NCBI GenBank assembly: GCA_902523885.1
Contig: CABZAV010000004.1
Coordinates: 52,761 to 116,760, forward strand
Length of the DNA stretch: 64,000 nt
Source: an uncultured SAR86 cluster bacterium
GTDB taxonomy: Bacteria > Pseudomonadota > Gammaproteobacteria > Magnimaribacterales > AG-339-G14
Reading direction: 5' to 3'
The notes under the pieces were generated by a model that saw nothing but the letters and a program-made list of their open reading frames with translations, was not told the DNA's origin and ran no database searches. Every line of letters starts with the position of its first letter. Within the stretch, counting starts at the first letter, position 1. Of this stretch, positions 1-64,000 are shown one piece after another. A program made the position numbers and the translations under genes.

Positions 1-623
1 AGGGGAAAGAAGTAAAGTTTAAAGTTAAAATAAATGAAGTTCTTCAAACTACATTGCCTGAACTAAATAAAGATTTTTTTACAAAAATAGGTATCGATGT
101 TGAAACCGAAGAAGAATTTAAAATTGACCTCAAAGGAAAGTTAGAAAAAGACCTTGAAGTTTCATTAAAAAGAAAAGTTAAAGAGAGAATTTTCGATTCT
201 TTAGAAAAGCTCAATCCTATTGAAATCCCCTCAGCAATGGTTATCGCTGAGTCTGAAAATTTAAGAAAAGCAGCTGTACAACAGATGGGAATGGATGTTT
301 CCAAAATCAAAGATAAGGAATTTCCCTTGGAAAATTTTACAGAAAATGCTACTAAAAGAGTTAGATTGGGAGTAATTTTAAATAAAATAATAGAAGACAA
401 TGATTTAAAATCAGATGCAGAAGTAGTAAAAAGTCTTATTGATGAAAGATCATCTGGTTTTAAAGATCCCGAACAATACAGAAACTGGATTTATGGTAAT
501 GAAGAGCAATTAAAAAATATCGAATCTTTGGCTCTCGAAGAACAAGTTACAGAACTTTTAATTAGCCAATCAAAGTCAGAAGATGAAAATCTAAGTTTTG
601 AAGAAGTCATGACAATGAGTTAA
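1..623 (+). CDS. tig: Trigger factor, C-terminal part (5' end upstream of window)
   Basis: The frame is open from nt 3 (GKEVKFKVKINEV..LPELNKDFF..), so the M at 54 is internal. It lies directly upstream of clpP-clpX-lon, as in gammaproteobacteria. Confidence 0.9.
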   Translation, partial: GKEVKFKVKINEVLQTTLPELNKDFFTKIGIDVETEEEFKIDLKGKLEKDLEVSLKRKVKERIFDSLEKLNPIEIPSAMVIAESENLRKAAVQQMGMDVSKIKDKEFPLENFTENATKRVRLGVILNKIIEDNDLKSDAEVVKSLIDERSSGFKDPEQYRNWIYGNEEQLKNIESLALEEQVTELLISQSKSEDENLSFEEVMTMS

Positions 624-632
624 ATTAACCCA

Positions 633-1238
633 ATGACAAATGAATTAACGAATCAACTCGTTCCTATGGTTGTTGAACAAACACCAAGAGGGGAGAGAGC
701 CTTCGATATATATTCAAGACTTTTAAAAGAAAGAGTTATTTTTATCACTGGAGCTGTTGAAGATCATATGGCCAACCTTATAGTGGCGCAACTTTTGTTT
801 TTAGAAGCTGATAATCCGGACAAAGATATTAATTTGTATATTAATTCTCCTGGTGGCTCTGTAACTGCTGGTATGTCTATCTATGACACTATGTCTTACA
901 TTAAGCCTGATATTAGTACCTTATGTATTGGCCAAGCTTCAAGTATGGGTGCAGTCTTACTTACAGGTGGTACCAAAGGCAAGAGATTTGCTTTACCTAA
1001 TTCAAGAATAATGATCCATCAACCCTTAGGAGGTTTTCAAGGTCAGGCAAGTGATATTGAAATTCATGCAAAAGAGGTTTTGAAGATCAGAACTAAACTA
1101 AATGAAGTTTTGTCTAAACATTCTGGTCAAAAAATAGAAACTATTGAAACAGATACCGAAAGGGATAATTTCATGTCAGGAGAGGAAGCCTGTGAATATG
1201 GCCTTATTGATAAAGTTATTTCAAAAAGAGAAAAATAA
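633..1238 (+). CDS. clpP: ATP-dependent Clp protease proteolytic subunit
   Basis: 201 aa with ClpP signatures ([11 protein letters not shown] active-site Ser region, [10 protein letters not shown] His region). Confidence 0.97.
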
Positions 1239-2503
1239 TGAGCAACGAAATAGAGACTAAAGATAAACAATTGTTTTGTTCCTTTTGTGGAAAAAACCAA
1301 TCTGAAGTAAAAAAACTCATTGCTGGTCCTTCGGTTTATATTTGTGATGAGTGTGTTTCACTGTGTAACGATATTATTAAAGAAGATCTTTCTGAAAAAG
1401 ACAGCGAAGAGTCAGAAAAAAAACTTCCAATCCCTGTTGAAATTAAATCAATTTTAGACGAGTACGTTATTGGTCAAGATCAAGCCAAAAAGATTTTATC
1501 CGTAGCTGTTTATAATCATTACAAAAGATTGAAAGATACCAGTAAAAAAGATGATGTTGAGTTGGGGAAAAGCAATATTCTTCTTCTAGGTCCTACCGGA
1601 AGTGGTAAAACATTGTTAGCCCAAACTTTAGCAAGACTTCTTGATGTTCCTTTTACTATTGCTGACGCCACTACTTTGACAGAAGCAGGTTATGTTGGAG
1701 AGGATGTTGAAAATATAATTCAAAAACTTCTTCAAAATTGTGATTACGACGTTGAAAAGGCTCAACTGGGTATTGTTTATGTAGATGAAATTGACAAAAT
1801 TGCTAGAAAATCAGATAACCCTTCTATAACAAGAGATGTCTCAGGAGAAGGTGTTCAACAGGCACTTTTAAAGCTTATTGAAGGCACTACAGCTTCTGTG
1901 CCTCCACAAGGAGGACGGAAGCATCCTCAACAAGAGTTTCTTCAAGTAGACACGACCAATATTTTATTTATTTGTGGTGGAGCTTTTTCTGGATTAGAAG
2001 AAATAATTAGAAATCGCTCAGAAGACAAAGGTATGGGATTTGAAGCTTCGGTTGTTAAAAAATTAGAATCAAAAAATATTGCTGAAACCATAAAAAAAGT
2101 AAAACCTGAAGATTTAATAAAATATGGACTGATTCCTGAATTTATTGGACGTCTTCCTGTAACAGCATCTCTCGATGAATTAGATGAAGATGCGTTAGTT
2201 ACTATTTTAACAACTCCTAAAAATTCGTTGATAAAACAGTTTAAAAAATTATTTGAAATGGAATCTGTTGAGCTCGATTTTAGTGATGATGCTTTAAAAG
2301 AAATAGCTAAAAAAGCTATTGAAATGAAAACTGGAGCTAGAGGGCTGAGATCTATTTTAGAAAATGTACTTCTTGATAGCATGTACCAAGTTCCATCTGA
2401 ATCTGATCTTGAAAAAATTGTTGTCGAGGCGTCATCTATAAAAGAAGAATCAAAACCTTTAATGGTTTATAGAACTGACATAAACAAGAAAGAATCTAGT
2501 TAA
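1238..2503 (+). CDS. clpX: ATP-dependent Clp protease ATP-binding subunit ClpX
   Basis: N-terminal Zn ribbon (CSFCGK..CDEC) and Walker [14 protein letters not shown] one-nt overlap with the clpP stop. Confidence 0.97.
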
Positions 2504-2505
2504 GA

Positions 2506-2533
2506 CTTGAAATTATATTTTTTGACCTCAACT
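2506..2533 (+). promoter_or_regulatory. Possible sigma-32 type heat-shock promoter for lon
   Basis: CTTGAAA (2506-2512), 13-nt spacer, CCTCAACT (2526-2533), compared with consensus CTTGAAA-N13-15-CCCCATNT. Caveat: the implied leader is very short and would start at the GAGG SD (2541-2544). Confidence 0.3.
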
Positions 2534-2550
2534 AGAAAAAGAGGTTAATT

Positions 2551-4935
2551 ATGCTTTTACCATTAGTACCATTAAGAGACGTTGTAATTTTTCCTGGAGT
2601 AGTCACTCCACTTTTTGTTGGAAGAGACAAATCAATTAATGCTTTACAAAAAGCGATGTCAGATGATAAGTCTGTCATGCTTGTTGCACAAAAAAATCCA
2701 AATGATGAAGATCCTGGTTTAAATGATCTCTATGGCATAGGAACTGTATCAACCATTTTACAGTTAATTAAATTACCAGATGGGACTTATAAAGTTTTAG
2801 TCGAAGGGATTAAAAGAGCATCAATTATTAATGCAAAAAATAAAAAAGATTATACTGAATCGGAAATTGACGTACTTGATAACTCAGAAATGGATCATGA
2901 TTTACAAAGAAGTTATTTGAATACTCTTCAATCACAGTTCAAAGATTTATCCAAAACTTCAGCCAAAATTAGACCTGAAATTATTAGCCAAGTTAGATCC
3001 ATAGAAAAATTAGATAAATTAATAGATACCCTTGTTGGACATCTATCATTATCTATAGACGATAGACAAAAATTACTCGAAGAAGCAGATTTAGAAGAGC
3101 GTTCTAAATTATTGGTTAATTTGTTAGAAAATCAACTCGATCTTACACAAATGGAAAAGAAAATTAGAGATCGAGTAAAAAAACAGATGGAAAAAAGTCA
3201 AAAAGAATATTATTTGAGCGAGCAAATGAAAGCTCTAAAAAAAGAAATGGGTGAGGGCGATGATTCCGATGATGAGGTAGAAGCTTTAGAGAAGAAGATA
3301 GCCAATTCTGGTATGTCAAAAGAGGCGTTAGAAAAAGTTAATACTGAATTAAATAAATTCAAAATGATGCCACCTATGTCTGCTGAAGCATCTGTTGTAA
3401 GAGGTTACATTGATTGGATGGTTAGCATACCTTGGAAAAAGAAATCTAAAGTCCAGAAAAATATTCAAAAGGCCAGCGAAGTCCTTGAGAAAGATCATCA
3501 TGGACTAGAAGAAGTAAAAGAAAGAATTTTAGAATTTTTAGCTGTTCAAAAAAGAGTTTCGAAAATAAAAGGTCCGGTACTTTGTTTAGTAGGTCCCCCA
3601 GGAGTAGGAAAAACTTCTCTTGGAGAGTCTATAGCAAAAGCGACAGGACGAGAGTTTACAAGAGTTTCTCTTGGAGGGGTTAGAGATGAAGCAGAAATTA
3701 GAGGTCACAGAAGAACTTACATCGGATCTATGCCAGGAAAAATTTTACAAAAAATGTCCAAAACTGGAGTTAAAAATCCATTATTTTTATTAGATGAAAT
3801 CGATAAGATGGGCGCTGATTATAGAGGAGACCCTTCTTCTGCTTTATTAGAAGTTTTAGATCCTGAACAAAATCATACTTTTAACGATCATTTCCTTGAA
3901 GTTGATTATGATTTATCTGATGTTATGTTTGTATGTACTGCTAATTCTTTAGATATTCCTGGTCCACTTTTAGATAGGATGGAAATTATCAGACTTCCTG
4001 GTTACACAGAAGACGAAAAATTGAGTATTGCTAAAAATTATTTGGTTCCGAAGCAATTGAAAAATAACGGACTTAAAGAAAACGAAATTAAATTTGAGGA
4101 TTCTGGTTTATTAGATGCAATAAGATATTTTACTAGAGAAGCTGGTGTAAGAGCGCTTGAAAGAGAAATAGCTAAAATTTGTAGAAAAACAATTAAAAAA
4201 ATAGCTGATTTAAAAAGGAAAACTATTCAAAAAGTTAATGCTAAAAACTTAGAAGACTATTTAGGAGTTAAAAAATTTGATTTTGGAGAGGCGAAAGAAA
4301 AAGATAAAATAGGTCAGGTCACGGGCCTTGCTTGGACACAAGTTGGTGGTGAGTTATTGACTATTGAAGCAGCAACATTCAAAGGGAAAGGAAGAATAAT
4401 TAAAACAGGAAGGCTTGGTGATGTTATGCAAGAGTCTATTCAGGCTGCGGTATCCGTTATTCGATCAAGAGCAGAAGGCTTGGGCATTAATCCTGAATTT
4501 TCTGATTTGAACGATATTCACATTCATGTTCCAGAAGGAGCTACGCCAAAAGACGGACCAAGTGCTGGTGCAGCCATGACAACTGCTGTTGCATCTGTCT
4601 TATCTAATATTCCTGTAAGAGCTGATGTAGCAATGACAGGAGAAATAACTTTGAGAGGTGAAGTACTTAAAATCGGTGGCCTCAAAGAAAAACTACTAGC
4701 TGCCAGGAGAGGCGGAATTAAAACTGTTCTTATACCAGAAGATAATGTAGGTGATTTAAGAGAAATACCAGATAAGATTAAAGACAATTTAGATATAAAG
4801 CCAGTACGATGGATAGATGAAGTTTTTAAAATTGTTCTTACAGAAGTCCCTAAGCCCTGGACTGAAGACAAAAGCAAAGATTCTAAGTCTTTAAAGAAGT
4901 CTAAAAATACTAAAAATAAGCTTGAAACCCATTAA
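2551..4935 (+). CDS. lon: Lon protease
   Basis: 794 aa with Walker A GPPGVGKTS, catalytic Ser motif PKDGPSAG and an N-terminal LON substrate-binding region. Confidence 0.97.
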   Translation: MLLPLVPLRDVVIFPGVVTPLFVGRDKSINALQKAMSDDKSVMLVAQKNPNDEDPGLNDLYGIGTVSTILQLIKLPDGTYKVLVEGIKRASIINAKNKKDYTESEIDVLDNSEMDHDLQRSYLNTLQSQFKDLSKTSAKIRPEIISQVRSIEKLDKLIDTLVGHLSLSIDDRQKLLEEADLEERSKLLVNLLENQLDLTQMEKKIRDRVKKQMEKSQKEYYLSEQMKALKKEMGEGDDSDDEVEALEKKIANSGMSKEALEKVNTELNKFKMMPPMSAEASVVRGYIDWMVSIPWKKKSKVQKNIQKASEVLEKDHHGLEEVKERILEFLAVQKRVSKIKGPVLCLVGPPGVGKTSLGESIAKATGREFTRVSLGGVRDEAEIRGHRRTYIGSMPGKILQKMSKTGVKNPLFLLDEIDKMGADYRGDPSSALLEVLDPEQNHTFNDHFLEVDYDLSDVMFVCTANSLDIPGPLLDRMEIIRLPGYTEDEKLSIAKNYLVPKQLKNNGLKENEIKFEDSGLLDAIRYFTREAGVRALEREIAKICRKTIKKIADLKRKTIQKVNAKNLEDYLGVKKFDFGEAKEKDKIGQVTGLAWTQVGGELLTIEAATFKGKGRIIKTGRLGDVMQESIQAAVSVIRSRAEGLGINPEFSDLNDIHIHVPEGATPKDGPSAGAAMTTAVASVLSNIPVRADVAMTGEITLRGEVLKIGGLKEKLLAARRGGIKTVLIPEDNVGDLREIPDKIKDNLDIKPVRWIDEVFKIVLTEVPKPWTEDKSKDSKSLKKSKNTKNKLETH

Positions 4936-5050
4936 AATTGGTGTTTATAGAGATAAATTTTTCTTTGCATTCATTTAAACTTAATATATAAAGGTACTTA
5001 AGTTTTTACATTATATGTAATATTTTTTAAATTTTTTTTGGAGAGAGATT

Positions 5051-5320
5051 GTGAATAAAGCAGATTTAATAGATTCAGTAGCAGATTCTACTGACATGTC
5101 TAAAGCCGAAGCAGGAAGAGCTTTGGACGCGGTACTTGATGGAATATCAGGAGCCCTTAGTAACGGTGATCAAGTTGCATTGGTTGGATTTGGAACTTTT
5201 TTAGTTCGTGAAAGAGCTGCGAGAATGGGAAGAAATCCTCAAACTGGTGCCTCTATCCAAATTGCTGCTTCTAAGGGTGTAGGATTTAAACCAGGTAAAG
5301 CTCTAAAAGAAAGTCTATAA
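5051..5320 (+). CDS. hupB: DNA-binding protein HU (beta-like)
   Basis: 89 aa, GTG start. HU family sequence ([11 protein letters not shown].., GFGTF..RNPQTG). The lon-hupB-ppiD order matches E. coli. Confidence 0.93.
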
Positions 5321-5333
5321 ATCTCTTGAGAAC

Positions 5334-5365
5334 AAAAAACGCGTCTTTCATGGCGCGTTTTTTTT
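5334..5365 (+). terminator. Rho-independent terminator after hupB
   Basis: AAAAAACGCG (5334-5343) pairs with CGCGTTTTTT (5354-5363) around a 10-nt loop, and the T run extends to 5365. Confidence 0.75.
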
Positions 5366-5374
5366 AAAAAAATC

Positions 5375-7159
5375 ATGTCAGCATTATCAAATATAAGAAA
5401 TGGATTAACCTCATCTGGATCTTCAATAATAGTAGGAATTATTATTTTTGGATTGGTTGCAACATTTGGAGGATTTTTAGGAGAAGGTAGCGTTCTATCG
5501 AATAATAGTATTTTGACTATAAACGGCAAATCAATCAGTCAAGGTGAATTTGCTATTGAATTTAGCAGAATAGAAGAACAACTATCCCAGGGAGATCAAG
5601 AGTTGTCCAATGATGTAATTGAAAGAATTGTTAAAGAAAGTATTGTTTTAAAAGAATTATATTCTCAGTCTGCGGTTAAAGCAGGACTCAACATGGATGA
5701 TAAAAAATTAAATAGTCTCATTAGAAACGATCCCTCTTTTTACAATGATGATACATTTGACATAGATCTGTTTAGGGGTTTTTTATCTAGACTTGGAATG
5801 ACACCAGACTCTTTCAAAGAATACGTAAAATCTAGATATTTAGCAGGCGATCTTCAAACTATCCTTAGTAAAGATATTAATTTCAGCAATGATTATATTA
5901 GACAATTTATTGAAGCTAATAATCAGACAAGAGACATAACATTTGCAAAAGTTTTACTAACTGAGGAAGCTATGAAAGAGAATATTTCCGAAGAAGAAGT
6001 TTCTCAGTATTATGAAAACAATAAGTTTTTATATATCTCACCTTTAAAATTTTCCTATAAATTGCTAAATGTAAACCAAGATTTATTTAACAATTTAGTA
6101 TCTGTTTCAGAAGAAGAAATAAAAGAGGAAAAAGAAGCCTTTTTAAACAACTTTGTATCTCAAAAAAGAATTAGTCACATTGAAATAACTTACGAAAATA
6201 GCAATAGAGAAGAAAAGTTAGATTTAGCGCAGAATATTTTATTAAATTTAAATAATGATCCTTTAAATTTTGAAACCGCTGTATCAGAATATTCAACAGA
6301 TTTGAGTACTAAGAACAATAAAGGAGATTTAGGATTTACTGATGGTAGTATTTTTCCGGATGAATTTGAAAATGAAATAAAAAAATTGGAACTTAATCAG
6401 ATATCAAGTGTAATTGATTTATCGACTTCCTTTCATATCCTCAAAATTACAGAAAAAACTGATTCATCTTTTTCCAGAGAAGATATTATTGATAAAATTA
6501 CATTCGTTAAGACGGCTGAAAAACTTGACGATGTTTTAAATTATTTAGACGAAAACATATTCATTACTGACATCGAAACCCTAGCCAAAGAATTTAGTTT
6601 GTCATATGAAAATATTAATGATGAACCCGAAGACGAATTTTTCATTAAATTTGATAGTTTGGATTTTGATGAAATTGAGGAAGGCAGTTTGTTGGGACCT
6701 TTGGAATCCGATGAGGGATACAATATAGTTCAAATAGACAAAATAACTGATCAAGGATTTAAATCACTTGATCAAGTAAACAAAGAAATAGAAAAAGAAC
6801 TTAAAACTTTGAAAGCATCCAAAAAAATAAACTCTTTAGTAGAGAATTTAGAAAATAAACTGATTAATGAGGATACAGATTTTACAAAATATTCTGAAAT
6901 CAAAAGAAATAATTTTTTATTACCCTCAGAAGTTTCTCAAAAACTTTTTTCATTTGAAACAAAAGAAAATGAAATATTTTCATTAATACTAGATGATGGC
7001 GATGCTTACATTGTTAAATTAGACAAAATAAATCAAAACAAAGGGGTAATTTCGTCTGAAGATCTAGATCAGGGTAAAGATTATCTGACAACAGTTTATC
7101 AAGACATTATTAGAGAATCTTTTATTAACGAGTTAAGAAAGAGCTCATCGATTAATTAA
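5375..7159 (+). CDS. ppiD: Periplasmic chaperone / peptidyl-prolyl isomerase PpiD
   Basis: 594 aa with an N-terminal TM helix ([17 protein letters not shown]) and a parvulin-like segment ([15 protein letters not shown]). The position after hupB fits ppiD. Confidence 0.85.
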
Positions 7160-7946
7160 TTTCTGTTAAATCTCCCATCGCAGTAATATTAAAACCTGCA
7201 TCAACATAGAGAATTTCTCCTGTAATACCGCTTGCTAAATCAGAACATAAAAATGCTCCTGCATTTCCGACTTCTGAAATAGATATATTTCTTTTTAATG
7301 GAGCTCTTTCGGCATTATAAGTTAACATTTTCTTGAAACTTTTTACTCCAGACGCAGCTAAGGTTTTTACTGGCCCAGCAGATATCGCATTAACTCTAAT
7401 ACCTTGAGGACCCAAACTATTTGCTAAATATCTAGTGGTGGATTCTAGAGCAGCTTTTGCTACTCCCATGACATTATAGTTAGGTAAGGTTCGCTCAGCT
7501 CCCAAATAAGACAAAGTTAATAAGGAAGCGTTTCTACCTGTCATTAATGAATTTCCGGCTTTAGCTAATGCAGTAAAACTATACACGCTAATGTCATGAG
7601 CTATTTTAAATCCTTCTCTAGTAGCTGCTTCAACAAAATCACCATCTAATTCATTTGCGGGAGCAAAACCTACCGCATGAACTATACCGTCTAAATATCC
7701 CCATTTATTTTTTATCACATCCATCATATTAGATATTGATTCATCGCTTGACACATCACATTCAATATAAGTTTCACAGCCCCAAGTATTTCCAAGTTTC
7801 ATAACTTTATCTTTAAGCCTTTCAGATTGATAAGAGAGAATTAATTCTGCACCCTGATTATGCATAGATTCAGCTATGCCAGAAGCAATTGAAAATTTAT
7901 TAGCGACGCCAACTATTAATATTTTTTTTCCTTCTAAGAAGCCCAT
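7152..7946 (-). CDS. fabI: Enoyl-ACP reductase (NADH) FabI
   Basis: The conserved N-terminus [21 protein letters not shown] begins at the internal ATG 7946, and the long ORF to 8036 would run into the neighbouring receptor gene. Tyr/Lys active-site region present ([23 protein letters not shown]). Confidence 0.93.
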
Positions 7947-7989
7947 ATCTAATTTTAGCATGATAAAATTTTTTAATATTTTCTTTGTT

Positions 7990-10782
7990 ATGTCACTAAA
8001 TAAGTATTTGTTTTTAAAATTATTATTATTTGTCAATGCATCTATTATCTTTGCTCAAGATTTCAAAGAAGAAGTAATTGTTACCGGATCATTGAACTCA
8101 AACTTGGAAGTGACAAACTCAGTATTAGAATTTAGCGAATTAGATTTAAAAAAAAATGGAGTCTTTAGGATAGAAGATTTTTTAAATGTACTTCCTATTA
8201 TTGACCCTTCTAATTCGTCTTTGCAATCAAACAACTCTATAGGCATATCAACAATAAGCATCAGAGGACTAGGAAGTAATAGATCTTTAATTTTAGTTGA
8301 CGGAATAAGAATAGCGCCTGGCACATCGTTTAATGGAAAAAATGAGCAAGATTTAAATGATATTCCTTTAGAGCTTGTAAAAAAAGTAGAGGTGTTAACA
8401 GGAGGTAAGACAACTATCTACGGGTCAGACGCCATTGGAGGAGTTATAAATTTCATTTTAGATGATAATTTTTCTGGAACTAAACTGTCAATGCACCAAG
8501 GTGCATATCAACATAGAAATAATAATTCTGCTATTCGAACATTAATTTCATCTCAAGGCTTAAATAATCCAAAAGAAAATAAGTTCGATGGAGGAAATTC
8601 TTCTTATTCTTTTACTTCTGGAAATAAGACTAAATTTTCTAATATTATTTTTCATGCCTCTTATAAAAGAAACTCAGATATTAAATGGGGAGATAGAGAT
8701 ATAGGTAGCTGCGCATGGAGGGGAAACTCTGTTTGTCGCTTAAGCAGCTCGACATATGCAACTAGGATTAAGCCATTATCCATACATGGAAGTGGCGGCT
8801 ATATATCAGACAGTGGGTTTAATTCGTCATCTCAAAAATATAATTTTGGACCAGATAATTTTTTACAAAGACCTGAGAAAAAAATAGACGTAGCACTATT
8901 ATTTAAATATAAAATTAATGAAGAAAATAATCTTAAAATAAATTTTTTCAATACTTCTAAAACCAGTTTAGCTCAAATTGGAGCACCTTTAATTTCAGGT
9001 AAAATTTTAGAAATACCTTGTACCAATCCATATTTTGTTCAGGCTTCTTCATTAACTTGTGGCGCTTCTAATAATTCAGTGACAGCAACTATTTATAAAA
9101 GATTCACTGAACCAAATGTCTATAGAACTCAAGAATTTAAAAATAAATCATTTAGGACAAATATTAAGTTTGATGGAAACATAACCAAAGATACTTCGTA
9201 TAGCCTAGTTATTCAAAATAATCACAAATCATTAGATTATAAATATCTCAACGATTTGTCCTTATCAAACATAAAAAATGCTCTTAACATAAACTCTTCA
9301 GGTGAATGTTTGGTTGGGGATAATTGCAAGCCATTAAATATTTTTACAAACAGTAAAATTTTACAAAACAATATTTCTGAAGGCATAACTAGAGATGCCT
9401 TTGAATATATAAGAAAAGATTTAAGCCTAATAGGAGAGCAATCAGATAATTTGATAAATCTTTCACTTTTTAAAAATTTTTCATTTAAAAATAATTCAAT
9501 CAAAAATATCAAAGTTGCTTCTGGTTTTGAACGAAGAGAACTAAAATCAATAAAAGTTCCTATTTCTAATTTTTCGGATGGAGTAGGGCAACAATATTTT
9601 CATTCAAAACATCACATAACCAATCAGGTGAACCAAATTTTTGTTCAAGCCGAAGTTGAATTCGTAAATAATTTTGATCTTATTACAAGTTTTAGAAATT
9701 CAAATTATTCATTCGTTAATGATGATTTTACTTATGATGTAGGATTTAAATTTCCTATTAATGGTTTTTTCAGTATTAAAGGCTCACACCAAAAATCATC
9801 TAGAGCGCCTAATTTTCATGAGTTATTTGTAGATGAAAAAAGACTTCCACTCTTGATCGGACGAGATCCTTGTGATGGAAGCAATCCTAGATATTCATTA
9901 GCTCAATGTCAGCTTCTAGGTTTAGATTCGTCTTTGTACGGAAGTGTAAGTAACGAACCTCAGCTTTTTATTAAGGATAAAGGTAATATCGATCTTAAAT
10001 CTGAAGAAGCTTTTTCTAACTCATTTTCGCTTGAATATCGAGATGAACAATTTAATTCAGAAATTACCTTCTATGAAATAAAAATGTCCAATCAGATATC
10101 TCAAATTGAATTTGATTCAATTTTAACTCGTTGTTTAGATAGTCTTGATACCTCAAGCGAGTGGTGCGGATACATCAATCGAGCTTTGGATGGGACTTTT
10201 TCTTCTAGCGGAGGCTTTATTTCTTCTCCCTTTTATAACATCTCTTCATTCAAGACAGAAGGCATTGATTTTAAAATTAATTTTTCTTTAGATTCAAGAT
10301 TTGGGGAAATAGAAATCAATAATTTTAATAATATTTTATTGAAAAAGAACTATCAAGAGTCGCTTGGAGAACAAGAAAGAAATTGTAAGGGTTTTTATTT
10401 GTTAGGTAATAGCGATGGTCTTTGTTTTCAACCTTCACCAAAATTTCAGAATATTTTAAATATATCTATTAAAAGACCCACCTTTGGATATGACAGTGAA
10501 TATAACCTAACTTATAGATATATCGATTCCGTAAAAGAGTATCTTTATCAAAATACTTCTAACAATATTCGATTTAAGGAAATGGAATATTTTGATTTAA
10601 ATTTAAGCATGTCTCTTGAAGATGATTTAGATATATATCTAGGAATAAATAATCTTTTAGATAGCGATCCGCCCATTAATGGAAATATAGGGTATGTACC
10701 TGGAAACGCTAATACCTTTCCATCTTTTTATGACCCTTTAGGAAGATACTTATTTTTAAAAATTTCTAAAAAAATTAACTAA
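7990..10782 (+). CDS. TonB-dependent receptor (very Asn/Ser/Ile/Phe-rich)
   Basis: Start chosen at ATG 7990, which gives signal peptide [23 protein letters not shown]. Plug motifs present ([28 protein letters not shown]), followed by a long barrel of 930 aa. Confidence 0.85.
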
Positions 10783-10783
10783 G

Positions 10784-11701
10784 ATGAACCTGCTTGTTGT
10801 TGACATTGGCGGCACAAATATTCGTTATTTAGAGATATTTAAAGGAAAGAAGAATAAAATAAAAAAAGAAAAAATTCTATCGACAACGAAATTCAATACT
10901 TTATTAAATGAGGTAATATCAAATTGTCTTAATCCAATTGATAATTTAGTTATTTCCGCTGCCGGCCCTAAAAGTAATAATTCAATTAAAATGACGAATC
11001 AAAAATTTAAGATTGATTCACAAATAATAAAAAAAAGGTTTAATCTTAAAAACTGTTTTCTTTTAAACGATTTAGAAGCCGCAGGTTATATCTTGCAAAA
11101 AGTATCTAGGGATAATAAAAAAATAATTAAAAAAGGAAAAAAAACTAATTCAACCAAAGCTTTAATCACACCAGGAACGGGCTTAGGTTTGTCTTTTGTA
11201 ATAGATAATAAGATAGTAATACCTTCTGAAATAGGGAATTCAAAAATTTTAATCTCTGACATAATAAAAAAGAATAAAAAATTTAGTTATACAAATTTTT
11301 TAAAAATAGAAGATTTTTTATCTGGCCCTGGGCTATCAAAAATTTATAAAAGTTTCTATAAAAAAAATATTTCTTCAAGTGAAGTGGTTTTTCAGGGCTT
11401 GAATAATAGTCCTAAGGCATTAAGAGCCATTGAAGTTTTTTTAGAAATATTAGCTAAATTTTTAGCAGAAATTTCTCTTATTTACGTACCAGGTAACGGT
11501 ATATTTTTATCAGGCAGTCTTATGAGATCATTAAAAAAATTTATTGATAATAATAAGTTTGAGGATATTTTTTTAAAACAAGTTAATAAAACTCATAGAA
11601 AACTACTCGAATCTATTGAAATAAATTTTATTGATAAAGAACATCTTTCTATTCATGGATGTATAGAATATTTTAATTTAACTCAGAAAGATTTAGGTTA
11701 A
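10784..11701 (+). CDS. Glucokinase-family protein (Glk-like, divergent)
   Basis: LLVVDIGGTNIRY, LNDLEAAGY, TPGTGLGLS and LSGPGLSKIY align with E. coli Glk motifs. The Glk GEGGH region reads SEIGNSK here. Confidence 0.65.
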   Translation: MNLLVVDIGGTNIRYLEIFKGKKNKIKKEKILSTTKFNTLLNEVISNCLNPIDNLVISAAGPKSNNSIKMTNQKFKIDSQIIKKRFNLKNCFLLNDLEAAGYILQKVSRDNKKIIKKGKKTNSTKALITPGTGLGLSFVIDNKIVIPSEIGNSKILISDIIKKNKKFSYTNFLKIEDFLSGPGLSKIYKSFYKKNISSSEVVFQGLNNSPKALRAIEVFLEILAKFLAEISLIYVPGNGIFLSGSLMRSLKKFIDNNKFEDIFLKQVNKTHRKLLESIEINFIDKEHLSIHGCIEYFNLTQKDLG

Positions 11702-13085
11702 GAACTTCTCCTGGAAAAATTAAACTGGCATCCTCGATTTCATTCCACTTTAAAATCCAGTCTTTATCTATTCCAAATTTGATCGCAATTTTACTAATAG
11801 TGTCTCCATTTTTAACTGGATATGAAATATCGTTAAAATTTGCTTTGACGATTTTTTTTGGTTTTAAATATTTTGGATAGATTAATATTTTTGTTCCTGT
11901 TAAAAGAAAGTTTGAAGGATTAAGTCCATTCCAAATTGTTAAGTCCCTTATTGTGACATTAAATTTTTTTGAAATAGACCAAAGGCTATCGCCTGATTTT
12001 ACATAATATATATCTGGACGATTTAAATAATCTTTTATCCAACTAGGTCCTCTTGGAACAAATAGCTCTTCATTTTCGTAAATCAAATTATCATCTAATC
12101 CATTTATTTCTTTTAGTAGCTCATAATCGATCATATAAGAATCAGATATCGAAGAGAGGGTGTCACCTTTCTGCACTAAATATTTATCCCATTGAACTAA
12201 GTCTGAAGGATCAATATCTTTTAGTACTATTTGAAACCTATCTGCTATTCCAACTGGTAAAAGAATTCTAAAAGGACCGCTGGGATCCGTTGCCCATTGA
12301 TTAAAACCTGGATTAAGCTCATAAATAACTTCAAGTTTTAAACCCGATAGGTTAGCGATTTGCATTAAATCTACTTGGGAAGGCAAATCTACAATTCTAA
12401 AATAAGGTCTATTTGCAAGATATGGAAGTTCGATATTAAAAGTGCTTGGATTCCTTATGACTTCTGCTAAAGCTAAAATTTTTGGGACATATGCTCTTGT
12501 TTCTTTGGGCAGATTAAGTGACCAAAAATCAGTTGGAAGGCCTTTCTCTTTATTTTTTCTAATTTCTTTTCTAACTCGTGAGGGCCCAGCGTTATAAGCG
12601 GCAATTGCTATCAACCAGTCATCGTGCTCTTCATTTAATTTAACCAAGAAATTATAAGCGGCATTAGTAGAAGCAACGATATCTCGTCTGGCGTCATACC
12701 ACCAATTTTTTTTCAGCCCATTTTCTAAAGCAGTAGATGGAATAAACTGCCAAATTCCTGAAGCACCAGTTGAAGATTGAGCATAAGGATCAAATTGACT
12801 TTCTACAAATGGAATTAAACTCAATTCAACGGGCAGATCTCTTTTTAATGCTTCCGAAACGGTATAAAAAAGATACCTTTGTCCATTTTTTGATAATCTA
12901 TTTATTAAGTATTGATGAGAGTCATATTTCTTTAAAGCTTCAATTATTTGAGGTTTAGTATTGTCGTAGTTTAATTTGCTATTTGTTCTAATTTCTTCCC
13001 AAAGACTTGGACCGTTTCGACCATTTTGAGAAACTGAATTCATGCTAAAAAACAGCAATAAAAAATATAATTTTAGTTTCTTCAT
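11673..13085 (-). CDS. mltD: Membrane-bound lytic murein transglycosylase D-like (SLT domain + LysM repeats)
   Basis: Signal peptide, SLT motif ESQFDPYAQSSTGASGIWQF, and three C-terminal LysM-like repeats (YLVQKGDTLSSIS, YYVKSGDSLWSIS, YPVKNGDTISKIA). Confidence 0.85.
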   Translation of the reverse strand: MKKLKLYFLLLFFSMNSVSQNGRNGPSLWEEIRTNSKLNYDNTKPQIIEALKKYDSHQYLINRLSKNGQRYLFYTVSEALKRDLPVELSLIPFVESQFDPYAQSSTGASGIWQFIPSTALENGLKKNWWYDARRDIVASTNAAYNFLVKLNEEHDDWLIAIAAYNAGPSRVRKEIRKNKEKGLPTDFWSLNLPKETRAYVPKILALAEVIRNPSTFNIELPYLANRPYFRIVDLPSQVDLMQIANLSGLKLEVIYELNPGFNQWATDPSGPFRILLPVGIADRFQIVLKDIDPSDLVQWDKYLVQKGDTLSSISDSYMIDYELLKEINGLDDNLIYENEELFVPRGPSWIKDYLNRPDIYYVKSGDSLWSISKKFNVTIRDLTIWNGLNPSNFLLTGTKILIYPKYLKPKKIVKANFNDISYPVKNGDTISKIAIKFGIDKDWILKWNEIEDASLIFPGEVLNLNLSELN

Positions 13086-13088
13086 ATT

Positions 13089-13859
13089 TTAAAAGGAGTC
13101 TTTCATAGATCTAATAGCTGCTAAACTTTCCATTGAGTTAGATATCTTTTCACCAATGAATTGTTCTGAACTTTTTAAAATTTCTTTATCATTTAATAAA
13201 AAAAACGGATTTATTTTTTTCTCTAAGCCAATATTGGAAGGCAGGGTAATTTCAGAATTAGATCGTAATTCATCAACTTCCTTCGAATATTTTATTAGAT
13301 CAAGATTGCTAGGATTAACTGATAAAGCAAACTTTAAATTACTTTGAGTATATTCATGAGCACAAAAAACTAGTGTCTCTTCGGGAAGCGAGATAAATTT
13401 ATTTAATGAGGTAAACATATCTTCTGCAGTTCCTTCAAATAATCTACCGCATCCACCAGAAAACAATGTATCGCCACAAAACAAATAAGAACCTTTATCG
13501 CTGGAATGGAAATAAGCTATATGATCAAGAGTATGTCCGGGCGTTTCAAATACTTTAAATTTAAAATTGAGAATAGTAATTTCATCTCCTTCAGACACTT
13601 TATTAGTTAAGCCATCTATATGATCTCCTGTAGGACCATAAACTGGACAATTATATTTTTTAGCTAAATCAAGCATCCCACCAGTATGATCAAAATGATG
13701 ATGAGTGATTAAAATACTTTCTAGGTCTAAATTATTTGATTTTAAAAAATCAAATACTGGGGAAGAGTCTCCTGGATCAACCACAACACTGGAGTTTCCA
13801 TATACAATTGCCCATATATAATTATCAGTAAATGCAGGAATTGGATGAACATTCAGCAT
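13089..13859 (-). CDS. gloB: Hydroxyacylglutathione hydrolase (glyoxalase II)
   Basis: MLNVHPIPAFTDNYIW N-terminus and the THHHFDH metallo-beta-lactamase motif. The ORF could also start at 13874. Confidence 0.9.
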   Translation of the reverse strand: MLNVHPIPAFTDNYIWAIVYGNSSVVVDPGDSSPVFDFLKSNNLDLESILITHHHFDHTGGMLDLAKKYNCPVYGPTGDHIDGLTNKVSEGDEITILNFKFKVFETPGHTLDHIAYFHSSDKGSYLFCGDTLFSGGCGRLFEGTAEDMFTSLNKFISLPEETLVFCAHEYTQSNLKFALSVNPSNLDLIKYSKEVDELRSNSEITLPSNIGLEKKINPFFLLNDKEILKSSEQFIGEKISNSMESLAAIRSMKDSF

Positions 13860-13905
13860 AAACAATTTTAACATTTGAGGTTCTTAAAGATAAGTTTTTT
13901 AATTG

Positions 13906-14337
13906 ATGGAAAGGATAAAAATATATACAGACGGAGCATGCAGAGGTAATCCTGGAAAAGGAGGATGGGGAGTTTTTATTATAAATGGTCAAAAAAGTAA
14001 AAAAATATTTGGAGGAAAAATAGAAACAACTAATAATGAAATGGAACTCACTGCAGCAATCAAAGGCTTAGAGTTCTTCAATTCACCCACAGACTTAGAT
14101 CTTTATACGGATTCAAAATATGTAATGGATGGAATCAATGATTGGATTCATAATTGGAAAAAAAATGGATGGAAAACTGCTAATAAGAAACCCGTAAAAC
14201 GTTCTAATTTGTGGATAGAATTAGATAAATTAAATAAATTTCATGATGTTAAATGGTATTGGATAAAAGGACATAGTGGCGACATAGGAAACGACATGGC
14301 TGATGAATTAGCTAATCAAGGTATTGATTCTTTGTAA
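13906..14337 (+). CDS. rnhA: Ribonuclease HI
   Basis: IYTDGACRGNPGKGGWG and WIKGHSG..NDMADELA motifs. A TTG at 13903 is an alternative start. Confidence 0.93.
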   Translation: MERIKIYTDGACRGNPGKGGWGVFIINGQKSKKIFGGKIETTNNEMELTAAIKGLEFFNSPTDLDLYTDSKYVMDGINDWIHNWKKNGWKTANKKPVKRSNLWIELDKLNKFHDVKWYWIKGHSGDIGNDMADELANQGIDSL

Positions 14338-14339
14338 AA

Positions 14340-15014
14340 ATGAGACAGGTAATTTTAGATACAGAAACAACAGGATTAGATCTTCAATCAGGGAATAGAA
14401 TAATAGAAATTGGTTGTGTTGAAATTATCGACAGAAAATTTACTGGAAGAGAATTCCATACTTTTTTAAATCCTGAACGGGCTGTGGAACCAGGTGCTTT
14501 TAAAGTGCATGGAGTTTCAAATGATTTTCTGTCTGATAAGCCAATTTTTAAAGATATTTATGAGGATTTTCTTTCCTTTATCAAAGGCGCAGAGTTGCTT
14601 ATTCATAACGCAGATTTTGATGTTAGTTTTTTAAACAATGAACTTAAATTATCAAATCTGGAGATTACACTTGAAGAGTATGTTTCTAACGTAGTTGATA
14701 CGCTGAGTATGGCAAGACAATTACATCCTGGCCAACGAAATAGCTTAGATGTTCTAACCGATAGATATAACATCAAGGGCTATGATCGAAGTTATCATGG
14801 AGCTCTCCTAGATTCAAAAATATTAGGAGAAGTTTATTTATCTATGACTGGCGGTCAGACAAAACTTGATTTCAATGAAGCCATGGAAAAAAAAGAATTA
14901 TCATTAAAAGAAAATTTCATTAATAATTCAGTTTCACTTGCAAAAGTTTCGGTTTCAGTTGAAGAAGAAAAAAATCATCAAGAATATTTAGATAAAATTA
15001 AAATAGAAAATTGA
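14340..15014 (+). CDS. dnaQ: DNA polymerase III epsilon subunit (3'-5' exonuclease)
   Basis: Exo motifs ILDTETTGL, HNADFDVSFL and YHGALLDSKILGEVY. Confidence 0.93.
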   Translation: MRQVILDTETTGLDLQSGNRIIEIGCVEIIDRKFTGREFHTFLNPERAVEPGAFKVHGVSNDFLSDKPIFKDIYEDFLSFIKGAELLIHNADFDVSFLNNELKLSNLEITLEEYVSNVVDTLSMARQLHPGQRNSLDVLTDRYNIKGYDRSYHGALLDSKILGEVYLSMTGGQTKLDFNEAMEKKELSLKENFINNSVSLAKVSVSVEEEKNHQEYLDKIKIEN

Positions 15015-16387
15015 AACAAGAAATAACAAGGTTTGCACCAAGCCCAACCGGACACTTGCATTTGGGTGGTGCAAGAACAGCTTTATTTTCTTGGTTATTT
15101 GCTCAAAAAAATAAAGGTAAATTTTTATTAAGATTTGAAGACACTGATAAAGAAAGGTCTAAAAAAGAATACGAAGAATCAATTATTTCTAGTTTGGCTT
15201 GGCTTGGTATTGAGCCTGATGAAGATCCTGTTTTTCAAAGTAAAAATATTGAATTACATCGTACAGTGGCGCTGAGACTTCTAGAATCAGGAAATGCATA
15301 CTCATGTGATTGTTCGCCTGAGCAATTAAACGAGATGAGAGAAAAGCAAATAGAACAAAAAATGCAACCAAGATACGATGGTTTCAACAGAGACAAAAAT
15401 CTTCCGCATAAAGAAGGCAATGTCATTAGGTTCAAAATGCCTATTCAAGGAAAAACTTCCTTTGAAGATAAAATTTTAGGAACTATTTCTGTTAACAATA
15501 AAGAATTAGATGATTTTATTATTCTTAGAGGGGATGGAAGTCCAACTTATAATTTTTCCGCAGCAATCGATGATCAAGAAATGAAAATAACAACTGTTAT
15601 TAGAGGAGATGATCATATCACTAACACTCTAAAACAAATTAATATATTTAAATCATTAGAAGAGCCCATTCCAAATTATGCTCATTTGCCTATGGTGTTA
15701 TCAAATACAGGAAAAAGGCTTTCAAAAAGAGATGGAGCTGTAGATCTTTTGGATTATAAAAAATCAGGATATTTGAAGGAAGCTTTAATAAATTATTTAG
15801 TTAAATTAGGTTGGACATATTCAGATCAAGAAATTTTTTCTAAAGAAGAATTATTGAGTTTGTTTACATTGGAAGCAGTTAATTCCTCACCTGCAAAATT
15901 TTCTGAAGAATTAATAAACTTTTACAACAATCACTACATCAACTCTATACAAATAGAGGATTTATATCAGTTGATTATTAAAGAATATGATGTTTCTTAT
16001 AAAATTGACTCTAATATTCACTACTTAGAAATCTTGAAACTCATAAGAGAAGGCTCTAAAACTTTATTGGATCTAATAAATCAAATGCAGTTCTTTTACG
16101 AAACTCCACAATACGAAGAAAAACATAAAGATTTTATTCAGACGAATATTGAAATTATTTCTGTCTTTAAAGAAAATATTAGTACGCTCGATTTTAGTGA
16201 TTTAAAAATGTTGGAAAATAATATAAAAGAATTTTTATCATCGAAAGATTTAAAATTTCCTCAACTAGGCAAACCCTTAAGATTAATTTTAGCTGGAAGA
16301 GAAAATGCTCCATCTATTTCTCAATTATTATTTTTCTTAGGTTATGAGGAATCATTAAAGAGAATTAACTTATTTTTAACTAAATAA
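15011..16387 (+). CDS. gltX: Glutamate--tRNA ligase
   Basis: TTG start overlapping the dnaQ stop (TTGA). HIGH motif ([11 protein letters not shown]) and a KMSKS-like RLSKRDG. Confidence 0.93.
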
Positions 16388-16403
16388 CGGTAAACTATCT
16401 TTG

Positions 16404-16586
16404 ATGATTGATAAAAAACTCTTAGATATTTTGGTTTGTCCCGTTTCAAAAGACAATCTTATTCAGATTGGCGACGAGCTGATCTCGAAGAAAGGAATGC
16501 TAGCCTTTCCAATAAGAGAAGGTATACCAGTCATGCTTGAAAATGAAGCAAGAAAACTTAAACCCGAAGATATTAAAGATCTCTAA
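16404..16586 (+). CDS. Trm112/YcaR (UPF0434) family small protein
   Basis: About 60 aa with [12 protein letters not shown] and GIPVML motifs typical of the family. Confidence 0.8.
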
Positions 16587-17875
16587 TCTTCTGTTTGAGC
16601 TAAATCTCTCTTTCCTTGAACACTCGCCATACTTGCATGATTTAGAATATTCCTTCCCATAGAAGAAGACTGTTTTAAAGAAAATTCTCTGTATATTTTA
16701 GCTCTAGCATCGTGCATTTGATCGTTATTATTATCTGCATGAAAAGCAGTTTCGATTAATTGAGCTGCAACTTTCAAATTACCTTTATCAAGGTGTTCTA
16801 AAGCTTTTAAAATAATATTATCTATACCGTTTGAAAGCTCAACCCAAGCCAAAGCTTCTTCTTTTCTAGGGGCTGGAAGAAGTCTATCGTATTCCCCATC
16901 CCACCATCCTCCGTATCTTCTCCAAATCATTCTTATTAAAAACTGAGGGTCATCGTAGATTGGTGTCAACCAAGGTAACTCCATTAAATCATTTGGAATC
17001 TTAACTTCATATAGAACCTGATTTAGACTTTTGCCTTTATTCATCAGTTTTAAAGTTTGATCTTCAACAGATCTTAAAAATTTTGAGGTTGTTTCAAGAG
17101 CTTTTTTAATTCTTTTTTTACCTAGAATAGGAAAACCATGGCCTGGTAAAAAAATCTCACAGTCTAATTTCAGCATCTCATCTAGGGCATCTGCCCAATC
17201 AGAAATATATCTTTGTACTTTTTGTGGGTTTCCACCATTAGGCACAGCCCAAATAAAAAGGTCACCTGGTGCGATTAACTTTTCTTCAGGAACATGTATC
17301 CATGTGTGGTCATCTGTTTCTCCTCGGGCATGATGAAGATTAAATGTTAAATCTCCACATTTAAAAGAAATATCATGCTTATAAGTTATATCTGGATATC
17401 TATATTCAGTTGGCCATTTAAAATGTTCAACATCTATTGCAAATTGGCGCCTATTAATTGCTGTATTCCAATCATTAGTTTTAATATATCTATCAAAATG
17501 ATCTGGCATTAACTCATGACCATACACAATTGGTTTTGAGATACCCATTTTTTTATTTTCTTCATCAAAATGTTTTACCGCAAATATGTGATCAACATGA
17601 TGATGAGTGAAAATAGCTACCTTTACAGAAGTATTCGGACGCCATTTTTTAATTTCAGCATAAGTTGTATCTATATCAAGTTGACTGCCAGCATCAATCA
17701 TTACTAATCCATCTCCAGTATCTAAGGTGTAATGACCAGCTATCCCTTTTACACCTAGGATATTATTTTTAATCTCAGTCGAGCCAGAATAAAACATGTG
17801 CACAGGATGATGTTCAAATTGAAGATCAATTTCACCATTCCAAGCCAATTCTGCAAGTTCAAGTAAATCTTTCAT
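16583..17875 (-). CDS. Metallo-beta-lactamase fold hydrolase, alkyl/aryl-sulfatase-like
   Basis: 430 aa. [12 protein letters not shown] and [13 protein letters not shown] motifs, followed by a long helical C-terminal region resembling the alkyl-sulfatase dimerisation part. No SCP2-like tail is obvious. Confidence 0.6.
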
Positions 17876-17900
17876 TTCTCCTCCATTTCAATTGCTTTTA

Positions 17901-17925
17901 ATTCTAATCCATATTTGATTAGAAT
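17901..17925. promoter_or_regulatory. Perfect 9-bp inverted repeat in a divergent promoter region (candidate operator)
   Basis: ATTCTAATC (17901-17909), 7-nt spacer, GATTAGAAT (17917-17925), centred in the 71-nt spacer between the starts at 17875 (-) and 17947 (+). Confidence 0.35.
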
Positions 17926-17946
17926 GATTCTAGAGAGGAGAGATAT

Positions 17947-19071
17947 ATGAGTACAACTAAACCTTTAGAGGGAATAAAAGTTATTGAAATTTCAACTATT
18001 ATAACTGCGTCCTTATCAGCAATGATGCTTTCCGATCAAGGAGCTGAGGTAATAAAAATTGAACAAACTGGTTTTGGAGATCCTTTGAGATACTTAGGTA
18101 CTCAAAAAGGAGGGATTTCAGCTATCTTTGCAAACACAAATAGAGGGAAAAAATCTATTGAGTTAGATCTAAAAACTGAATCTGATTTAGAACAAGCAAA
18201 AAAATTGATCAGTGAGGCTGATGTGCTTATTAATAATTTTAGACCTGGTGTTATGGATTCGCTTGGGCTTGGAAAAGAAGATTGTAAAACTTTAAACAAA
18301 GATTTAATTTATGTGGCAATAACAGGTTTTGGCAAAGAGGGTCCTTATGCTAATGCACCGGCATATGATCATGTAGTGCAGGCAATGTCGGGTTCAACCG
18401 CTATTCAAGCTGATGAAGATAAACCGAAATATATAAAAACTTTATTGTGCGATAAAATTACTGCTTATACCGCTACCCAATCTATATGTTCAGCTTTGTT
18501 GAAAAGAGAAAGAACTGGTGAGGCTGCATGTATTGATCTTTCAATGCTTGACTCGGCTATGTTTTTCTTTTGGCCTGATGGCATGATGAATCAAACTCTT
18601 TTAGACGAAGATGTGGAGATTCTGGCACCTTTGACTTCCAGTTACACTATGTATGAATGCAAGGACGGCGCAATATCTATTGCGGCTTTGTTGGATAAAC
18701 ATTGGTATGGAATTTTTAGAGCAATTGATAAGCCAGAACTTGTCGATGATCCAAAATTTAGTAATACGATTGAACGAAGTAAAAATGTTCATGAGTTGTA
18801 TGAATACCTTAGTCTATTTAAAAACTATGCAGTGGATGATATGTTTAAAAGATTATCTGAGAACGATGTGCCGTGTTCAAAAAACTTAACTTTAGAAGAA
18901 GTTATTACCAATCAACAAGTTACGGATAACAAACTTGTTAAAGAAAAAGAAACAACCCATCAAGGCAAGCTGCGAATGATAAGATATCCGGCATTATTCG
19001 ATGATGAAAAATATATCAATGATAAACCAGCGCCAAAACTTGGCGAAGATAATGAAATCTTATTAAAATAA
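17947..19071 (+). CDS. Family III CoA-transferase (CaiB/BaiF family)
   Basis: N-terminus PLEGIKVIEISTIITASLSAMMLSDQGAEVIKIE is typical of the family. 374 aa. Confidence 0.85.
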   Translation: MSTTKPLEGIKVIEISTIITASLSAMMLSDQGAEVIKIEQTGFGDPLRYLGTQKGGISAIFANTNRGKKSIELDLKTESDLEQAKKLISEADVLINNFRPGVMDSLGLGKEDCKTLNKDLIYVAITGFGKEGPYANAPAYDHVVQAMSGSTAIQADEDKPKYIKTLLCDKITAYTATQSICSALLKRERTGEAACIDLSMLDSAMFFFWPDGMMNQTLLDEDVEILAPLTSSYTMYECKDGAISIAALLDKHWYGIFRAIDKPELVDDPKFSNTIERSKNVHELYEYLSLFKNYAVDDMFKRLSENDVPCSKNLTLEEVITNQQVTDNKLVKEKETTHQGKLRMIRYPALFDDEKYINDKPAPKLGEDNEILLK

Positions 19072-19075
19072 AATT

Positions 19076-19906
19076 ATGAAAATCAAAGTACCAAATAATA
19101 CAGCTCAACTTGGCGTAGAAATAAGTGATCTAAATTTGAGTGGAGAGTTCTCAGATGATCAAATATCAGAGATTAGAAAATCATGGACTGACTATGGTGT
19201 TGCTATTTTTCCAGATCAAAAACTTACGCACGTAAACTTTGAAAAGTTTTCTTTGTTATTTGGTAATTTCGGTGACGATCCATATTTAAAGTCTCTCGAT
19301 GATAGACCCAATATTGTTGAAGTAAAAAGAGCAGCTAATGAAAAAGCTCCTCCTTTTGGGGGTTCCTGGCATTCCGATTGGTCCTTTCAAAAGACTCCTC
19401 CTTCTGCCACTTTGTTGCATTCAAAAATAGTACCTCCGCATGGTGGAGATACTTTGTTCGCAAATACTCAGTTAGCTTATGAAGATTTAGATCAAGAAAC
19501 TAAGGATAAAATTGAAAATTTGGAAGTAATTCATAGTGCAGGTTTGCCTTACGCCGACGATGGATTTTATGCAACAGAAAAAGTGGAGAGGGCGATGAAT
19601 ATTTTGCCGTCAAAAAAAGCGAAAGAAACTCAACTACACCCTCTTGTAAAAACTCATGCAGAAACAAAGAAAAAATGTTTATTTATAAACCCAGTTTATA
19701 CAGTAGCCATAGATAATTATTCAGAAGAGGAATCCTTTCTATTATTATCCTCTCTCTATGAGCACATGACTCAAGACAAATATGTTTATCGCCACAAATG
19801 GTCAAAAGATATGCTTTTGATGTGGGACAATAGAACTGTTGTTCATGCCGCTGACGGAGGTTATGACGGTTATGAAAGGTTAATGCACAGAATAACTGTC
19901 AATTAA
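19076..19906 (+). CDS. TauD/TfdA-family Fe(II)/2-oxoglutarate dioxygenase
   Basis: WHSDWSF (H-x-D iron ligands), GGDTLFANT and a distal His (VVHAA). 276 aa. Confidence 0.85.
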   Translation: MKIKVPNNTAQLGVEISDLNLSGEFSDDQISEIRKSWTDYGVAIFPDQKLTHVNFEKFSLLFGNFGDDPYLKSLDDRPNIVEVKRAANEKAPPFGGSWHSDWSFQKTPPSATLLHSKIVPPHGGDTLFANTQLAYEDLDQETKDKIENLEVIHSAGLPYADDGFYATEKVERAMNILPSKKAKETQLHPLVKTHAETKKKCLFINPVYTVAIDNYSEEESFLLLSSLYEHMTQDKYVYRHKWSKDMLLMWDNRTVVHAADGGYDGYERLMHRITVN

Positions 19907-20341
19907 TTACAATTCCGAAAGATATTTATCTAATCTGTCTTTATTAGTAACAAATGAGTTTTTCAGCTGACTAGCTTGAGCTTTAACTTGCTCCAAATTA
20001 TTTGAATTACCTACCTGAATGACTCCGACCATCGCCATCATTATGTGAGGCGTACATCGGTAAACATAAACTCCTTCAGTGTTGAACGTAACACTAATAT
20101 CTTCACTCATTGCTCCCATCCAAGTATCTCCACCCTTGGGCATCATATTACTTATTGATTCTGAATTATGGGCCATATCAACCGATTTGAAATGAATGGT
20201 ATCTCCTTTTTTAATCTTCATTACAGGCGGGTCAAAGACCATAATACCGCCTGGACCTGAGTTAAGCATTCTTACTTCATAATCTGCAGAGAAATAGAAA
20301 TTAGAAAAAAGAAATAAAATTAAAAAGTTGTAAATTTTCAT
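19907..20341 (-). CDS. Pseudoazurin (type-1 blue copper protein)
   Basis: Signal peptide, then ADYEVRMLNSGPGG.MVFDP...AHN...YVYRCTPHIMMAMVGVIQVG. This aligns along its length with classical pseudoazurins (His, Cys-x2-His-x4-Met ligands). Confidence 0.9.
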   Translation of the reverse strand: MKIYNFLILFLFSNFYFSADYEVRMLNSGPGGIMVFDPPVMKIKKGDTIHFKSVDMAHNSESISNMMPKGGDTWMGAMSEDISVTFNTEGVYVYRCTPHIMMAMVGVIQVGNSNNLEQVKAQASQLKNSFVTNKDRLDKYLSEL

Positions 20342-20507
20342 AAATAAATTTTACATTTTTAAATCATTTAGATCTTAAAGTAAGGAAAAATTACCTTTAA
20401 AATTCTATCTAAATAACAAACTTAATTGATTGGTAAATAAAGAATTTATCATTTAAAAGAAAATATGATTGAATTACATCTAAATTCATTAGAAACAAGG
20501 AGAAAAA

Positions 20508-21686
20508 ATGGGTAATGCTTATATTGTTGGAGCGGTAAGAACTCCAGGCGGAAAAAAAGATGGAAAGCTTAAAAACTGGCATCCTTCTGATTTGGGAGCT
20601 TTAGTTTTAGATGAGCTAGTTGAAAGAACTGGTGCCAAAGGAGAAATGATTGACGACGTAATTTTTGGCTGTGTCAGTCAATCAGGAGCACAAGCAGGCA
20701 ATGTTGCCAGAAATGTAGTGTTAAGTTCAAAACTTCCAGAATCAGTACCAGGAACTTCTGTCGACAGACAGTGCGGATCTTCGCAACAAGCGATTCATTT
20801 TGCAGCTCAAGCAGTAATGTCTGAAACTCAAGATATTGTCATTGCTGGTGGTGTAGAAGTTATGAGTCAAGTGCCAATTGGTTCTAATATTATTGATAGT
20901 TTTAAAGAAGGACATGGTCAGCCGTTTAACGGCAAGGGTATGATGGAAAGATATCCTGGTGTGCAATTCAGTCAGTTTGCTGGTGCCGAGATGATGGCTA
21001 AAAGATGGAACTTTTCACGCGATGATTTAGATGCTTTTGCATTTGCAAGTCATTCGAAAGCTATTAATGCAACTGAGTCTGGTTACTTCGATAAAGAAAT
21101 AGTTCCAGTGGAAGGAGATTTGCCTTCAGGTGAAAAGGAGATGGTTTCTATAGACGAAGGTATTAGATTTGATGCTTCTTTAGAAAGTTTATCAGGTCTT
21201 AAAACTTTATCTGATGATGGTGTTTTAACTGCAGGCAGTTCAAGTCAAATTTGTGATGGTGCGGCAGCAATAATGATTGTTAATGATGCTGGGCTGGAAA
21301 AATTAGGACTTAAACCGAGAGCAAAAATTATTTCTTTAGCTTTAGCAGGAGACGACCCAGTGATAATGCTTACAGGACCTATTCCAGCATCGAAAACTGT
21401 TTTGGAAAAAGCAGATCTTTCTATTGAAGATATGGATCTTTACGAAGTCAACGAAGCCTTTGCTCCAGTTCCACTTGCTTGGGCACATGAGTTAAAAGCT
21501 GATAAAGAAAAACTTAATGTTAATGGCGGTGCAATGGCATTGGGCCATCCTTTAGGAGGAACTGGCGCTAAATTAATGACCACTTTGCTTCACGAATTGG
21601 AAAGAAGAGAAGGTAAGTATGGCCTTCAAGCAATCTGTGAAGGTGGTGGAACTGCAAACGCACTCATTATAGAAAGACTTAATTAA
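20508..21686 (+). CDS. Acetyl-CoA C-acyltransferase (thiolase)
   Basis: Active-site Cys region VDRQCGSSQQAI and C-terminal signatures NVNGGAMALGHPLGGTGA and CEGGGTANA. Confidence 0.92.
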   Translation: MGNAYIVGAVRTPGGKKDGKLKNWHPSDLGALVLDELVERTGAKGEMIDDVIFGCVSQSGAQAGNVARNVVLSSKLPESVPGTSVDRQCGSSQQAIHFAAQAVMSETQDIVIAGGVEVMSQVPIGSNIIDSFKEGHGQPFNGKGMMERYPGVQFSQFAGAEMMAKRWNFSRDDLDAFAFASHSKAINATESGYFDKEIVPVEGDLPSGEKEMVSIDEGIRFDASLESLSGLKTLSDDGVLTAGSSSQICDGAAAIMIVNDAGLEKLGLKPRAKIISLALAGDDPVIMLTGPIPASKTVLEKADLSIEDMDLYEVNEAFAPVPLAWAHELKADKEKLNVNGGAMALGHPLGGTGAKLMTTLLHELERREGKYGLQAICEGGGTANALIIERLN

Positions 21687-21688
21687 TA

Positions 21689-21764
21689 GGGGCTATAGCT
21701 CAGCTGGGAGAGCGCTTGCGTGGCACGCAAGAGGTCGTCGGTTCAAACCCGACTAGCTCCACCA
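21689..21764 (+). tRNA. tRNA-Ala (anticodon GGC), CCA encoded
   Basis: 76 nt folded by hand. Acceptor GGGGCTA/TAGCTCC, D arm GCTC..GAGC, anticodon stem CTTGC/GCAAG with loop GTGGCAC, T arm GTCGG-TTCAAAC-CCGAC. The G3:U70 Ala identity pair is present. Confidence 0.95.
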
Positions 21765-21840
21765 GAATAAAAGTCAATAAACATAAGTGTTTGAGAGCAT
21801 TTCTTGAACCCTTATTTTTTCCATAACTAACAAATAATAA

Positions 21841-21864
21841 TTTGGGTCATACTTTGGGTCATAC
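21841..21864. repeat. Exact tandem duplication of a 12-mer (TTTGGGTCATAC x2)
   Basis: Read directly. The second copy runs into an imperfect hairpin GGTCATACT-CTA-AGTATGTCC (21857-21877). Confidence 0.8.
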
Positions 21865-22049
21865 TCTAAGTATGTCCAAAACTCTTGATTACTAAGGATT
21901 GCTGAAAACCTAGAATATTTAGTTATATATGCAAAAATGGGGTTTTTTTGGAGAGAAATATGAAAAAAATCTTATTACTGACTATCTTCTTAATATGAAA
22001 GAGACACCGTCGCTTTTACCTTTTAAACTACTTAGAAAATAATATAAAG

Positions 22050-22613
22050 ATGGAAGATATTTTTAAAAACAATAAAACTTATTATGGATTTCAAGATAGA
22101 GAGATTGAAGATGAAGTTTTAAAAGATCTTTATGAGATGATAAAAAACAATGCGACTTCATTTAATTGTCAGCCTTTAAGAATACTTTTTATCAAGTCTA
22201 AAGAAGCAAAAGCAAGACTCGAACCTTTTGTATTAGATACAAATAAAGAAAAAACTTTGAAAGCACCGGTCACAGCGATTTTGGCAATGGATTTGTCTTT
22301 TTATGAAGATTTATCAAAGAATTTTCCAGCCATGGATGTCAGTTTTTTATTTAAAGACAACCTTGATTTTACCTATCAAACTGCTTTTCGAAATTCATCT
22401 CTTCAAGGCGGTTATTTTATGAAAGCTGCTCACGCTCTTGGGCTGGGAACAGGTCCAATGAGTGGTTTTGATAACAATGGTTTGGATGAAGAATTTTTTA
22501 AAAATAAAAATTGGAAAAGTAATTTTCTTTGTAACCTTGGCTATGGCGATGAAGATCAAACTAGGCCCAGAGCACCAAGGTATGAATTTGATGAAATTGT
22601 AGAAATTTTATGA
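22050..22613 (+). CDS. Nitroreductase-family oxidoreductase (RutE/YdjA-like)
   Basis: 187 aa with family pattern (SFNCQPLRILFI.., LQGGYFMKAAHALGLGTGPMSGFD). Confidence 0.75.
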   Translation: MEDIFKNNKTYYGFQDREIEDEVLKDLYEMIKNNATSFNCQPLRILFIKSKEAKARLEPFVLDTNKEKTLKAPVTAILAMDLSFYEDLSKNFPAMDVSFLFKDNLDFTYQTAFRNSSLQGGYFMKAAHALGLGTGPMSGFDNNGLDEEFFKNKNWKSNFLCNLGYGDEDQTRPRAPRYEFDEIVEIL

Positions 22614-22626
22614 GAAAAGTTTTGAT

Positions 22627-22887
22627 TTGTTTAAACTTGAAAATACGTCAATTGAAATGAATAACGAAGATTACGATTTAATAAGATTTTTAGAATATTT
22701 AAAATACAGAGCAAATCATAATGAAATTCCTTTGCCGATGGACGAGGGATTTATTCTTGAGTCTTTTCATGTAGGAGTAAGATATTTTTTTGGCGTGACG
22801 ATTGATGATAAAGGTCTTCCGATGCACGATGCTGAAGAACCTTATAAAGGGTTTTTAGAAGAATGGATTGAAAGAACAGTTAATTAG
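22627..22887 (+). CDS. Hypothetical protein
   Basis: ORF only, with TTG start or ATG at 22657. No motif recognised. Confidence 0.4.
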   Translation: MFKLENTSIEMNNEDYDLIRFLEYLKYRANHNEIPLPMDEGFILESFHVGVRYFFGVTIDDKGLPMHDAEEPYKGFLEEWIERTVN

Positions 22888-22907
22888 ATTTTAATCGATA
22901 TAAGAGT

Positions 22908-23327
22908 GTGATGTTTTCTATAGTTTTTAACTTTCCTCAAGGTTTTTGGAAAAAACTAGCTTTATTTAGTTTTTCAATTTTTTTTATCAGTGCCGGTATT
23001 GATCATTTTACGAACAAAGAATTTTATCTTTCTATCATGCCGCCAGCTTTTCCATTGCATCTAGAGGCAGTTTATATCAGTGGATTTTTTGAAATTTTAG
23101 GAGGAATAGGTCTTTTATTTGCAAGGCTGAGAAAAATAGCAGCCCTTGGATTGCTTGTTTTGTTAATTTCAGTTTACCCAGCAAACATTTACATGGCGCT
23201 TTATCCTGAAGTTTTTCCACAATATTCAATTGGCCTTCTGTATTTTCGACTTTTTTTGCAGTTTATTGCATTTTATTGGGCTTATTCTTTATCAACGGAA
23301 AGATTTAACCCACAATTACAGATATAA
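22908..23327 (+). CDS. DoxX-like integral membrane protein
   Basis: Four predicted TM helices. AGIDHF...FFEILGGIGLLF resembles the DoxX family. Confidence 0.55.
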   Translation: MMFSIVFNFPQGFWKKLALFSFSIFFISAGIDHFTNKEFYLSIMPPAFPLHLEAVYISGFFEILGGIGLLFARLRKIAALGLLVLLISVYPANIYMALYPEVFPQYSIGLLYFRLFLQFIAFYWAYSLSTERFNPQLQI

Positions 23328-23337
23328 ATAATCTTAT

Positions 23338-23724
23338 ATGAGGAGAGATATGAATAATTTATCAATTTTAAAAATCACATTAAGGATATTTGGATTTGCA
23401 TTCATTTTAATTATGCCCATGATGAAATTAGATCCACTTGGAGGATGGGCTTGGAGTCCAGGACAATGGGAATATGAAATGATGATTCAGGGAGTTTATA
23501 TGACACTTGGGGTAATGATGCTAATTGCAGCGAATGATCCTTTAAAAAATCCTTTATTTGTTTGGTTTGTAGTTTGGAGTAGTTTTGTGCATGGTGGAAT
23601 TATGGCTTTTCAGGCGATAATCGATACCCATGAAATGGGACACTTTCTTGGTGATATTCCAGCTTTATTTATTCTTGCAATAATTGCTGGCTATAATTTA
23701 AGAAAATTACAAACTAGCTCATAA
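23338..23724 (+). CDS. Hypothetical membrane protein
   Basis: 128 aa with several hydrophobic helices. No family recognised. Confidence 0.5.
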   Translation: MRRDMNNLSILKITLRIFGFAFILIMPMMKLDPLGGWAWSPGQWEYEMMIQGVYMTLGVMMLIAANDPLKNPLFVWFVVWSSFVHGGIMAFQAIIDTHEMGHFLGDIPALFILAIIAGYNLRKLQTSS

Positions 23725-23729
23725 ATACA

Positions 23730-24116
23730 ATGGATAAAAAACTTTATAGAAATGGTCCATACGCAGATTTTTTTTCTCAAGGCGTACAAACAGGGAATAT
23801 TCTTACCTTAGCAGGTCAATTGGGAGATGACTTAGAAGGTAATGTTCCTAATGATTTGCAAAGTCAGATGGAAAATTGTTACAAAAATATAGAAACTATT
23901 TTGAAAGAATTCAATGCATCGTTAATTAATATTATTGATGAAACATGGTTTGTAACAGACATAGAAGAATGCATGACTAATGTCGGAGAGATTTTTGATT
24001 CAAGGGAGAAAATTTATGGGTGCAAACCAGAGGTCTCCCAAACTTTAATTGGAGTGTCTGCTTTGGTTGATCCTAAGTATAAAATTGAAATTAAGTGTAT
24101 TGCTTATCTCGAGTAA
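23730..24116 (+). CDS. RidA/YjgF/L-PSP family protein
   Basis: 128 aa. The size and pattern (LAGQLG...NCYKNIETIL...IEIKCIA) fit RidA-like proteins. Confidence 0.6.
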   Translation: MDKKLYRNGPYADFFSQGVQTGNILTLAGQLGDDLEGNVPNDLQSQMENCYKNIETILKEFNASLINIIDETWFVTDIEECMTNVGEIFDSREKIYGCKPEVSQTLIGVSALVDPKYKIEIKCIAYLE

Positions 24117-24119
24117 AAC

Positions 24120-24602
24120 TTAATCAATATCAACAATTTTTTTCTTATGTAACCTAGTTTCAGCTAATAAATCGCTCATGTACTCTTGAAAGAAAATGAT
24201 CTTTTTATCTTTTAATCGCATAACCATTGCATAGTTGTTATTGTATTCGCCATTTATACCTTCTGCTTCTCCCTCAATAGTAAAAACGACCATATCTCCA
24301 CCAGCTATTTTATTAGTTATGTTAAGAGTAATGCCATTGGGCAGAACAGCAGGAATAACCTCGTTTAACCAGGTTGATTCATAAGTTTCCTTGTTATATT
24401 TCTTACAAATTTCACAGATGCCCATAAATTCAAATTCAAAATCTTCGTGAATTAATTCCATCGCTACATCTGGATTGGATAAAATATTGGCCCAGAAAAG
24501 ATCTACAACTTTTAAATTTTGTTCTTCAAGTTTGTGGCCATTAGCCATTAGGGTTGAAGGAAGTAAAAATAGAATTAAAAAAAATATTTTTAAAAATTTC
24601 AT
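24120..24602 (-). CDS. Exported SnoaL/NTF2-like fold protein
   Basis: Signal peptide (MKFLKIFFLILFLLPSTLMA) followed by ~135 aa with an NTF2-like pattern. Weak call. Confidence 0.5.
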   Translation of the reverse strand: MKFLKIFFLILFLLPSTLMANGHKLEEQNLKVVDLFWANILSNPDVAMELIHEDFEFEFMGICEICKKYNKETYESTWLNEVIPAVLPNGITLNITNKIAGGDMVVFTIEGEAEGINGEYNNNYAMVMRLKDKKIIFFQEYMSDLLAETRLHKKKIVDID

Positions 24603-24634
24603 AATATATCCTCGTTTTAAAAATATAAGATATC

Positions 24635-25039
24635 ATGAAAGAAAGACTAAATATGAAAAAACTATGTGAAATTCAAATTTTTGAATGCTCTGCAAAAACT
24701 CTCTGGGAAATTTTATCAAATGTAAGTAGATGTGATTGGGTTCCAACTATTAAAGAAATTACATTAGAGGGAGATTGCAGATTATTTGAAATGGAAGGAA
24801 TGGGAACAGTGAAAGAGAGAATCCTCTTGCTTGATAATGAATCCATGAGGCTACAATATTCTGCTATTGAAACTCCTACGCCAATTCAACATCATTTAGC
24901 TACAATGCAGATTTCATCGATTGATGAATCCCTTTGTAAATTGGAATGGACAACTGAAATAGAGCCCGAAGTTTTTGCTGAAGTAGTCCATCAAGGGATG
25001 GTAATTTCCATAGAAGGTATAAAAAAAATTATTAAATAA
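24635..25039 (+). CDS. SRPBCC (START/Bet v1-like) superfamily protein
   Basis: ~130 aa with a pattern typical of polyketide-cyclase-like SRPBCC proteins (WEILSN..RCDWVP.. ..LEWTTEIEP). Alternative start at 24653. Confidence 0.5.
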   Translation: MKERLNMKKLCEIQIFECSAKTLWEILSNVSRCDWVPTIKEITLEGDCRLFEMEGMGTVKERILLLDNESMRLQYSAIETPTPIQHHLATMQISSIDESLCKLEWTTEIEPEVFAEVVHQGMVISIEGIKKIIK

Positions 25040-25041
25040 TT

Positions 25042-27024
25042 TTGAGAATAATTCTTTCTTTTGTCTTTGTTTTGTTAACTTCTTGCGGCGGAAGTGGAGG
25101 AAGTAGCTCTATTAATCCTGCACCTGAAATTAATCTTACTGTAAATAAAATCAACTTGCTATTCCCAGGAAACACAACTCTTCAATGGAGTTCGAATAAT
25201 GCTACCTCATGTTCAGCTACGGGCGATTGGTCTGGAACATATGGAACTTCAGGGACAGAAATAATAAACATTTCTAATGCTGGTACTAGTAATTTTATAC
25301 TTACTTGTGAAGGGCCAGGCGGGTCGATTAATGAAAGTGTCTCCGTGTCTTTAAATTCTGATCCTTTGTATTCTTATCAATGGCATCTTAAAAATACTGG
25401 TCAAACAAATTTTGCTAGTTTAAGCGAAGGAACATATGATTTAAATATAGAAGATGTAATTTCCTCTGGAATAACTGGACTTGGTACAATTATTGCAATT
25501 GTAGATACAGGATTGGAAGTGACTCATGAAGATTTGAGTGCAAACGTTGTTGTTGGTAAATCCTATGATTATTCCGATCAAGATAATAATCCTGAACCAA
25601 TAAATTCCTCAGGTGACCATGGTACTTCCATGGCAGGAATTTCATCAGCGGTAGGGGGAAACAATGTAGGTGTCAGAGGCGTTGCTCCAAATTCAAAAGT
25701 AGTGGGTTTTAACGTTATTGGAGGATCTAATAATACAATTTCAAATATGATTGATGCTTTAGGAGGCGCTTCTGGAGGAGCTGATACTCAAGAAATTGAT
25801 ATTTTTAATATGAGCTTTGGTTCAAATATGGAAAGATTTTTTCCATCTCCTCTTAATGCTTCGTTTGAAGCAGCCTTCAAAAATGGGGTAGATAATCTTC
25901 GAAATGGAAAAGGTGCAATTTATGTAACCTCTGCTGGAAACCAATGGAGTTTTAGAGAAAATTCAAATCTATATTATTGTGGACCTAATTATGGAGTAAA
26001 TAATCCAGATAAAGGGTTTCCTTGTTGGGATGCAAGTTTTGATACTAAATTAACTGTTCCCTATGTTATTGGTGTGGCTTCTCTAAAAGAATCTGGAGTT
26101 AGATCATCCTATTCAACGCCAGGTTCAAGTTTATGGGTTTCTGGTTTTGGAGGAGAGTTTGGAAATAATCAAAGTTATACGGGACTATCAGTTGTGGGAG
26201 GGAATAATCCGGCATTGATGACAACGGATCAATCTTCATGTTCCAAAGGCTATGTAAGAACTGGAATAAATATTGGTTCGGGTTTGAATATAAATTCATT
26301 TCAAAGTGGCTCTTATCCAGAAAATCAAAATTGTAATTATACTTCTACAGCTAACGGCACTAGTGCCGCAACACCGACTATAAGTGGAGTAATTGCATTA
26401 ATGTTAGAAGCAAACAACAATCTGTCTTGGCGAGACGTTAAACATATTCTTGCTGCAACCTCGGATCAAATAGATTCAAGTCGTCAAAAAACATATTTAG
26501 GTGTCAATCAATATAGTTGGATAACAAATGCAGCAGGTTACAAGCATCATAGTTGGTATGGATTTGGAAAAATTAATGGAGTAGCCGCAGTAGAGGCAGC
26601 AAAAAACTATACAACTGGTAGTCTTGGTACTTTTAATGATTCTGGATGGATTTCCAGTGGTACAATTGATACAAGTTTTGCTAGTTACGAAAGAACTATT
26701 CTCAATAATTCTAGCCTAAATGTAACTCAACCAGCATCTTCGAATGGGAAAATAGAATTTGTAAGAGTGAGAATATCTATGACAGCAAGCAATCCCAATC
26801 ATATAGGTTTAGAGTTGTTATCGCCAGAAGGAACAATAGTTCCTGTATTTCCACCATATACAATAATTACAAACAACCCTTCATCCGTTCCCTTTGAGAT
26901 TGGAATTAGTTCTTTATATGGAGAAAACATAAGTGGTGATTGGAAGTTGATTGTTTCAGATTATTCAAACGATGGAATAGCAGGAGTCATTAATTCCTGG
27001 CAAATAAGAGTTTATGGTAACTAA
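25042..27024 (+). CDS. Kexin-like subtilase (S8) lipoprotein with C-terminal proprotein-convertase P-domain
   Basis: TTG start and lipobox LLTSC followed by a Gly/Ser linker. Catalytic triad motifs AIVDTGLE, GDHGTSMAG and NGTSAATPTISG. P-domain end GDWKLIVSDYSNDGIAGVINSWQIRVYG. No N-terminal I9 propeptide. Confidence 0.88.
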   Translation: MRIILSFVFVLLTSCGGSGGSSSINPAPEINLTVNKINLLFPGNTTLQWSSNNATSCSATGDWSGTYGTSGTEIINISNAGTSNFILTCEGPGGSINESVSVSLNSDPLYSYQWHLKNTGQTNFASLSEGTYDLNIEDVISSGITGLGTIIAIVDTGLEVTHEDLSANVVVGKSYDYSDQDNNPEPINSSGDHGTSMAGISSAVGGNNVGVRGVAPNSKVVGFNVIGGSNNTISNMIDALGGASGGADTQEIDIFNMSFGSNMERFFPSPLNASFEAAFKNGVDNLRNGKGAIYVTSAGNQWSFRENSNLYYCGPNYGVNNPDKGFPCWDASFDTKLTVPYVIGVASLKESGVRSSYSTPGSSLWVSGFGGEFGNNQSYTGLSVVGGNNPALMTTDQSSCSKGYVRTGINIGSGLNINSFQSGSYPENQNCNYTSTANGTSAATPTISGVIALMLEANNNLSWRDVKHILAATSDQIDSSRQKTYLGVNQYSWITNAAGYKHHSWYGFGKINGVAAVEAAKNYTTGSLGTFNDSGWISSGTIDTSFASYERTILNNSSLNVTQPASSNGKIEFVRVRISMTASNPNHIGLELLSPEGTIVPVFPPYTIITNNPSSVPFEIGISSLYGENISGDWKLIVSDYSNDGIAGVINSWQIRVYGN

Positions 27025-27571
27025 TATGAAACTTTTTAAAATTTTCCATGTCTCTATTTTTTTCTTTAATGCAAGTTTGTTTGCTGGTTTGAACACAATT
27101 GAACAAAATGATTTGATAATTAAAAAAAATGAAGACACTCGCATCGAAAAATTTGATAGTAATCAAAAAATATTGATTGATTCTTTAGTATTCCCCTATA
27201 AACAAGTAGCCAATTCAGTAGGCTTTATAAAATTAGGTAATTTTTTTTATAAACTTAACATTACCGAAAATTCAAATGAATATGTGAATGACACAAATGA
27301 AGACAGAAAAATTTTTAAATTAGTAGAAATGGGAAGGAGCAAGTATATGATTACAGATGGTTCATTTATAATTGAATTTCAAGGAAATACGGATAGACAG
27401 AAATTTAATGAGGAATATTCAATAGTTCCAAAATATGAAATGGGCACTAGGACAGCTTATCAACCTTTGAGATTTGAAAACTTAGATGAAGTCTTTAATA
27501 GACTTAATGCGGACAAAAGAGTTATTTCTTATGAACTCGATCTAATAGATCCAAATATAGTTTTACAGTAA
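27014..27571 (+). CDS. Exported hypothetical protein; candidate trans-acting propeptide/chaperone for the upstream S8 protease
   Basis: Overlaps the protease stop by 11 nt. Signal peptide present. The C-terminal ~70 aa (FIIEFQGNTDRQKF...LDEVFNRLNADKRVISYELD) resembles the I9 subtilisin-propeptide pattern. Confidence 0.5.
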   Translation: MVTNMKLFKIFHVSIFFFNASLFAGLNTIEQNDLIIKKNEDTRIEKFDSNQKILIDSLVFPYKQVANSVGFIKLGNFFYKLNITENSNEYVNDTNEDRKIFKLVEMGRSKYMITDGSFIIEFQGNTDRQKFNEEYSIVPKYEMGTRTAYQPLRFENLDEVFNRLNADKRVISYELDLIDPNIVLQ

Positions 27572-27594
27572 TTTATAATGGATTTTCTAAAATT

Positions 27595-27762
27595 ATGAGC
27601 TTTATGTTTTTATGGGCTATTTGGTCGTTAGTTTCGTATTTTGTTGTTCAAATTGTTTCTTATGAAAGAGTTTCTGATCTCGATAGAAATAAAAACATAG
27701 AAATAATGGCTTGTCTTGTCTTCGGAGGAATTATAAATTTAGTCTTATTTAGCATTTATTAA
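27595..27762 (+). CDS. Unannotated 55-aa two-helix mini membrane protein (below the ORF-track cutoff)
   Basis: Translated by hand: MSFMFLWAIWSLVSYFVVQIVSYERVSDLDRNKNIEIMACLVFGGIINLVLFSIY. It fills an otherwise unusually long 194-nt gap and ends 3 nt before the P450 start. Confidence 0.35.
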   Translation: MSFMFLWAIWSLVSYFVVQIVSYERVSDLDRNKNIEIMACLVFGGIINLVLFSIY

Positions 27763-27765
27763 TAT

Positions 27766-29067
27766 ATGAAAAACAACTTCATAAAAATAAGAAACTATTT
27801 GTATTTAAAAGCCTTTAAGTTTTTGATTGGATTTGAAAGATTCTCAAACAATGGTTTTGCACTTAATATTCTTTCAACTGATTTTATCGACGATCCATAT
27901 TCAACCTATTCGTCGATGAGATCTAAAAAGAAAATCTATTACTCGTCTTCTACTTTTCTTCACTGGGTCACAAATATGGAGTATGTCCAAGATATGCTTC
28001 GAAATAAAGATTTCAGTGTTGATGATAGAAAGTATTCAATTGCAAAAAGGCGTAGAAAAGAATTGATTAAAGATGGCAGGGAAATTATGTTGGATCAATT
28101 TGATAACCCAAGTATCCTTAAATTAGATCCGCCAGATCATTCAAGAATAAGAAAATTAGTATCTTATGGTTTTACAAATAGATATATTTCTTCCTTAGAA
28201 TCAGAAATTAAAAAAACTATCAATGAGTGTCTAGATAAAACTCATGATGAAAGTTCTTTTGATCTGATAGATGCATTAGCCAAACCTCTACCTGCAATTG
28301 TTATAGCTAAAATGATGGGTTTACCCAATGAAGATTTGAATCAGTTTCAGAAATGGTCTGAAGATCTTTTGTTGGAAGTTGGTGGCATTACTTCATCTGA
28401 AATTCAAAGAAAGAAAGCTAGAGACGCATATGAGGAATTAATAAGATATTTTGAAAGAATAATTCTTGAAAGGAAAGACAATCCTGGAGATGACTTTATT
28501 GGCAAGTTAATTCAAGCTGAGGAAGAGGGCGATAAATTAAATGTTAAAGAAATGTTTGGTACATGCTTGTTACTTTTAGTAGCTGGCCATGAAACCACTA
28601 CAAGACTTATTGGGAACGGCTTATTTACTTTATTCAAGCACCCAGAACAATTTAATCATTTAAAAAATAATTTTGATTTGATTCCTAATGCTATTGAAGA
28701 GATGCTCCGATTTGAACCACCAGTTCATGCCACTGTTAGATTTGCACACGATGACATGATTTATGCTGGAAAAAAATTTAAAAGAGGGACTGCATTTGCA
28801 ATTAGTATTGCCGGGGCCAATAGAGATCCTTTGGCTAATAAAAATCCAAATGAATTTGATATTACAAGAGAAAATATTAAGCACGTCTCATTTGGCTACG
28901 GTCCTCATATGTGTATTGGAGCTCATTTAGCCAGGATAGAAACGAAGTTAGCGTTCGAAACTATGTTTGATAGATTTCCTGATATGAAGTTGATAGATAA
29001 AAATCCAGAATGGGGTAAAAATTTTATTTTCAGAGGCTTTGATCATTTAGAAATAAAAGCAAATTAA
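27766..29067 (+). CDS. Cytochrome P450
   Basis: I-helix AGHETT, ExxR (EEMLRF) and heme loop FGYGPHMCIGAHLA. Confidence 0.92.
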   Translation: MKNNFIKIRNYLYLKAFKFLIGFERFSNNGFALNILSTDFIDDPYSTYSSMRSKKKIYYSSSTFLHWVTNMEYVQDMLRNKDFSVDDRKYSIAKRRRKELIKDGREIMLDQFDNPSILKLDPPDHSRIRKLVSYGFTNRYISSLESEIKKTINECLDKTHDESSFDLIDALAKPLPAIVIAKMMGLPNEDLNQFQKWSEDLLLEVGGITSSEIQRKKARDAYEELIRYFERIILERKDNPGDDFIGKLIQAEEEGDKLNVKEMFGTCLLLLVAGHETTTRLIGNGLFTLFKHPEQFNHLKNNFDLIPNAIEEMLRFEPPVHATVRFAHDDMIYAGKKFKRGTAFAISIAGANRDPLANKNPNEFDITRENIKHVSFGYGPHMCIGAHLARIETKLAFETMFDRFPDMKLIDKNPEWGKNFIFRGFDHLEIKAN

Positions 29068-29071
29068 ATTT

Positions 29072-29263
29072 ATGAAGATATTAAAAGTATTCGATCAAGC
29101 AGAGTTAGTCTTAGTTGATCTTGAAGTAAACCTGGGCAAGAAGATACAGAGTTCACCTACGTTATGTATCAAAATGGATGGAAAAATCATTCCTTTGCAT
29201 AGTGCTCATGATGGCAGACCAATTTTGATGAATATGGAAAACGCTATTGATTTTCCCGATTAA
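29072..29263 (+). CDS. Hypothetical 63-aa protein
   Basis: ORF wedged between the P450 (4-nt gap) and Sir2 (0-nt gap). No motif recognised, and a single Cys rules out a ferredoxin. Confidence 0.4.
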   Translation: MKILKVFDQAELVLVDLEVNLGKKIQSSPTLCIKMDGKIIPLHSAHDGRPILMNMENAIDFPD

Positions 29264-30001
29264 ATGGATCAATTTTTTGAATTAAAACAATTTATAGATG
29301 AATGCTCTTATCCTGTTTTTTTTACTGGCGCAGGAATAAGTACTGATTCAGGGATTCCTGACTTTAGAGGCCCAAATGGTTTCTGGAAAAAGAATCAACC
29401 AATATACTTTCAAGACTTTATGGCTTCAGAAGAAATGCGAAATAGATATTGGGAACAAAGCATTCAATTCAAAAGTAATTTTAATTCATACCAACCTAAT
29501 TTTGGTCACAAAGCAATCGCAAAAATTATTAAAGATAAAAATAAAGGTCATTGCATAACTCAAAACATAGATAATTTGCATCAGGCTGGTGGCTTGGACA
29601 ACGACCAAGTAACAGAAATACATGGCAATGCAACTTATGCTGTTTGTTTGGATTGCTCCAAAAAATATGAATTAAGTGATATTCATGCTCAATTTATCAG
29701 TTCAAAAAAATCTCCAATTTGTGATGTTTGTTCAGGGCCTATTAAAACAGCAACTATTTCATTTGGTCAGCCTATGCCTGAATTAGAAATGCAAAGAGCA
29801 CAAATAGAAGCAGAATCATCTGATTTATTTATTGTTGCAGGTTCTTCTTTGGTAGTTTTTCCTGCTGCAACTATCCCTTTATATGCCAAAGAAAAAGGAG
29901 CTAAGTTGATAATTATTAATAATGAACCTACGGAATTTGATCGCTTTGCCGATCTGGTAATAAATGAAAGTATTAGTGACACGTTCAAACAAGCTATTTA
30001 G
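29264..30001 (+). CDS. cobB: Sir2-family NAD-dependent protein deacylase
   Basis: GAGISTDSGIPDFRG, QNIDNLH, catalytic EIHGN and Zn-ribbon Cys4 (CLDC...CDVC). 245 aa. Confidence 0.9.
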   Translation: MDQFFELKQFIDECSYPVFFTGAGISTDSGIPDFRGPNGFWKKNQPIYFQDFMASEEMRNRYWEQSIQFKSNFNSYQPNFGHKAIAKIIKDKNKGHCITQNIDNLHQAGGLDNDQVTEIHGNATYAVCLDCSKKYELSDIHAQFISSKKSPICDVCSGPIKTATISFGQPMPELEMQRAQIEAESSDLFIVAGSSLVVFPAATIPLYAKEKGAKLIIINNEPTEFDRFADLVINESISDTFKQAI

Positions 30002-30010
30002 AATATTGAG

Positions 30011-30181
30011 ATGTTTGCCTTCTTGATACCTATTATTTGGTTTTTTATTTATATCGGAGTTTATCTTGCATGGGGGTCTTTCAAAAAAGACGAAGGCAAA
30101 AATGAAGATTTTAGTCTGTTTGTTTGTGCTCTGATTGCTTTTTCATTAACTTTTTTGACTATTCCCTTTCTTCCTAGTTAA
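30011..30181 (+). CDS. Unannotated 56-aa two-helix mini membrane protein
   Basis: Translated by hand: MFAFLIPIIWFFIYIGVYLAWGSFKKDEGKNEDFSLFVCALIAFSLTFLTIPFLPS. It starts 9 nt after the Sir2 stop and fills a 172-nt gap. Confidence 0.3.
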   Translation: MFAFLIPIIWFFIYIGVYLAWGSFKKDEGKNEDFSLFVCALIAFSLTFLTIPFLPS

Positions 30182-30728
30182 AAAGTACCAATAATAAAGC
30201 ATACGTACAGGCAAATAATCCAGCAGAAATTGCTTGTACATTTCTATCAATTTTTATTTCTTTTCCAAAAAAATCAATTTCAATAGGTGGGACACCATTT
30301 ACATCATTCAATTTTCCATCATACAAGGGCATAAATAACAAAGCGAAGACAAAGCTCAATAGCCAAATGTATAGCAGAACAATTGAAATAAAAATATTCA
30401 TTTGTGAAGGAATTATCCATAGCAAGAATAAAACAAAAAAACCCGTAACAGCCAACGCATTAACTTGCCATACCAAGTGAAATCTTGAGTGTCCAGTCCA
30501 TAGTGGATTGGTTGCATGAGATTCGTTGAAATCAATTAATGGTGCAATTAGTCCTAGACCTAAACAAATAGAAGAAAGGATGATGCTAGCTATGAAAATA
30601 TTATTGATCTCAGTAAAAAATACTGCCCAAAGGGACCAAAGAATAACTAAACCCGAGATTTTTCCAAATATACTTTGTGCTTTTAGAGCAAAAGCAAATA
30701 ATTTGCTTCTTTTCTGATGTTCCAACAT
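30174..30728 (-). CDS. Hypothetical polytopic membrane protein (last gene of the ring-cleavage operon)
   Basis: 184 aa with ~5 hydrophobic helices. One-nt overlap with the upstream FAH gene. Confidence 0.55.
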   Translation of the reverse strand: MLEHQKRSKLFAFALKAQSIFGKISGLVILWSLWAVFFTEINNIFIASIILSSICLGLGLIAPLIDFNESHATNPLWTGHSRFHLVWQVNALAVTGFFVLFLLWIIPSQMNIFISIVLLYIWLLSFVFALLFMPLYDGKLNDVNGVPPIEIDFFGKEIKIDRNVQAISAGLFACTYALLLVLFN

Positions 30729-31636
30729 TAGCTTTCTTCTTTGGGCATAAATCCTTTAAACATATCAGGAAGATAATCCGCTCTGGGATGATCAGAGACT
30801 CGAATACATTTGTTTTCCATTTCGCCTAATCCTTCTATAGATGTTATTAGTACGTCACCATCTTTCAGAAATATGCCCTGAGTAGCCCCAACTCCTGCAG
30901 GAGTTCCTGTCCAAATTGTATCTCCAGTTTTAAGAGTAACAATTCCTGATAAATAAGAGATAATTGTTGGAACATTAAAAATTAAATCGCTAGTGTTATC
31001 TTTTTGCATAGTTTTACCATTCAATTTGCACTCAAGATCAAGACAATCATAATTATTTAAAGAATCAGGAGATACTAAGTATGGACCCATCGGTCCAAAA
31101 GTATCAAAAGATTTACCAAGATTAAACATAGGTGGTTGTGTTGCGAACTGAGCAGGGCGATCTGAAATATCCTGCCCAATACACATGCCGGCAACATGCT
31201 CCCAGCCATTTTCTACTTTTATATCTTTTCCACCTTGACCAATAACCACAACTAATTCTGCTTCATAATCTACAAAATCACTTCGCAGTTCTACATTATC
31301 TTTTGGTCCGACGAAACAAGAGGTATGTTTTGTAAAAACCATTGGGACCTCAGGTATTTCCATGCCACCTTCTTCGGCATGACCTCTGTAATTTAAACCA
31401 ACGGCATAAGAATTTTTACTTGAAGGAACGGGATTACCTAACTTTATTTCAGATAATTTTCCTGATGGCGGAAAGTCAGTTAGTGAACTAGCTAGCTTTT
31501 TTAATTCTTCTATTGATTCTAGTGCTTGTACACTATCTGAACTGATTTTTCCTTCAGATAATTTTTCGACATCATAATAATTCTCGTCTTGTATTAAGAT
31601 TGCACGATTGTTTGTTGTACCAAGTTTAAAACTCAT
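30728..31636 (-). CDS. Fumarylacetoacetate hydrolase (FAH) family protein
   Basis: VGLNYRGHAEE, EAELVVVIG and GDTIWTGTPAGVG motifs of the FAH fold. Confidence 0.88.
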   Translation of the reverse strand: MSFKLGTTNNRAILIQDENYYDVEKLSEGKISSDSVQALESIEELKKLASSLTDFPPSGKLSEIKLGNPVPSSKNSYAVGLNYRGHAEEGGMEIPEVPMVFTKHTSCFVGPKDNVELRSDFVDYEAELVVVIGQGGKDIKVENGWEHVAGMCIGQDISDRPAQFATQPPMFNLGKSFDTFGPMGPYLVSPDSLNNYDCLDLECKLNGKTMQKDNTSDLIFNVPTIISYLSGIVTLKTGDTIWTGTPAGVGATQGIFLKDGDVLITSIEGLGEMENKCIRVSDHPRADYLPDMFKGFMPKEES

Positions 31637-31646
31637 AATTTCTCCT

Positions 31647-33173
31647 TTATTCTTTATTTAATCCTATTCTTGTTTTTAAATCTTCTATCAATTGAGAGAG
31701 AGATACTTCTTCACTTGTAGAGCCGTATATATATTTATCTGGTCTTATAAGATAAATCTTACCTTCTTCAATCATTGTTGACATCCACATATTAGATTCA
31801 ACTAATTCTTTATCTAAAACTAAAATTTTTGTATCAATAGATGAGAGATAATTTTCCTCTTCTTTGGATAAAACAATTTCATTTGTTGAAACCAAAGAAA
31901 AGTTGTCTCCTAGTAAATAATCACATCTTTCTTTTATTTTGTTTTCACTGAACTTAATTGGTTGAGGAAATAACTGTCCAGACATATATTTTTGATCTGA
32001 CTTTCCATTATAAAAAATACCTTCATTTAAAGGTGGAATTGCAAATGAACCATATCCTTTAGCAACTAGTTCAGCTGGTACATCATCTATATTTTTAGTA
32101 TGAGCATAAGCTTCCATCAATAAGCCAATACCTAAAGAGTTTTCAACTATATATCTTGCGTGATCTTTTCTCTCTATTTGATAATTTTTCAGGAGACTTT
32201 CTCCTAAATTATATTTGTAATCCATACCGATCTTCCAAGATAGATTTTCAGCATCACGACAACCAGTCATCATGCCTTCTCCCATGAAAGGAGGATTTTG
32301 ATGAGCCGCGTCGCCAATCAAATAACAATTATCCTTTTGAAATTCATTAGCTAAGACAGAATGAAATTGATAAATAGCTTTTCTTAGTATTTTATATTCT
32401 TCTGGCTTTAACCATGGAGAAAGTAGTTTTTTTATATTCTCATCCGAAGAAAATTCATCGATATTATCGTCATCGTGAATTTCAAATTCCCATCTTTTAA
32501 ATGGAGAATGAGTCGGGATAAATGTCCCGATTCTCTTGGGATCACAAATTTGGATCGCAAAATCTCCTAATTCCTTTTCTACTAGCAATTCAATATCTAT
32601 GATTATCCAATCTCTGTCATAATTTAAATCTTCTTGCTCAATTTTTTTTAATTCTCTAACTTTACTATTTGCTCCGTCAGCACCGATAAGATATCTGCAC
32701 TCTAGGTTTAAAACTTCATTTTTCTGAAGATCTGTAATTGCACATTTAGTTATTTGGCCAGCATCATCTATATTTGTTAATTCATGCTCAACAAATACGT
32801 CGCATTTAGAATTTAATAGTTTTTCTCTTATCTCTCTATCTGTATAAGGCTGATGAAAAAATTGCATAGGTGGCCATCCATTATGAGTATTCAAACCTTT
32901 CATAATCATCGGATCACCTATAAATTCTAAATTTTCATTAACGAATCCCGCACCTCCTGGGATATCGCTATTTCTTATATAAACTTCATCTAGACATAAA
33001 GATTGATGCATTCTCATACCTTGATCACTCATGCTGACAGCCCTAGGAAGAGGGTAAATATCCTTTTCTTTATCTATGGCTAAAACCTTCATTCCTTGCT
33101 GTTCCAACTTCAAAGCCATAAAACTTCCTACCGGGCCAAGACCTATTACTATTGCATCGTATCTAGATTCCAT
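31647..33173 (-). CDS. FAD-dependent aromatic-ring hydroxylase (MhpA/PheA-like group A flavin monooxygenase)
   Basis: GxGxxG (VIGLGPVGS), DG motif (IGADGANS) and GDAAHQNPPFMGEGMMTGCRDAENLSWK. 508 aa. Confidence 0.88.
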   Translation of the reverse strand: MESRYDAIVIGLGPVGSFMALKLEQQGMKVLAIDKEKDIYPLPRAVSMSDQGMRMHQSLCLDEVYIRNSDIPGGAGFVNENLEFIGDPMIMKGLNTHNGWPPMQFFHQPYTDREIREKLLNSKCDVFVEHELTNIDDAGQITKCAITDLQKNEVLNLECRYLIGADGANSKVRELKKIEQEDLNYDRDWIIIDIELLVEKELGDFAIQICDPKRIGTFIPTHSPFKRWEFEIHDDDNIDEFSSDENIKKLLSPWLKPEEYKILRKAIYQFHSVLANEFQKDNCYLIGDAAHQNPPFMGEGMMTGCRDAENLSWKIGMDYKYNLGESLLKNYQIERKDHARYIVENSLGIGLLMEAYAHTKNIDDVPAELVAKGYGSFAIPPLNEGIFYNGKSDQKYMSGQLFPQPIKFSENKIKERCDYLLGDNFSLVSTNEIVLSKEEENYLSSIDTKILVLDKELVESNMWMSTMIEEGKIYLIRPDKYIYGSTSEEVSLSQLIEDLKTRIGLNKE

Positions 33174-33176
33174 TCT

Positions 33177-34730
33177 TTATTTTAATTTTTTTACAAAATA
33201 GAAAATTATAAAAATTAATATAACAAATGCTATCAAATAATATTTGAATGCCTGTATTAAGATCCAAATACTAATAAGGATAGTGGCAATTAAAGATGGA
33301 GGATTGTTAAATTCATAATTTCCATCGAGCCAAGGGGATCCTAACTCAGTTCCTCCTTGCCTATCATCACCATATAAATATGCGTGAGCAGGATTCATAT
33401 CTCCTACTACATCTCTTTCCGGCAGAGAAGTAAGTACTTTTTTCATTTCTTCCAATATTTTCGGTTCAGATTTAGATAAATCATTTTTTTCAAAAGGATC
33501 TTCAATTATATTAAATAACTTATATGTTGGAGAAACTGAAAAAAGCTGAGGTTTAGATGAATAAAGTTTCCACTCATTGTTAAACAAAGCTCTTTCATCT
33601 GCTTGAATTCTTGCTCCAACGAAAGCATTTTTTGGTGAAATTATTTTATTATTTATTAAATTATTCCATTTATCTTTACCATCAAAATTATCTTTTTCAG
33701 CTAGCTTTGTTCCTGAGGCCGACAATAATGTAGGTAGTAAATCTTGCACAAAAATAAATTGATTTGATTTGGAATTTTCGAGAACTCCTTTCCACCAAAT
33801 TACAGCTGGTACTCTTATGCCTCCTTCCAGAGCAGAACCTTTGCTACCACTAAGATTTCCAGGACTACCTTTTGCGTTCAGTAAATTTGGGCCAATTACT
33901 CTAGCTATTGCGCTTGTATCAAAAACTGGTCCATTATCACTGAAAAAAATTATTATCGTTTCATCTAAGATTCCTTTTTTTTCGATGGCTTTTAAAATTC
34001 TTCCTATTTCGCTATCTAGTGAGCTGATATTTGCTGCGTACAATTGATCTCTTTTATCTTCAATGTGAGAAAAAGCTTCAATATTTTTCAAAGGAGCTTC
34101 TATTGGAGTATGTGGGGCATTAAAGGCTATGTATAAAAAAAGAGGGCGATCATTATCTTTTTCGTTAATGATATCGATTGCCTCAGAAGCAATTAATTCA
34201 GTGGAATAACCATCTTCTCTCAAGGGCTTTGCGTTTCTATGCCAATCTAATCTGCCTGACGCAGTATGATCAAAATAACCAATGCCACCAGACATGTGCC
34301 CATAACTTGTATCAAAACCACGATTGGTAGGCCAAAACTCTTCTTTGGCCATACCTAAATGCCATTTCCCTGATAGAGCAGTTTGGTATCCTGCTTCCTT
34401 AAAGTATTCAGGCATAATTTTTAATTCAGGCGGCATGCCTGTTTGTTCTGCGGCTGGATTCATAAAAGGTCTCACAACACCATGATTGAAAATATGTAAT
34501 CCAGTTAAGAGTGATGCTCTAGTCGGACTGCAAACAGGATTGGCATAAAATCTATTCAACTCTATTCCGTCCTCAGCAAGTTGATCAATATTAGGTGTTG
34601 GTATGAATCCACCATGATAAGAAACATCTCCCCAGCCTAAATCATCGGTTAATATGATTATTATATTAGGCTTATCGGTCGAAAATAAATTTATTGAACA
34701 CGTTAATAACGTGAATAATAAATACCGCAT
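33177..34730 (-). CDS. Cys-type arylsulfatase with C-terminal membrane anchor
   Basis: Signal peptide, formylglycine motif CSPTRASLLTG, GKWHLG and DNGP. The last ~45 aa are strongly hydrophobic (LIATILISIWILIQAFKYYLIAFVILIFIIFYF). Confidence 0.92.
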   Translation of the reverse strand: MRYLLFTLLTCSINLFSTDKPNIIIILTDDLGWGDVSYHGGFIPTPNIDQLAEDGIELNRFYANPVCSPTRASLLTGLHIFNHGVVRPFMNPAAEQTGMPPELKIMPEYFKEAGYQTALSGKWHLGMAKEEFWPTNRGFDTSYGHMSGGIGYFDHTASGRLDWHRNAKPLREDGYSTELIASEAIDIINEKDNDRPLFLYIAFNAPHTPIEAPLKNIEAFSHIEDKRDQLYAANISSLDSEIGRILKAIEKKGILDETIIIFFSDNGPVFDTSAIARVIGPNLLNAKGSPGNLSGSKGSALEGGIRVPAVIWWKGVLENSKSNQFIFVQDLLPTLLSASGTKLAEKDNFDGKDKWNNLINNKIISPKNAFVGARIQADERALFNNEWKLYSSKPQLFSVSPTYKLFNIIEDPFEKNDLSKSEPKILEEMKKVLTSLPERDVVGDMNPAHAYLYGDDRQGGTELGSPWLDGNYEFNNPPSLIATILISIWILIQAFKYYLIAFVILIFIIFYFVKKLK

Positions 34731-34763
34731 GTTGTTACCCTTTACTAGTTGAAAACAGTTAAT

Positions 34764-35774
34764 TTAGCCGTTTCTTCTATCACCAAAAGTAGCAAAATTA
34801 ATATCTGGCCCCCACTGAGAAGGGCCCGGCCCATCTGACTCTAAACCATCTTTGGTGACATCTACTTCATTTGGAGGAAAAGTATTATCAAAGTAATCTC
34901 CATCAGTTTGATGTTCATGTGTTTGCTTAAATGGACTTCTCCAGTAATCAAATACTTGCGCTCCTTGATAATGTCTTCCTACACCCCATTCTAATTCATA
35001 ATTAAATTCTTCTTTGTTTCTTTGTAAAATTTCATGACCCCTTAAGACATCATCTATTTGTAACATTTCAAAAGAAACGTGATTTAATCCAGGCTTTCCT
35101 TCAGATACCATAGGCGCAGGTAACCAAAAGATCGTATGATGATCGGCTGGTTCTAATCCTTTATCCAATCTCGCAAAAATACCCATCATTGGAGTATTGG
35201 GGTCTTTTGGATCTCCTGCAAAAAGTTTATCTGTTGCGATAATGCCTAAATGTTCGTTGTACCACTCAAGTGCTGCAGGAATATCATTTGAATTGATTCC
35301 GTAGTGACCAAATCTAACTATTGAGGGCGGCGCACCTTTAACATATCTTTTTCTTTCATTTATTCTATTTACTTGACCACCTTCATTACTGGATTGAGGC
35401 AGAAGAGTTTGATAATCATCTCTGTCCTTGATGCCAAAACATACTTCTACACCAATTCCATCTAAGTCTGCTCCTCTAGAGATAAAGCCTCCTCCCGGAG
35501 TTTTTAATTCTTCAACATCAGAAAAAGCGTCTGTTTTACTAATTTTTTCTAAATCTTCCATGGAAGAAGCTATGTAAGTTGCCCCTAGAAATTTCTTTTC
35601 GCCTTTTTTACAAACTTCTATAAATGGTTGTGGACCATCACCACGCATTATCAGAGCTTCTTCAGTTTTTTCAACTGTGTGCATTCCAAAATGCAATAAA
35701 AATTGTTCTTGGATATCTAAATCTGGACATTGCAACGTGCAATATTGAACTCCTATAGCTTTTATTACAGACAT
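34764..35774 (-). CDS. Two-domain VOC-superfamily extradiol ring-cleavage dioxygenase-like protein
   Basis: 336 aa. Pattern FGHYGIN ... LNHVSFEM ... GVGRHYQGAQVFDYWRSPF..HEH resembles type I extradiol dioxygenases (His, His, Glu ligands). Confidence 0.7.
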   Translation of the reverse strand: MSVIKAIGVQYCTLQCPDLDIQEQFLLHFGMHTVEKTEEALIMRGDGPQPFIEVCKKGEKKFLGATYIASSMEDLEKISKTDAFSDVEELKTPGGGFISRGADLDGIGVEVCFGIKDRDDYQTLLPQSSNEGGQVNRINERKRYVKGAPPSIVRFGHYGINSNDIPAALEWYNEHLGIIATDKLFAGDPKDPNTPMMGIFARLDKGLEPADHHTIFWLPAPMVSEGKPGLNHVSFEMLQIDDVLRGHEILQRNKEEFNYELEWGVGRHYQGAQVFDYWRSPFKQTHEHQTDGDYFDNTFPPNEVDVTKDGLESDGPGPSQWGPDINFATFGDRRNG

Positions 35775-36574
35775 TATTTTTCCTCCATTAATTTCAATAC
35801 TTCTTCTTTTACTTCCCCTCCAAAAGCACCCATCATTTGGACTAGTGATGAAGGAAGAAGATTAGTTACAGCTTTATCATAAAATTCTAAATTTCTAACT
35901 TTTTTATACCAATTATTAATTTTTGGTCTTTTATTTTCACTAAACGCTTCAAATAAAGATAAATGATCAAAACGAAGAATATAGGGAAGGGTACAAGCAT
36001 CAGCTAGACCAAATTTGTCTCCTGCTATCCACCCGCTATCCTCGATAATATTCTCTAAATTATCTAAAAGTTCTCCAGCTTTTTTCAATGAGTTAATTAC
36101 TATTGGTGCTTGAATACCTTTTTCCATTGTTTCTTTCCTTGCCTGTCTTTTTACAGGATCTGGAATGCTATCTAAATCTGCTTGTTTGTCTTCGTTAGAT
36201 TTATCCATTTGTAAACGCCTTACAGCAATTCCGTATGTAATAGGACCAGTATATTGTTGGAAATTATCAATTTGTTTCATCCATAGCCTAACTTTATGTA
36301 TGTCTTCTGGTGAAGAAGGTCTTGCGGGAATTTTAGGAAATGCATCATCCAAGTATTCAAGAATAAGATTTGATTCTATTAAAATACCGTTATCTGTAAC
36401 TAACGTAGGAACGACATGATTTGGGTTAAGTTTTACATATTCAGGATCATGTTGTTCTCCAGCCAGCAAATTAACTTCTTTAGATTCATAAGGAAGTTCT
36501 TTTAATTCTAAAATTAATCTTACTTTTTGAGAGCAAGTTGAAGGTCCATGGTGATAAAGGGTTAATGAGGTCAT
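35774..36574 (-). CDS. Glutathione S-transferase family protein (GDAP1-like N-terminus)
   Basis: LYHHGPSTCSQKVRLILELKELPYE...VPTLV..ESNLILEYL is a thioredoxin-like GST N-domain. 266 aa. Confidence 0.8.
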   Translation of the reverse strand: MTSLTLYHHGPSTCSQKVRLILELKELPYESKEVNLLAGEQHDPEYVKLNPNHVVPTLVTDNGILIESNLILEYLDDAFPKIPARPSSPEDIHKVRLWMKQIDNFQQYTGPITYGIAVRRLQMDKSNEDKQADLDSIPDPVKRQARKETMEKGIQAPIVINSLKKAGELLDNLENIIEDSGWIAGDKFGLADACTLPYILRFDHLSLFEAFSENKRPKINNWYKKVRNLEFYDKAVTNLLPSSLVQMMGAFGGEVKEEVLKLMEEK

Positions 36575-36594
36575 TTTTTTAATATATTACAAAC

Positions 36595-36609
36595 GTGACA
36601 TTATGTCAC
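36595..36609. promoter_or_regulatory. Perfect 6-3-6 palindrome GTGACA-TTA-TGTCAC (candidate operator, copy 1)
   Basis: Read directly. It sits in the 43-nt spacer between the SDR stop (36618) and the GST start (36574). Confidence 0.4.
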
Positions 36610-36617
36610 TTTAAATA

Positions 36618-37391
36618 CTATAAAAGTCCAGGTGCAGTTCCACCGTCTACTGTAATGCTTTGTCCATTTATAAAAGCAGCTTGTTTCGAACACAAAAAAG
36701 TGCAAATGCCTGAAAACTCCTCAACAGTTCCCATTCTCTTAGCAGCCAAACCATCCTCTACATTTTTTCTAGCCTCTTCATATGAGATTCCTGCTAAGTC
36801 TGCTTGAAAATTAATAATTCTTGTTTGGCGATCTGTGTCAATCCTTTCTGGCAGAAGACTATTTATAGTTACATATTTAGCAACGTCCTTTGATAACGCT
36901 TTAGAGAGACCATGCAGAGCAGAGCGCGCTGAAGTAGACAAACCCATTATCAAATGAGGATTTTTAACCATGGCCGAAGTAATGTTTACAATACGGCCAA
37001 ATTTTCTATCCATCATTCCGGGGATCACAGCTTGCATTAACAACGCAGACTGAGTGAAATTTGATTTAATTGCTCCAAGAAAATCTTCCTCGCTCCACTT
37101 GAAGAAATCTCCTGGAGGAGGGCCACCACTGTTATTTATGAGAATATCCGGATCTGGACAAGCCCTTAATAAATCTTCTCTTGTTGTTGAATCTTCCATT
37201 GGTCCTAAAATTGCAGTAACTTTATAACCCTTTTCATGAAATTCTTTTTCTGTTTTTATCAAATTTTCTTCTTGAATTCCATTGATATAGATTTCAACAC
37301 CCTCTATTGCTAAACTTTCAGCACAGGCTTTTCCTAGACCTCTACTTGAGGCACATACGATTGCTTTTTTATTTGAAATCCCTAAATCCAT
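36618..37391 (-). CDS. Short-chain dehydrogenase/reductase
   Basis: VCASSRGLGKA cofactor motif, NNSGGPPPG and the Ser..Tyr/Lys region. 257 aa. Confidence 0.88.
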   Translation of the reverse strand: MDLGISNKKAIVCASSRGLGKACAESLAIEGVEIYINGIQEENLIKTEKEFHEKGYKVTAILGPMEDSTTREDLLRACPDPDILINNSGGPPPGDFFKWSEEDFLGAIKSNFTQSALLMQAVIPGMMDRKFGRIVNITSAMVKNPHLIMGLSTSARSALHGLSKALSKDVAKYVTINSLLPERIDTDRQTRIINFQADLAGISYEEARKNVEDGLAAKRMGTVEEFSGICTFLCSKQAAFINGQSITVDGGTAPGLL

Positions 37392-37402
37392 TCTTAAATT
37401 TT

Positions 37403-37428
37403 TTGTAAATCTATTATGACATTTACAA
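37403..37428. promoter_or_regulatory. Inverted repeat TTGTAAAT-N10-ATTTACAA just upstream of the SDR start
   Basis: Perfect 8-bp arms read directly, 12-37 nt from the ATG at 37391. Confidence 0.3.
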
Positions 37429-37507
37429 ACACATAGTAATCATCTCTTTAAATAATCATAATAATAAAAATTGTTTACTTTTACTTGATAAAACCGTAAC
37501 CTAATCT

Positions 37508-37522
37508 GCGACATTTTGTCAC
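37508..37522. promoter_or_regulatory. Palindrome GCGACA-TTT-TGTCAC (candidate operator, copy 2)
   Basis: Same 6-3-6 architecture as 36595-36609, with 11 of 12 arm positions identical. It lies ~88 nt upstream of the receptor ATG at 37610. Confidence 0.4.
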
Positions 37523-37609
37523 ACTAATAAAAATTAATGTCCATTCTGTCTTGTCTTTTATAATTTTAAAAGATTTTTTAAAATAACTTATCTTTCGAGG
37601 GGGAAGGAT

Positions 37610-40207
37610 ATGAATAAACTTAAAAGCCTAATAGCGATTTCTTCATTATTTTTTGCGTCATTAATATTTTCACAAGCTGTTTATGAAGATTTAGTTGTAA
37701 CAGCTACGAAAAAAGAATCTTCTTTAATGGACACTCCAGCAGCCATTGCAGCAATTGCGGGAGATGATCTTAACAACAGAGGAATCACTGATATTTCAGG
37801 ATTAAATCAATTATCTCCAGAACTAGTTATAGCTGGAGAAGGGCATTCAAGAACTAATGTAAGAATCAGAGGAATAGGAACTTATGGTTTTACATCTGCA
37901 GCTGATCCATCTTCTGTAATTGTTATAGATGGAATTGCTCAACCTAGAGTTTCAAGTGCGAAACATGCGTTTAGAGATCTTGAAAGGCTTGAAGTGCTTA
38001 AAGGTCCTCAAGGAGCCCTATATGGAACTAATGCATTGGGTGGAATCATTAATATTGTAACTAAAAAACCAATGGGCGGTGAATCAGGTTCATATTCTAT
38101 TGCTTATGGTGATAACGGCGATTCAGATATTTCCCTTAATTTAGAAACAGATCTAACAGACAAAACTTCTGTGAGATTTTCTTTAGCAAGAGGATATGAT
38201 GACGGTCTAGCTTTTGAAGAAACTACCGGACAAGACGATGGTGTGGAATATACTTTTGGAAGAATTTCACTTTTCGGGACTTACGACAATGGCGTAGAGT
38301 GGCAATCAGCTTTTAGTCATTCGAAAGACAATCAAGACGCTGCTATTTCTGAACAAGATTTTTTGTGTAACTCTACCAATCCAGCCTCTCACTTATTAAT
38401 TGTTGCGGCAGTACAGCCTGCAGGTTCAGTATTTTGTAAAGCGCTTGAAACAGGTGTAACTCCAGCTGACAGAATTAAAAGAGGTGACTTTGATGAAAAT
38501 AACGATGTAGTTAAAGCATCTTTAGCTAGAAAAGATTCTCAACCAATGAATATACCTGGTTATAATTTTTCAGAATTAATCAATGCTAGCTATAGTGCAA
38601 AAATGGACTTAGACAATAATAGAACTTTCAGAGCATTGTTTGGCTATAACAAAGTTAACTCGGGAGAGCTTAGAGATTTTGATGCGACTACTGTAAATGC
38701 TTTGAATCAAGGCCATCATGCCTCATCAGATACTTACAGCATAGAACTTAGGTTGGATTCAGATCCTACAATTAGAACGCCTTGGTCTATAGGTCTTTAT
38801 GGAATGCAAGATTATGGTTACAGAGAAGATCACTTTACCTCGTTTGGTTTTGGAGTTCCTAACTTTCTAGCTTTTGGTGCTGGTGCATTTGCATATATCC
38901 AAGACAACAACCCAACAAGAACAATAGTTAATGGAGCGCCTTTTTATACTTCTGATGCTGCTTCTGGGAATGTGACGATGCCAACTGCCGCAACTCCAAC
39001 AAATGCAGCCCTTATTGCAACGTGGTTAACTAACTGTGTTTCAAGCGGAACTTGTCAAGCTTACGCTAGACCAGCAGCAGATGACTCGCAGGGAAATCCC
39101 ACTACTGCTACACAAAGACATTTATTTGAAAATAATGCTGAAAGACAGTTTATCGATGCTAATGATCTTGCAAATGTAACTCAATTTGCAACTCCAGGAG
39201 TGAATGAAGCATTAGTAAGATCAAAAACTCAGGCTACAGCGATTAATGGAAACATAACCATTCCTCTAGCTGATAATATGAGTTTATTGCTTGCAGGAAG
39301 ATATTCTGTTCATGAGAAACCTTATTATTATGGAGGAAAAACTAACAAAGATGGACAGCCTCTATTAGTACAGTTTGATTTCTTAACAAAGAATAAAACA
39401 CAAGAAAAAGAATTTGATCCAAAAATTACTTTGGAAATGACTAATGGCGATGCTCTTTCCTGGCTAACTTATGCGACGGGATATAAAGCAGGAGGTATTG
39501 GCTTTGCTAAATGGTCTAAAGAAGATGCTAATAAACCTTACGCAGCCGAAAAACTAGCGATGATTGAAGCTGGTTATAAAACTACTTTAAACAATGGTAG
39601 TGCTCAATTTGAGGCGATTGTTTATAACTACGATTATGAAGACCACCAACAATTATTAGTTTGCGACACTTTAGCAGGACCAGCTGGTTGTGTAATAAAT
39701 GGTGATGCAACTCTACGAGGAATAGATCTATCCTATAGAACTTTCCTTTCTGACAATACTAGTCTAGGCGTTGCTTATGCTTTCACAGATGCAACTTGGG
39801 ATAAATTTATTGATACAGCTTGCTGTGGTGTAACTTCGGCTTATGATAGATCAGGCCAACAAATGCCATTTGTAGCTGAAAATAATCTTTTATTAAATTT
39901 AGAACATCTTCAAAATACTTCAATTGGAGACATAACTTATAACTTGAATGTTTCTCACAAAGACGAATATTCTGTCCAGTTAGACAGATGGGAAGGCGTT
40001 ACACTTGTTGAAGATTTAACTTTAGTCAACGCTAATATATCTTTAATGACTAATAACGGTATTGAAATTTCAGCTTTTTGTACCAACTGTTCTGACGAAG
40101 AGTATTTAGGTGTTTCATTAATGGGAGTCAGATCTCAAGGTGGTGGAGCAAGAACCGCTTATGCAGAAGGAAGAAGGATAGGAATGCAATTATCTTCAAA
40201 TTTTTAA
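37610..40207 (+). CDS. TonB-dependent receptor
   Basis: Strong SD (GGGGGAAGGA) and signal peptide ..LIFSQA. Plug motifs present (DLVVTATKK, RIRGIGTYG, IVIDGIAQP). Barrel of 865 aa ending ..QLSSNF. Confidence 0.93.
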   Translation: MNKLKSLIAISSLFFASLIFSQAVYEDLVVTATKKESSLMDTPAAIAAIAGDDLNNRGITDISGLNQLSPELVIAGEGHSRTNVRIRGIGTYGFTSAADPSSVIVIDGIAQPRVSSAKHAFRDLERLEVLKGPQGALYGTNALGGIINIVTKKPMGGESGSYSIAYGDNGDSDISLNLETDLTDKTSVRFSLARGYDDGLAFEETTGQDDGVEYTFGRISLFGTYDNGVEWQSAFSHSKDNQDAAISEQDFLCNSTNPASHLLIVAAVQPAGSVFCKALETGVTPADRIKRGDFDENNDVVKASLARKDSQPMNIPGYNFSELINASYSAKMDLDNNRTFRALFGYNKVNSGELRDFDATTVNALNQGHHASSDTYSIELRLDSDPTIRTPWSIGLYGMQDYGYREDHFTSFGFGVPNFLAFGAGAFAYIQDNNPTRTIVNGAPFYTSDAASGNVTMPTAATPTNAALIATWLTNCVSSGTCQAYARPAADDSQGNPTTATQRHLFENNAERQFIDANDLANVTQFATPGVNEALVRSKTQATAINGNITIPLADNMSLLLAGRYSVHEKPYYYGGKTNKDGQPLLVQFDFLTKNKTQEKEFDPKITLEMTNGDALSWLTYATGYKAGGIGFAKWSKEDANKPYAAEKLAMIEAGYKTTLNNGSAQFEAIVYNYDYEDHQQLLVCDTLAGPAGCVINGDATLRGIDLSYRTFLSDNTSLGVAYAFTDATWDKFIDTACCGVTSAYDRSGQQMPFVAENNLLLNLEHLQNTSIGDITYNLNVSHKDEYSVQLDRWEGVTLVEDLTLVNANISLMTNNGIEISAFCTNCSDEEYLGVSLMGVRSQGGGARTAYAEGRRIGMQLSSNF

Positions 40208-40221
40208 ATCTTATCTTAAAG

Positions 40222-40251
40222 AAAACGGCATCCGAAGTGATGCCGTTTTTT
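40222..40251 (+). terminator. Rho-independent terminator after the receptor gene
   Basis: AAAACGGCATC (40222-40232) pairs with GATGCCGTTTT (40239-40249) around loop CGAAGT, followed by a T tract. Confidence 0.8.
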
Positions 40252-40271
40252 ATTTAAGCTAAAATATCCCA

Positions 40272-40892
40272 ATGGAACAAAATCAAGAATTATCATCTGA
40301 AGAAAAATTAATTGATGCTGCTGTGGAACATCTTAATAAAGAAGGATTAAATAATTTCACTGCTACTGTTTTAACGAGATCGGCAAATTTAGGCTACGGA
40401 ACATTCTATAAATATTTTTCGTCAACAGAAGATGTTTTAGAAGCGGCAATAAAAAAAAATGTTACAAATTGGTCTCACATAAATTTTGAATCAAATAAGA
40501 AAGAACCAGATCGTTTGTTAGCTTTTTTAGAAGCTATTTACAAAACGATTCTTCAAATTAGTAATAATGCTTCTATGAGATGGTTATTAGAGAAACCAAA
40601 TTATTTTGTTGAAATATATTACGAGCTTACATTCGACCATGCAAAAACTGATGTAGAGTCTGCAGTAAATAATGGTCAGCTAAATAAAGAATTTCTCAAA
40701 AATTTTGATACCACTTTTAAACTAATTTTGTGGCAGATATGTGGTGGAATGTCTCTAATTGACGAAGGGTATAATTATAATGATATTGCTTTAGAATTAA
40801 TTAAATTAATAATTCCTAATAGTGTGGGAGAGGAAAACGCAAAGGAAATTTGTAGAAAATTAGAAAAAAGAAACACTCAAAAGATATTTTAA
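40272..40892 (+). CDS. TetR-family transcriptional regulator
   Basis: N-terminal HTH pattern (LIDAAVEHLNKEGLNNFTATVLTRSANLGYGTFYKYFSSTEDVL). 206 aa. Confidence 0.8.
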   Translation: MEQNQELSSEEKLIDAAVEHLNKEGLNNFTATVLTRSANLGYGTFYKYFSSTEDVLEAAIKKNVTNWSHINFESNKKEPDRLLAFLEAIYKTILQISNNASMRWLLEKPNYFVEIYYELTFDHAKTDVESAVNNGQLNKEFLKNFDTTFKLILWQICGGMSLIDEGYNYNDIALELIKLIIPNSVGEENAKEICRKLEKRNTQKIF

Positions 40893-40894
40893 TT

Positions 40895-42262
40895 ATGAAG
40901 TTAAATAGTGATTTACAACCCAAGTTAAAAATAAATAGCCCAGCATACGAGCCTGTAGATTTATTTTTAAGAGATTTCGACTTAACGGATGTTTTCTTAT
41001 TTGAAAAAGGACAACCCTTTGAACAATATAAAAAACTTAGAGAAAATTCACCAGTTCATTTTCATGAAGCAGGAATAGGAGACAGTGAACCAGGTTTTTG
41101 GGCACTCACTAATTATAAAGACATAGAGCACGTTTCAAAAAATCAAAAAGTATTTTCATCACAATTAGCAAGCGGAACTACTCTTACCTTAGGATATTCT
41201 CAAGAAGTAAGTATTGATCAATTATTTAGATCTGCTTTAGATCATATGTTGGGAACAGATGATAAGTTGCATTTGTCGATGCGTAATCCACATATGAAAT
41301 TTTTTACACCAAAATACGTTGAGGAATTAAGAAAAAAAGTTTCTCTTAAAGTCACCGAGTTATTAGATGAGATAGCTCCATTAGGAAAATGCAATTTAGT
41401 AGATTCAATTTCTTCTGAGCTCCCTATATTTTCGTTAAGTGAAATCTTAGGAGTGCCAGAGGAGGATAGGCCAAAAATAAAAGAGTGGATGACTTTTTTA
41501 GAAATGGCTCAAGTAGTTGGTGCTACTCAAGCGGCCGCAAAAAATAACATTGAACTAAATGAAGATCAACAAGCCTCAGCTCCAGATCCCGCAATGATTG
41601 CAATGTTTACAAATATAGTTAAAGAAATGTTTGATTACGGAAGAGAAATACTCTTGAAAAGAAGAAAAGATCCTAAAGATGATCTGCTATCGGTTATTGC
41701 TAATATGGAGATTGAGGGCAAGAAACTTCCTGACGAATATCTAGATGGATCTTGGTTGCTAATAATTATTGCTGGAAATGAGACAACAAGGAATTCGATA
41801 AGTGGAACAATAAAGTTGCTTACAGAGAATCCAGATCAAAAAGAAAAACTTATTAATCATATGGAGTTACTACCAAACATGACTCACGAAGCAATAAGAT
41901 TGATTTCTCCAGTAATTTATATGAGAAGAACAACAAGGGAAGAAACTCAAATTGGAAATCAAAAAATAGGACCTCACGAAAAAGTGGTAATGTATTACGG
42001 GGCAGCTAATAGAGACCCAGAAATTTTTGACAACCCCGATAGATTCGACATAGAAAGAGAAAATGCAAAAAAACACTTGGCCTTTGGATATGGAAGGCAT
42101 TTATGTTTAGGAAAACATATGGCAAATATGCAACTATCTGAAGTCTATAAGCAAATTTTAACTAGGTTTCCTGATATGCATCAGAGCGACGAATGGAAAG
42201 TGGTTCCTAATAATTTTACTCATTCTATATCTGAAATGCCCGTTTCATTTAAAGCTGAATAA
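40895..42262 (+). CDS. Cytochrome P450
   Basis: I-helix AGNETT, ExxR (EAIRL) and heme loop FGYGRHLCLGKHMA. Lies 2 nt after the TetR stop. Confidence 0.92.
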   Translation: MKLNSDLQPKLKINSPAYEPVDLFLRDFDLTDVFLFEKGQPFEQYKKLRENSPVHFHEAGIGDSEPGFWALTNYKDIEHVSKNQKVFSSQLASGTTLTLGYSQEVSIDQLFRSALDHMLGTDDKLHLSMRNPHMKFFTPKYVEELRKKVSLKVTELLDEIAPLGKCNLVDSISSELPIFSLSEILGVPEEDRPKIKEWMTFLEMAQVVGATQAAAKNNIELNEDQQASAPDPAMIAMFTNIVKEMFDYGREILLKRRKDPKDDLLSVIANMEIEGKKLPDEYLDGSWLLIIIAGNETTRNSISGTIKLLTENPDQKEKLINHMELLPNMTHEAIRLISPVIYMRRTTREETQIGNQKIGPHEKVVMYYGAANRDPEIFDNPDRFDIERENAKKHLAFGYGRHLCLGKHMANMQLSEVYKQILTRFPDMHQSDEWKVVPNNFTHSISEMPVSFKAE

Positions 42263-42264
42263 AT

Positions 42265-43356
42265 ATGCAAAATTTTACTGATCTTATCTTAAATGTCTGG
42301 AATCAGGGCTTTCTAGGAATAAGTATTTCACAAATTATAATTTCCTTAGTTATTTTGACTTTTGCTTTCGTATTAAGAGGGTTAATCGCTAATATTGTAA
42401 TCAAGCAATTAGAAGTATTGACCTCTAAGACAGACTCACAAGTAGACGATATCATTTTAGACTCTCTTAGAAAGCCTCTGGGTTTCATCCCTATTACTAT
42501 TGGACTTTATATAATTACAATTTATTTGCCGTTAGCAGGATTGCTAGACATTATCGCAACAAATATCGTTAAAGCTTTTGTTGTGTTTACAATTTTTAGT
42601 GTTCTAGCTAACTCTGTAGAACCTTTATTTAAATTTCTTGCTGGGAATTCTTGGCTAACTTCGGCTATGTCTTCATGGTTAGAAAAGTCTTTGAAAGTAC
42701 TAATTTGGATCATAGGTTTCGCAGTAATTCTGGACATATTTGGAATACAAATTGGTCCTTTAATTGCAGGATTAGGACTTTTTTCTGTTGCAATCGCATT
42801 AGGTGCCCAAGACCTTTTTAAAAACTTAATAGCAGGGATGTTAATTATTGGTGAGAATAGATTTCAGCCCGGCGATCGCATTGAAGTAGTAGGACAATTT
42901 CACGGTATAGTTGAAACGATTGGTTTTAGATCAACTACTGTGAGGTTATTCAATACATCGCCAATGATTATTCCTAATAAAGATTTATCTGATGTAAGCG
43001 TTATAAATCACAAACAACTTAAATTTAGAAGAATTAGATGGGTCATTAATCTTGTCTATGCAACTTCCTCCGAATCAATTATAAAAATATGTGATGATAT
43101 TGAACAAGTTATCAATAACGAGAAACTTGGGTTTGCAATTAATCCAGGTCAAGAATCTTTTGCGAAAGCGGTTGAGTTTGGAGCTAGCTCCATAGATTTA
43201 GAAGTTTTGTGTTACACAGATATTAATGATTACACCGGTTTTTCTGAAGTAAAACAAAAACTCTTGCTTGAGATACAACAAATAGTTCTTAAACATGGTT
43301 CTGATTTTGCTTTTCCTTCAAGGTCTGTTTATATCGAATCATCTCCAACAGAATAA
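42265..43356 (+). CDS. Mechanosensitive ion channel (MscS family)
   Basis: N-terminal TM helices, then the conserved pore/beta-domain pattern (GLFSVAIALGAQDLFKNLIAGMLII.E..F..GD.I). 363 aa. Confidence 0.88.
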   Translation: MQNFTDLILNVWNQGFLGISISQIIISLVILTFAFVLRGLIANIVIKQLEVLTSKTDSQVDDIILDSLRKPLGFIPITIGLYIITIYLPLAGLLDIIATNIVKAFVVFTIFSVLANSVEPLFKFLAGNSWLTSAMSSWLEKSLKVLIWIIGFAVILDIFGIQIGPLIAGLGLFSVAIALGAQDLFKNLIAGMLIIGENRFQPGDRIEVVGQFHGIVETIGFRSTTVRLFNTSPMIIPNKDLSDVSVINHKQLKFRRIRWVINLVYATSSESIIKICDDIEQVINNEKLGFAINPGQESFAKAVEFGASSIDLEVLCYTDINDYTGFSEVKQKLLLEIQQIVLKHGSDFAFPSRSVYIESSPTE

Positions 43357-43361
43357 ATTTA

Positions 43362-43907
43362 ATGACAAGATGGTTTTTCCTTTTCTTTCTTGCACTAACT
43401 TTAATTATTTCTTTTAGAATTGTTACCTTTTCATCTGCACCAATAAATGTAATTTCCTGCGATAGTGTCTCAATTGAATCTGAGTTATCGGGAATTTGGG
43501 ATTTAAATAGAATTGACAATTTCTCAGGAGTTAAACCTTATTTGATTAGTGCAGACTTAGAAAATTACTCTTTTTTAATAAATTCCTTTATGCCTATCCT
43601 TTTATCTAATAGCCAACTTTTAATAATAGAAATTTGCGAGGAAAAAATGTCACTTAGTTATAATTATTTCAGAGAATGGCATCAATACTTAATTCCTCTT
43701 CTTAGTAATGAAAAAATTAGATCAAATGTTGCAGACCAAAATATTACTGCCCTTTATGATCAGAATTTGTTAGAAATGAAGATAAATGCAAAAAATATAG
43801 ACTTTGAACAAGATTTATATTTAGATGGCGGGGAATTGATAAGAGAGATCGAGTTTCAAGGCTCGTCTTTTGGAAATATTAAATTTATTTATAGAAAAAA
43901 TGACTAA
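43362..43907 (+). CDS. Exported hypothetical protein (possibly lipocalin-like)
   Basis: Signal/anchor helix and a GIWDL motif. No firm family. Confidence 0.5.
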   Translation: MTRWFFLFFLALTLIISFRIVTFSSAPINVISCDSVSIESELSGIWDLNRIDNFSGVKPYLISADLENYSFLINSFMPILLSNSQLLIIEICEEKMSLSYNYFREWHQYLIPLLSNEKIRSNVADQNITALYDQNLLEMKINAKNIDFEQDLYLDGGELIREIEFQGSSFGNIKFIYRKND

Positions 43908-44760
43908 ACCAAAAGAATACATTTTGCGTGTAACTTGCCCAGATCGCTTTGGAGTAGTGGCTAAAGTTTCTACTTGCCTAAACGAATCTGAATTGTTTAT
44001 TTTGGAATCTGCTCATTTTGGTGATCCTGAAACAAATAAATTTTTTATGAGAGTAAAGGTAATATCTCCAAATAAAAATTTTAAGTTTAGTTCTTTTGAA
44101 AAAAAGTTTTCCTTAATAGCCAAGGAATTGAATATAGAGTGGACATTAATTGATGCAAATTTTAGGCCCAAAACTGCTATCTTTGTTTCTAAATATAGTC
44201 ATTGTTTGCAGGATTTACTTTATAGAGAAAGCGTAGGCTCATTACCATTAGATATTAAATGTATCATTTCAAATCATCCAGATCTTAGAAAAATTGCAAA
44301 AAGCTATGAAATTCCATACCACTTTATAAATATGCAAAAACTTTCAAAAAGTAATGCAGAGGCAAAAATAAATAAAATACTATCTAAAGAACAAGTAGAG
44401 TTGAATATCTTGGCAAGATATATGCAAATCTTATCTAAATCTTTTGTAAATAAGCATTATGGAAATATTATTAATATTCATCATTCGTTTCTTCCAAGTT
44501 TCAAAGGCGCTAAGCCATACCAGCAAGCATATACCAAAGGCGTTAAGATTTTAGGTGCAACAGCTCATTATGTGTCCTCTGATTTAGATGAAGGACCCAT
44601 CATAGAACAAACCGTAGACAGGATAAATCACAGTATGACACCTAAAGAAATGGAAGTAATTGGAAGAGATATTGAGTCTATTACTCTTGCTAAAGCTGTA
44701 AAATACCATATTGAACAGCGTATATTTTTAAATGGTAATAAAACAGTAATTTTTAATTGA
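43900..44760 (+). CDS. purU: Formyltetrahydrofolate deformylase
   Basis: Start at ATG 43900 (MTKPKEYILRVTCPDRFGVVAKVS, ACT domain). Formyltransferase core HHSFLPSFKGAKPY..A. Overlaps the upstream stop by 8 nt. Confidence 0.9.
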   Translation: MTKPKEYILRVTCPDRFGVVAKVSTCLNESELFILESAHFGDPETNKFFMRVKVISPNKNFKFSSFEKKFSLIAKELNIEWTLIDANFRPKTAIFVSKYSHCLQDLLYRESVGSLPLDIKCIISNHPDLRKIAKSYEIPYHFINMQKLSKSNAEAKINKILSKEQVELNILARYMQILSKSFVNKHYGNIINIHHSFLPSFKGAKPYQQAYTKGVKILGATAHYVSSDLDEGPIIEQTVDRINHSMTPKEMEVIGRDIESITLAKAVKYHIEQRIFLNGNKTVIFN

Positions 44761-44770
44761 GGAGAAAATA

Positions 44771-45154
44771 ATGAGTGTTAACTTTAAAGGCTATTCAACA
44801 ATAGGAACCAATAATAAGGAAGCTGCCGAGACTTTTTACGATGGATTGCTTGCACAACTTGAGCCCAAAAAACTTCTCGCAAACGATAGGATAACAATGT
44901 GGTTATCGAAAGAAGATGGATCTGTCATTTTAGCTATAGCAATCCCTTATGACGGAAATACAGCTCATCATGGTAATGGAACAATGAAAGCTATTGCGCT
45001 AGGTTCTCATGAAGAAGTAATAAGTATGTATGACAAAGCTATTGAACTAGGCGCTAAAGACGATGGCGCACCAGGTATGAGAGCAGGGCAATTTTATGGA
45101 GCTTATGTTTATGATTTAGATGGCAATAAACTATGCTTTTTTAATATGGGCTAA
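44771..45154 (+). CDS. VOC (glyoxalase/bleomycin-resistance) family protein
   Basis: 127 aa. C-terminal YGAYVYDLDGNKL is typical of VOC proteins. Confidence 0.65.
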   Translation: MSVNFKGYSTIGTNNKEAAETFYDGLLAQLEPKKLLANDRITMWLSKEDGSVILAIAIPYDGNTAHHGNGTMKAIALGSHEEVISMYDKAIELGAKDDGAPGMRAGQFYGAYVYDLDGNKLCFFNMG

Positions 45155-46314
45155 TTTAAGGCTTGATCAATATCGTCGATTAAATCTTCTACAGATTCGA
45201 TTCCAACTGAGAGTCTAATTAGACCATCAGTAATACCAATTTTCTCTCTTATTTCTGCGGGAACAGAAGCGTGAGTCATTAGAGCAGGGTGTTCTATTAG
45301 GCTTTCAACTCCACCTAGGCTTTCTGCGAGAGAGAAAATTTTAGTTTTTTCAAGAAAACTTTTAGAAACCTCTAAGCCGCCATTTAATTCAATCGAAATA
45401 ATTCCTCCAAACCCATTCATCTGTTTTTTTGCTAATTGATGTTGTGGATGCGATTCAAGACCAGGATAGATAACATTTTGAATTTTTTCATGATTAATCA
45501 ATTCATTGGCAAGAAGCAAAGCATTGTTACTGTGCCTTTCCATCCTTAAAGACAATGTCTTGAGACTTCTAAGTATCAAGTAACTATCGAAGGTACTGGT
45601 AATGGGTCCTAATGAATTCTGAATATTTGCCATTTTCTCCAGTAAACTTTTATCATCCTTACCAATTACTAATACTCCAGCGATAAGATCGGAATGGCCA
45701 CCAAGATATTTGGTTGCAGAATGAAGAACGATATCTATTCCAAAGTTCAATGGTTTCTGAATATACGTAGATGCAAAAGTATTATCACAAACGGATAGAA
45801 TTTTTTTCTCTTTAGCAAAATTTGCAATTTTATCTAGATCAGCAATTTTTAAGAGTGGATTCGTCGGTGTCTCAACAAAAATCATTTTTGTTTTGTCGGT
45901 ATAAGCTTTCTCGACATTGTCAAAATCTGTCATATCAACATAAGTAACGGTAATGCCTTGAGATTTAGTCTTTATTTCATTGAACAGCCTTACAGTTCCT
46001 CCATACAAATCATCCATTGCGATAACGTGATCCCCTGGTTCTAATAGCTCAACACAAGCAGAAATAGCAGCAACACCTGAAGAAAAGCCATATCCTTTGA
46101 TTCCATCTTCCAAACTTGCCATACATTCTTCAAATGCTTTTCTAGTTGGATTTCCCGATCTTGAATAATCGTATCCCTTATGGACTCCAGGAGATTCTTG
46201 TTTAAAGGTCGATGAGGTATAAATCGGCATCATGACAGCACCAGTCGCTGGGTCAGCTTCCTGACCAGCATGTATGGCTCTTGTCTCAAATCCTTGTTTT
46301 TTATTTTTTGTCAT
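45151..46314 (-). CDS. Cystathionine gamma-lyase/gamma-synthase family PLP enzyme
   Basis: Cys/Met-metabolism PLP family: FETRAIHAGQ and the PLP-Lys motif HSATKYLGGHSD. 387 aa. Confidence 0.88.
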   Translation of the reverse strand: MTKNKKQGFETRAIHAGQEADPATGAVMMPIYTSSTFKQESPGVHKGYDYSRSGNPTRKAFEECMASLEDGIKGYGFSSGVAAISACVELLEPGDHVIAMDDLYGGTVRLFNEIKTKSQGITVTYVDMTDFDNVEKAYTDKTKMIFVETPTNPLLKIADLDKIANFAKEKKILSVCDNTFASTYIQKPLNFGIDIVLHSATKYLGGHSDLIAGVLVIGKDDKSLLEKMANIQNSLGPITSTFDSYLILRSLKTLSLRMERHSNNALLLANELINHEKIQNVIYPGLESHPQHQLAKKQMNGFGGIISIELNGGLEVSKSFLEKTKIFSLAESLGGVESLIEHPALMTHASVPAEIREKIGITDGLIRLSVGIESVEDLIDDIDQALN

Positions 46315-46316
46315 AA

Positions 46317-47288
46317 TTAATTAATATTTTCCTTAACCCAATCTTTATTAAATGCTTTGGATAAATACTTGTTCCCAGTATCACAGATCAAAGTAACCAC
46401 TGTTTTTGGTTCTTCTTGAGCCTTACACCACTTGATAGCAGCATCAACTAAGGTGCCACAAGATGAGCCAGCCAAAATACCTTCTTTTTGAAGAAGTTGA
46501 TCAATCATATTAAATGCTTCTTTATCCGAAACATAAATACCTTCATCTATGATATCAAGATTTAAATTGGCTGGAATGTAATCTTCTCCAATTCCTTCAA
46601 CACTCCAAGAGCCTCCTTTGTATTTATATTCACCAGTATTTACTGCATCAGCTACAACTGAGCCAATAGGATCAGCAATAATAACTTTAATATTTGGATT
46701 TTTAGATTTTAAAAATCCTCCAACTCCGCTTATTGTTCCGCCAGTTCCAACTCCAGCAACAAAGGCATCGATATTGCCTTCCATTTGTTCCCAAATTTCT
46801 GGACCAGTAGTTTCAAAATGCACTTGGGGATTAGATTTATTTTCAAATTGATTTGCAAAAAAAGAATTAGGAGTAGATTTTAGTAATTTTTCTGCAATTG
46901 ATTGATAATGCTCTGGATGTCCATTTTCAACATCGGATCTGGTCATAATAATTTCTACTCCCATAGCTTCTAGATGTCTTATTTTTTCTTCACTCATTTT
47001 GTCAGGGATGACTAAAATTAATTTATATCCTTTTAGCTTTGCTGCGAGCGCGAGACCTAGACCAGTATTTCCAGCAGTAGATTCAATTATTGTGGAACCA
47101 TCTTTAATAAGACCTTGGTTCTCAGCATCTTGAATCATTTTTAAACCAACTCTATCTTTTATAGATCCAAAAGGATTTAAGCTTTCCATTTTGACGTATA
47201 AATCGCATTTACCAGTATCAATATTATTTATTTTTAAAACAGGTGTATTGCCCACCATTTCAAGAACATTGTTAAACTTCGATTTCAT
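46317..47288 (-). CDS. Cystathionine beta-synthase / cysteine synthase family PLP enzyme (no CBS-pair domains)
   Basis: PLP-Lys motif NPFGSIKDR, the GNTG loop and GTGGTISG. 323 aa. Lies immediately upstream of the gamma-lyase gene. Confidence 0.88.
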   Translation of the reverse strand: MKSKFNNVLEMVGNTPVLKINNIDTGKCDLYVKMESLNPFGSIKDRVGLKMIQDAENQGLIKDGSTIIESTAGNTGLGLALAAKLKGYKLILVIPDKMSEEKIRHLEAMGVEIIMTRSDVENGHPEHYQSIAEKLLKSTPNSFFANQFENKSNPQVHFETTGPEIWEQMEGNIDAFVAGVGTGGTISGVGGFLKSKNPNIKVIIADPIGSVVADAVNTGEYKYKGGSWSVEGIGEDYIPANLNLDIIDEGIYVSDKEAFNMIDQLLQKEGILAGSSCGTLVDAAIKWCKAQEEPKTVVTLICDTGNKYLSKAFNKDWVKENIN

Positions 47289-47416
47289 TGATCTTCAGAT
47301 GATTTATTTTTTTTACGATTATACTTTGTCTTATCAGCAAAAACTTTTGCTTTATTAAATTTCGAAGCATTTTTAGCAACAGGATTAGAAGTCTTTCTTT
47401 TTTTAATTTTTTTCAT
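47285..47416 (-). CDS. Unannotated 43-aa highly basic protein, translationally coupled (ATGA) to the CBS-like gene
   Basis: Translated by hand: MKKIKKRKTSNPVAKNASKFNKAKVFADKTKYNRKKNKSSEDQ. It fills most of a 162-nt gap. Loose resemblance to ArfA-type ribosome-rescue peptides. Confidence 0.35.
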   Translation of the reverse strand: MKKIKKRKTSNPVAKNASKFNKAKVFADKTKYNRKKNKSSEDQ

Positions 47417-47450
47417 TTGCTTTTAGATAGAATTATAGAGAGTAAGTTCT

Positions 47451-48794
47451 TTAACTTAATCGTCTATGTATTTCTTCTTTTAAAAGCCATATTCTATCCT
47501 GGCCCCAAACATAATAAGGATCGCTGCCGTCTGAATTAGTTATTTTAAAACTTGGTACCCCCCAGCAATTTCCTGAGTACATATCATCACAGTTGTCATT
47601 AAGGACCTTTTTCCATTTTTTTGTATTTAAGTCTCTTCTTACTTTATCCCAATCAAGACCTAGTTCATTAATCAAATTTTTTAAAAAGCTTTCATCTCCA
47701 ATATTTATTCCATCTTGAAAAGAAGCTTTGAGAAGGCCATCAATGTATTCAAATCCTTTACCTAGATTATCTATTATTGGAAAAAGGGAATAAGCAAGCC
47801 TTGCGGGCTTTCCAATTGGAGAATAAATTGATTTCATCTCATATCCATATTTTCTTCCCTCTCTAGCAGCATCCGAAATTATGTATTTTGCTTTAAATGT
47901 TGGAATCACCATCATTCTCATTAGCATGGGTAGCACCGGTTTAGTGATTAGGTTTATTGGGTAATCTTTTAAAAGATCTTTGACTTTTTTGGCACTTACA
48001 AATGTGTAGGGACTATTAAGTGAAGGATAAAAGGTTAAATTTAGTTTATCTTCCGAAGAAAGCTCATTAGGAGCTGTTGTATTGAGATTGCAAATAAATT
48101 CATTATCAGTGGTTTTTTTTACTCCTAACTCGGCTAATCTTGTTTCTAAGTGATTCAAGCGATCAACACCCCAATATAGCTCTTTTTCATAATAAAATGC
48201 AGAGCCAAAATAGTAATCGCAATCATTTCTAATTTCGTTTCCATCATTTAGCTTATTACTTACTTCACTATCTGTAGCATTGTAGATTTTATTTAATTCC
48301 TTTAATTTTTCTTCTTGACCTTGCCAAAGTGCAGAACTTACTTCTTTTGCGATTGAAGTAAATTGTTCGGCTTCTAGATTGCATAAAATTGAATTAGCAA
48401 GAGATATTAAATTTTTTGAAGGATAAGACAATGCTTCAAAATCTACATTATAGAATGGAGCTATTCTATTAACGTCTTGCAAACAGTAGGCATCGTATAA
48501 ATCTGGCTCATGTACCGTAACAGGATTTTCTTCTCCCACTAAGATTGGTTTTAAATTAATATCATAGCCGTTGATAAGTTTATCAATGTATTGAACTGTC
48601 AAATGCGAGTAGGGGTCATCAACTTTGTGAAAATACAAAACTTCATGAGATCTATTTTCTTTTTGCCTTTTGGTTTCTTGATTTTCTCGAATTGTTTTAA
48701 AATTTTCATAACTAGAAAACATATTCATCGCTTTATTTCTTGCTTTGTAAGCAAAAGTCCTTCTAGCTAATATATTTCTGATAAATTGAATCAT
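47451..48794 (-). CDS. Tandem DsbA-like / 2-hydroxychromene-2-carboxylate isomerase (kappa-GST) family protein
   Basis: 447 aa with two copies of the family N-terminal motif (VLYFHKVDDPYSHL and LTFYPSLNSPYTFV) about 200 aa apart. Confidence 0.6.
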   Translation of the reverse strand: MIQFIRNILARRTFAYKARNKAMNMFSSYENFKTIRENQETKRQKENRSHEVLYFHKVDDPYSHLTVQYIDKLINGYDINLKPILVGEENPVTVHEPDLYDAYCLQDVNRIAPFYNVDFEALSYPSKNLISLANSILCNLEAEQFTSIAKEVSSALWQGQEEKLKELNKIYNATDSEVSNKLNDGNEIRNDCDYYFGSAFYYEKELYWGVDRLNHLETRLAELGVKKTTDNEFICNLNTTAPNELSSEDKLNLTFYPSLNSPYTFVSAKKVKDLLKDYPINLITKPVLPMLMRMMVIPTFKAKYIISDAAREGRKYGYEMKSIYSPIGKPARLAYSLFPIIDNLGKGFEYIDGLLKASFQDGINIGDESFLKNLINELGLDWDKVRRDLNTKKWKKVLNDNCDDMYSGNCWGVPSFKITNSDGSDPYYVWGQDRIWLLKEEIHRRLS

Positions 48795-50587
48795 TAAAAT
48801 CGTTCCTCTCCAGATTGGATACGATTATATAGATCATTGTTCATCTCTATATAATTTCCTTTTTGATAGAAATATATTTTGTCTTCAATTGATTTGGGAT
48901 CAAATCCTTGTTTTTTTAAATCTTCTTTTTGATGTTTAAAAGTACCAGTTGTTTTCATTGTTTCAGTTATTCTTAAAAAATATGGGAGCTGAAAAGCATT
49001 TAAGTTTTTCTCTATATGCTCAGAAAATTCGTTGAAATTGAATTCGTCTGTTATGCTCAATAGAGCCATTCCAGCTCTTCCTTCGGCTGATTTAACTTCA
49101 ACACCATAAACATTTGAGTCTAATACTTGATCGTATTTATTAACAATTGCAGCTACTTCCATTGTTGAAACATTTTCACTTTTCCATCTGTAAGTATCTC
49201 CAACTCTGTCAGCAAAAGACAACCAATTATTTTCATGTCTGATCAAAAGATCTCCAGAATTAAACCAAAGATCCCCTTTTTTAAAAACATCGCTCATAAT
49301 TTTCTTATTAGAAGCTTGTTTATCTAAATACCCTTCAAAAGTAGCTATCTTTGATAATACTGAAATGAACAAACCAGTTTCTCCTACATCAACAGATTCA
49401 CAATATCCATCTTCATTTCTTATAGGCTCTCCAGTTTCTTGATCGCACTTGATCACTAATGAACCACGCATATAACGTCCTACCATCCCTGGTCTTCCGT
49501 GGGTATTCACTAAAGCACCAACTCCTTCAGTGGCACCATATAACTCTCTGATACTTGGAATACCAAATCTAGATTGAAATTTTTCCCAAATATCTGGACG
49601 CAAGCCATTTCCGGAAATAACCCTTAAATTATGACTTTTATCGTCTTTATTTGGCTCAACATTCATAAGATATCGGCAAAGTTCTCCCACGTATCCAAAC
49701 ATAGTTACCTTATGCTTTCGAACATCTGGCCAAAATTCGGAAGCAGAAAACTTTTCTTTAATTACTGTTGTTGCGCCTCCCCTTAAACAACCCGCCCAGG
49801 ACCATAAGAGACCTGTAGCGTGGTAAAGAGGTAGGGTTAAATAAAGAATATCTTTTTGTTTTGCTCTGAATCCAAAAAATTGACCTGCATAACTTGTTTT
49901 AACTGCTCTTCCATTTGTAATGAGTGCTGCTTTTGGAAGGCCAGTTGTACCTGATGTATAAATATACATTCCAACATCTTTAATTTTTAAATTGTGACTT
50001 ATTACATCTTTAAAACCTTTAGACTGCTCGTTAATGTCAACGTATTCATTAGGAATTTTTTGCGAATCTTCAATTGCATATAGATTTAACGCCAGCAATT
50101 CAGACTCTGGCATCGAAGAATTGAATTTATCTATATGAGAAGCTCCCAATATTACTGCTTTTGCATCGACAATAGTGACAACATGCTTCAATCCTTCTCC
50201 TGTTACTGTTGTATTAATTAATGCTGCAATTGCTCCAATTCTGTGTGCAGCTAAGAGCAGCATCAAAAAATCAGGACAGTTATCCATTAACAAAGCAAAA
50301 CAGTCGCCTTTTTCGATGCCTTGATCTTGCAAATAAGCTCCATATTCAGAAACTTTTATGTCTGCTTCTAACCAAGTTATTTGTTGATCTTTAAAAATAA
50401 ATGCTATTTCGTTAGGGTACTTTTTAACATTGTTTTCGAAAAATTTTAAAATTGACAATTCATTTTCTGGCTTCCAGGTAATAAGTAATCTTGGAATACC
50501 TTGCACATAAAAATAAATATCATCTAGCAATCCATTTACAGCCCACTTCAAACTCATTTCTCCCCCTAATCTAAAAATTTTAAGCAT
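48794..50587 (-). CDS. Long-chain acyl-CoA synthetase (FATP/very-long-chain type)
   Basis: AMP motif YIYTSGTTGLPKAA, YGATEG and a C-terminal GTFKHQK. An alternative start at 50557 would remove the 22-nt overlap. Confidence 0.9.
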   Translation of the reverse strand: MLKIFRLGGEMSLKWAVNGLLDDIYFYVQGIPRLLITWKPENELSILKFFENNVKKYPNEIAFIFKDQQITWLEADIKVSEYGAYLQDQGIEKGDCFALLMDNCPDFLMLLLAAHRIGAIAALINTTVTGEGLKHVVTIVDAKAVILGASHIDKFNSSMPESELLALNLYAIEDSQKIPNEYVDINEQSKGFKDVISHNLKIKDVGMYIYTSGTTGLPKAALITNGRAVKTSYAGQFFGFRAKQKDILYLTLPLYHATGLLWSWAGCLRGGATTVIKEKFSASEFWPDVRKHKVTMFGYVGELCRYLMNVEPNKDDKSHNLRVISGNGLRPDIWEKFQSRFGIPSIRELYGATEGVGALVNTHGRPGMVGRYMRGSLVIKCDQETGEPIRNEDGYCESVDVGETGLFISVLSKIATFEGYLDKQASNKKIMSDVFKKGDLWFNSGDLLIRHENNWLSFADRVGDTYRWKSENVSTMEVAAIVNKYDQVLDSNVYGVEVKSAEGRAGMALLSITDEFNFNEFSEHIEKNLNAFQLPYFLRITETMKTTGTFKHQKEDLKKQGFDPKSIEDKIYFYQKGNYIEMNNDLYNRIQSGEERF

Positions 50588-51567
50588 CCCGAATTATTCA
50601 GGATAGGTTTTATTGACTCTTTTAAATCATAATCATTATATTTTAATCTAAGTTCTTTTAAAGATTTAGCATGAGATTTTTGAGTAATTTGATTAAAAGA
50701 TTTTCCCTCAAGAAAAACAGAAAAAGAATTTTTTTTCTCATTAAGAGCAACGTAATTAGCATCGGACCATGGTAAAAATAAATTAGCAATCTCTTTTTCT
50801 AAAATAGGTTCAATTGTTAGATGGACATCGCTCCACCCTAGAAAATCTCCTTCAATTTTAGGATCTTCCATTCTTTTTAACCATTTAACTAAATTTGGTC
50901 TTTGATTAATGAAATTCCTGGCAGTAATATCCATCCAAGACCCATAAAGGTGTCCCCAAAAACCAAAATCTGCCATCGATGGGCGTCCGCCAAATAAATA
51001 AGAAAATTTACTAAAATGATTTTCTAATAAATCTATTAATCTTTTGAAAGATTTTTCCATTAGTTCTTTGTTTTCATCATTGATTCCATAAGTAGTTAAA
51101 GCCATATTTGAATATTTCTCTTTTATATCTTGAGCTGTTTTTTCAAGAGCTAATTCAGAAATTATAGGAAGGTATCTTATATAAAAAGGGATCGAAGATG
51201 CTGCTATGCGTTTAGATGCTAAATTTTGGTCAGCTTTATAAGTCCATCGATAATTAAATAAGTGTTTAATCATCCACTCATCAGAATATTCTTCCAATAA
51301 GAACGAAATAAAAATTAATCTAGAATCTTCCGGGTAAATGGAGTTGTTTGAATAATTAGGTTCAATTTTTTCAATGATATAAGTTGAGTCTTGCAATACC
51401 TCATTATTATCGGTTAAAAGTAAAGGAATGAAGGGCGATTGCGCTAATTTGTGAAGCTCTTTAGAGTTTGGGTTTTTAATCCATCTGTATTTAATTTTTT
51501 TATAGTTTAAATAGGACCTAATCTTAAGAGTATAAGGGGATATTTCTAGCCCGAATAATTTATACAT
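50566..51567 (-). CDS. GST-like (thioredoxin-fold N-domain) protein
   Basis: N-terminus MYKLFGLEISPYTLKIRSYL..IPLLL..ESTYI resembles a GST N-domain. 333 aa. Confidence 0.55.
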   Translation of the reverse strand: MYKLFGLEISPYTLKIRSYLNYKKIKYRWIKNPNSKELHKLAQSPFIPLLLTDNNEVLQDSTYIIEKIEPNYSNNSIYPEDSRLIFISFLLEEYSDEWMIKHLFNYRWTYKADQNLASKRIAASSIPFYIRYLPIISELALEKTAQDIKEKYSNMALTTYGINDENKELMEKSFKRLIDLLENHFSKFSYLFGGRPSMADFGFWGHLYGSWMDITARNFINQRPNLVKWLKRMEDPKIEGDFLGWSDVHLTIEPILEKEIANLFLPWSDANYVALNEKKNSFSVFLEGKSFNQITQKSHAKSLKELRLKYNDYDLKESIKPILNNSGCLKFLD

Positions 51568-51578
51568 CTAGAAAAGTT

Positions 51579-53600
51579 TTAAGCCAATCCTCTTTTTTCT
51601 AATAATCTTTTCGGATCAGGTTCTTTTCCATTGAACCTTACAAATTGCTCCATAAGATCTTTGGAGTTGCCTGAAGAGTAAACAAACTCTTTTAATTTCT
51701 GTCCTGAGGATTTGTCGTATATTCCGTTTTTTTCAAAAACTTCAAAAGCAGAAGAATCCAAGACTTCAGACCACATATAACTATAGTAACTAGATGAGTA
51801 ACCCCCAGAAAAAATATGGTTAAAATAAGTACTACCGTATCTGCTATCTATTTCTTTAGGTTTATTAATACTATCGAAAAGTTCTTCCTCAAAGCCTCTA
51901 ATATCAGTGACATCTTTGTCTGAGGTGTGCCAAGCTAAATCTAAAAAAGATGCTGCTAAATATTCAGTAGTAGCGAAGCCCTGATTAAATTTTTGACAAT
52001 TTAAATATTTATTCATTAAATCTTCGGGGATTTTTTCACCTGTTTCAAAATGTTTTGCAAATTCATTTAAAACTTCAGGATTTCTTATCCAGTTTTCCAT
52101 CATTTGAGACGGAAACTCAACATAATCTCTCGGCACACTTGTACCGGACAGAGAAGGGTAAGTTACATCAGATAGCAAACCGTGAAGAGCATGGCCAAAT
52201 TCATGGAACAATGTAATAGCATGCTCAAAATTTAACAAAGAAGGTTTGTTTCTAGTGGGTTTAGGAAAATTACAAACATTTATAATTATTGGATACTGAA
52301 CACCGTTGTTTTTACTTTGATCTCTGTAACTAGTCATCCAAGCACCGCCTTGTTTAGAAGGACGAGCAAAGTAATCAGTAAGAAAAATTCCAACAATATT
52401 TTTATCACTATCAATAACTTTGTAAGCTTCCACTTCTTCATGATATTTTGGATATTCGCTTAACTTAATAAACTTAATATCAAATAATCGTTCTGCAGTT
52501 GTAAATGCTGCTGTTTTAATATTCTCAAGAGACAAAAAAGGCTTCATATCTTCTTCAGAGAAATCATATTTATCTTTTCTAACTTTTTCTGAATAAAACC
52601 ACCAATCCCAGGCTTCTAACTGAAAATTATTTCCTTCTTTTTGAATGAGTTTTTGCATTTCAGTAATTTCTTCATCGGCTCTCTTTTTGGCTGGTTTCCA
52701 AACTTGATTCAATAGATCTGAAACATTGTCTGTAGTTTCAGCCATACTGTTTTGAAGCGCCAAGTCAGCGTGACAATCAAAACCAAGAAGGTTTGCTTTT
52801 TGTTTTCTAAGAGAGTACATCTCTTTAATCAGAGATTCGTTGTTTTCAGAATTTTTATTTTTACCTCTCAATATGTAGCCTTTATAAATTTTTTCTCTTA
52901 GGGATCTGTTATTGGAGAAAGTTAAAAAAGGATATAAATTTTCTCTACTAGCTTTGAAAAGCCAGCAATCGTTTATCTGTTCTGCTTCTGCTTGTTTTTT
53001 TCCTAATTCAATCAAATCCTCAGGCAAGCCGTCTAACTCAGCAGGATCAGAAATAATCAATTGAAAATTATTGGTCTCTTTAAGAGTGTTTTGATTAAAC
53101 TTCAAAGAAAGAGAAGACAACTTCTCATTCATTGATTTTAAGACTTCTCTTTTATCGTCATCTAATAAAGAACCTTTTAGCTTAAAATTGTCAAAAATTA
53201 TTTGCACCAATCTTTGCTGTTCATCATTTAAAGGATTTTTATCTTCATGTACTTTTTTTATTTTTATAAATAAATCTTGATTCAAAGAAATACTATCATT
53301 GTGTCTGGACAGTTTTGGGCTTATTTCAGAAGCGATTTTATTTAAGTTGTCATTAGAATGCGCAGAGAGAAGATTATAAAAAACTCTGCTGACTTTACTT
53401 AAGAGTTCACCAGAATTTTCAAGTGCATTAATTGTATTTTCAAAACTAGGAGTCTCCTTGTTCTCGATAATTAATTCAATTTCTTTGGCATGCTCTTCTA
53501 TAGCTTTATCAAAAGCAGGCAAGTAATGTTCTTCTTTAATTGATTCAAATGGAGGAATTCCGTACTCATTTTTAAATTCTTCCAATAGTGGATTGTTCAT
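51579..53600 (-). CDS. dcp: Peptidyl-dipeptidase Dcp (M3 metallopeptidase)
   Basis: HEFGHALHG zinc motif. N-terminal and central blocks align with E. coli Dcp (LENSGELLSKVSRVF..SAHSNDNL). Confidence 0.9.
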   Translation of the reverse strand: MNNPLLEEFKNEYGIPPFESIKEEHYLPAFDKAIEEHAKEIELIIENKETPSFENTINALENSGELLSKVSRVFYNLLSAHSNDNLNKIASEISPKLSRHNDSISLNQDLFIKIKKVHEDKNPLNDEQQRLVQIIFDNFKLKGSLLDDDKREVLKSMNEKLSSLSLKFNQNTLKETNNFQLIISDPAELDGLPEDLIELGKKQAEAEQINDCWLFKASRENLYPFLTFSNNRSLREKIYKGYILRGKNKNSENNESLIKEMYSLRKQKANLLGFDCHADLALQNSMAETTDNVSDLLNQVWKPAKKRADEEITEMQKLIQKEGNNFQLEAWDWWFYSEKVRKDKYDFSEEDMKPFLSLENIKTAAFTTAERLFDIKFIKLSEYPKYHEEVEAYKVIDSDKNIVGIFLTDYFARPSKQGGAWMTSYRDQSKNNGVQYPIIINVCNFPKPTRNKPSLLNFEHAITLFHEFGHALHGLLSDVTYPSLSGTSVPRDYVEFPSQMMENWIRNPEVLNEFAKHFETGEKIPEDLMNKYLNCQKFNQGFATTEYLAASFLDLAWHTSDKDVTDIRGFEEELFDSINKPKEIDSRYGSTYFNHIFSGGYSSSYYSYMWSEVLDSSAFEVFEKNGIYDKSSGQKLKEFVYSSGNSKDLMEQFVRFNGKEPDPKRLLEKRGLA

Positions 53601-53632
53601 AGATTAATTTTATAGATTTATTCAATTAATGA

Positions 53633-54352
53633 CTAAAAAAATCTCTCTTTCAAATAAAAAGGTAAATAAGTTATGAAGAAAAGTAATATAGCGATAGGAA
53701 GAAAAATAAATAAGTGAAAAGGGGGATCAGGCATAAATCTAGTGAGGTTTTCTCCTAAAGGAAATTCAATTAAATACATGTAGTTTGCAACAGTATCAGT
53801 GGAGAAGTAATTAATTGTTAAATTAACTACATAAATAACTAAAACGATCGGAATGCTATAGAAAATTGTATCCTGAAAAGATTTGAAATCAGGTTTATTG
53901 CCTAAAGTAATTGAAGCAAAACAAATAGCAAAAAGTAAAAGACCATGACTAAAATTAAATAAAATGAAATGTAAATGAGGAAAATCGAAAGGAAAATCAG
54001 GTTGAGTTAAAGCCATTAGAACTCCTGAAATACCCCAAAAAAAAGAAATACTAAAGAAAAATCTTGTTTTAAATATTAAGAAAATCGCAACAAATATAGA
54101 AGCGAGATTGCATAAATGCAATGGGAGAGTTGAGATAAAGACAAATCTCTCTGGGTACAAAGCGGGGTAATAGAACGGCTTTGTTAACTCATTGATTAAA
54201 ATTATGGAAGCAATAACTATCGATATCTTATTTTTGGTTGATTCTTTAGAAGTTTTAAAAACAATGGGGAGTAAAATGGAAATCCCGATTATCAATCCAA
54301 CGGTAAATAAATGTTCAAACCCAAAAATTTTAAATTCTTCTGCTTCAAACAT
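53633..54352 (-). CDS. Polytopic membrane protein (YwaF/TIGR02206-like)
   Basis: 239 aa with ~7 TM helices. Weak family impression only. Confidence 0.5.
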   Translation of the reverse strand: MFEAEEFKIFGFEHLFTVGLIIGISILLPIVFKTSKESTKNKISIVIASIILINELTKPFYYPALYPERFVFISTLPLHLCNLASIFVAIFLIFKTRFFFSISFFWGISGVLMALTQPDFPFDFPHLHFILFNFSHGLLLFAICFASITLGNKPDFKSFQDTIFYSIPIVLVIYVVNLTINYFSTDTVANYMYLIEFPLGENLTRFMPDPPFHLFIFLPIAILLFFITYLPFYLKERFF

Positions 54353-54366
54353 ATAATTAATTTTAT

Positions 54367-54708
54367 ATGAAAAATTTAAATTTCACCTTTGTATTTATTT
54401 TAATAGTCCTAACTTCATGCAGTAAAGAAAGAGATAAAATTAAAATCGAGTGGCAAGATGAGTTAGATTATTTTAATGGTGAAAGCGCATATTATTTTGT
54501 AGACGTAGGAGTAAAATCTGCATACGTTGGAGGTGTACTGGAAATTTATAATCTTCAAGATAATTCTTATATTGACAGGATTACTGTGAATAGCTTTGAT
54601 CTGATTTCTAGAACTGATGGATACCCAATATGTAGAATCTGGGGCTTAAGTGGAAAATTAAATAAGGCTACTTATTTGCTGGCTAGAAATTGTATTAGCT
54701 CAGATTAA
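54367..54708 (+). CDS. Hypothetical lipoprotein
   Basis: Lipobox VLTSC after the signal peptide. 113 aa. Confidence 0.5.
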   Translation: MKNLNFTFVFILIVLTSCSKERDKIKIEWQDELDYFNGESAYYFVDVGVKSAYVGGVLEIYNLQDNSYIDRITVNSFDLISRTDGYPICRIWGLSGKLNKATYLLARNCISSD

Positions 54709-55483
54709 ACTTATTATAAAAATCTTCAAACTTTTTTTGAAGCCTCTGCATTCCTGATATCCAACGATCGTAGTCCGAAGATTTTCTTTGAATATACTCA
54801 AGCACTTCTTTGTGAGGAGTAACCAAAAAACGTTCTTTTTTAATCGCATCTATCACATCTAATGCGCATTCGTCTGCTGATATCATGCCATCCACTCCAG
54901 CTGTGCCCGCACCTTGAGCGGTCATTGCAGTTTCTACTGCTTGAGGACATAGACACGATACTCCAATGCCTTTTTCGCCATATGTAATTTTTAACCACTC
55001 AGCTAAACTTAAGGCAGCAGCTTTGGTAACAGAATAGGGCGCTGATCCAATTTGAGTTAACAAACCTGCAGCAGATGCTGTATTCATTAAATAACCATTA
55101 CCTCTTTCTAACATTTGCGGCATAACATGTTTTGCAGCATGTATGTGCCCTATAACATTGATATCCCAAATATTTTGCCAATCATCAGTTGTGACATCAA
55201 AAAATCCAGGAACGCCTCCGATTCCAGCATTAGAACAAAAGATATCTATTCCTCCAGTTTTTTCATTCATATAATCAACCAGAGATTTAATTTCTTCTTC
55301 CTTGCTGACATCAATTTTCAAGGCGTCACATTTAAGTTCTTTCTTTGTTTCTTCTAATTTTTCCTCATCAACATCAACTATTAAGACATATGAGGATTTT
55401 TCATTTATAAAAGCTTTAGCTAAAGCTTTTCCAATTCCACTAGCACCGCCGGTGACAACTACTCTTGAATCCAATATATCCAT
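54695..55483 (-). CDS. Short-chain dehydrogenase/reductase
   Basis: VVTGGASGIGKA, NAGIGG and YSVTKAA motifs. Confidence 0.88.
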   Translation of the reverse strand: MDILDSRVVVTGGASGIGKALAKAFINEKSSYVLIVDVDEEKLEETKKELKCDALKIDVSKEEEIKSLVDYMNEKTGGIDIFCSNAGIGGVPGFFDVTTDDWQNIWDINVIGHIHAAKHVMPQMLERGNGYLMNTASAAGLLTQIGSAPYSVTKAAALSLAEWLKITYGEKGIGVSCLCPQAVETAMTAQGAGTAGVDGMISADECALDVIDAIKKERFLVTPHKEVLEYIQRKSSDYDRWISGMQRLQKKFEDFYNKFNLS

Positions 55484-57202
55484 TTATTTACCCAATAATT
55501 TTATAGCCGAAGCTCTAAGATCCTTTTTAGCAATTTTTCCTGAGGCAATCCTAGGCAACTTATCTTTTTGAATCCATACATGAGCCGGAATTTTGAAATT
55601 AGCTAACTTGGTCACTAAGAAACTATTTAGATCCGTCTCATTTAATTCACTTTCACCCCTTACACAAACATTAGTAGCTAAAATTTCACCCAGTCTTTCG
55701 TCAGGCACTCCAAATACTGAAGCCTCCAAGACATCAGGATGTTCTGCAATAGCCGCTTCCACTTCTGGACAAGCTATGTTCTCACCACCCCTTATGACCA
55801 TGTCTTTTTTTCTATCATTGATAAAAAGAAAACCGTCTTCATCCAGATAACCAATATCTCCTGTTTTAAACCAACCTTGTGAGTCTAAACAATCTTCTGT
55901 TGCCTCAGGATTTTTCCAATAACATCTAAAAGTAGCAGCCGATTTTATACAGACTTCTCCATTTTCATTTGTTTCTAAAGTATTTCCTTCATCATCAATA
56001 ATTTTCAGTTCTATTATTTTAGGAACTGGAAAACCCGTACTCATAGGTTTAGACAAATAGGTATCCCCGGCATTATTTGCACCTAAAGCATTCGTCTCCG
56101 TTAAGCCATAACCGATGCCAGGATTGGTTTCTGGCATATGTTCTTTTTGTTTTTTTACTTGTTCAGGAGGCCTTGGAGCACCTCCACCATAAAGATCTTT
56201 TAAAGTTGCAATGTCTCTAGGATTTTTAATTTGCGCCTCAACCATTTCAGCTGACATGGTAGGTACACCAGTAAAAGCAGTAATTTTTTCCTGTTCGACT
56301 AAATCTAATGCAGTATCTGGATCCCACTTATACATGAGAACAGTTTTTCTACCAACTGGAATTGAAAGCAAGAAGAGGGCATGAGAACCAGTGACATGAA
56401 ACAATGGTACACCGACTAAAGATGCTGCCTGCTCCTCTTCATTTGCTTGTTCTAAAGATAATGTTTCCTCATCCGAGTCTTCTTTAACCATGGTTGTTAG
56501 AAGAATCCAATAAAAAGGTGCAAATATGATTCCTCGATGAGTGAGAACAACGCCCTTGGGATACCCAGTACTCCCTGAGGTATACATAATAGATGCATCA
56601 TCCTCAGGTTCAATTTCAGTAAGGTTATCTAATGTTTCTGACTGATCTTTGATAAGTTTATAAAAATCTATGTCTTGATATTCAGGCTTTTTAGAACGAA
56701 CTGCAATTTTTGGAAGATCGCTAAGTCTTCCTTGCAATCTATCCAATCTTTCTTCATCACCAATAAATAATTTAGCTTCACTATTAGTCAATCCATATTC
56801 TATTTCATCACCTTTCCACCAAGAGTTTAATGGCACAACGACACCGCCAATGGAAGTAATTGCCATGTAACAAAACATCCATTCTGGATAATTCCTCATT
56901 GAGAAAGCTACTCTATCTCCTTTTTGAATATTAAATTTTCTTAGGAGAGTATTAGCTAATTGGGATGTAATTCTCAAAGTATCATTGAATTTAAATCTTT
57001 CTTCCTGGTAGACAATATGAGTCCAATCGCCATGCAGCAGGCCTAACTGATAATATTCTCTTAAGTTGCTTGGTGCTTCCTTAAAAACAAAGTATTCGTT
57101 CCCTCTAATATTTGCTTTTTCAAGGCTTAATAAGCCTTCATTAGTGACCTGCTCAAGTAGTTCTAATCTACCTTGAGTATTAAATAATTTGCTTGTTGGC
57201 AT
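55484..57202 (-). CDS. AMP-dependent acyl-CoA synthetase/ligase
   Basis: MYTSGSTGYPKGV, GYGLTET and a C-terminal SGKIAKKDLR. Confidence 0.9.
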   Translation of the reverse strand: MPTSKLFNTQGRLELLEQVTNEGLLSLEKANIRGNEYFVFKEAPSNLREYYQLGLLHGDWTHIVYQEERFKFNDTLRITSQLANTLLRKFNIQKGDRVAFSMRNYPEWMFCYMAITSIGGVVVPLNSWWKGDEIEYGLTNSEAKLFIGDEERLDRLQGRLSDLPKIAVRSKKPEYQDIDFYKLIKDQSETLDNLTEIEPEDDASIMYTSGSTGYPKGVVLTHRGIIFAPFYWILLTTMVKEDSDEETLSLEQANEEEQAASLVGVPLFHVTGSHALFLLSIPVGRKTVLMYKWDPDTALDLVEQEKITAFTGVPTMSAEMVEAQIKNPRDIATLKDLYGGGAPRPPEQVKKQKEHMPETNPGIGYGLTETNALGANNAGDTYLSKPMSTGFPVPKIIELKIIDDEGNTLETNENGEVCIKSAATFRCYWKNPEATEDCLDSQGWFKTGDIGYLDEDGFLFINDRKKDMVIRGGENIACPEVEAAIAEHPDVLEASVFGVPDERLGEILATNVCVRGESELNETDLNSFLVTKLANFKIPAHVWIQKDKLPRIASGKIAKKDLRASAIKLLGK

Positions 57203-57204
57203 GG

Positions 57205-57969
57205 TTAAACTACAGTTCCGCCGTCAATAACTAAGGTGTGACCATTAACAAAACTACCAGCTTGAGAAGCTAAAAAGACAGCAGCTCCGCCAATTTCATC
57301 AGGTTCTCCAATTCTTTTCATTGGGCAAGTGGCGGTCGATTGTTTGAGTATTTCTGGATTTTCCCAAAGAGCTTTTGCAAAGTCCGTCTTAAATAAACCG
57401 GGAGCAATTGCATTAGTTCTTATGTTGTACTGACCAAATTCCAAGGCATAGTTTTTTACCAGCATGATGTCGGCAGCTTTAGAAATATTATAAGCACCTA
57501 TAACTGGACTGGCATTAAGTCCTCCAATGGAAGAAACAATGATAATACTTCCATCTTTACGCTCCATCATCTCAGGGATTACCATCTGACACAGATTATG
57601 ATTACTTTTAATATTGTTATTCATTATTTTTTCAAATGCTTCATCTGTAATGTCTTTGATGGATCCAAAATAAGGATTGGTAGCAGCATTACAAACAAGA
57701 ATATCTATTTGCCCCAATTGAGATCTTGTCTCTTCAACAAGCATTTCAAGAGCAGTTTTATCAGAAATATTGCATGGAATGACTATGGCCTTGCCAGCAC
57801 GTTCGTCTTCTAAGTTATTTATTTCTTCAGCTGTTGCTTCACAAACATCTACCTTTCTACTTGAAATTACAACATTTGCTCCTTGTTTTGCCATTGCCAT
57901 TGCAATCGATTTACCAATACCTTTAGATGAACCAGTAATAATTGCGTTTTTGCCTGTTAAATCAAACAT
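57205..57969 (-). CDS. Short-chain dehydrogenase/reductase
   Basis: ITGSSKGIGKS, CNAATNP and YNISKAA motifs. Confidence 0.9.
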   Translation of the reverse strand: MFDLTGKNAIITGSSKGIGKSIAMAMAKQGANVVISSRKVDVCEATAEEINNLEDERAGKAIVIPCNISDKTALEMLVEETRSQLGQIDILVCNAATNPYFGSIKDITDEAFEKIMNNNIKSNHNLCQMVIPEMMERKDGSIIIVSSIGGLNASPVIGAYNISKAADIMLVKNYALEFGQYNIRTNAIAPGLFKTDFAKALWENPEILKQSTATCPMKRIGEPDEIGGAAVFLASQAGSFVNGHTLVIDGGTVV

Positions 57970-57978
57970 TTTTTAATC

Positions 57979-58767
57979 CTATTTACCCTTCCAGTTCGGA
58001 AGTCTTTTTTCAGCGAACGCAACTGGGCCTTCAATAAAATCCTCACTGCCAAATAATTCTTTAACAGCCGAGTAGTGAGCTGTCATTGATTTTTCTAAAT
58101 CTGGCTCATTAAAGTTTTCGTAAGCAACTTGTTTCGTTGCTCTTATCGACATAGGCGAACACTGTTCAATTTGCTTCGCCCAATTTTTTGCTGCCTCGAT
58201 CAAATCATCTGGTTCAACAACTTCATTAACAAAACCTAATTTCATTCCTTCCTCAGCTGAAACATGTCTGCCAGTGAGCATCATCCCCAATGCGTTTTTC
58301 ATACCTATTTGTCTTGGCAGTCTTTGCATTCCTCCTGCTAGGGCAGCTAATCCTACTTTAGGTTCGGGTAGGGCAAATTTTGCATTAGTAGAAGCAACAA
58401 TTAAGTCACAGGCCAAGGCTATTTCAAATCCTCCACCCATTGAAACGCCATTAACGGCTGCTATTAAGGGTTTGGTTAGATTGAATCTAGATGTTAATCC
58501 AGCAAATCCAGTTTGTGTAGACATTTCCATTTTTCCACCAGCTTGAGCCTGGAATTTAAGGTCGTTTCCTGCAGAAAATGCTCTGTCGCCAGCACCAGTA
58601 ACTATTCCTACCCATAAATCTTCATTTTTATCAAATTCGTTCCACACCTCATCGAATTCAGCATGTGCTGGCGGATGCAAAGCGTTCATTACTTCTGGAC
58701 GATTAATAGTAACAGTTAAGATATGTCCATCTATTTCAGTAGTTAAAAATTCAAAATCAGTTTTCAT
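57979..58767 (-). CDS. Enoyl-CoA hydratase/isomerase (crotonase) family protein
   Basis: GAGDRAFSAGNDLK and IAAVNGVSMGGGFEIALACD oxyanion-hole motifs. Confidence 0.9.
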   Translation of the reverse strand: MKTDFEFLTTEIDGHILTVTINRPEVMNALHPPAHAEFDEVWNEFDKNEDLWVGIVTGAGDRAFSAGNDLKFQAQAGGKMEMSTQTGFAGLTSRFNLTKPLIAAVNGVSMGGGFEIALACDLIVASTNAKFALPEPKVGLAALAGGMQRLPRQIGMKNALGMMLTGRHVSAEEGMKLGFVNEVVEPDDLIEAAKNWAKQIEQCSPMSIRATKQVAYENFNEPDLEKSMTAHYSAVKELFGSEDFIEGPVAFAEKRLPNWKGK

Positions 58768-58894
58768 ATTCTCTCCCTTTAAAATTGGATGTTTATATTA
58801 ATAAAGGTTACTGACCGAGTCCATAGAGAACCCATTACTTTATTTTTTTTTAGAAACTGTAATAATGCCCAACGATATATTTTTAGGAGAAGAA

Positions 58895-59662
58895 ATGGAT
58901 ATAAATGACAAAGTAGCAGTAATAACTGGCGGAGCCTCAGGTCTTGGATTAGCTACCGCTAAATTGCTTAAAGACAAAGGAGCAAAATTGATGCTTTTGG
59001 ATTTAAATGAAGATAACGCGAAGGCTGCTGTAGATGAGCTTGGCGATGTAGCTGATTACTCAATCACAAATGTAATAGAAGAAGAAAGCGTGAAAGCCGC
59101 TGTTGATAAAACTGTCGAAAAATTTGGTGCTGTAAATATATTGGTCAATTGTGCAGGTATTGGTAGCGCCAGTAAGACTGTAGGAAGAGACGGCCCTCAT
59201 CCTTTGGATTATTTTAAATTAGTGCTTGATATTAACCTCACAGGAACTTTTAATGCTATTAGATTAGCTGCCGATGCAATGGGCAAAAATAAGCCCGAAG
59301 CTGATAACGAATGTGGTGTGATTATTAATACTGCGTCAGTAGCAGCTTTTGATGGCCAAATAGGTCAAGCAGCTTATAGTGCAAGCAAAGGGGGAGTGGT
59401 AGGTATGACTTTACCTATTGCCAGAGATTTGGCCCGAATGGGAATTAGAAATAATACCATCGCTCCTGGAATTTTTGATACGCCACTGATGGCTATGGCA
59501 TCCGATGAAGTAAGAAAACCTCTAATAGAAATGACCCAATTTCCAAAAAGATTAGGTTATCCTGATGAATTTGCAAAATTGGTTGCTCAAATAATTGAAA
59601 ATCCATTCTTAAACGGAGAGACAATTAGACTTGATGGCGCTATAAGAATGCAGCCTAAGTAA
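58895..59662 (+). CDS. 3-hydroxyacyl-CoA dehydrogenase type-2-like SDR
   Basis: Start at the ATG preceded by [23 protein letters not shown] and [14 protein letters not shown] motifs. Confidence 0.88.
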
Positions 59663-59741
59663 CAAGATTTTTATAACAAGAAATTAGAAGACAAGTAGGC
59701 TTCTAAATGGTAATTTTTATTAAATTCTTCCGGAGAGATTT

Positions 59742-60227
59742 ATGGTATTTAAAAATTTAAATTTACTTGTTTTATCGTTATTTATCATTGCTGCTTGTGG
59801 AGGCGGTGGAGGTGGAGGCCTTGACTATTCTCCGCCTGCTGGTTGTTCTCCTTCTTCAACTAATTTATGCATTACTGTAAATGCTAATAGAAAATATGTT
59901 GTTCAAAATAGCTCCTCTGCTGGAGAACCTCAAAAAGCTTTAACACTCAGCGCTGGTACTTATGTTTTTGATCAAACCGATTCTTCAAATTCTGGTCATC
60001 CTCTTTTGATTTCTACAACTTCTGATGGAACATGGGGAGGCGGCACAGCCTATAATACTGGCGTTACAGTAAGCGGTTCTAAAACCACAATAGTAGTTGG
60101 CGCAGGGACTCCTACTACACTTTATTATTATTGTTCAAACCATTCTGGTATGGGAGGCACAATCACCACTTCTACAGGACCTACCGGAGCTGTTTCTGGT
60201 CAGGTCGAATTAGTCGAAACAACTTAA
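59742..60227 (+). CDS. Small lipoprotein with a cupredoxin-type (type-1 copper) ligand set
   Basis: Lipobox IIAAC followed by a G7 linker. His in SGHPLLIS lies 45 residues before YYYCSNHSGMGG (Cys-x2-His-x2-Met), matching blue-copper spacing. Confidence 0.6.
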   Translation: MVFKNLNLLVLSLFIIAACGGGGGGGLDYSPPAGCSPSSTNLCITVNANRKYVVQNSSSAGEPQKALTLSAGTYVFDQTDSSNSGHPLLISTTSDGTWGGGTAYNTGVTVSGSKTTIVVGAGTPTTLYYYCSNHSGMGGTITTSTGPTGAVSGQVELVETT

Positions 60228-60241
60228 AACCTATAAATATT

Positions 60242-63232
60242 ATGTCTACAAAAAAACTTTTATTTTTAATCTTATTTTTAACTTCACCATTATCATTTTC
60301 TACAGATTATACGGACGACGCGAGTAAAGTAGATTTTTACGTGCCTGGTGTTTTGGCAAATGATGGATTGCAAATGGTAAATTTTCTGCTTTGTTTTATG
60401 GAAAGTACAAACTTTTCAACCTTTATTGGAAAAGGAAAATATGCAGCTTTAGTCGACGAAGCTGTTTGTGAGAATGCCAGTGGAGCAGACGGAAATTCAG
60501 ATGCCGCCTCTGCAACAGGAGGTTCAGCGAACTCTTCAGCTTCTGGTGGAGCTGCAAATGAAATATCCACTTCAAAATATACTTACGGCATTTATCAAAA
60601 CGAAGTCACCGGAAATTCTGCAACAGGCATAGGGTGGATCAATTTACTCATGGAAATGGGCGCAAATAATACAGTTGTCAAATCAACTGCATCTATCTCT
60701 ATTGATATTAAAGAAGATAAAAGTGCTACCAACGAATATGGAACTTTCACTCTAACTTATGAAATAAGAAACGATGTAGATTTTGCACATGAGGGAGGTT
60801 TTAATGTTGCTGCCAATACTATTTTATCATTAGGGTTTCTAGATGTAAGTGGAACTACCATTAAATATATTGAGCAGCCACTAGGTTATCCACTGCGAAG
60901 TATTGTCGGAAATCTAGCAGAAGCAAATAATCAGCAGGGTTATATTGTTACCAATTTAAGGGCAGATCAAGCTTCAGGACCCCCTAGAATATTTGCAGTA
61001 CATCACAAAGTTAATTTTAATGAATCGACTGGGCTATACTGTCAAAAATATATGAAAGGTCAAGAATATTCATTCAATATAGCGAACGCTGCTACCGCTG
61101 GAGGCACTTCAGCTATTGGTGGCGAGTTAAATGACGCCGCTATGAATACCATAATTACAACTGCCCAAAACGCAAATCTTTATGTTGACACAGCAGGTGG
61201 ATCAGCCTCCACTATAGTTTCAGAAAATTGTTGGGATACTAGATCTTCTGAGGCAAAAAGGATTGTTTATGAATATGGTACTTATAAAAAGTCGGACGAA
61301 TCAAGATATGATCTAGATACACCTTCGTTAAATTTACGTGCTGACGCTAATAACAATCCAGGGGCAAATCTAACAAGACCGATTTATGCCCACGCAAGTT
61401 ATTGGGGTACTCATGTAAATCTAAGAGACAGAGCAACTTTAGAAGCCAATCCTGACTTAAGTTTTAAAAATCAACGTAAAACTAACGACACGAATGTCTA
61501 TAAGCTTACAAAAGATTATATTGAAATTGAAAGAAGGGAGAAACAAACAGGGCCTTTGATTGGTATAGATGGCACGCAATTTCAATGGTACATAAAAGAC
61601 TACTCACCAGCATGGCAAACCAAACTGCAGGCTTTGGATTCCACTAATGGAATAACAGCTATTGGAACCTGCACTGCTGCAGGTGGCTGTCCTGAATACA
61701 AAGGAGTAGTTACTGTGAGTAATGGGGTTGTGACTTTCACATTGACTCATGGCATGGATTGGGACAAAGCTCAGCCAGTAGATGTGAAGCTCACTAATCC
61801 GATAACATTTACCAATACAGCTTGGGTGAACAACATGATTATTGGTTCGTGGAGAAGGGGTATGCATTTTTGGAGTCGTGAAACCAATTCAGGTTACAAC
61901 ATTCCCTATACTGCTATGCAAAATCCTTCAAGCAATGCAGCACTCAATCATTATTCAACTTCTATTGTGACTAAATTGACTCTGGATCAACTTCTTACTG
62001 AATTACCAAATCCAAACCAGCTATATTGCATAAGAGAATGTTTGGCTGCAGCTGCACTCAATACGGCTTATGCTGGAGCTGTGACAGAATACAATAAGGA
62101 TCAATCTGGTAATGGTGATTATTCCAGCAATAATCTCCCTTTTTCTCCTTATTATGAGTTGGGTCCTTATTACAAAGAAAATGCTTATTTTGATCAATCT
62201 GGTAATGGCGATTATGAAAACGGAGAGCCACTATATTTAAAAGGAAGTCACAAACACATTGGTGGATCTAAAACAACAGAGATGGCTCAGTATACTGTTT
62301 CACTCAATGGTATTTATGGAATGGGTCAAGCAGATCAAGGATATATTAATTGGACTAATAGCAACCAAGCTGCAATCGATGGAGAGCAATACCGAGATAA
62401 ATTGAGAGAATATAAATATTACGACAAACCCGCTGCATATTACACATCAGGATCGCATGATAATACCCGTGAGTTTGGGTATGCTTTTTCAATGGAAGCG
62501 GTTAGTGTTACCGATATAAGTTTTCTCGAGTGTGATGACGATGGAGCGAACTTTCATGGGTACAATCAACACATTCGCAATGTGTCTAATAACGCCCAAG
62601 TTGATACAAGTGGAACCACTACTAAATATTATTGTCCTTGGAAAATGGATGAAGCTCCTAAGTCATATCGCATAAAAATTAAAAAAAGTCCAAACTACAC
62701 GGTTACTACTGGAGCGACAGTCGCAACAATTAGTCCACCTGAAATTTATGAATACGTTGTACCAGAGGGGCTGACTTATAATTTTGCAGGCACTAATATG
62801 ACAGGAGAAAAAATAAGGCTTAAATTCGAAGGATTTGGCTCTTTGCACAATTTACCTGGTCGCGTCTATGACCATTGTACCGATACGGAACATGGAAGGT
62901 ATTACCGCGGTCCATGGGATTCTTGTAAACGTTTCGTCCATGAATTTATTATTCCTGAGGGCTCAGAAATTACTAAAGTTGGAGGTACTGCTGCTGATAC
63001 CTTAAAAATTAGGCCATTAAAAGGTGATGAATATATCAAGGCCCTTACTAATCTCCCTACGAATAGGCTTAATTACAACCAAGAAGAATCCACATTGCCT
63101 CAAACTTCTAGTTTCAAAAATCTTGGACTTGTTGGTGGTCCAGATTATATTGGGGCAGTTCCCACAACTGATATCTTTAACAATGGGGAACCTGCAGTCA
63201 TACATGGGGAAACCATAGTACCTCCACAATAA
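60242..63232 (+). CDS. 996-aa exported protein, no family recognised
   Basis: Start at ATG 60242 gives signal peptide MSTKKLLFLILFLTSPLSFS. There are 16 Cys, a Gly/Ala/Ser-rich linker and two DQSGNGDY calcium-loop-like motifs. Lies 14 nt downstream of the cupredoxin-like gene. Confidence 0.7.
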   Translation: MSTKKLLFLILFLTSPLSFSTDYTDDASKVDFYVPGVLANDGLQMVNFLLCFMESTNFSTFIGKGKYAALVDEAVCENASGADGNSDAASATGGSANSSASGGAANEISTSKYTYGIYQNEVTGNSATGIGWINLLMEMGANNTVVKSTASISIDIKEDKSATNEYGTFTLTYEIRNDVDFAHEGGFNVAANTILSLGFLDVSGTTIKYIEQPLGYPLRSIVGNLAEANNQQGYIVTNLRADQASGPPRIFAVHHKVNFNESTGLYCQKYMKGQEYSFNIANAATAGGTSAIGGELNDAAMNTIITTAQNANLYVDTAGGSASTIVSENCWDTRSSEAKRIVYEYGTYKKSDESRYDLDTPSLNLRADANNNPGANLTRPIYAHASYWGTHVNLRDRATLEANPDLSFKNQRKTNDTNVYKLTKDYIEIERREKQTGPLIGIDGTQFQWYIKDYSPAWQTKLQALDSTNGITAIGTCTAAGGCPEYKGVVTVSNGVVTFTLTHGMDWDKAQPVDVKLTNPITFTNTAWVNNMIIGSWRRGMHFWSRETNSGYNIPYTAMQNPSSNAALNHYSTSIVTKLTLDQLLTELPNPNQLYCIRECLAAAALNTAYAGAVTEYNKDQSGNGDYSSNNLPFSPYYELGPYYKENAYFDQSGNGDYENGEPLYLKGSHKHIGGSKTTEMAQYTVSLNGIYGMGQADQGYINWTNSNQAAIDGEQYRDKLREYKYYDKPAAYYTSGSHDNTREFGYAFSMEAVSVTDISFLECDDDGANFHGYNQHIRNVSNNAQVDTSGTTTKYYCPWKMDEAPKSYRIKIKKSPNYTVTTGATVATISPPEIYEYVVPEGLTYNFAGTNMTGEKIRLKFEGFGSLHNLPGRVYDHCTDTEHGRYYRGPWDSCKRFVHEFIIPEGSEITKVGGTAADTLKIRPLKGDEYIKALTNLPTNRLNYNQEESTLPQTSSFKNLGLVGGPDYIGAVPTTDIFNNGEPAVIHGETIVPPQ

Positions 63233-63250
63233 TCTTTATAAGGTTATTAA

Positions 63251-63288
63251 ATATATAAAAACTTCTCGCAAGAGAAGTTTTTATATAT
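63251..63288 (+). terminator. Strong rho-independent terminator (17-bp perfect stem, GCAA loop)
   Basis: ATATATAAAAACTTCTC-GCAA-GAGAAGTTTTTATATAT, read directly. Confidence 0.85.
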
Positions 63289-63300
63289 TAAATTTTCAAT

Positions 63301-63558
63301 ATGAGTGATGATGATTTGAATAGAATTATTGAAATGGCATGGGAGGATAGAACTCCTTTCGATGTTATTTATAAAGAATTTGATATCACCCAAAACGAAT
63401 TAGAGCGCTTGATGAGAAATAATTTAAAGCCTAGCAGTTTTAAACTTTGGCGCAAAAGAGTCTCAGGTAGAAAAACAAAACATGTTGCAAAAAGAAGCAA
63501 CCAAATCGATAGGCATAAGTGTGAGAGACAAGGAAAACTTGTTAGCAAAAGAAGATAG
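63301..63558 (+). CDS. DUF2805/TIGR03643-family small protein
   Basis: IIEMAWEDRTPFDVIYKEF.I.....L....LKPSSFKLWRKRV matches my recollection of this family. Confidence 0.7.
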   Translation: MSDDDLNRIIEMAWEDRTPFDVIYKEFDITQNELERLMRNNLKPSSFKLWRKRVSGRKTKHVAKRSNQIDRHKCERQGKLVSKRR

Positions 63559-63832
63559 AATTGATTTGATTTATGAATCTTTAAGCAAAAAACTTCCAAA
63601 TACGTCTATTTCCAAAAATTCTGATGAAATCTCCATCAAGATAAACTCGAATAATCCAGATCCAATCGAAATATCAATTCAATCTATCGAGAATCAATAC
63701 AGAGTTACTTATTGGGATGGTTATGCAGTAAATGAGTTCTATGATTATTCAAACCTTAATAAAGCGTTAAAAAAATTTAACAAGTTTACTTTGAAGGCTT
63801 TTAATAATATTCAAAAGTTTGGAGTTAAATAG
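63482..63832 (+). CDS. Hypothetical protein (start uncertain)
   Basis: ORF only. The ATG start overlaps the previous gene by 77 nt. In-frame TTG codons at 63539 and 63566 are alternatives. Confidence 0.35.
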   Translation: MLQKEATKSIGISVRDKENLLAKEDRIDLIYESLSKKLPNTSISKNSDEISIKINSNNPDPIEISIQSIENQYRVTYWDGYAVNEFYDYSNLNKALKKFNKFTLKAFNNIQKFGVK

Positions 63833-64000
63833 AGTTTAAGAATTCTTTTATATGCGATCCTATCTCATCTGGAGAATGTTCCTGAATAAAATGATTACCC
63901 TTCACGGACACTTCTTTTAAGTTATTCCAGCTTCGCACAAATTCTCGTTGGTCGCCGATTAAAATAGATCCAGGTTCAGCATTTATAAATAGTTTAGGGA
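63825..64000 (-). CDS. Haloalkane dehalogenase (LinB/DhaA-like), C-terminal 57 codons; 5' end beyond window
   Basis: Not in the ORF track. The hand translation of the minus strand is PKLFINAEPGSILIGDQREFVRSWNNLKEVSVKGNHFIQEHSPDEIGSHIKEFLNSI*. It is nearly collinear with the LinB C-terminus (PKLFINAEPGAL...AHFIQEDSPDEIG), including the catalytic His. Confidence 0.85.
   Translation of the reverse strand, partial: PKLFINAEPGSILIGDQREFVRSWNNLKEVSVKGNHFIQEHSPDEIGSHIKEFLNSI

Follow-up and report, generated by a model that had tools for sequence, protein, structure and literature searches.

Why does a sulfatase gene lie within a run of genes for the hydroxylation and cleavage of aromatic rings? We address this question for a 64-kb stretch of DNA (64,000 nucleotides; hereafter the window) from a SAR86 bacterium (Magnimaribacterales) with a 1.1 Mb, 88% complete genome. 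ORF calling recovers exactly seven minus-strand ORFs at positions 30174-37391, with junction gaps, from the SDR end, of 43, -1, 33, 3, 10, and -1 nt. Together with Pfam and NCBIfam searches, which back each family assignment of the first six genes, this agrees with an earlier note on the sequence, which had described seven co-directional genes with gaps of -1 to 43 nt. The receptor, TetR, and P450 genes that it placed beyond the operon are also present (Table 1). All cytoplasmic enzymes of the cluster score under the NCBIfam equivalog thresholds. The window also encodes P450s, an acyl-CoA synthetase, and a thiolase, and DoxX and RidA genes lie close by.

Table 1. Features of the sulfatase cluster and its surroundings, in window coordinates.
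Feature	Position	Strand	Basis or remark
RutE-like nitroreductase ("malonic semialdehyde reductase")	22050..22613	+	NF003768
Small polytopic membrane protein, 184 aa, DUF6640-like	30174..30728	-	Language-model features; last gene of operon
FAH-family enzyme, 302 aa, HpcE/HpaG-like or beta-diketone-hydrolase-like	30728..31636	-	PF01557
Group-A FAD aromatic monooxygenase (FMO), 508 aa, MhpA/phenol-hydroxylase-like	31647..33173	-	PF01494 (FAD_binding_3)
Cys-type S1 sulfatase, 517 aa	33177..34730	-	PF00884, CSPTR motif
Two-domain VOC protein, type I extradiol-dioxygenase-like, 336 aa	34764..35774	-	Glyoxalase family, profile search, AF2/Foldseek
GST, 266 aa	35774..36574	-	Pfam GST_N + GST_C
Operator-like palindrome GTGACA-TTA-TGTCAC	36595..36609	.	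Overlaps -35 of promoter-like site just upstream of GST gene
SDR oxidoreductase, 257 aa	36618..37391	-	Pfam adh_short; first gene
Second operator-like palindrome GCGACA-TTT-TGTCAC	37508..37522	.	SDR/receptor divergent region
TonB-dependent receptor, 865 aa	37610..40207	+	Plug domain; divergent from operon
TetR-family regulator	40272..40892	+	TetR_N
Cytochrome P450	40895..42262	+	Starts 2 nt past TetR gene

The sulfatase matches PF00884 at 6.8e-59 and looks catalytically competent from its alignment, in which the CSPTR motif, D29, D30, K122, H124, H207, D265, N266, and K297 are invariant. The protein has a signal peptide at its N terminus and, near the other end, a hydrophobic anchor (about residues 478-513) that is conserved together with the tail motif W489-I-L..A..K, which predicts export and attachment to the membrane by the C terminus. 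Both sulfatases of the host genome are membrane-anchored. The closest solved structures are carbohydrate 4-O-sulfatases (S1_19, S1_7, and ARSB), which counts against the aryl sulfatase reading of the earlier note, although the kinship is remote (1e-56 to 1e-61; 5e-48 for AtsA of Pseudomonas aeruginosa, S1_4). The nearest relatives outside SAR86 share 36-45% identity, and the SAR86 sequences form a clade of their own (support 100%) on a long branch. Within this clade, the clustered forms are successive basal branches and the unlinked forms of two sister genera (g2 and g4) are nested among them. Thus, the linkage of the sulfatase with ring-cleavage genes is probably ancestral in the SAR86 clade. 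The absence of FGE and anSME genes, first noted for the window, extends to the whole 88%-complete host genome and to near-complete relatives (91-97%), with no FGE in five genomes and no anSME in four. No CAZymes or extra sulfatases adjoin the gene in a Pfam survey of the cluster and its flanks. Polysaccharide use is therefore unlikely, in line with the earlier note.

The ring-modifying enzymes belong to recognizable families. The FMO matches FAD_binding_3 at 1.5e-48 and reaches 365 bits with NF004829, just under the cut-off of 390. It is the only homologue of its kind in the family genomes tested, and the copy in sister genera g2-g4 is merely 32-36% identical. The VOC protein has weak full-length matches to HpaD (the best), BphC, and HsaC in NCBIfam, and a profile search retrieves 3b59 (2.8e-24), HsaC, catechol 2,3-dioxygenases, and HPCD. 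Its AF2 model (pLDDT 71.8) is closest in Foldseek to 3b59, DHBD, AphC, LapB, and HPCD, with TM scores of 0.60-0.65, whereas PcpA-type hydroquinone dioxygenases go unmatched even at E<=1 in the profile search. The predicted fold is thus that of catechol extradiol dioxygenases and not of the gentisate/hydroquinone type. The metal ligands, which the earlier note had singled out, are kept: the triad H157, H232, and E287 is invariant, as are H212/H213, H268, and Y277, and from triad and fold the protein looks competent. The FAH-family enzyme (PF01557, 1.5e-58) matches 6v77, a "putative HpcE", at 9.8e-60, L-2,4-diketo-3-deoxyrhamnonate hydrolase at 3.4e-41, and HpaG at 7.8e-41; it scores far below the curated fumarylacetoacetase threshold (22 bits vs 375).

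The remaining products are harder to place. The GST has N- and C-terminal domains, a Ser/Cys-Ser-Gln-Lys N-terminal motif with S12 invariant in 12 SAR86 GSTs, and a long interdomain linker. In the PDB it is most similar to LigF (3.7e-17), with GDAP1 at about 1e-13 in the N-domain only; maleylacetoacetate isomerase (maiA) likewise matches in the N-domain only and under the curated cut-off (81 bits vs 171). The SDR (adh_short, about 6.5e-30 to 3.6e-29) is closest to an uncharacterised Burkholderia SDR (9e-62). Its gene is paired with the VOC gene in sister genera (75-78% identity), ends a type-B cluster, as described below, in G054 (71%), is absent in G028, and is probably its own transcription unit. 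The seventh product is hydrophobic and has no Pfam family; homologues lie behind the FAH gene in locus L054 (33% identity) and, in G054, where the fetched stretch ends, some 4.5 kb from the MMSDH gene (51%). The RutE-like nitroreductase, 8 kb from the cluster (NF003768, 241 bits vs a cut-off of 152), is a possible accessory of the system because its homologue (274 bits) sits inside type-B clusters. Membership of the P450 is uncertain; its gene is syntenic in G029 and G028 and absent from type-B clusters. The GST, RutE-like, and VOC families of the host could also serve in quinone or electrophile detoxification.

We find that the cluster occurs in six genomes (G000, G025, G026, G028, G029, and G030) and as a fragment in G032. 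The seven-gene order is conserved within one genus and not beyond it. Sister genera g2, g3, and g4 have an orthologue of the sulfatase (55-77% identity) 45-78 kb away from the VOC, FMO, and FAH genes, which shows that the genes need not be physically linked. By contrast, all 12 genomes of a second SAR86 family (f3) that carry the sulfatase clade have it only a few kb from FMO, GST, VOC, and/or FAH paralogues. Gene orders there differ, comprising a type-B arrangement and two others; the ten type-B clusters add TetR, RutE-like reductase, and MMSDH genes, with a receptor in most, and their FAH enzymes share 54-60% identity with the one described here. Public MAG and SAG loci (L054-L057, L059, and L060) agree with this pattern. 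Since the genes are syntenic in the genus and the same families recur around the sulfatase in f3, the arrangement is not due to chance.

Regulatory sequences point the same way. The receptor (Plug domain, 1.1e-15) is kept beside the cluster in genus g1, and homologues (38-61% identity) occur inside type-B clusters. In four g1 loci, the TetR gene (TetR_N, 5.3e-08) keeps its place downstream of the receptor, and type-B clusters embed a TetR in FMO-TetR-sulfatase units. The window holds two sites of the 15-nt palindrome (0.21 expected), one at the GST-operon promoter and one in the receptor/SDR region, and this pair is kept in all four orthologous loci examined. The GST-promoter copy is in the same position in L032, L034, and L035, and both copies lie in the GST/receptor gap of L033, which has no SDR gene; neither was found in 25 other loci checked. 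Type-B clusters carry a different palindrome, TAGTCA-N2-TGACTA, which lies in promoter regions, namely those of the unit containing the sulfatase, of the VOC unit/receptor, and of the FAH gene, and has only six sites in 2.09 Mb of fetched DNA. Separate transcription units thus share conserved operators and regulation, and the TetR protein likely binds the palindromes. Metatranscriptome contigs from different studies span the FMO/sulfatase, FAH/FMO, and membrane protein/FAH junctions; as assemblies that may contain DNA, they hint at co-transcription but fall short of proof that the genes share one transcript. The functional tie of the sulfatase to the hydroxylase, dioxygenase, GST, FAH enzyme, and receptor that the earlier note proposed is sustained by their repeated occurrence together in rearranged clusters, by the operators that they share, and by these contigs. 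The gene order, whose conservation the note wished to see tested, holds in one genus only, a macroalgal or seagrass source of substrate is unlikely for a pelagic SAR86, and GST isomerisation followed by FAH hydrolysis is no more than a candidate order of steps.

We consider it somewhat probable that the locus is a TetR-controlled catabolic island for an aromatic (phenolic) compound that is imported as its sulfate ester. The analysis establishes which genes are present, their topology signals, catalytic motifs that are intact, operators that are conserved, and recurrent linkage in two SAR86 families, whereas we infer what class of substrate is used, in what order the steps run, and what the GST, SDR, and membrane protein do. 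The TonB-dependent receptor would carry the anionic ester into the periplasm, where the exported sulfatase, its C-terminal helix in the inner membrane, would strip the sulfate. The phenol, less polar once the sulfate is gone, could then enter the cell, perhaps helped by the DUF6640-like membrane protein. In the cytoplasm, the group-A flavin monooxygenase would add a hydroxyl, and the two-domain extradiol-type VOC dioxygenase would cleave the ring. Ring fission would give a dicarbonyl on which the FAH-family enzyme might act, either hydrolysing a C-C bond or working as a decarboxylase/isomerase. Accessory steps would fall to the SDR and to the GST, the latter by thiol-dependent isomerisation, dehalogenation, or quinone handling. 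SAR86 is a very abundant small-genome ocean bacterium, and the genes point to an undescribed route for consuming sulfate-esterified aromatics in seawater.

The substrates possibly also include halogenated phenolics. Haloalkane dehalogenases (HLDs) and GSTs recur beside SAR86 sulfatases, a dehalogenase-type link that the earlier note did not foresee. Alpha/beta hydrolases exceed the HLD cut-offs in an overlapping HLD-sulfatase-GST triplet of g3 (367 bits vs 241), at the flank of L054 (299 vs 265), and, with two GSTs, in the host's second sulfatase operon (328 vs 265). HLD genes flank several f3 clusters, and 3 of the 11 host GST genes are in its two sulfatase operons. A substrate both halogenated and sulfated (bromophenol or halo-hydroquinone sulfates, or chlorosulfolipid-like alkyl sulfates) would refine our main reading rather than oppose it. 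GSTs, and HLDs in related loci, would remove the halogen, as in lin/pcp lower pathways (LinB, LinC, LinD, LinE, and PcpB), and the SDR-GST-VOC order parallels LinC-LinD-LinE. We regard this as a tentative option, since the cluster in the window has no HLD (the nearest is about 27 kb off), the VOC protein is unmatched to PcpA-type enzymes at E<=1, and no GST here attains any dehalogenase model. Furthermore, some of the adjacency could be chance because HLD genes are fairly frequent in the host (three to four copies).

It is improbable that the sulfatase acts on sulfated lipids (sulfoglycolipids, or sterol or alkyl sulfates) while its neighbours work on other membrane-derived parts or unrelated substrates. 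Sulfoglycolipid desulfation has been proposed for SAR86 aslA/arsB-type sulfatases (PMC11582366). The membrane anchors of both host sulfatases would fit amphipathic substrates, the g2 gene lies between two receptors and a DedA/VTT membrane protein, and the P450s, acyl-CoA synthetase, and thiolase of the window are compatible with lipids. However, the sulfatase gene has neither a lipase nor a glycosidase gene linked to it, its recurrent partners come from families of ring hydroxylation and ring cleavage that have a common operator with it, and a general family assignment across the cluster and its flanks shows no KshA/KstD-type genes. TetR, GST, nitroreductase-type reductase, VOC dioxygenase, and FMO are a typical set in quinone/hydroquinone resistance regulons. 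A stress regulon against quinones and electrophilic phenolics, comparable with Bacillus MhqR/CatR, yielding no carbon and with the sulfatase unmasking or handling conjugates, would also suit the nearby DoxX and RidA genes. It is nevertheless quite unlikely: the cluster has its own TonB-dependent receptor, which shares the operator and so implies active uptake, the FAH, MMSDH, and RutE-like enzymes send products to central metabolism, and a streamlined 1.1 Mb genome retains the cluster. Least credible, and already strongly disfavoured, is a chance adjacency without common function that arose as one genus streamlined or rearranged its genome. The exact order is genus-specific and the genes are dispersed in g2-g4, but in f3 the same families accompany the sulfatase in every one of the 12 genomes, in three different arrangements, and conserved operators are common to the transcription units.

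Sulfated aromatic compounds remain our preferred substrates, and the system resembles several known ones in part. With homoprotocatechuate/catechol meta-cleavage (HpaB/phenol hydroxylase, HpaD/C23O, HpaE, HpaG/HpcE) it shares a hydroxylase, a type I extradiol dioxygenase, and an HpcE/HpaG-like FAH enzyme; the best NCBIfam match of the VOC protein is HpaD, its fold neighbours are HPCD, C23O, DHBD, and HsaC, and the best PDB match of the FAH enzyme is a putative HpcE. However, it has no hydratase, aldolase, or tautomerase, scores far under equivalog cut-offs, and adds a sulfatase, GST, TonB receptor, and membrane protein, while type-B clusters hold MMSDH and a RutE-like reductase in place of HpaE, HpaH, and HpaI. 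The hydroxylase, GST, and FAH signature recalls gentisate/homogentisate pathways (hydroxylase, cupin dioxygenase, GST-zeta maleyl isomerase, FAH hydrolase), the evident model for the earlier note, but the ring-cleaver is a VOC protein rather than a cupin, and the GST and FAH enzyme fall short of maiA (81 vs 171 bits) and fumarylacetoacetase (22 vs 375). The sphingomonad chlorohydroquinone systems lin/pcp (LinB HLD, LinC SDR, LinD/PcpC GST, LinE/PcpA VOC, PcpB FMO) share five superfamilies and the SDR-GST-VOC order. This likeness is at superfamily level only: the SAR86 VOC protein is catechol-type and not PcpA/LinE-type, neither a sulfatase nor a TonB receptor is known from lin/pcp systems, and halide chemistry in the SAR86 cluster is only a candidate. 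The "arylsulfatase A" of Freel et al. 2024 (PMC11582366) is of the same gene family and bacterial order, and that paper also notes many GSTs, VOC "catechol dioxygenases", and nitroreductases in SAR86. Its text, as far as term searches reach, makes no mention of a sulfatase/ring-cleavage linkage, operators, an HLD association, or a missing maturase. Finally, unlike AtsA and the carbohydrate sulfatases, the SAR86 enzyme has a C-terminal anchor, lies outside any sulfur-starvation ats operon or polysaccharide utilisation locus, and belongs to a host genome in which no FGE or anSME was detected; with AtsA, S1_19/S1_7, and ARSB it shares the full catalytic set of formylglycine-type S1 sulfatases.

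The host genome (1.11 Mb in 15 contigs, 88% complete, G+C ~33%) belongs to SAR86, an order (Magnimaribacterales) of four families, referred to here as f1 to f4, which agree in genome size with the four families described in PMC11582366. ORF calling reproduces the seven closely spaced minus-strand genes described in the earlier note, with gaps of 43, -1, 33, 3, 10, and -1 nt between them, and Pfam and NCBIfam searches upheld every gene family that had been named from the sequence, the SDR included. None of the proteins encoded by the cluster reaches an equivalog cut-off, so naming beyond the family level is not justified. P450 genes lie on both sides of the cluster and share 27 to 29% identity; neither has a redox partner nearby, and synteny with the TetR gene is seen only for the right-hand copy.

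Features of the cluster, its surroundings, and the loci compared with it
Feature	Position	Strand	Description
Seven-gene cluster	30174-37391	-	Co-directional genes
Sulfatase	33177-34730	-	PF00884, motif C67-S-P-T-R
FMO	within 30174-37391	-	PF01494, group-A flavin monooxygenase
FAH-family protein	within 30174-37391	-	PF01557
GST	within 30174-37391	-	N- and C-terminal domains
VOC	within 30174-37391	-	Two domains
Last product of the operon		-	184 aa, hydrophobic, without an assigned family
TonB-dependent receptor, TetR, P450, MscS channel		+	Opposite strand, in this order
P450 genes	27766-29067; 40895-42262		On both sides of the cluster
GTGACA-N3-TGTCAC	36595-36609		20 nt upstream of the GST gene, overlapping a promoter-like -35
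GTGACA-N3-TGTCAC, second copy	37508-37522		Gap between SDR and receptor
TGACA-N3-TGTCA, third	G000:C2:152842-152854 (L133 3043-3055)		Host genome, inside a 148-aa ORF
TAGTCA-N2-TGACTA	L055 1633, 8920; L059 6636, 9363; L005 9905		Sites in fetched loci
Metatranscriptome contig	32086-33277		Spans the FMO/sulfatase junction
RutE-like gene	22050-22613		241 bits (cut-off 152)
RutE-like, DoxX, DUF6632, RidA genes	22050-24116		In this order
Cys/Met-PLP and PALP genes	45151-47288		In the window
Cys/Met-PLP and PALP genes, g4	L045 10609-12836		Cysteine synthase/CBS-like; abutted by the sulfatase
Two HLD-like genes	~63834-64000 onward (G000:C4:116594-118582)		At and past the right window edge
Second sulfatase operon	G000:C1:153379-160467 (L134 379-7467)		Outside the window; SSF symporter-HLD-GST-DUF1330-GST-155-aa membrane protein-sulfatase
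HLD-sulfatase-GST triplet, g3	L041 8114-11616, also L040, L042-L044		GST of 305 aa
Split sulfatase orthologue, g4	G037:C1:347246-348794		Two overlapping ORFs, residues 1-322 and 317-517

The VOC protein has the two VOC domains and the C-terminal 2-His-1-carboxylate triad of type I extradiol dioxygenases. Across eleven aligned family members the triad (H157, H232, and E287) does not vary, nor do H212/H213, H268, and Y277, and in the family profile the triad positions match the ligand positions of HsaC. Loss of the metal ligands, which the earlier note had named as a refuting result, is thus not observed. Against PDB, the same profile finds 3b59, catechol 2,3-dioxygenases, and homoprotocatechuate dioxygenase. 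The AF2 model (pLDDT 71.8, and just 65 to 90 in the C-terminal domain) adopts a two-domain extradiol fold, with TM scores of 0.60 to 0.65 to 3b59, DHBD, AphC, LapB, HPCD, and HsaC. The protein falls below the equivalog cut-offs for HpaD (31.7 bits vs 321), BphC (28.6 vs 366), and HsaC (20.6 vs 450), and likeness to the PcpA/LinE type was not found: none of the 41 PDB hits obtained with the family profile (E ≤ 1) is a PcpA chain.

The FMO (508 aa) combines an FAD_binding_3 domain (1.5e-48, residues 5-346) with a C-terminal extension, which places it in group A; it shows just distant kinship to any solved structure. It scores below the cut-off of NF004829, an MhpA-like 3-HPP hydroxylase subfamily (365 bits vs 390), which is exceeded by the FMO of locus L054 (411.6 bits), a public locus with the type-B layout described below. 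The FAH protein belongs to the FAH superfamily (1.5e-58) and reaches no equivalog cut-off; its closest matches are a “putative HpcE,” diketo-deoxyrhamnonate hydrolase, and HpaG. The GST resembles GDAP1 and zeta-class enzymes in its N-domain only, and stays below the cut-off for zeta maleylacetoacetate/maleylpyruvate isomerases (TIGR01262; 81.4 bits vs 171, residues 6-98 only). It also stays below that for LigF-type beta-etherases (NF042997; 20.3 bits vs 440), although LigF is nevertheless its best PDB match (3.7e-17). Serine 12 is invariant in 12 SAR86 GSTs.

The sulfatase (6.8e-59 to its Pfam family) carries the motif C67-S-P-T-R71-ASLLTG of formylglycine-type S1 enzymes. CSPTR is unchanged in the six orthologues and paralogues aligned, and D29, D30, K122, H124, H207, D265, N266, and K297 are invariant in the same alignment; we take these residues to be the metal and catalytic set (DD, K-x-H, H, DN, K) of S1 sulfatases. 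The protein begins with a signal peptide and ends with a ~35-residue hydrophobic stretch closing in KKLK. Tail, motif, and expected catalytic residues are all invariant despite just 55 to 74% identity among the aligned sequences. The enzyme is therefore predicted to be anchored in the inner membrane with its catalytic domain on the periplasmic side. An AF2 model built from the 6-sequence alignment was rejected (pLDDT 44.5).

The best named homologue is “arylsulfatase [SAR86 cluster bacterium].” By PDB E-values, the closest solved relatives are carbohydrate 4-O-sulfatases of S1_19 and S1_7 together with human ARSB (1e-56 to 1e-61), followed by Pseudomonas AtsA (5e-48) and choline sulfatases (1e-16 to 1e-20). 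A tree of 94 natural homologues unites the SAR86 sulfatases in one long-branched, fully supported clade. The next relatives of this clade are from other Gammaproteobacteria and are just 36 to 45% identical; remoter homologues from Bacteroidota, Planctomycetota, and Verrucomicrobiota are located in multi-sulfatase loci. No SusC/SusD pair, CAZymes, or several sulfatases, as in a polysaccharide utilization locus, occur within ±10 kb, in line with the initial suggestion that the cluster does not serve sulfated polysaccharide use.

The absence of FGE and anSME from the window, also noticed at the outset, extends to the genome and the relatives searched. FGE (PF03781) has no match in the host genome or in five relatives (G007, G022, G026, G029, and G035), and anSME (TIGR03942) has none in the host genome or in four (G007, G026, G029, and G035). 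The relatives, which include a single-contig genome, are 91 to 97% complete, and the host genome is 88% complete. Each of these six genomes nonetheless encodes Cys-type S1 sulfatases. Cys-type sulfatases are matured in E. coli without FGE and without anSME, so the missing enzymes do not rule out sulfatase activity. The route by which Cys-type sulfatases mature without either enzyme is a question of general interest.

Within the genus of the window (g1), the complete gene order is retained in three other genomes. A fourth is without the SDR gene and carries an extra receptor, and in two additional genomes the cluster is interrupted by contig ends. The region was unmatched in a DNA-level search of the g1 genomes G027 and G031 (88% completeness). 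Across the family, an orthologous sulfatase is present in 38 of 49 genomes. In the sister genera g2 to g4 it is 55 to 77% identical and located elsewhere: flanked by two receptors and a DedA/VTT protein in g2, inside an overlapping hydrolase-sulfatase-GST triplet in g3, and adjoining Cys/Met-PLP and PALP genes in g4. The VOC orthologue is nearly universal (43/50 genomes); in g2 to g4 it is paired with the SDR and a divergent FMO paralogue, 45 to 66 kb from the sulfatase. Conservation of gene order, which the earlier note had set as a check, therefore holds inside g1 and fails in g2 to g4, where the sulfatase stands apart from VOC and FMO. This dispersal of the genes in sister genera indicates that the seven-gene operon was put together in one genus.

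In the window, the Cys/Met-PLP and PALP genes lie ~10 kb from the sulfatase, with VOC-GST-SDR, the receptor, TetR, P450, MscS, and others between. Compared with g4, this arrangement suggests that an ancestral sulfatase locus was rearranged or received an insertion. One g4 orthologue (G037) is split into two ORFs, probably by a frameshift or sequencing error.

The central finding comes from outside the family. The same sulfatase clade, at 53 to 64% identity, occurs in low-GC gammaproteobacterial MAGs and SAGs, where its neighbors are FMO, TetR, GST, VOC, a nitroreductase-type reductase, a receptor, FAH, and, in a single case, the small membrane protein. We surveyed all twelve clade-bearing genomes of f3 (four genera). 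Ten share a layout that we call type B, MMSDH <> FMO-TetR-sulfatase-(GST) <> reductase-VOC-GST <> receptor-FAH-(GST)-(SDR), differing slightly in the receptor and the genes downstream; in two of the ten, the sulfatase lies ~3 kb past the MMSDH gene and not after TetR. In the other two genomes (type F), the sulfatase adjoins FAH, a single-domain VOC, and GST, with an FMO also present in one. The partner proteins in f3 are paralogues just 22 to 60% identical to those of the window, and the gene order differs. The association has thus been retained despite extensive rearrangement. In the sulfatase tree, clustered forms branch off one after another at the base, and the unlinked g2 and g4 forms arise from within them, which suggests an ancestral linkage that was lost twice. 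The clade is present in f1 and f3 and was not found in the remaining two families, f2 and f4 (none of 30 and none of 20 genomes searched). The 30 are from the family whose genome size corresponds to the large-genome family of the one cultured SAR86 strain named in the literature consulted.

Shared palindromes point to common control of these genes. Two 6-3-6 palindromes are observed in the window against 0.21 expected. Two copies occur in four of four orthologous loci, in the same two places except in L033, the g1 locus without the SDR gene, where the GST/receptor gap contains both; protein identity across the four loci is just 50 to 94%. GTGACA-N3-TGTCAC was found in none of 25 other loci and in no type-B cluster. 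Type-B clusters have a palindrome of their own, TAGTCA-N2-TGACTA, in MMSDH/FMO, GST/receptor, GST/FAH, and receptor/FAH intergenic regions, with just six sites in 2.09 Mb of fetched DNA. The palindromes of both lineages thus give the sulfatase-containing unit and the ring-cleavage genes a common putative operator, and in g1 and in the type-B locus L059 the receptor also falls under the common palindrome. The neighboring TetR is the obvious candidate to bind these sites.

A Paracoccaceae MAG of 61% G+C has one more TAGTCA-N2-TGACTA, ~100 nt ahead of a VOC gene of 61% identity, a hint that this gene and its operator moved jointly by horizontal transfer. A third TGACA-N3-TGTCA in the host genome, ~430 nt upstream of another GST gene, was rejected as a regulon member, as it lies within an ORF; it is probably due to chance, since a reversed-pattern control gave a similar count.

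Assembled, low-depth metatranscriptome contigs from four marine studies cover most of the cluster at 90 to 99% identity. Single contigs span the FMO/sulfatase junction and, just barely, the FAH/FMO junction, and contigs in two studies span the membrane-protein/FAH junction. These assembled contigs, in which DNA carry-over is possible, are compatible with co-transcription.

The most economical interpretation is a regulated five-step pathway of uptake, desulfation, and ring cleavage. The receptor would take up the substrate, which would be desulfated in the periplasm, at the membrane; the resulting phenol would enter the cell and be hydroxylated, and the ring would then be opened by extradiol cleavage, with further processing by FAH, GST, and SDR. 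It has been suggested that SAR86 arylsulfatases desulfate sulfoglycolipids [PMC11582366], a viable reading that leaves the conserved partners and the common operators unexplained. A role in detoxification is less likely, because the importer is part of the regulon, and adjacency by chance is effectively excluded. Two further candidates were rejected. Classical steroid 9,10-seco degradation lacks KshA/KstD-type proteins among the families assigned in the cluster and flanks and has no place for GST and FAH; piracy of sulfated catechol siderophores has only generic receptor similarity in its favor.

The substrates of the proposed desulfation and ring-cleavage pathway may be halogenated in addition to sulfated, as suggested by recurrent links with haloalkane dehalogenases (HLDs) and GSTs. 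The genome encodes two sulfatases. The second (549 aa), also membrane-anchored, though by an N-terminal anchor, belongs to an operon whose hydrolase is an HLD (NF002043, 328 bits vs a cut-off of 265). The hydrolase of the g3 triplet, annotated from L041 and L043, is likewise an HLD (NF002938, 367 bits vs 241), as is one flanking a type-B cluster (299 bits vs 265), and several f3 clusters are flanked by HLD genes. The two sulfatase operons hold 3 of the genome's 11 GST genes. The second operon is syntenic in G025, another g1 genome, and not in g3; we therefore rejected it as a conserved unit and recognize recurrence of the theme only. Of the HLD-like genes at the right window edge, one scores 314 bits, above its cut-off; the 1.1 Mb genome has three to four such genes in total. 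Literature searches on SAR86 dehalogenases and chlorosulfolipid sulfatases gave nothing relevant. Why GSTs and HLDs accompany sulfatases in this lineage is a wider question.

The type-B reductase is a RutE-like “malonic semialdehyde reductase” (274 bits vs 152) and the type-B aldehyde dehydrogenase is an MMSDH (487 bits vs 448). Together with the RutE-like gene of the window, this suggests malonate semialdehyde as an end product of the canonical cluster. Speculatively, a 1,2,4-triol could undergo extradiol cleavage to formylacetyl-pyruvate, which FAH would split into pyruvate and malonate semialdehyde.

We give only a slim chance to the fullest version of this scheme, in which two of the four SAR86 families would share a conserved, operator-controlled pathway that mineralizes sulfate-esterified, possibly halogenated phenolics from plankton. 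In it, a membrane-anchored sulfatase, matured with neither FGE nor anSME, would remove the sulfate in the periplasm; hydroxylation to a triol, extradiol cleavage of the triol to an acylpyruvate, and FAH hydrolysis to pyruvate and malonate semialdehyde would follow. These products would account for the MMSDH and RutE-like genes of the canonical cluster. If true, this would be a ring-cleavage route so far undescribed and a defined sink for organosulfate dissolved organic matter in the surface ocean.

SAR86 accounts for several percent of the bacteria in the surface ocean, and most of what is said about its diet is inferred; with 1.1 Mb of genome, each operon kept counts. The cluster joins one of the genome's two sulfatases to ring-cleavage chemistry and a dedicated importer, and offers a testable hypothesis for aromatic sulfate esters, perhaps halogenated, as a class of dissolved organic matter. 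We know of no described bacterial catabolic route for this class, and the searchable literature yielded no cluster, characterized or described, that combines a sulfatase with ring cleavage. The window's RutE-like, DoxX, DUF6632, and RidA genes resemble quinone/hydroquinone stress modules and also the reductase inside type-B clusters.
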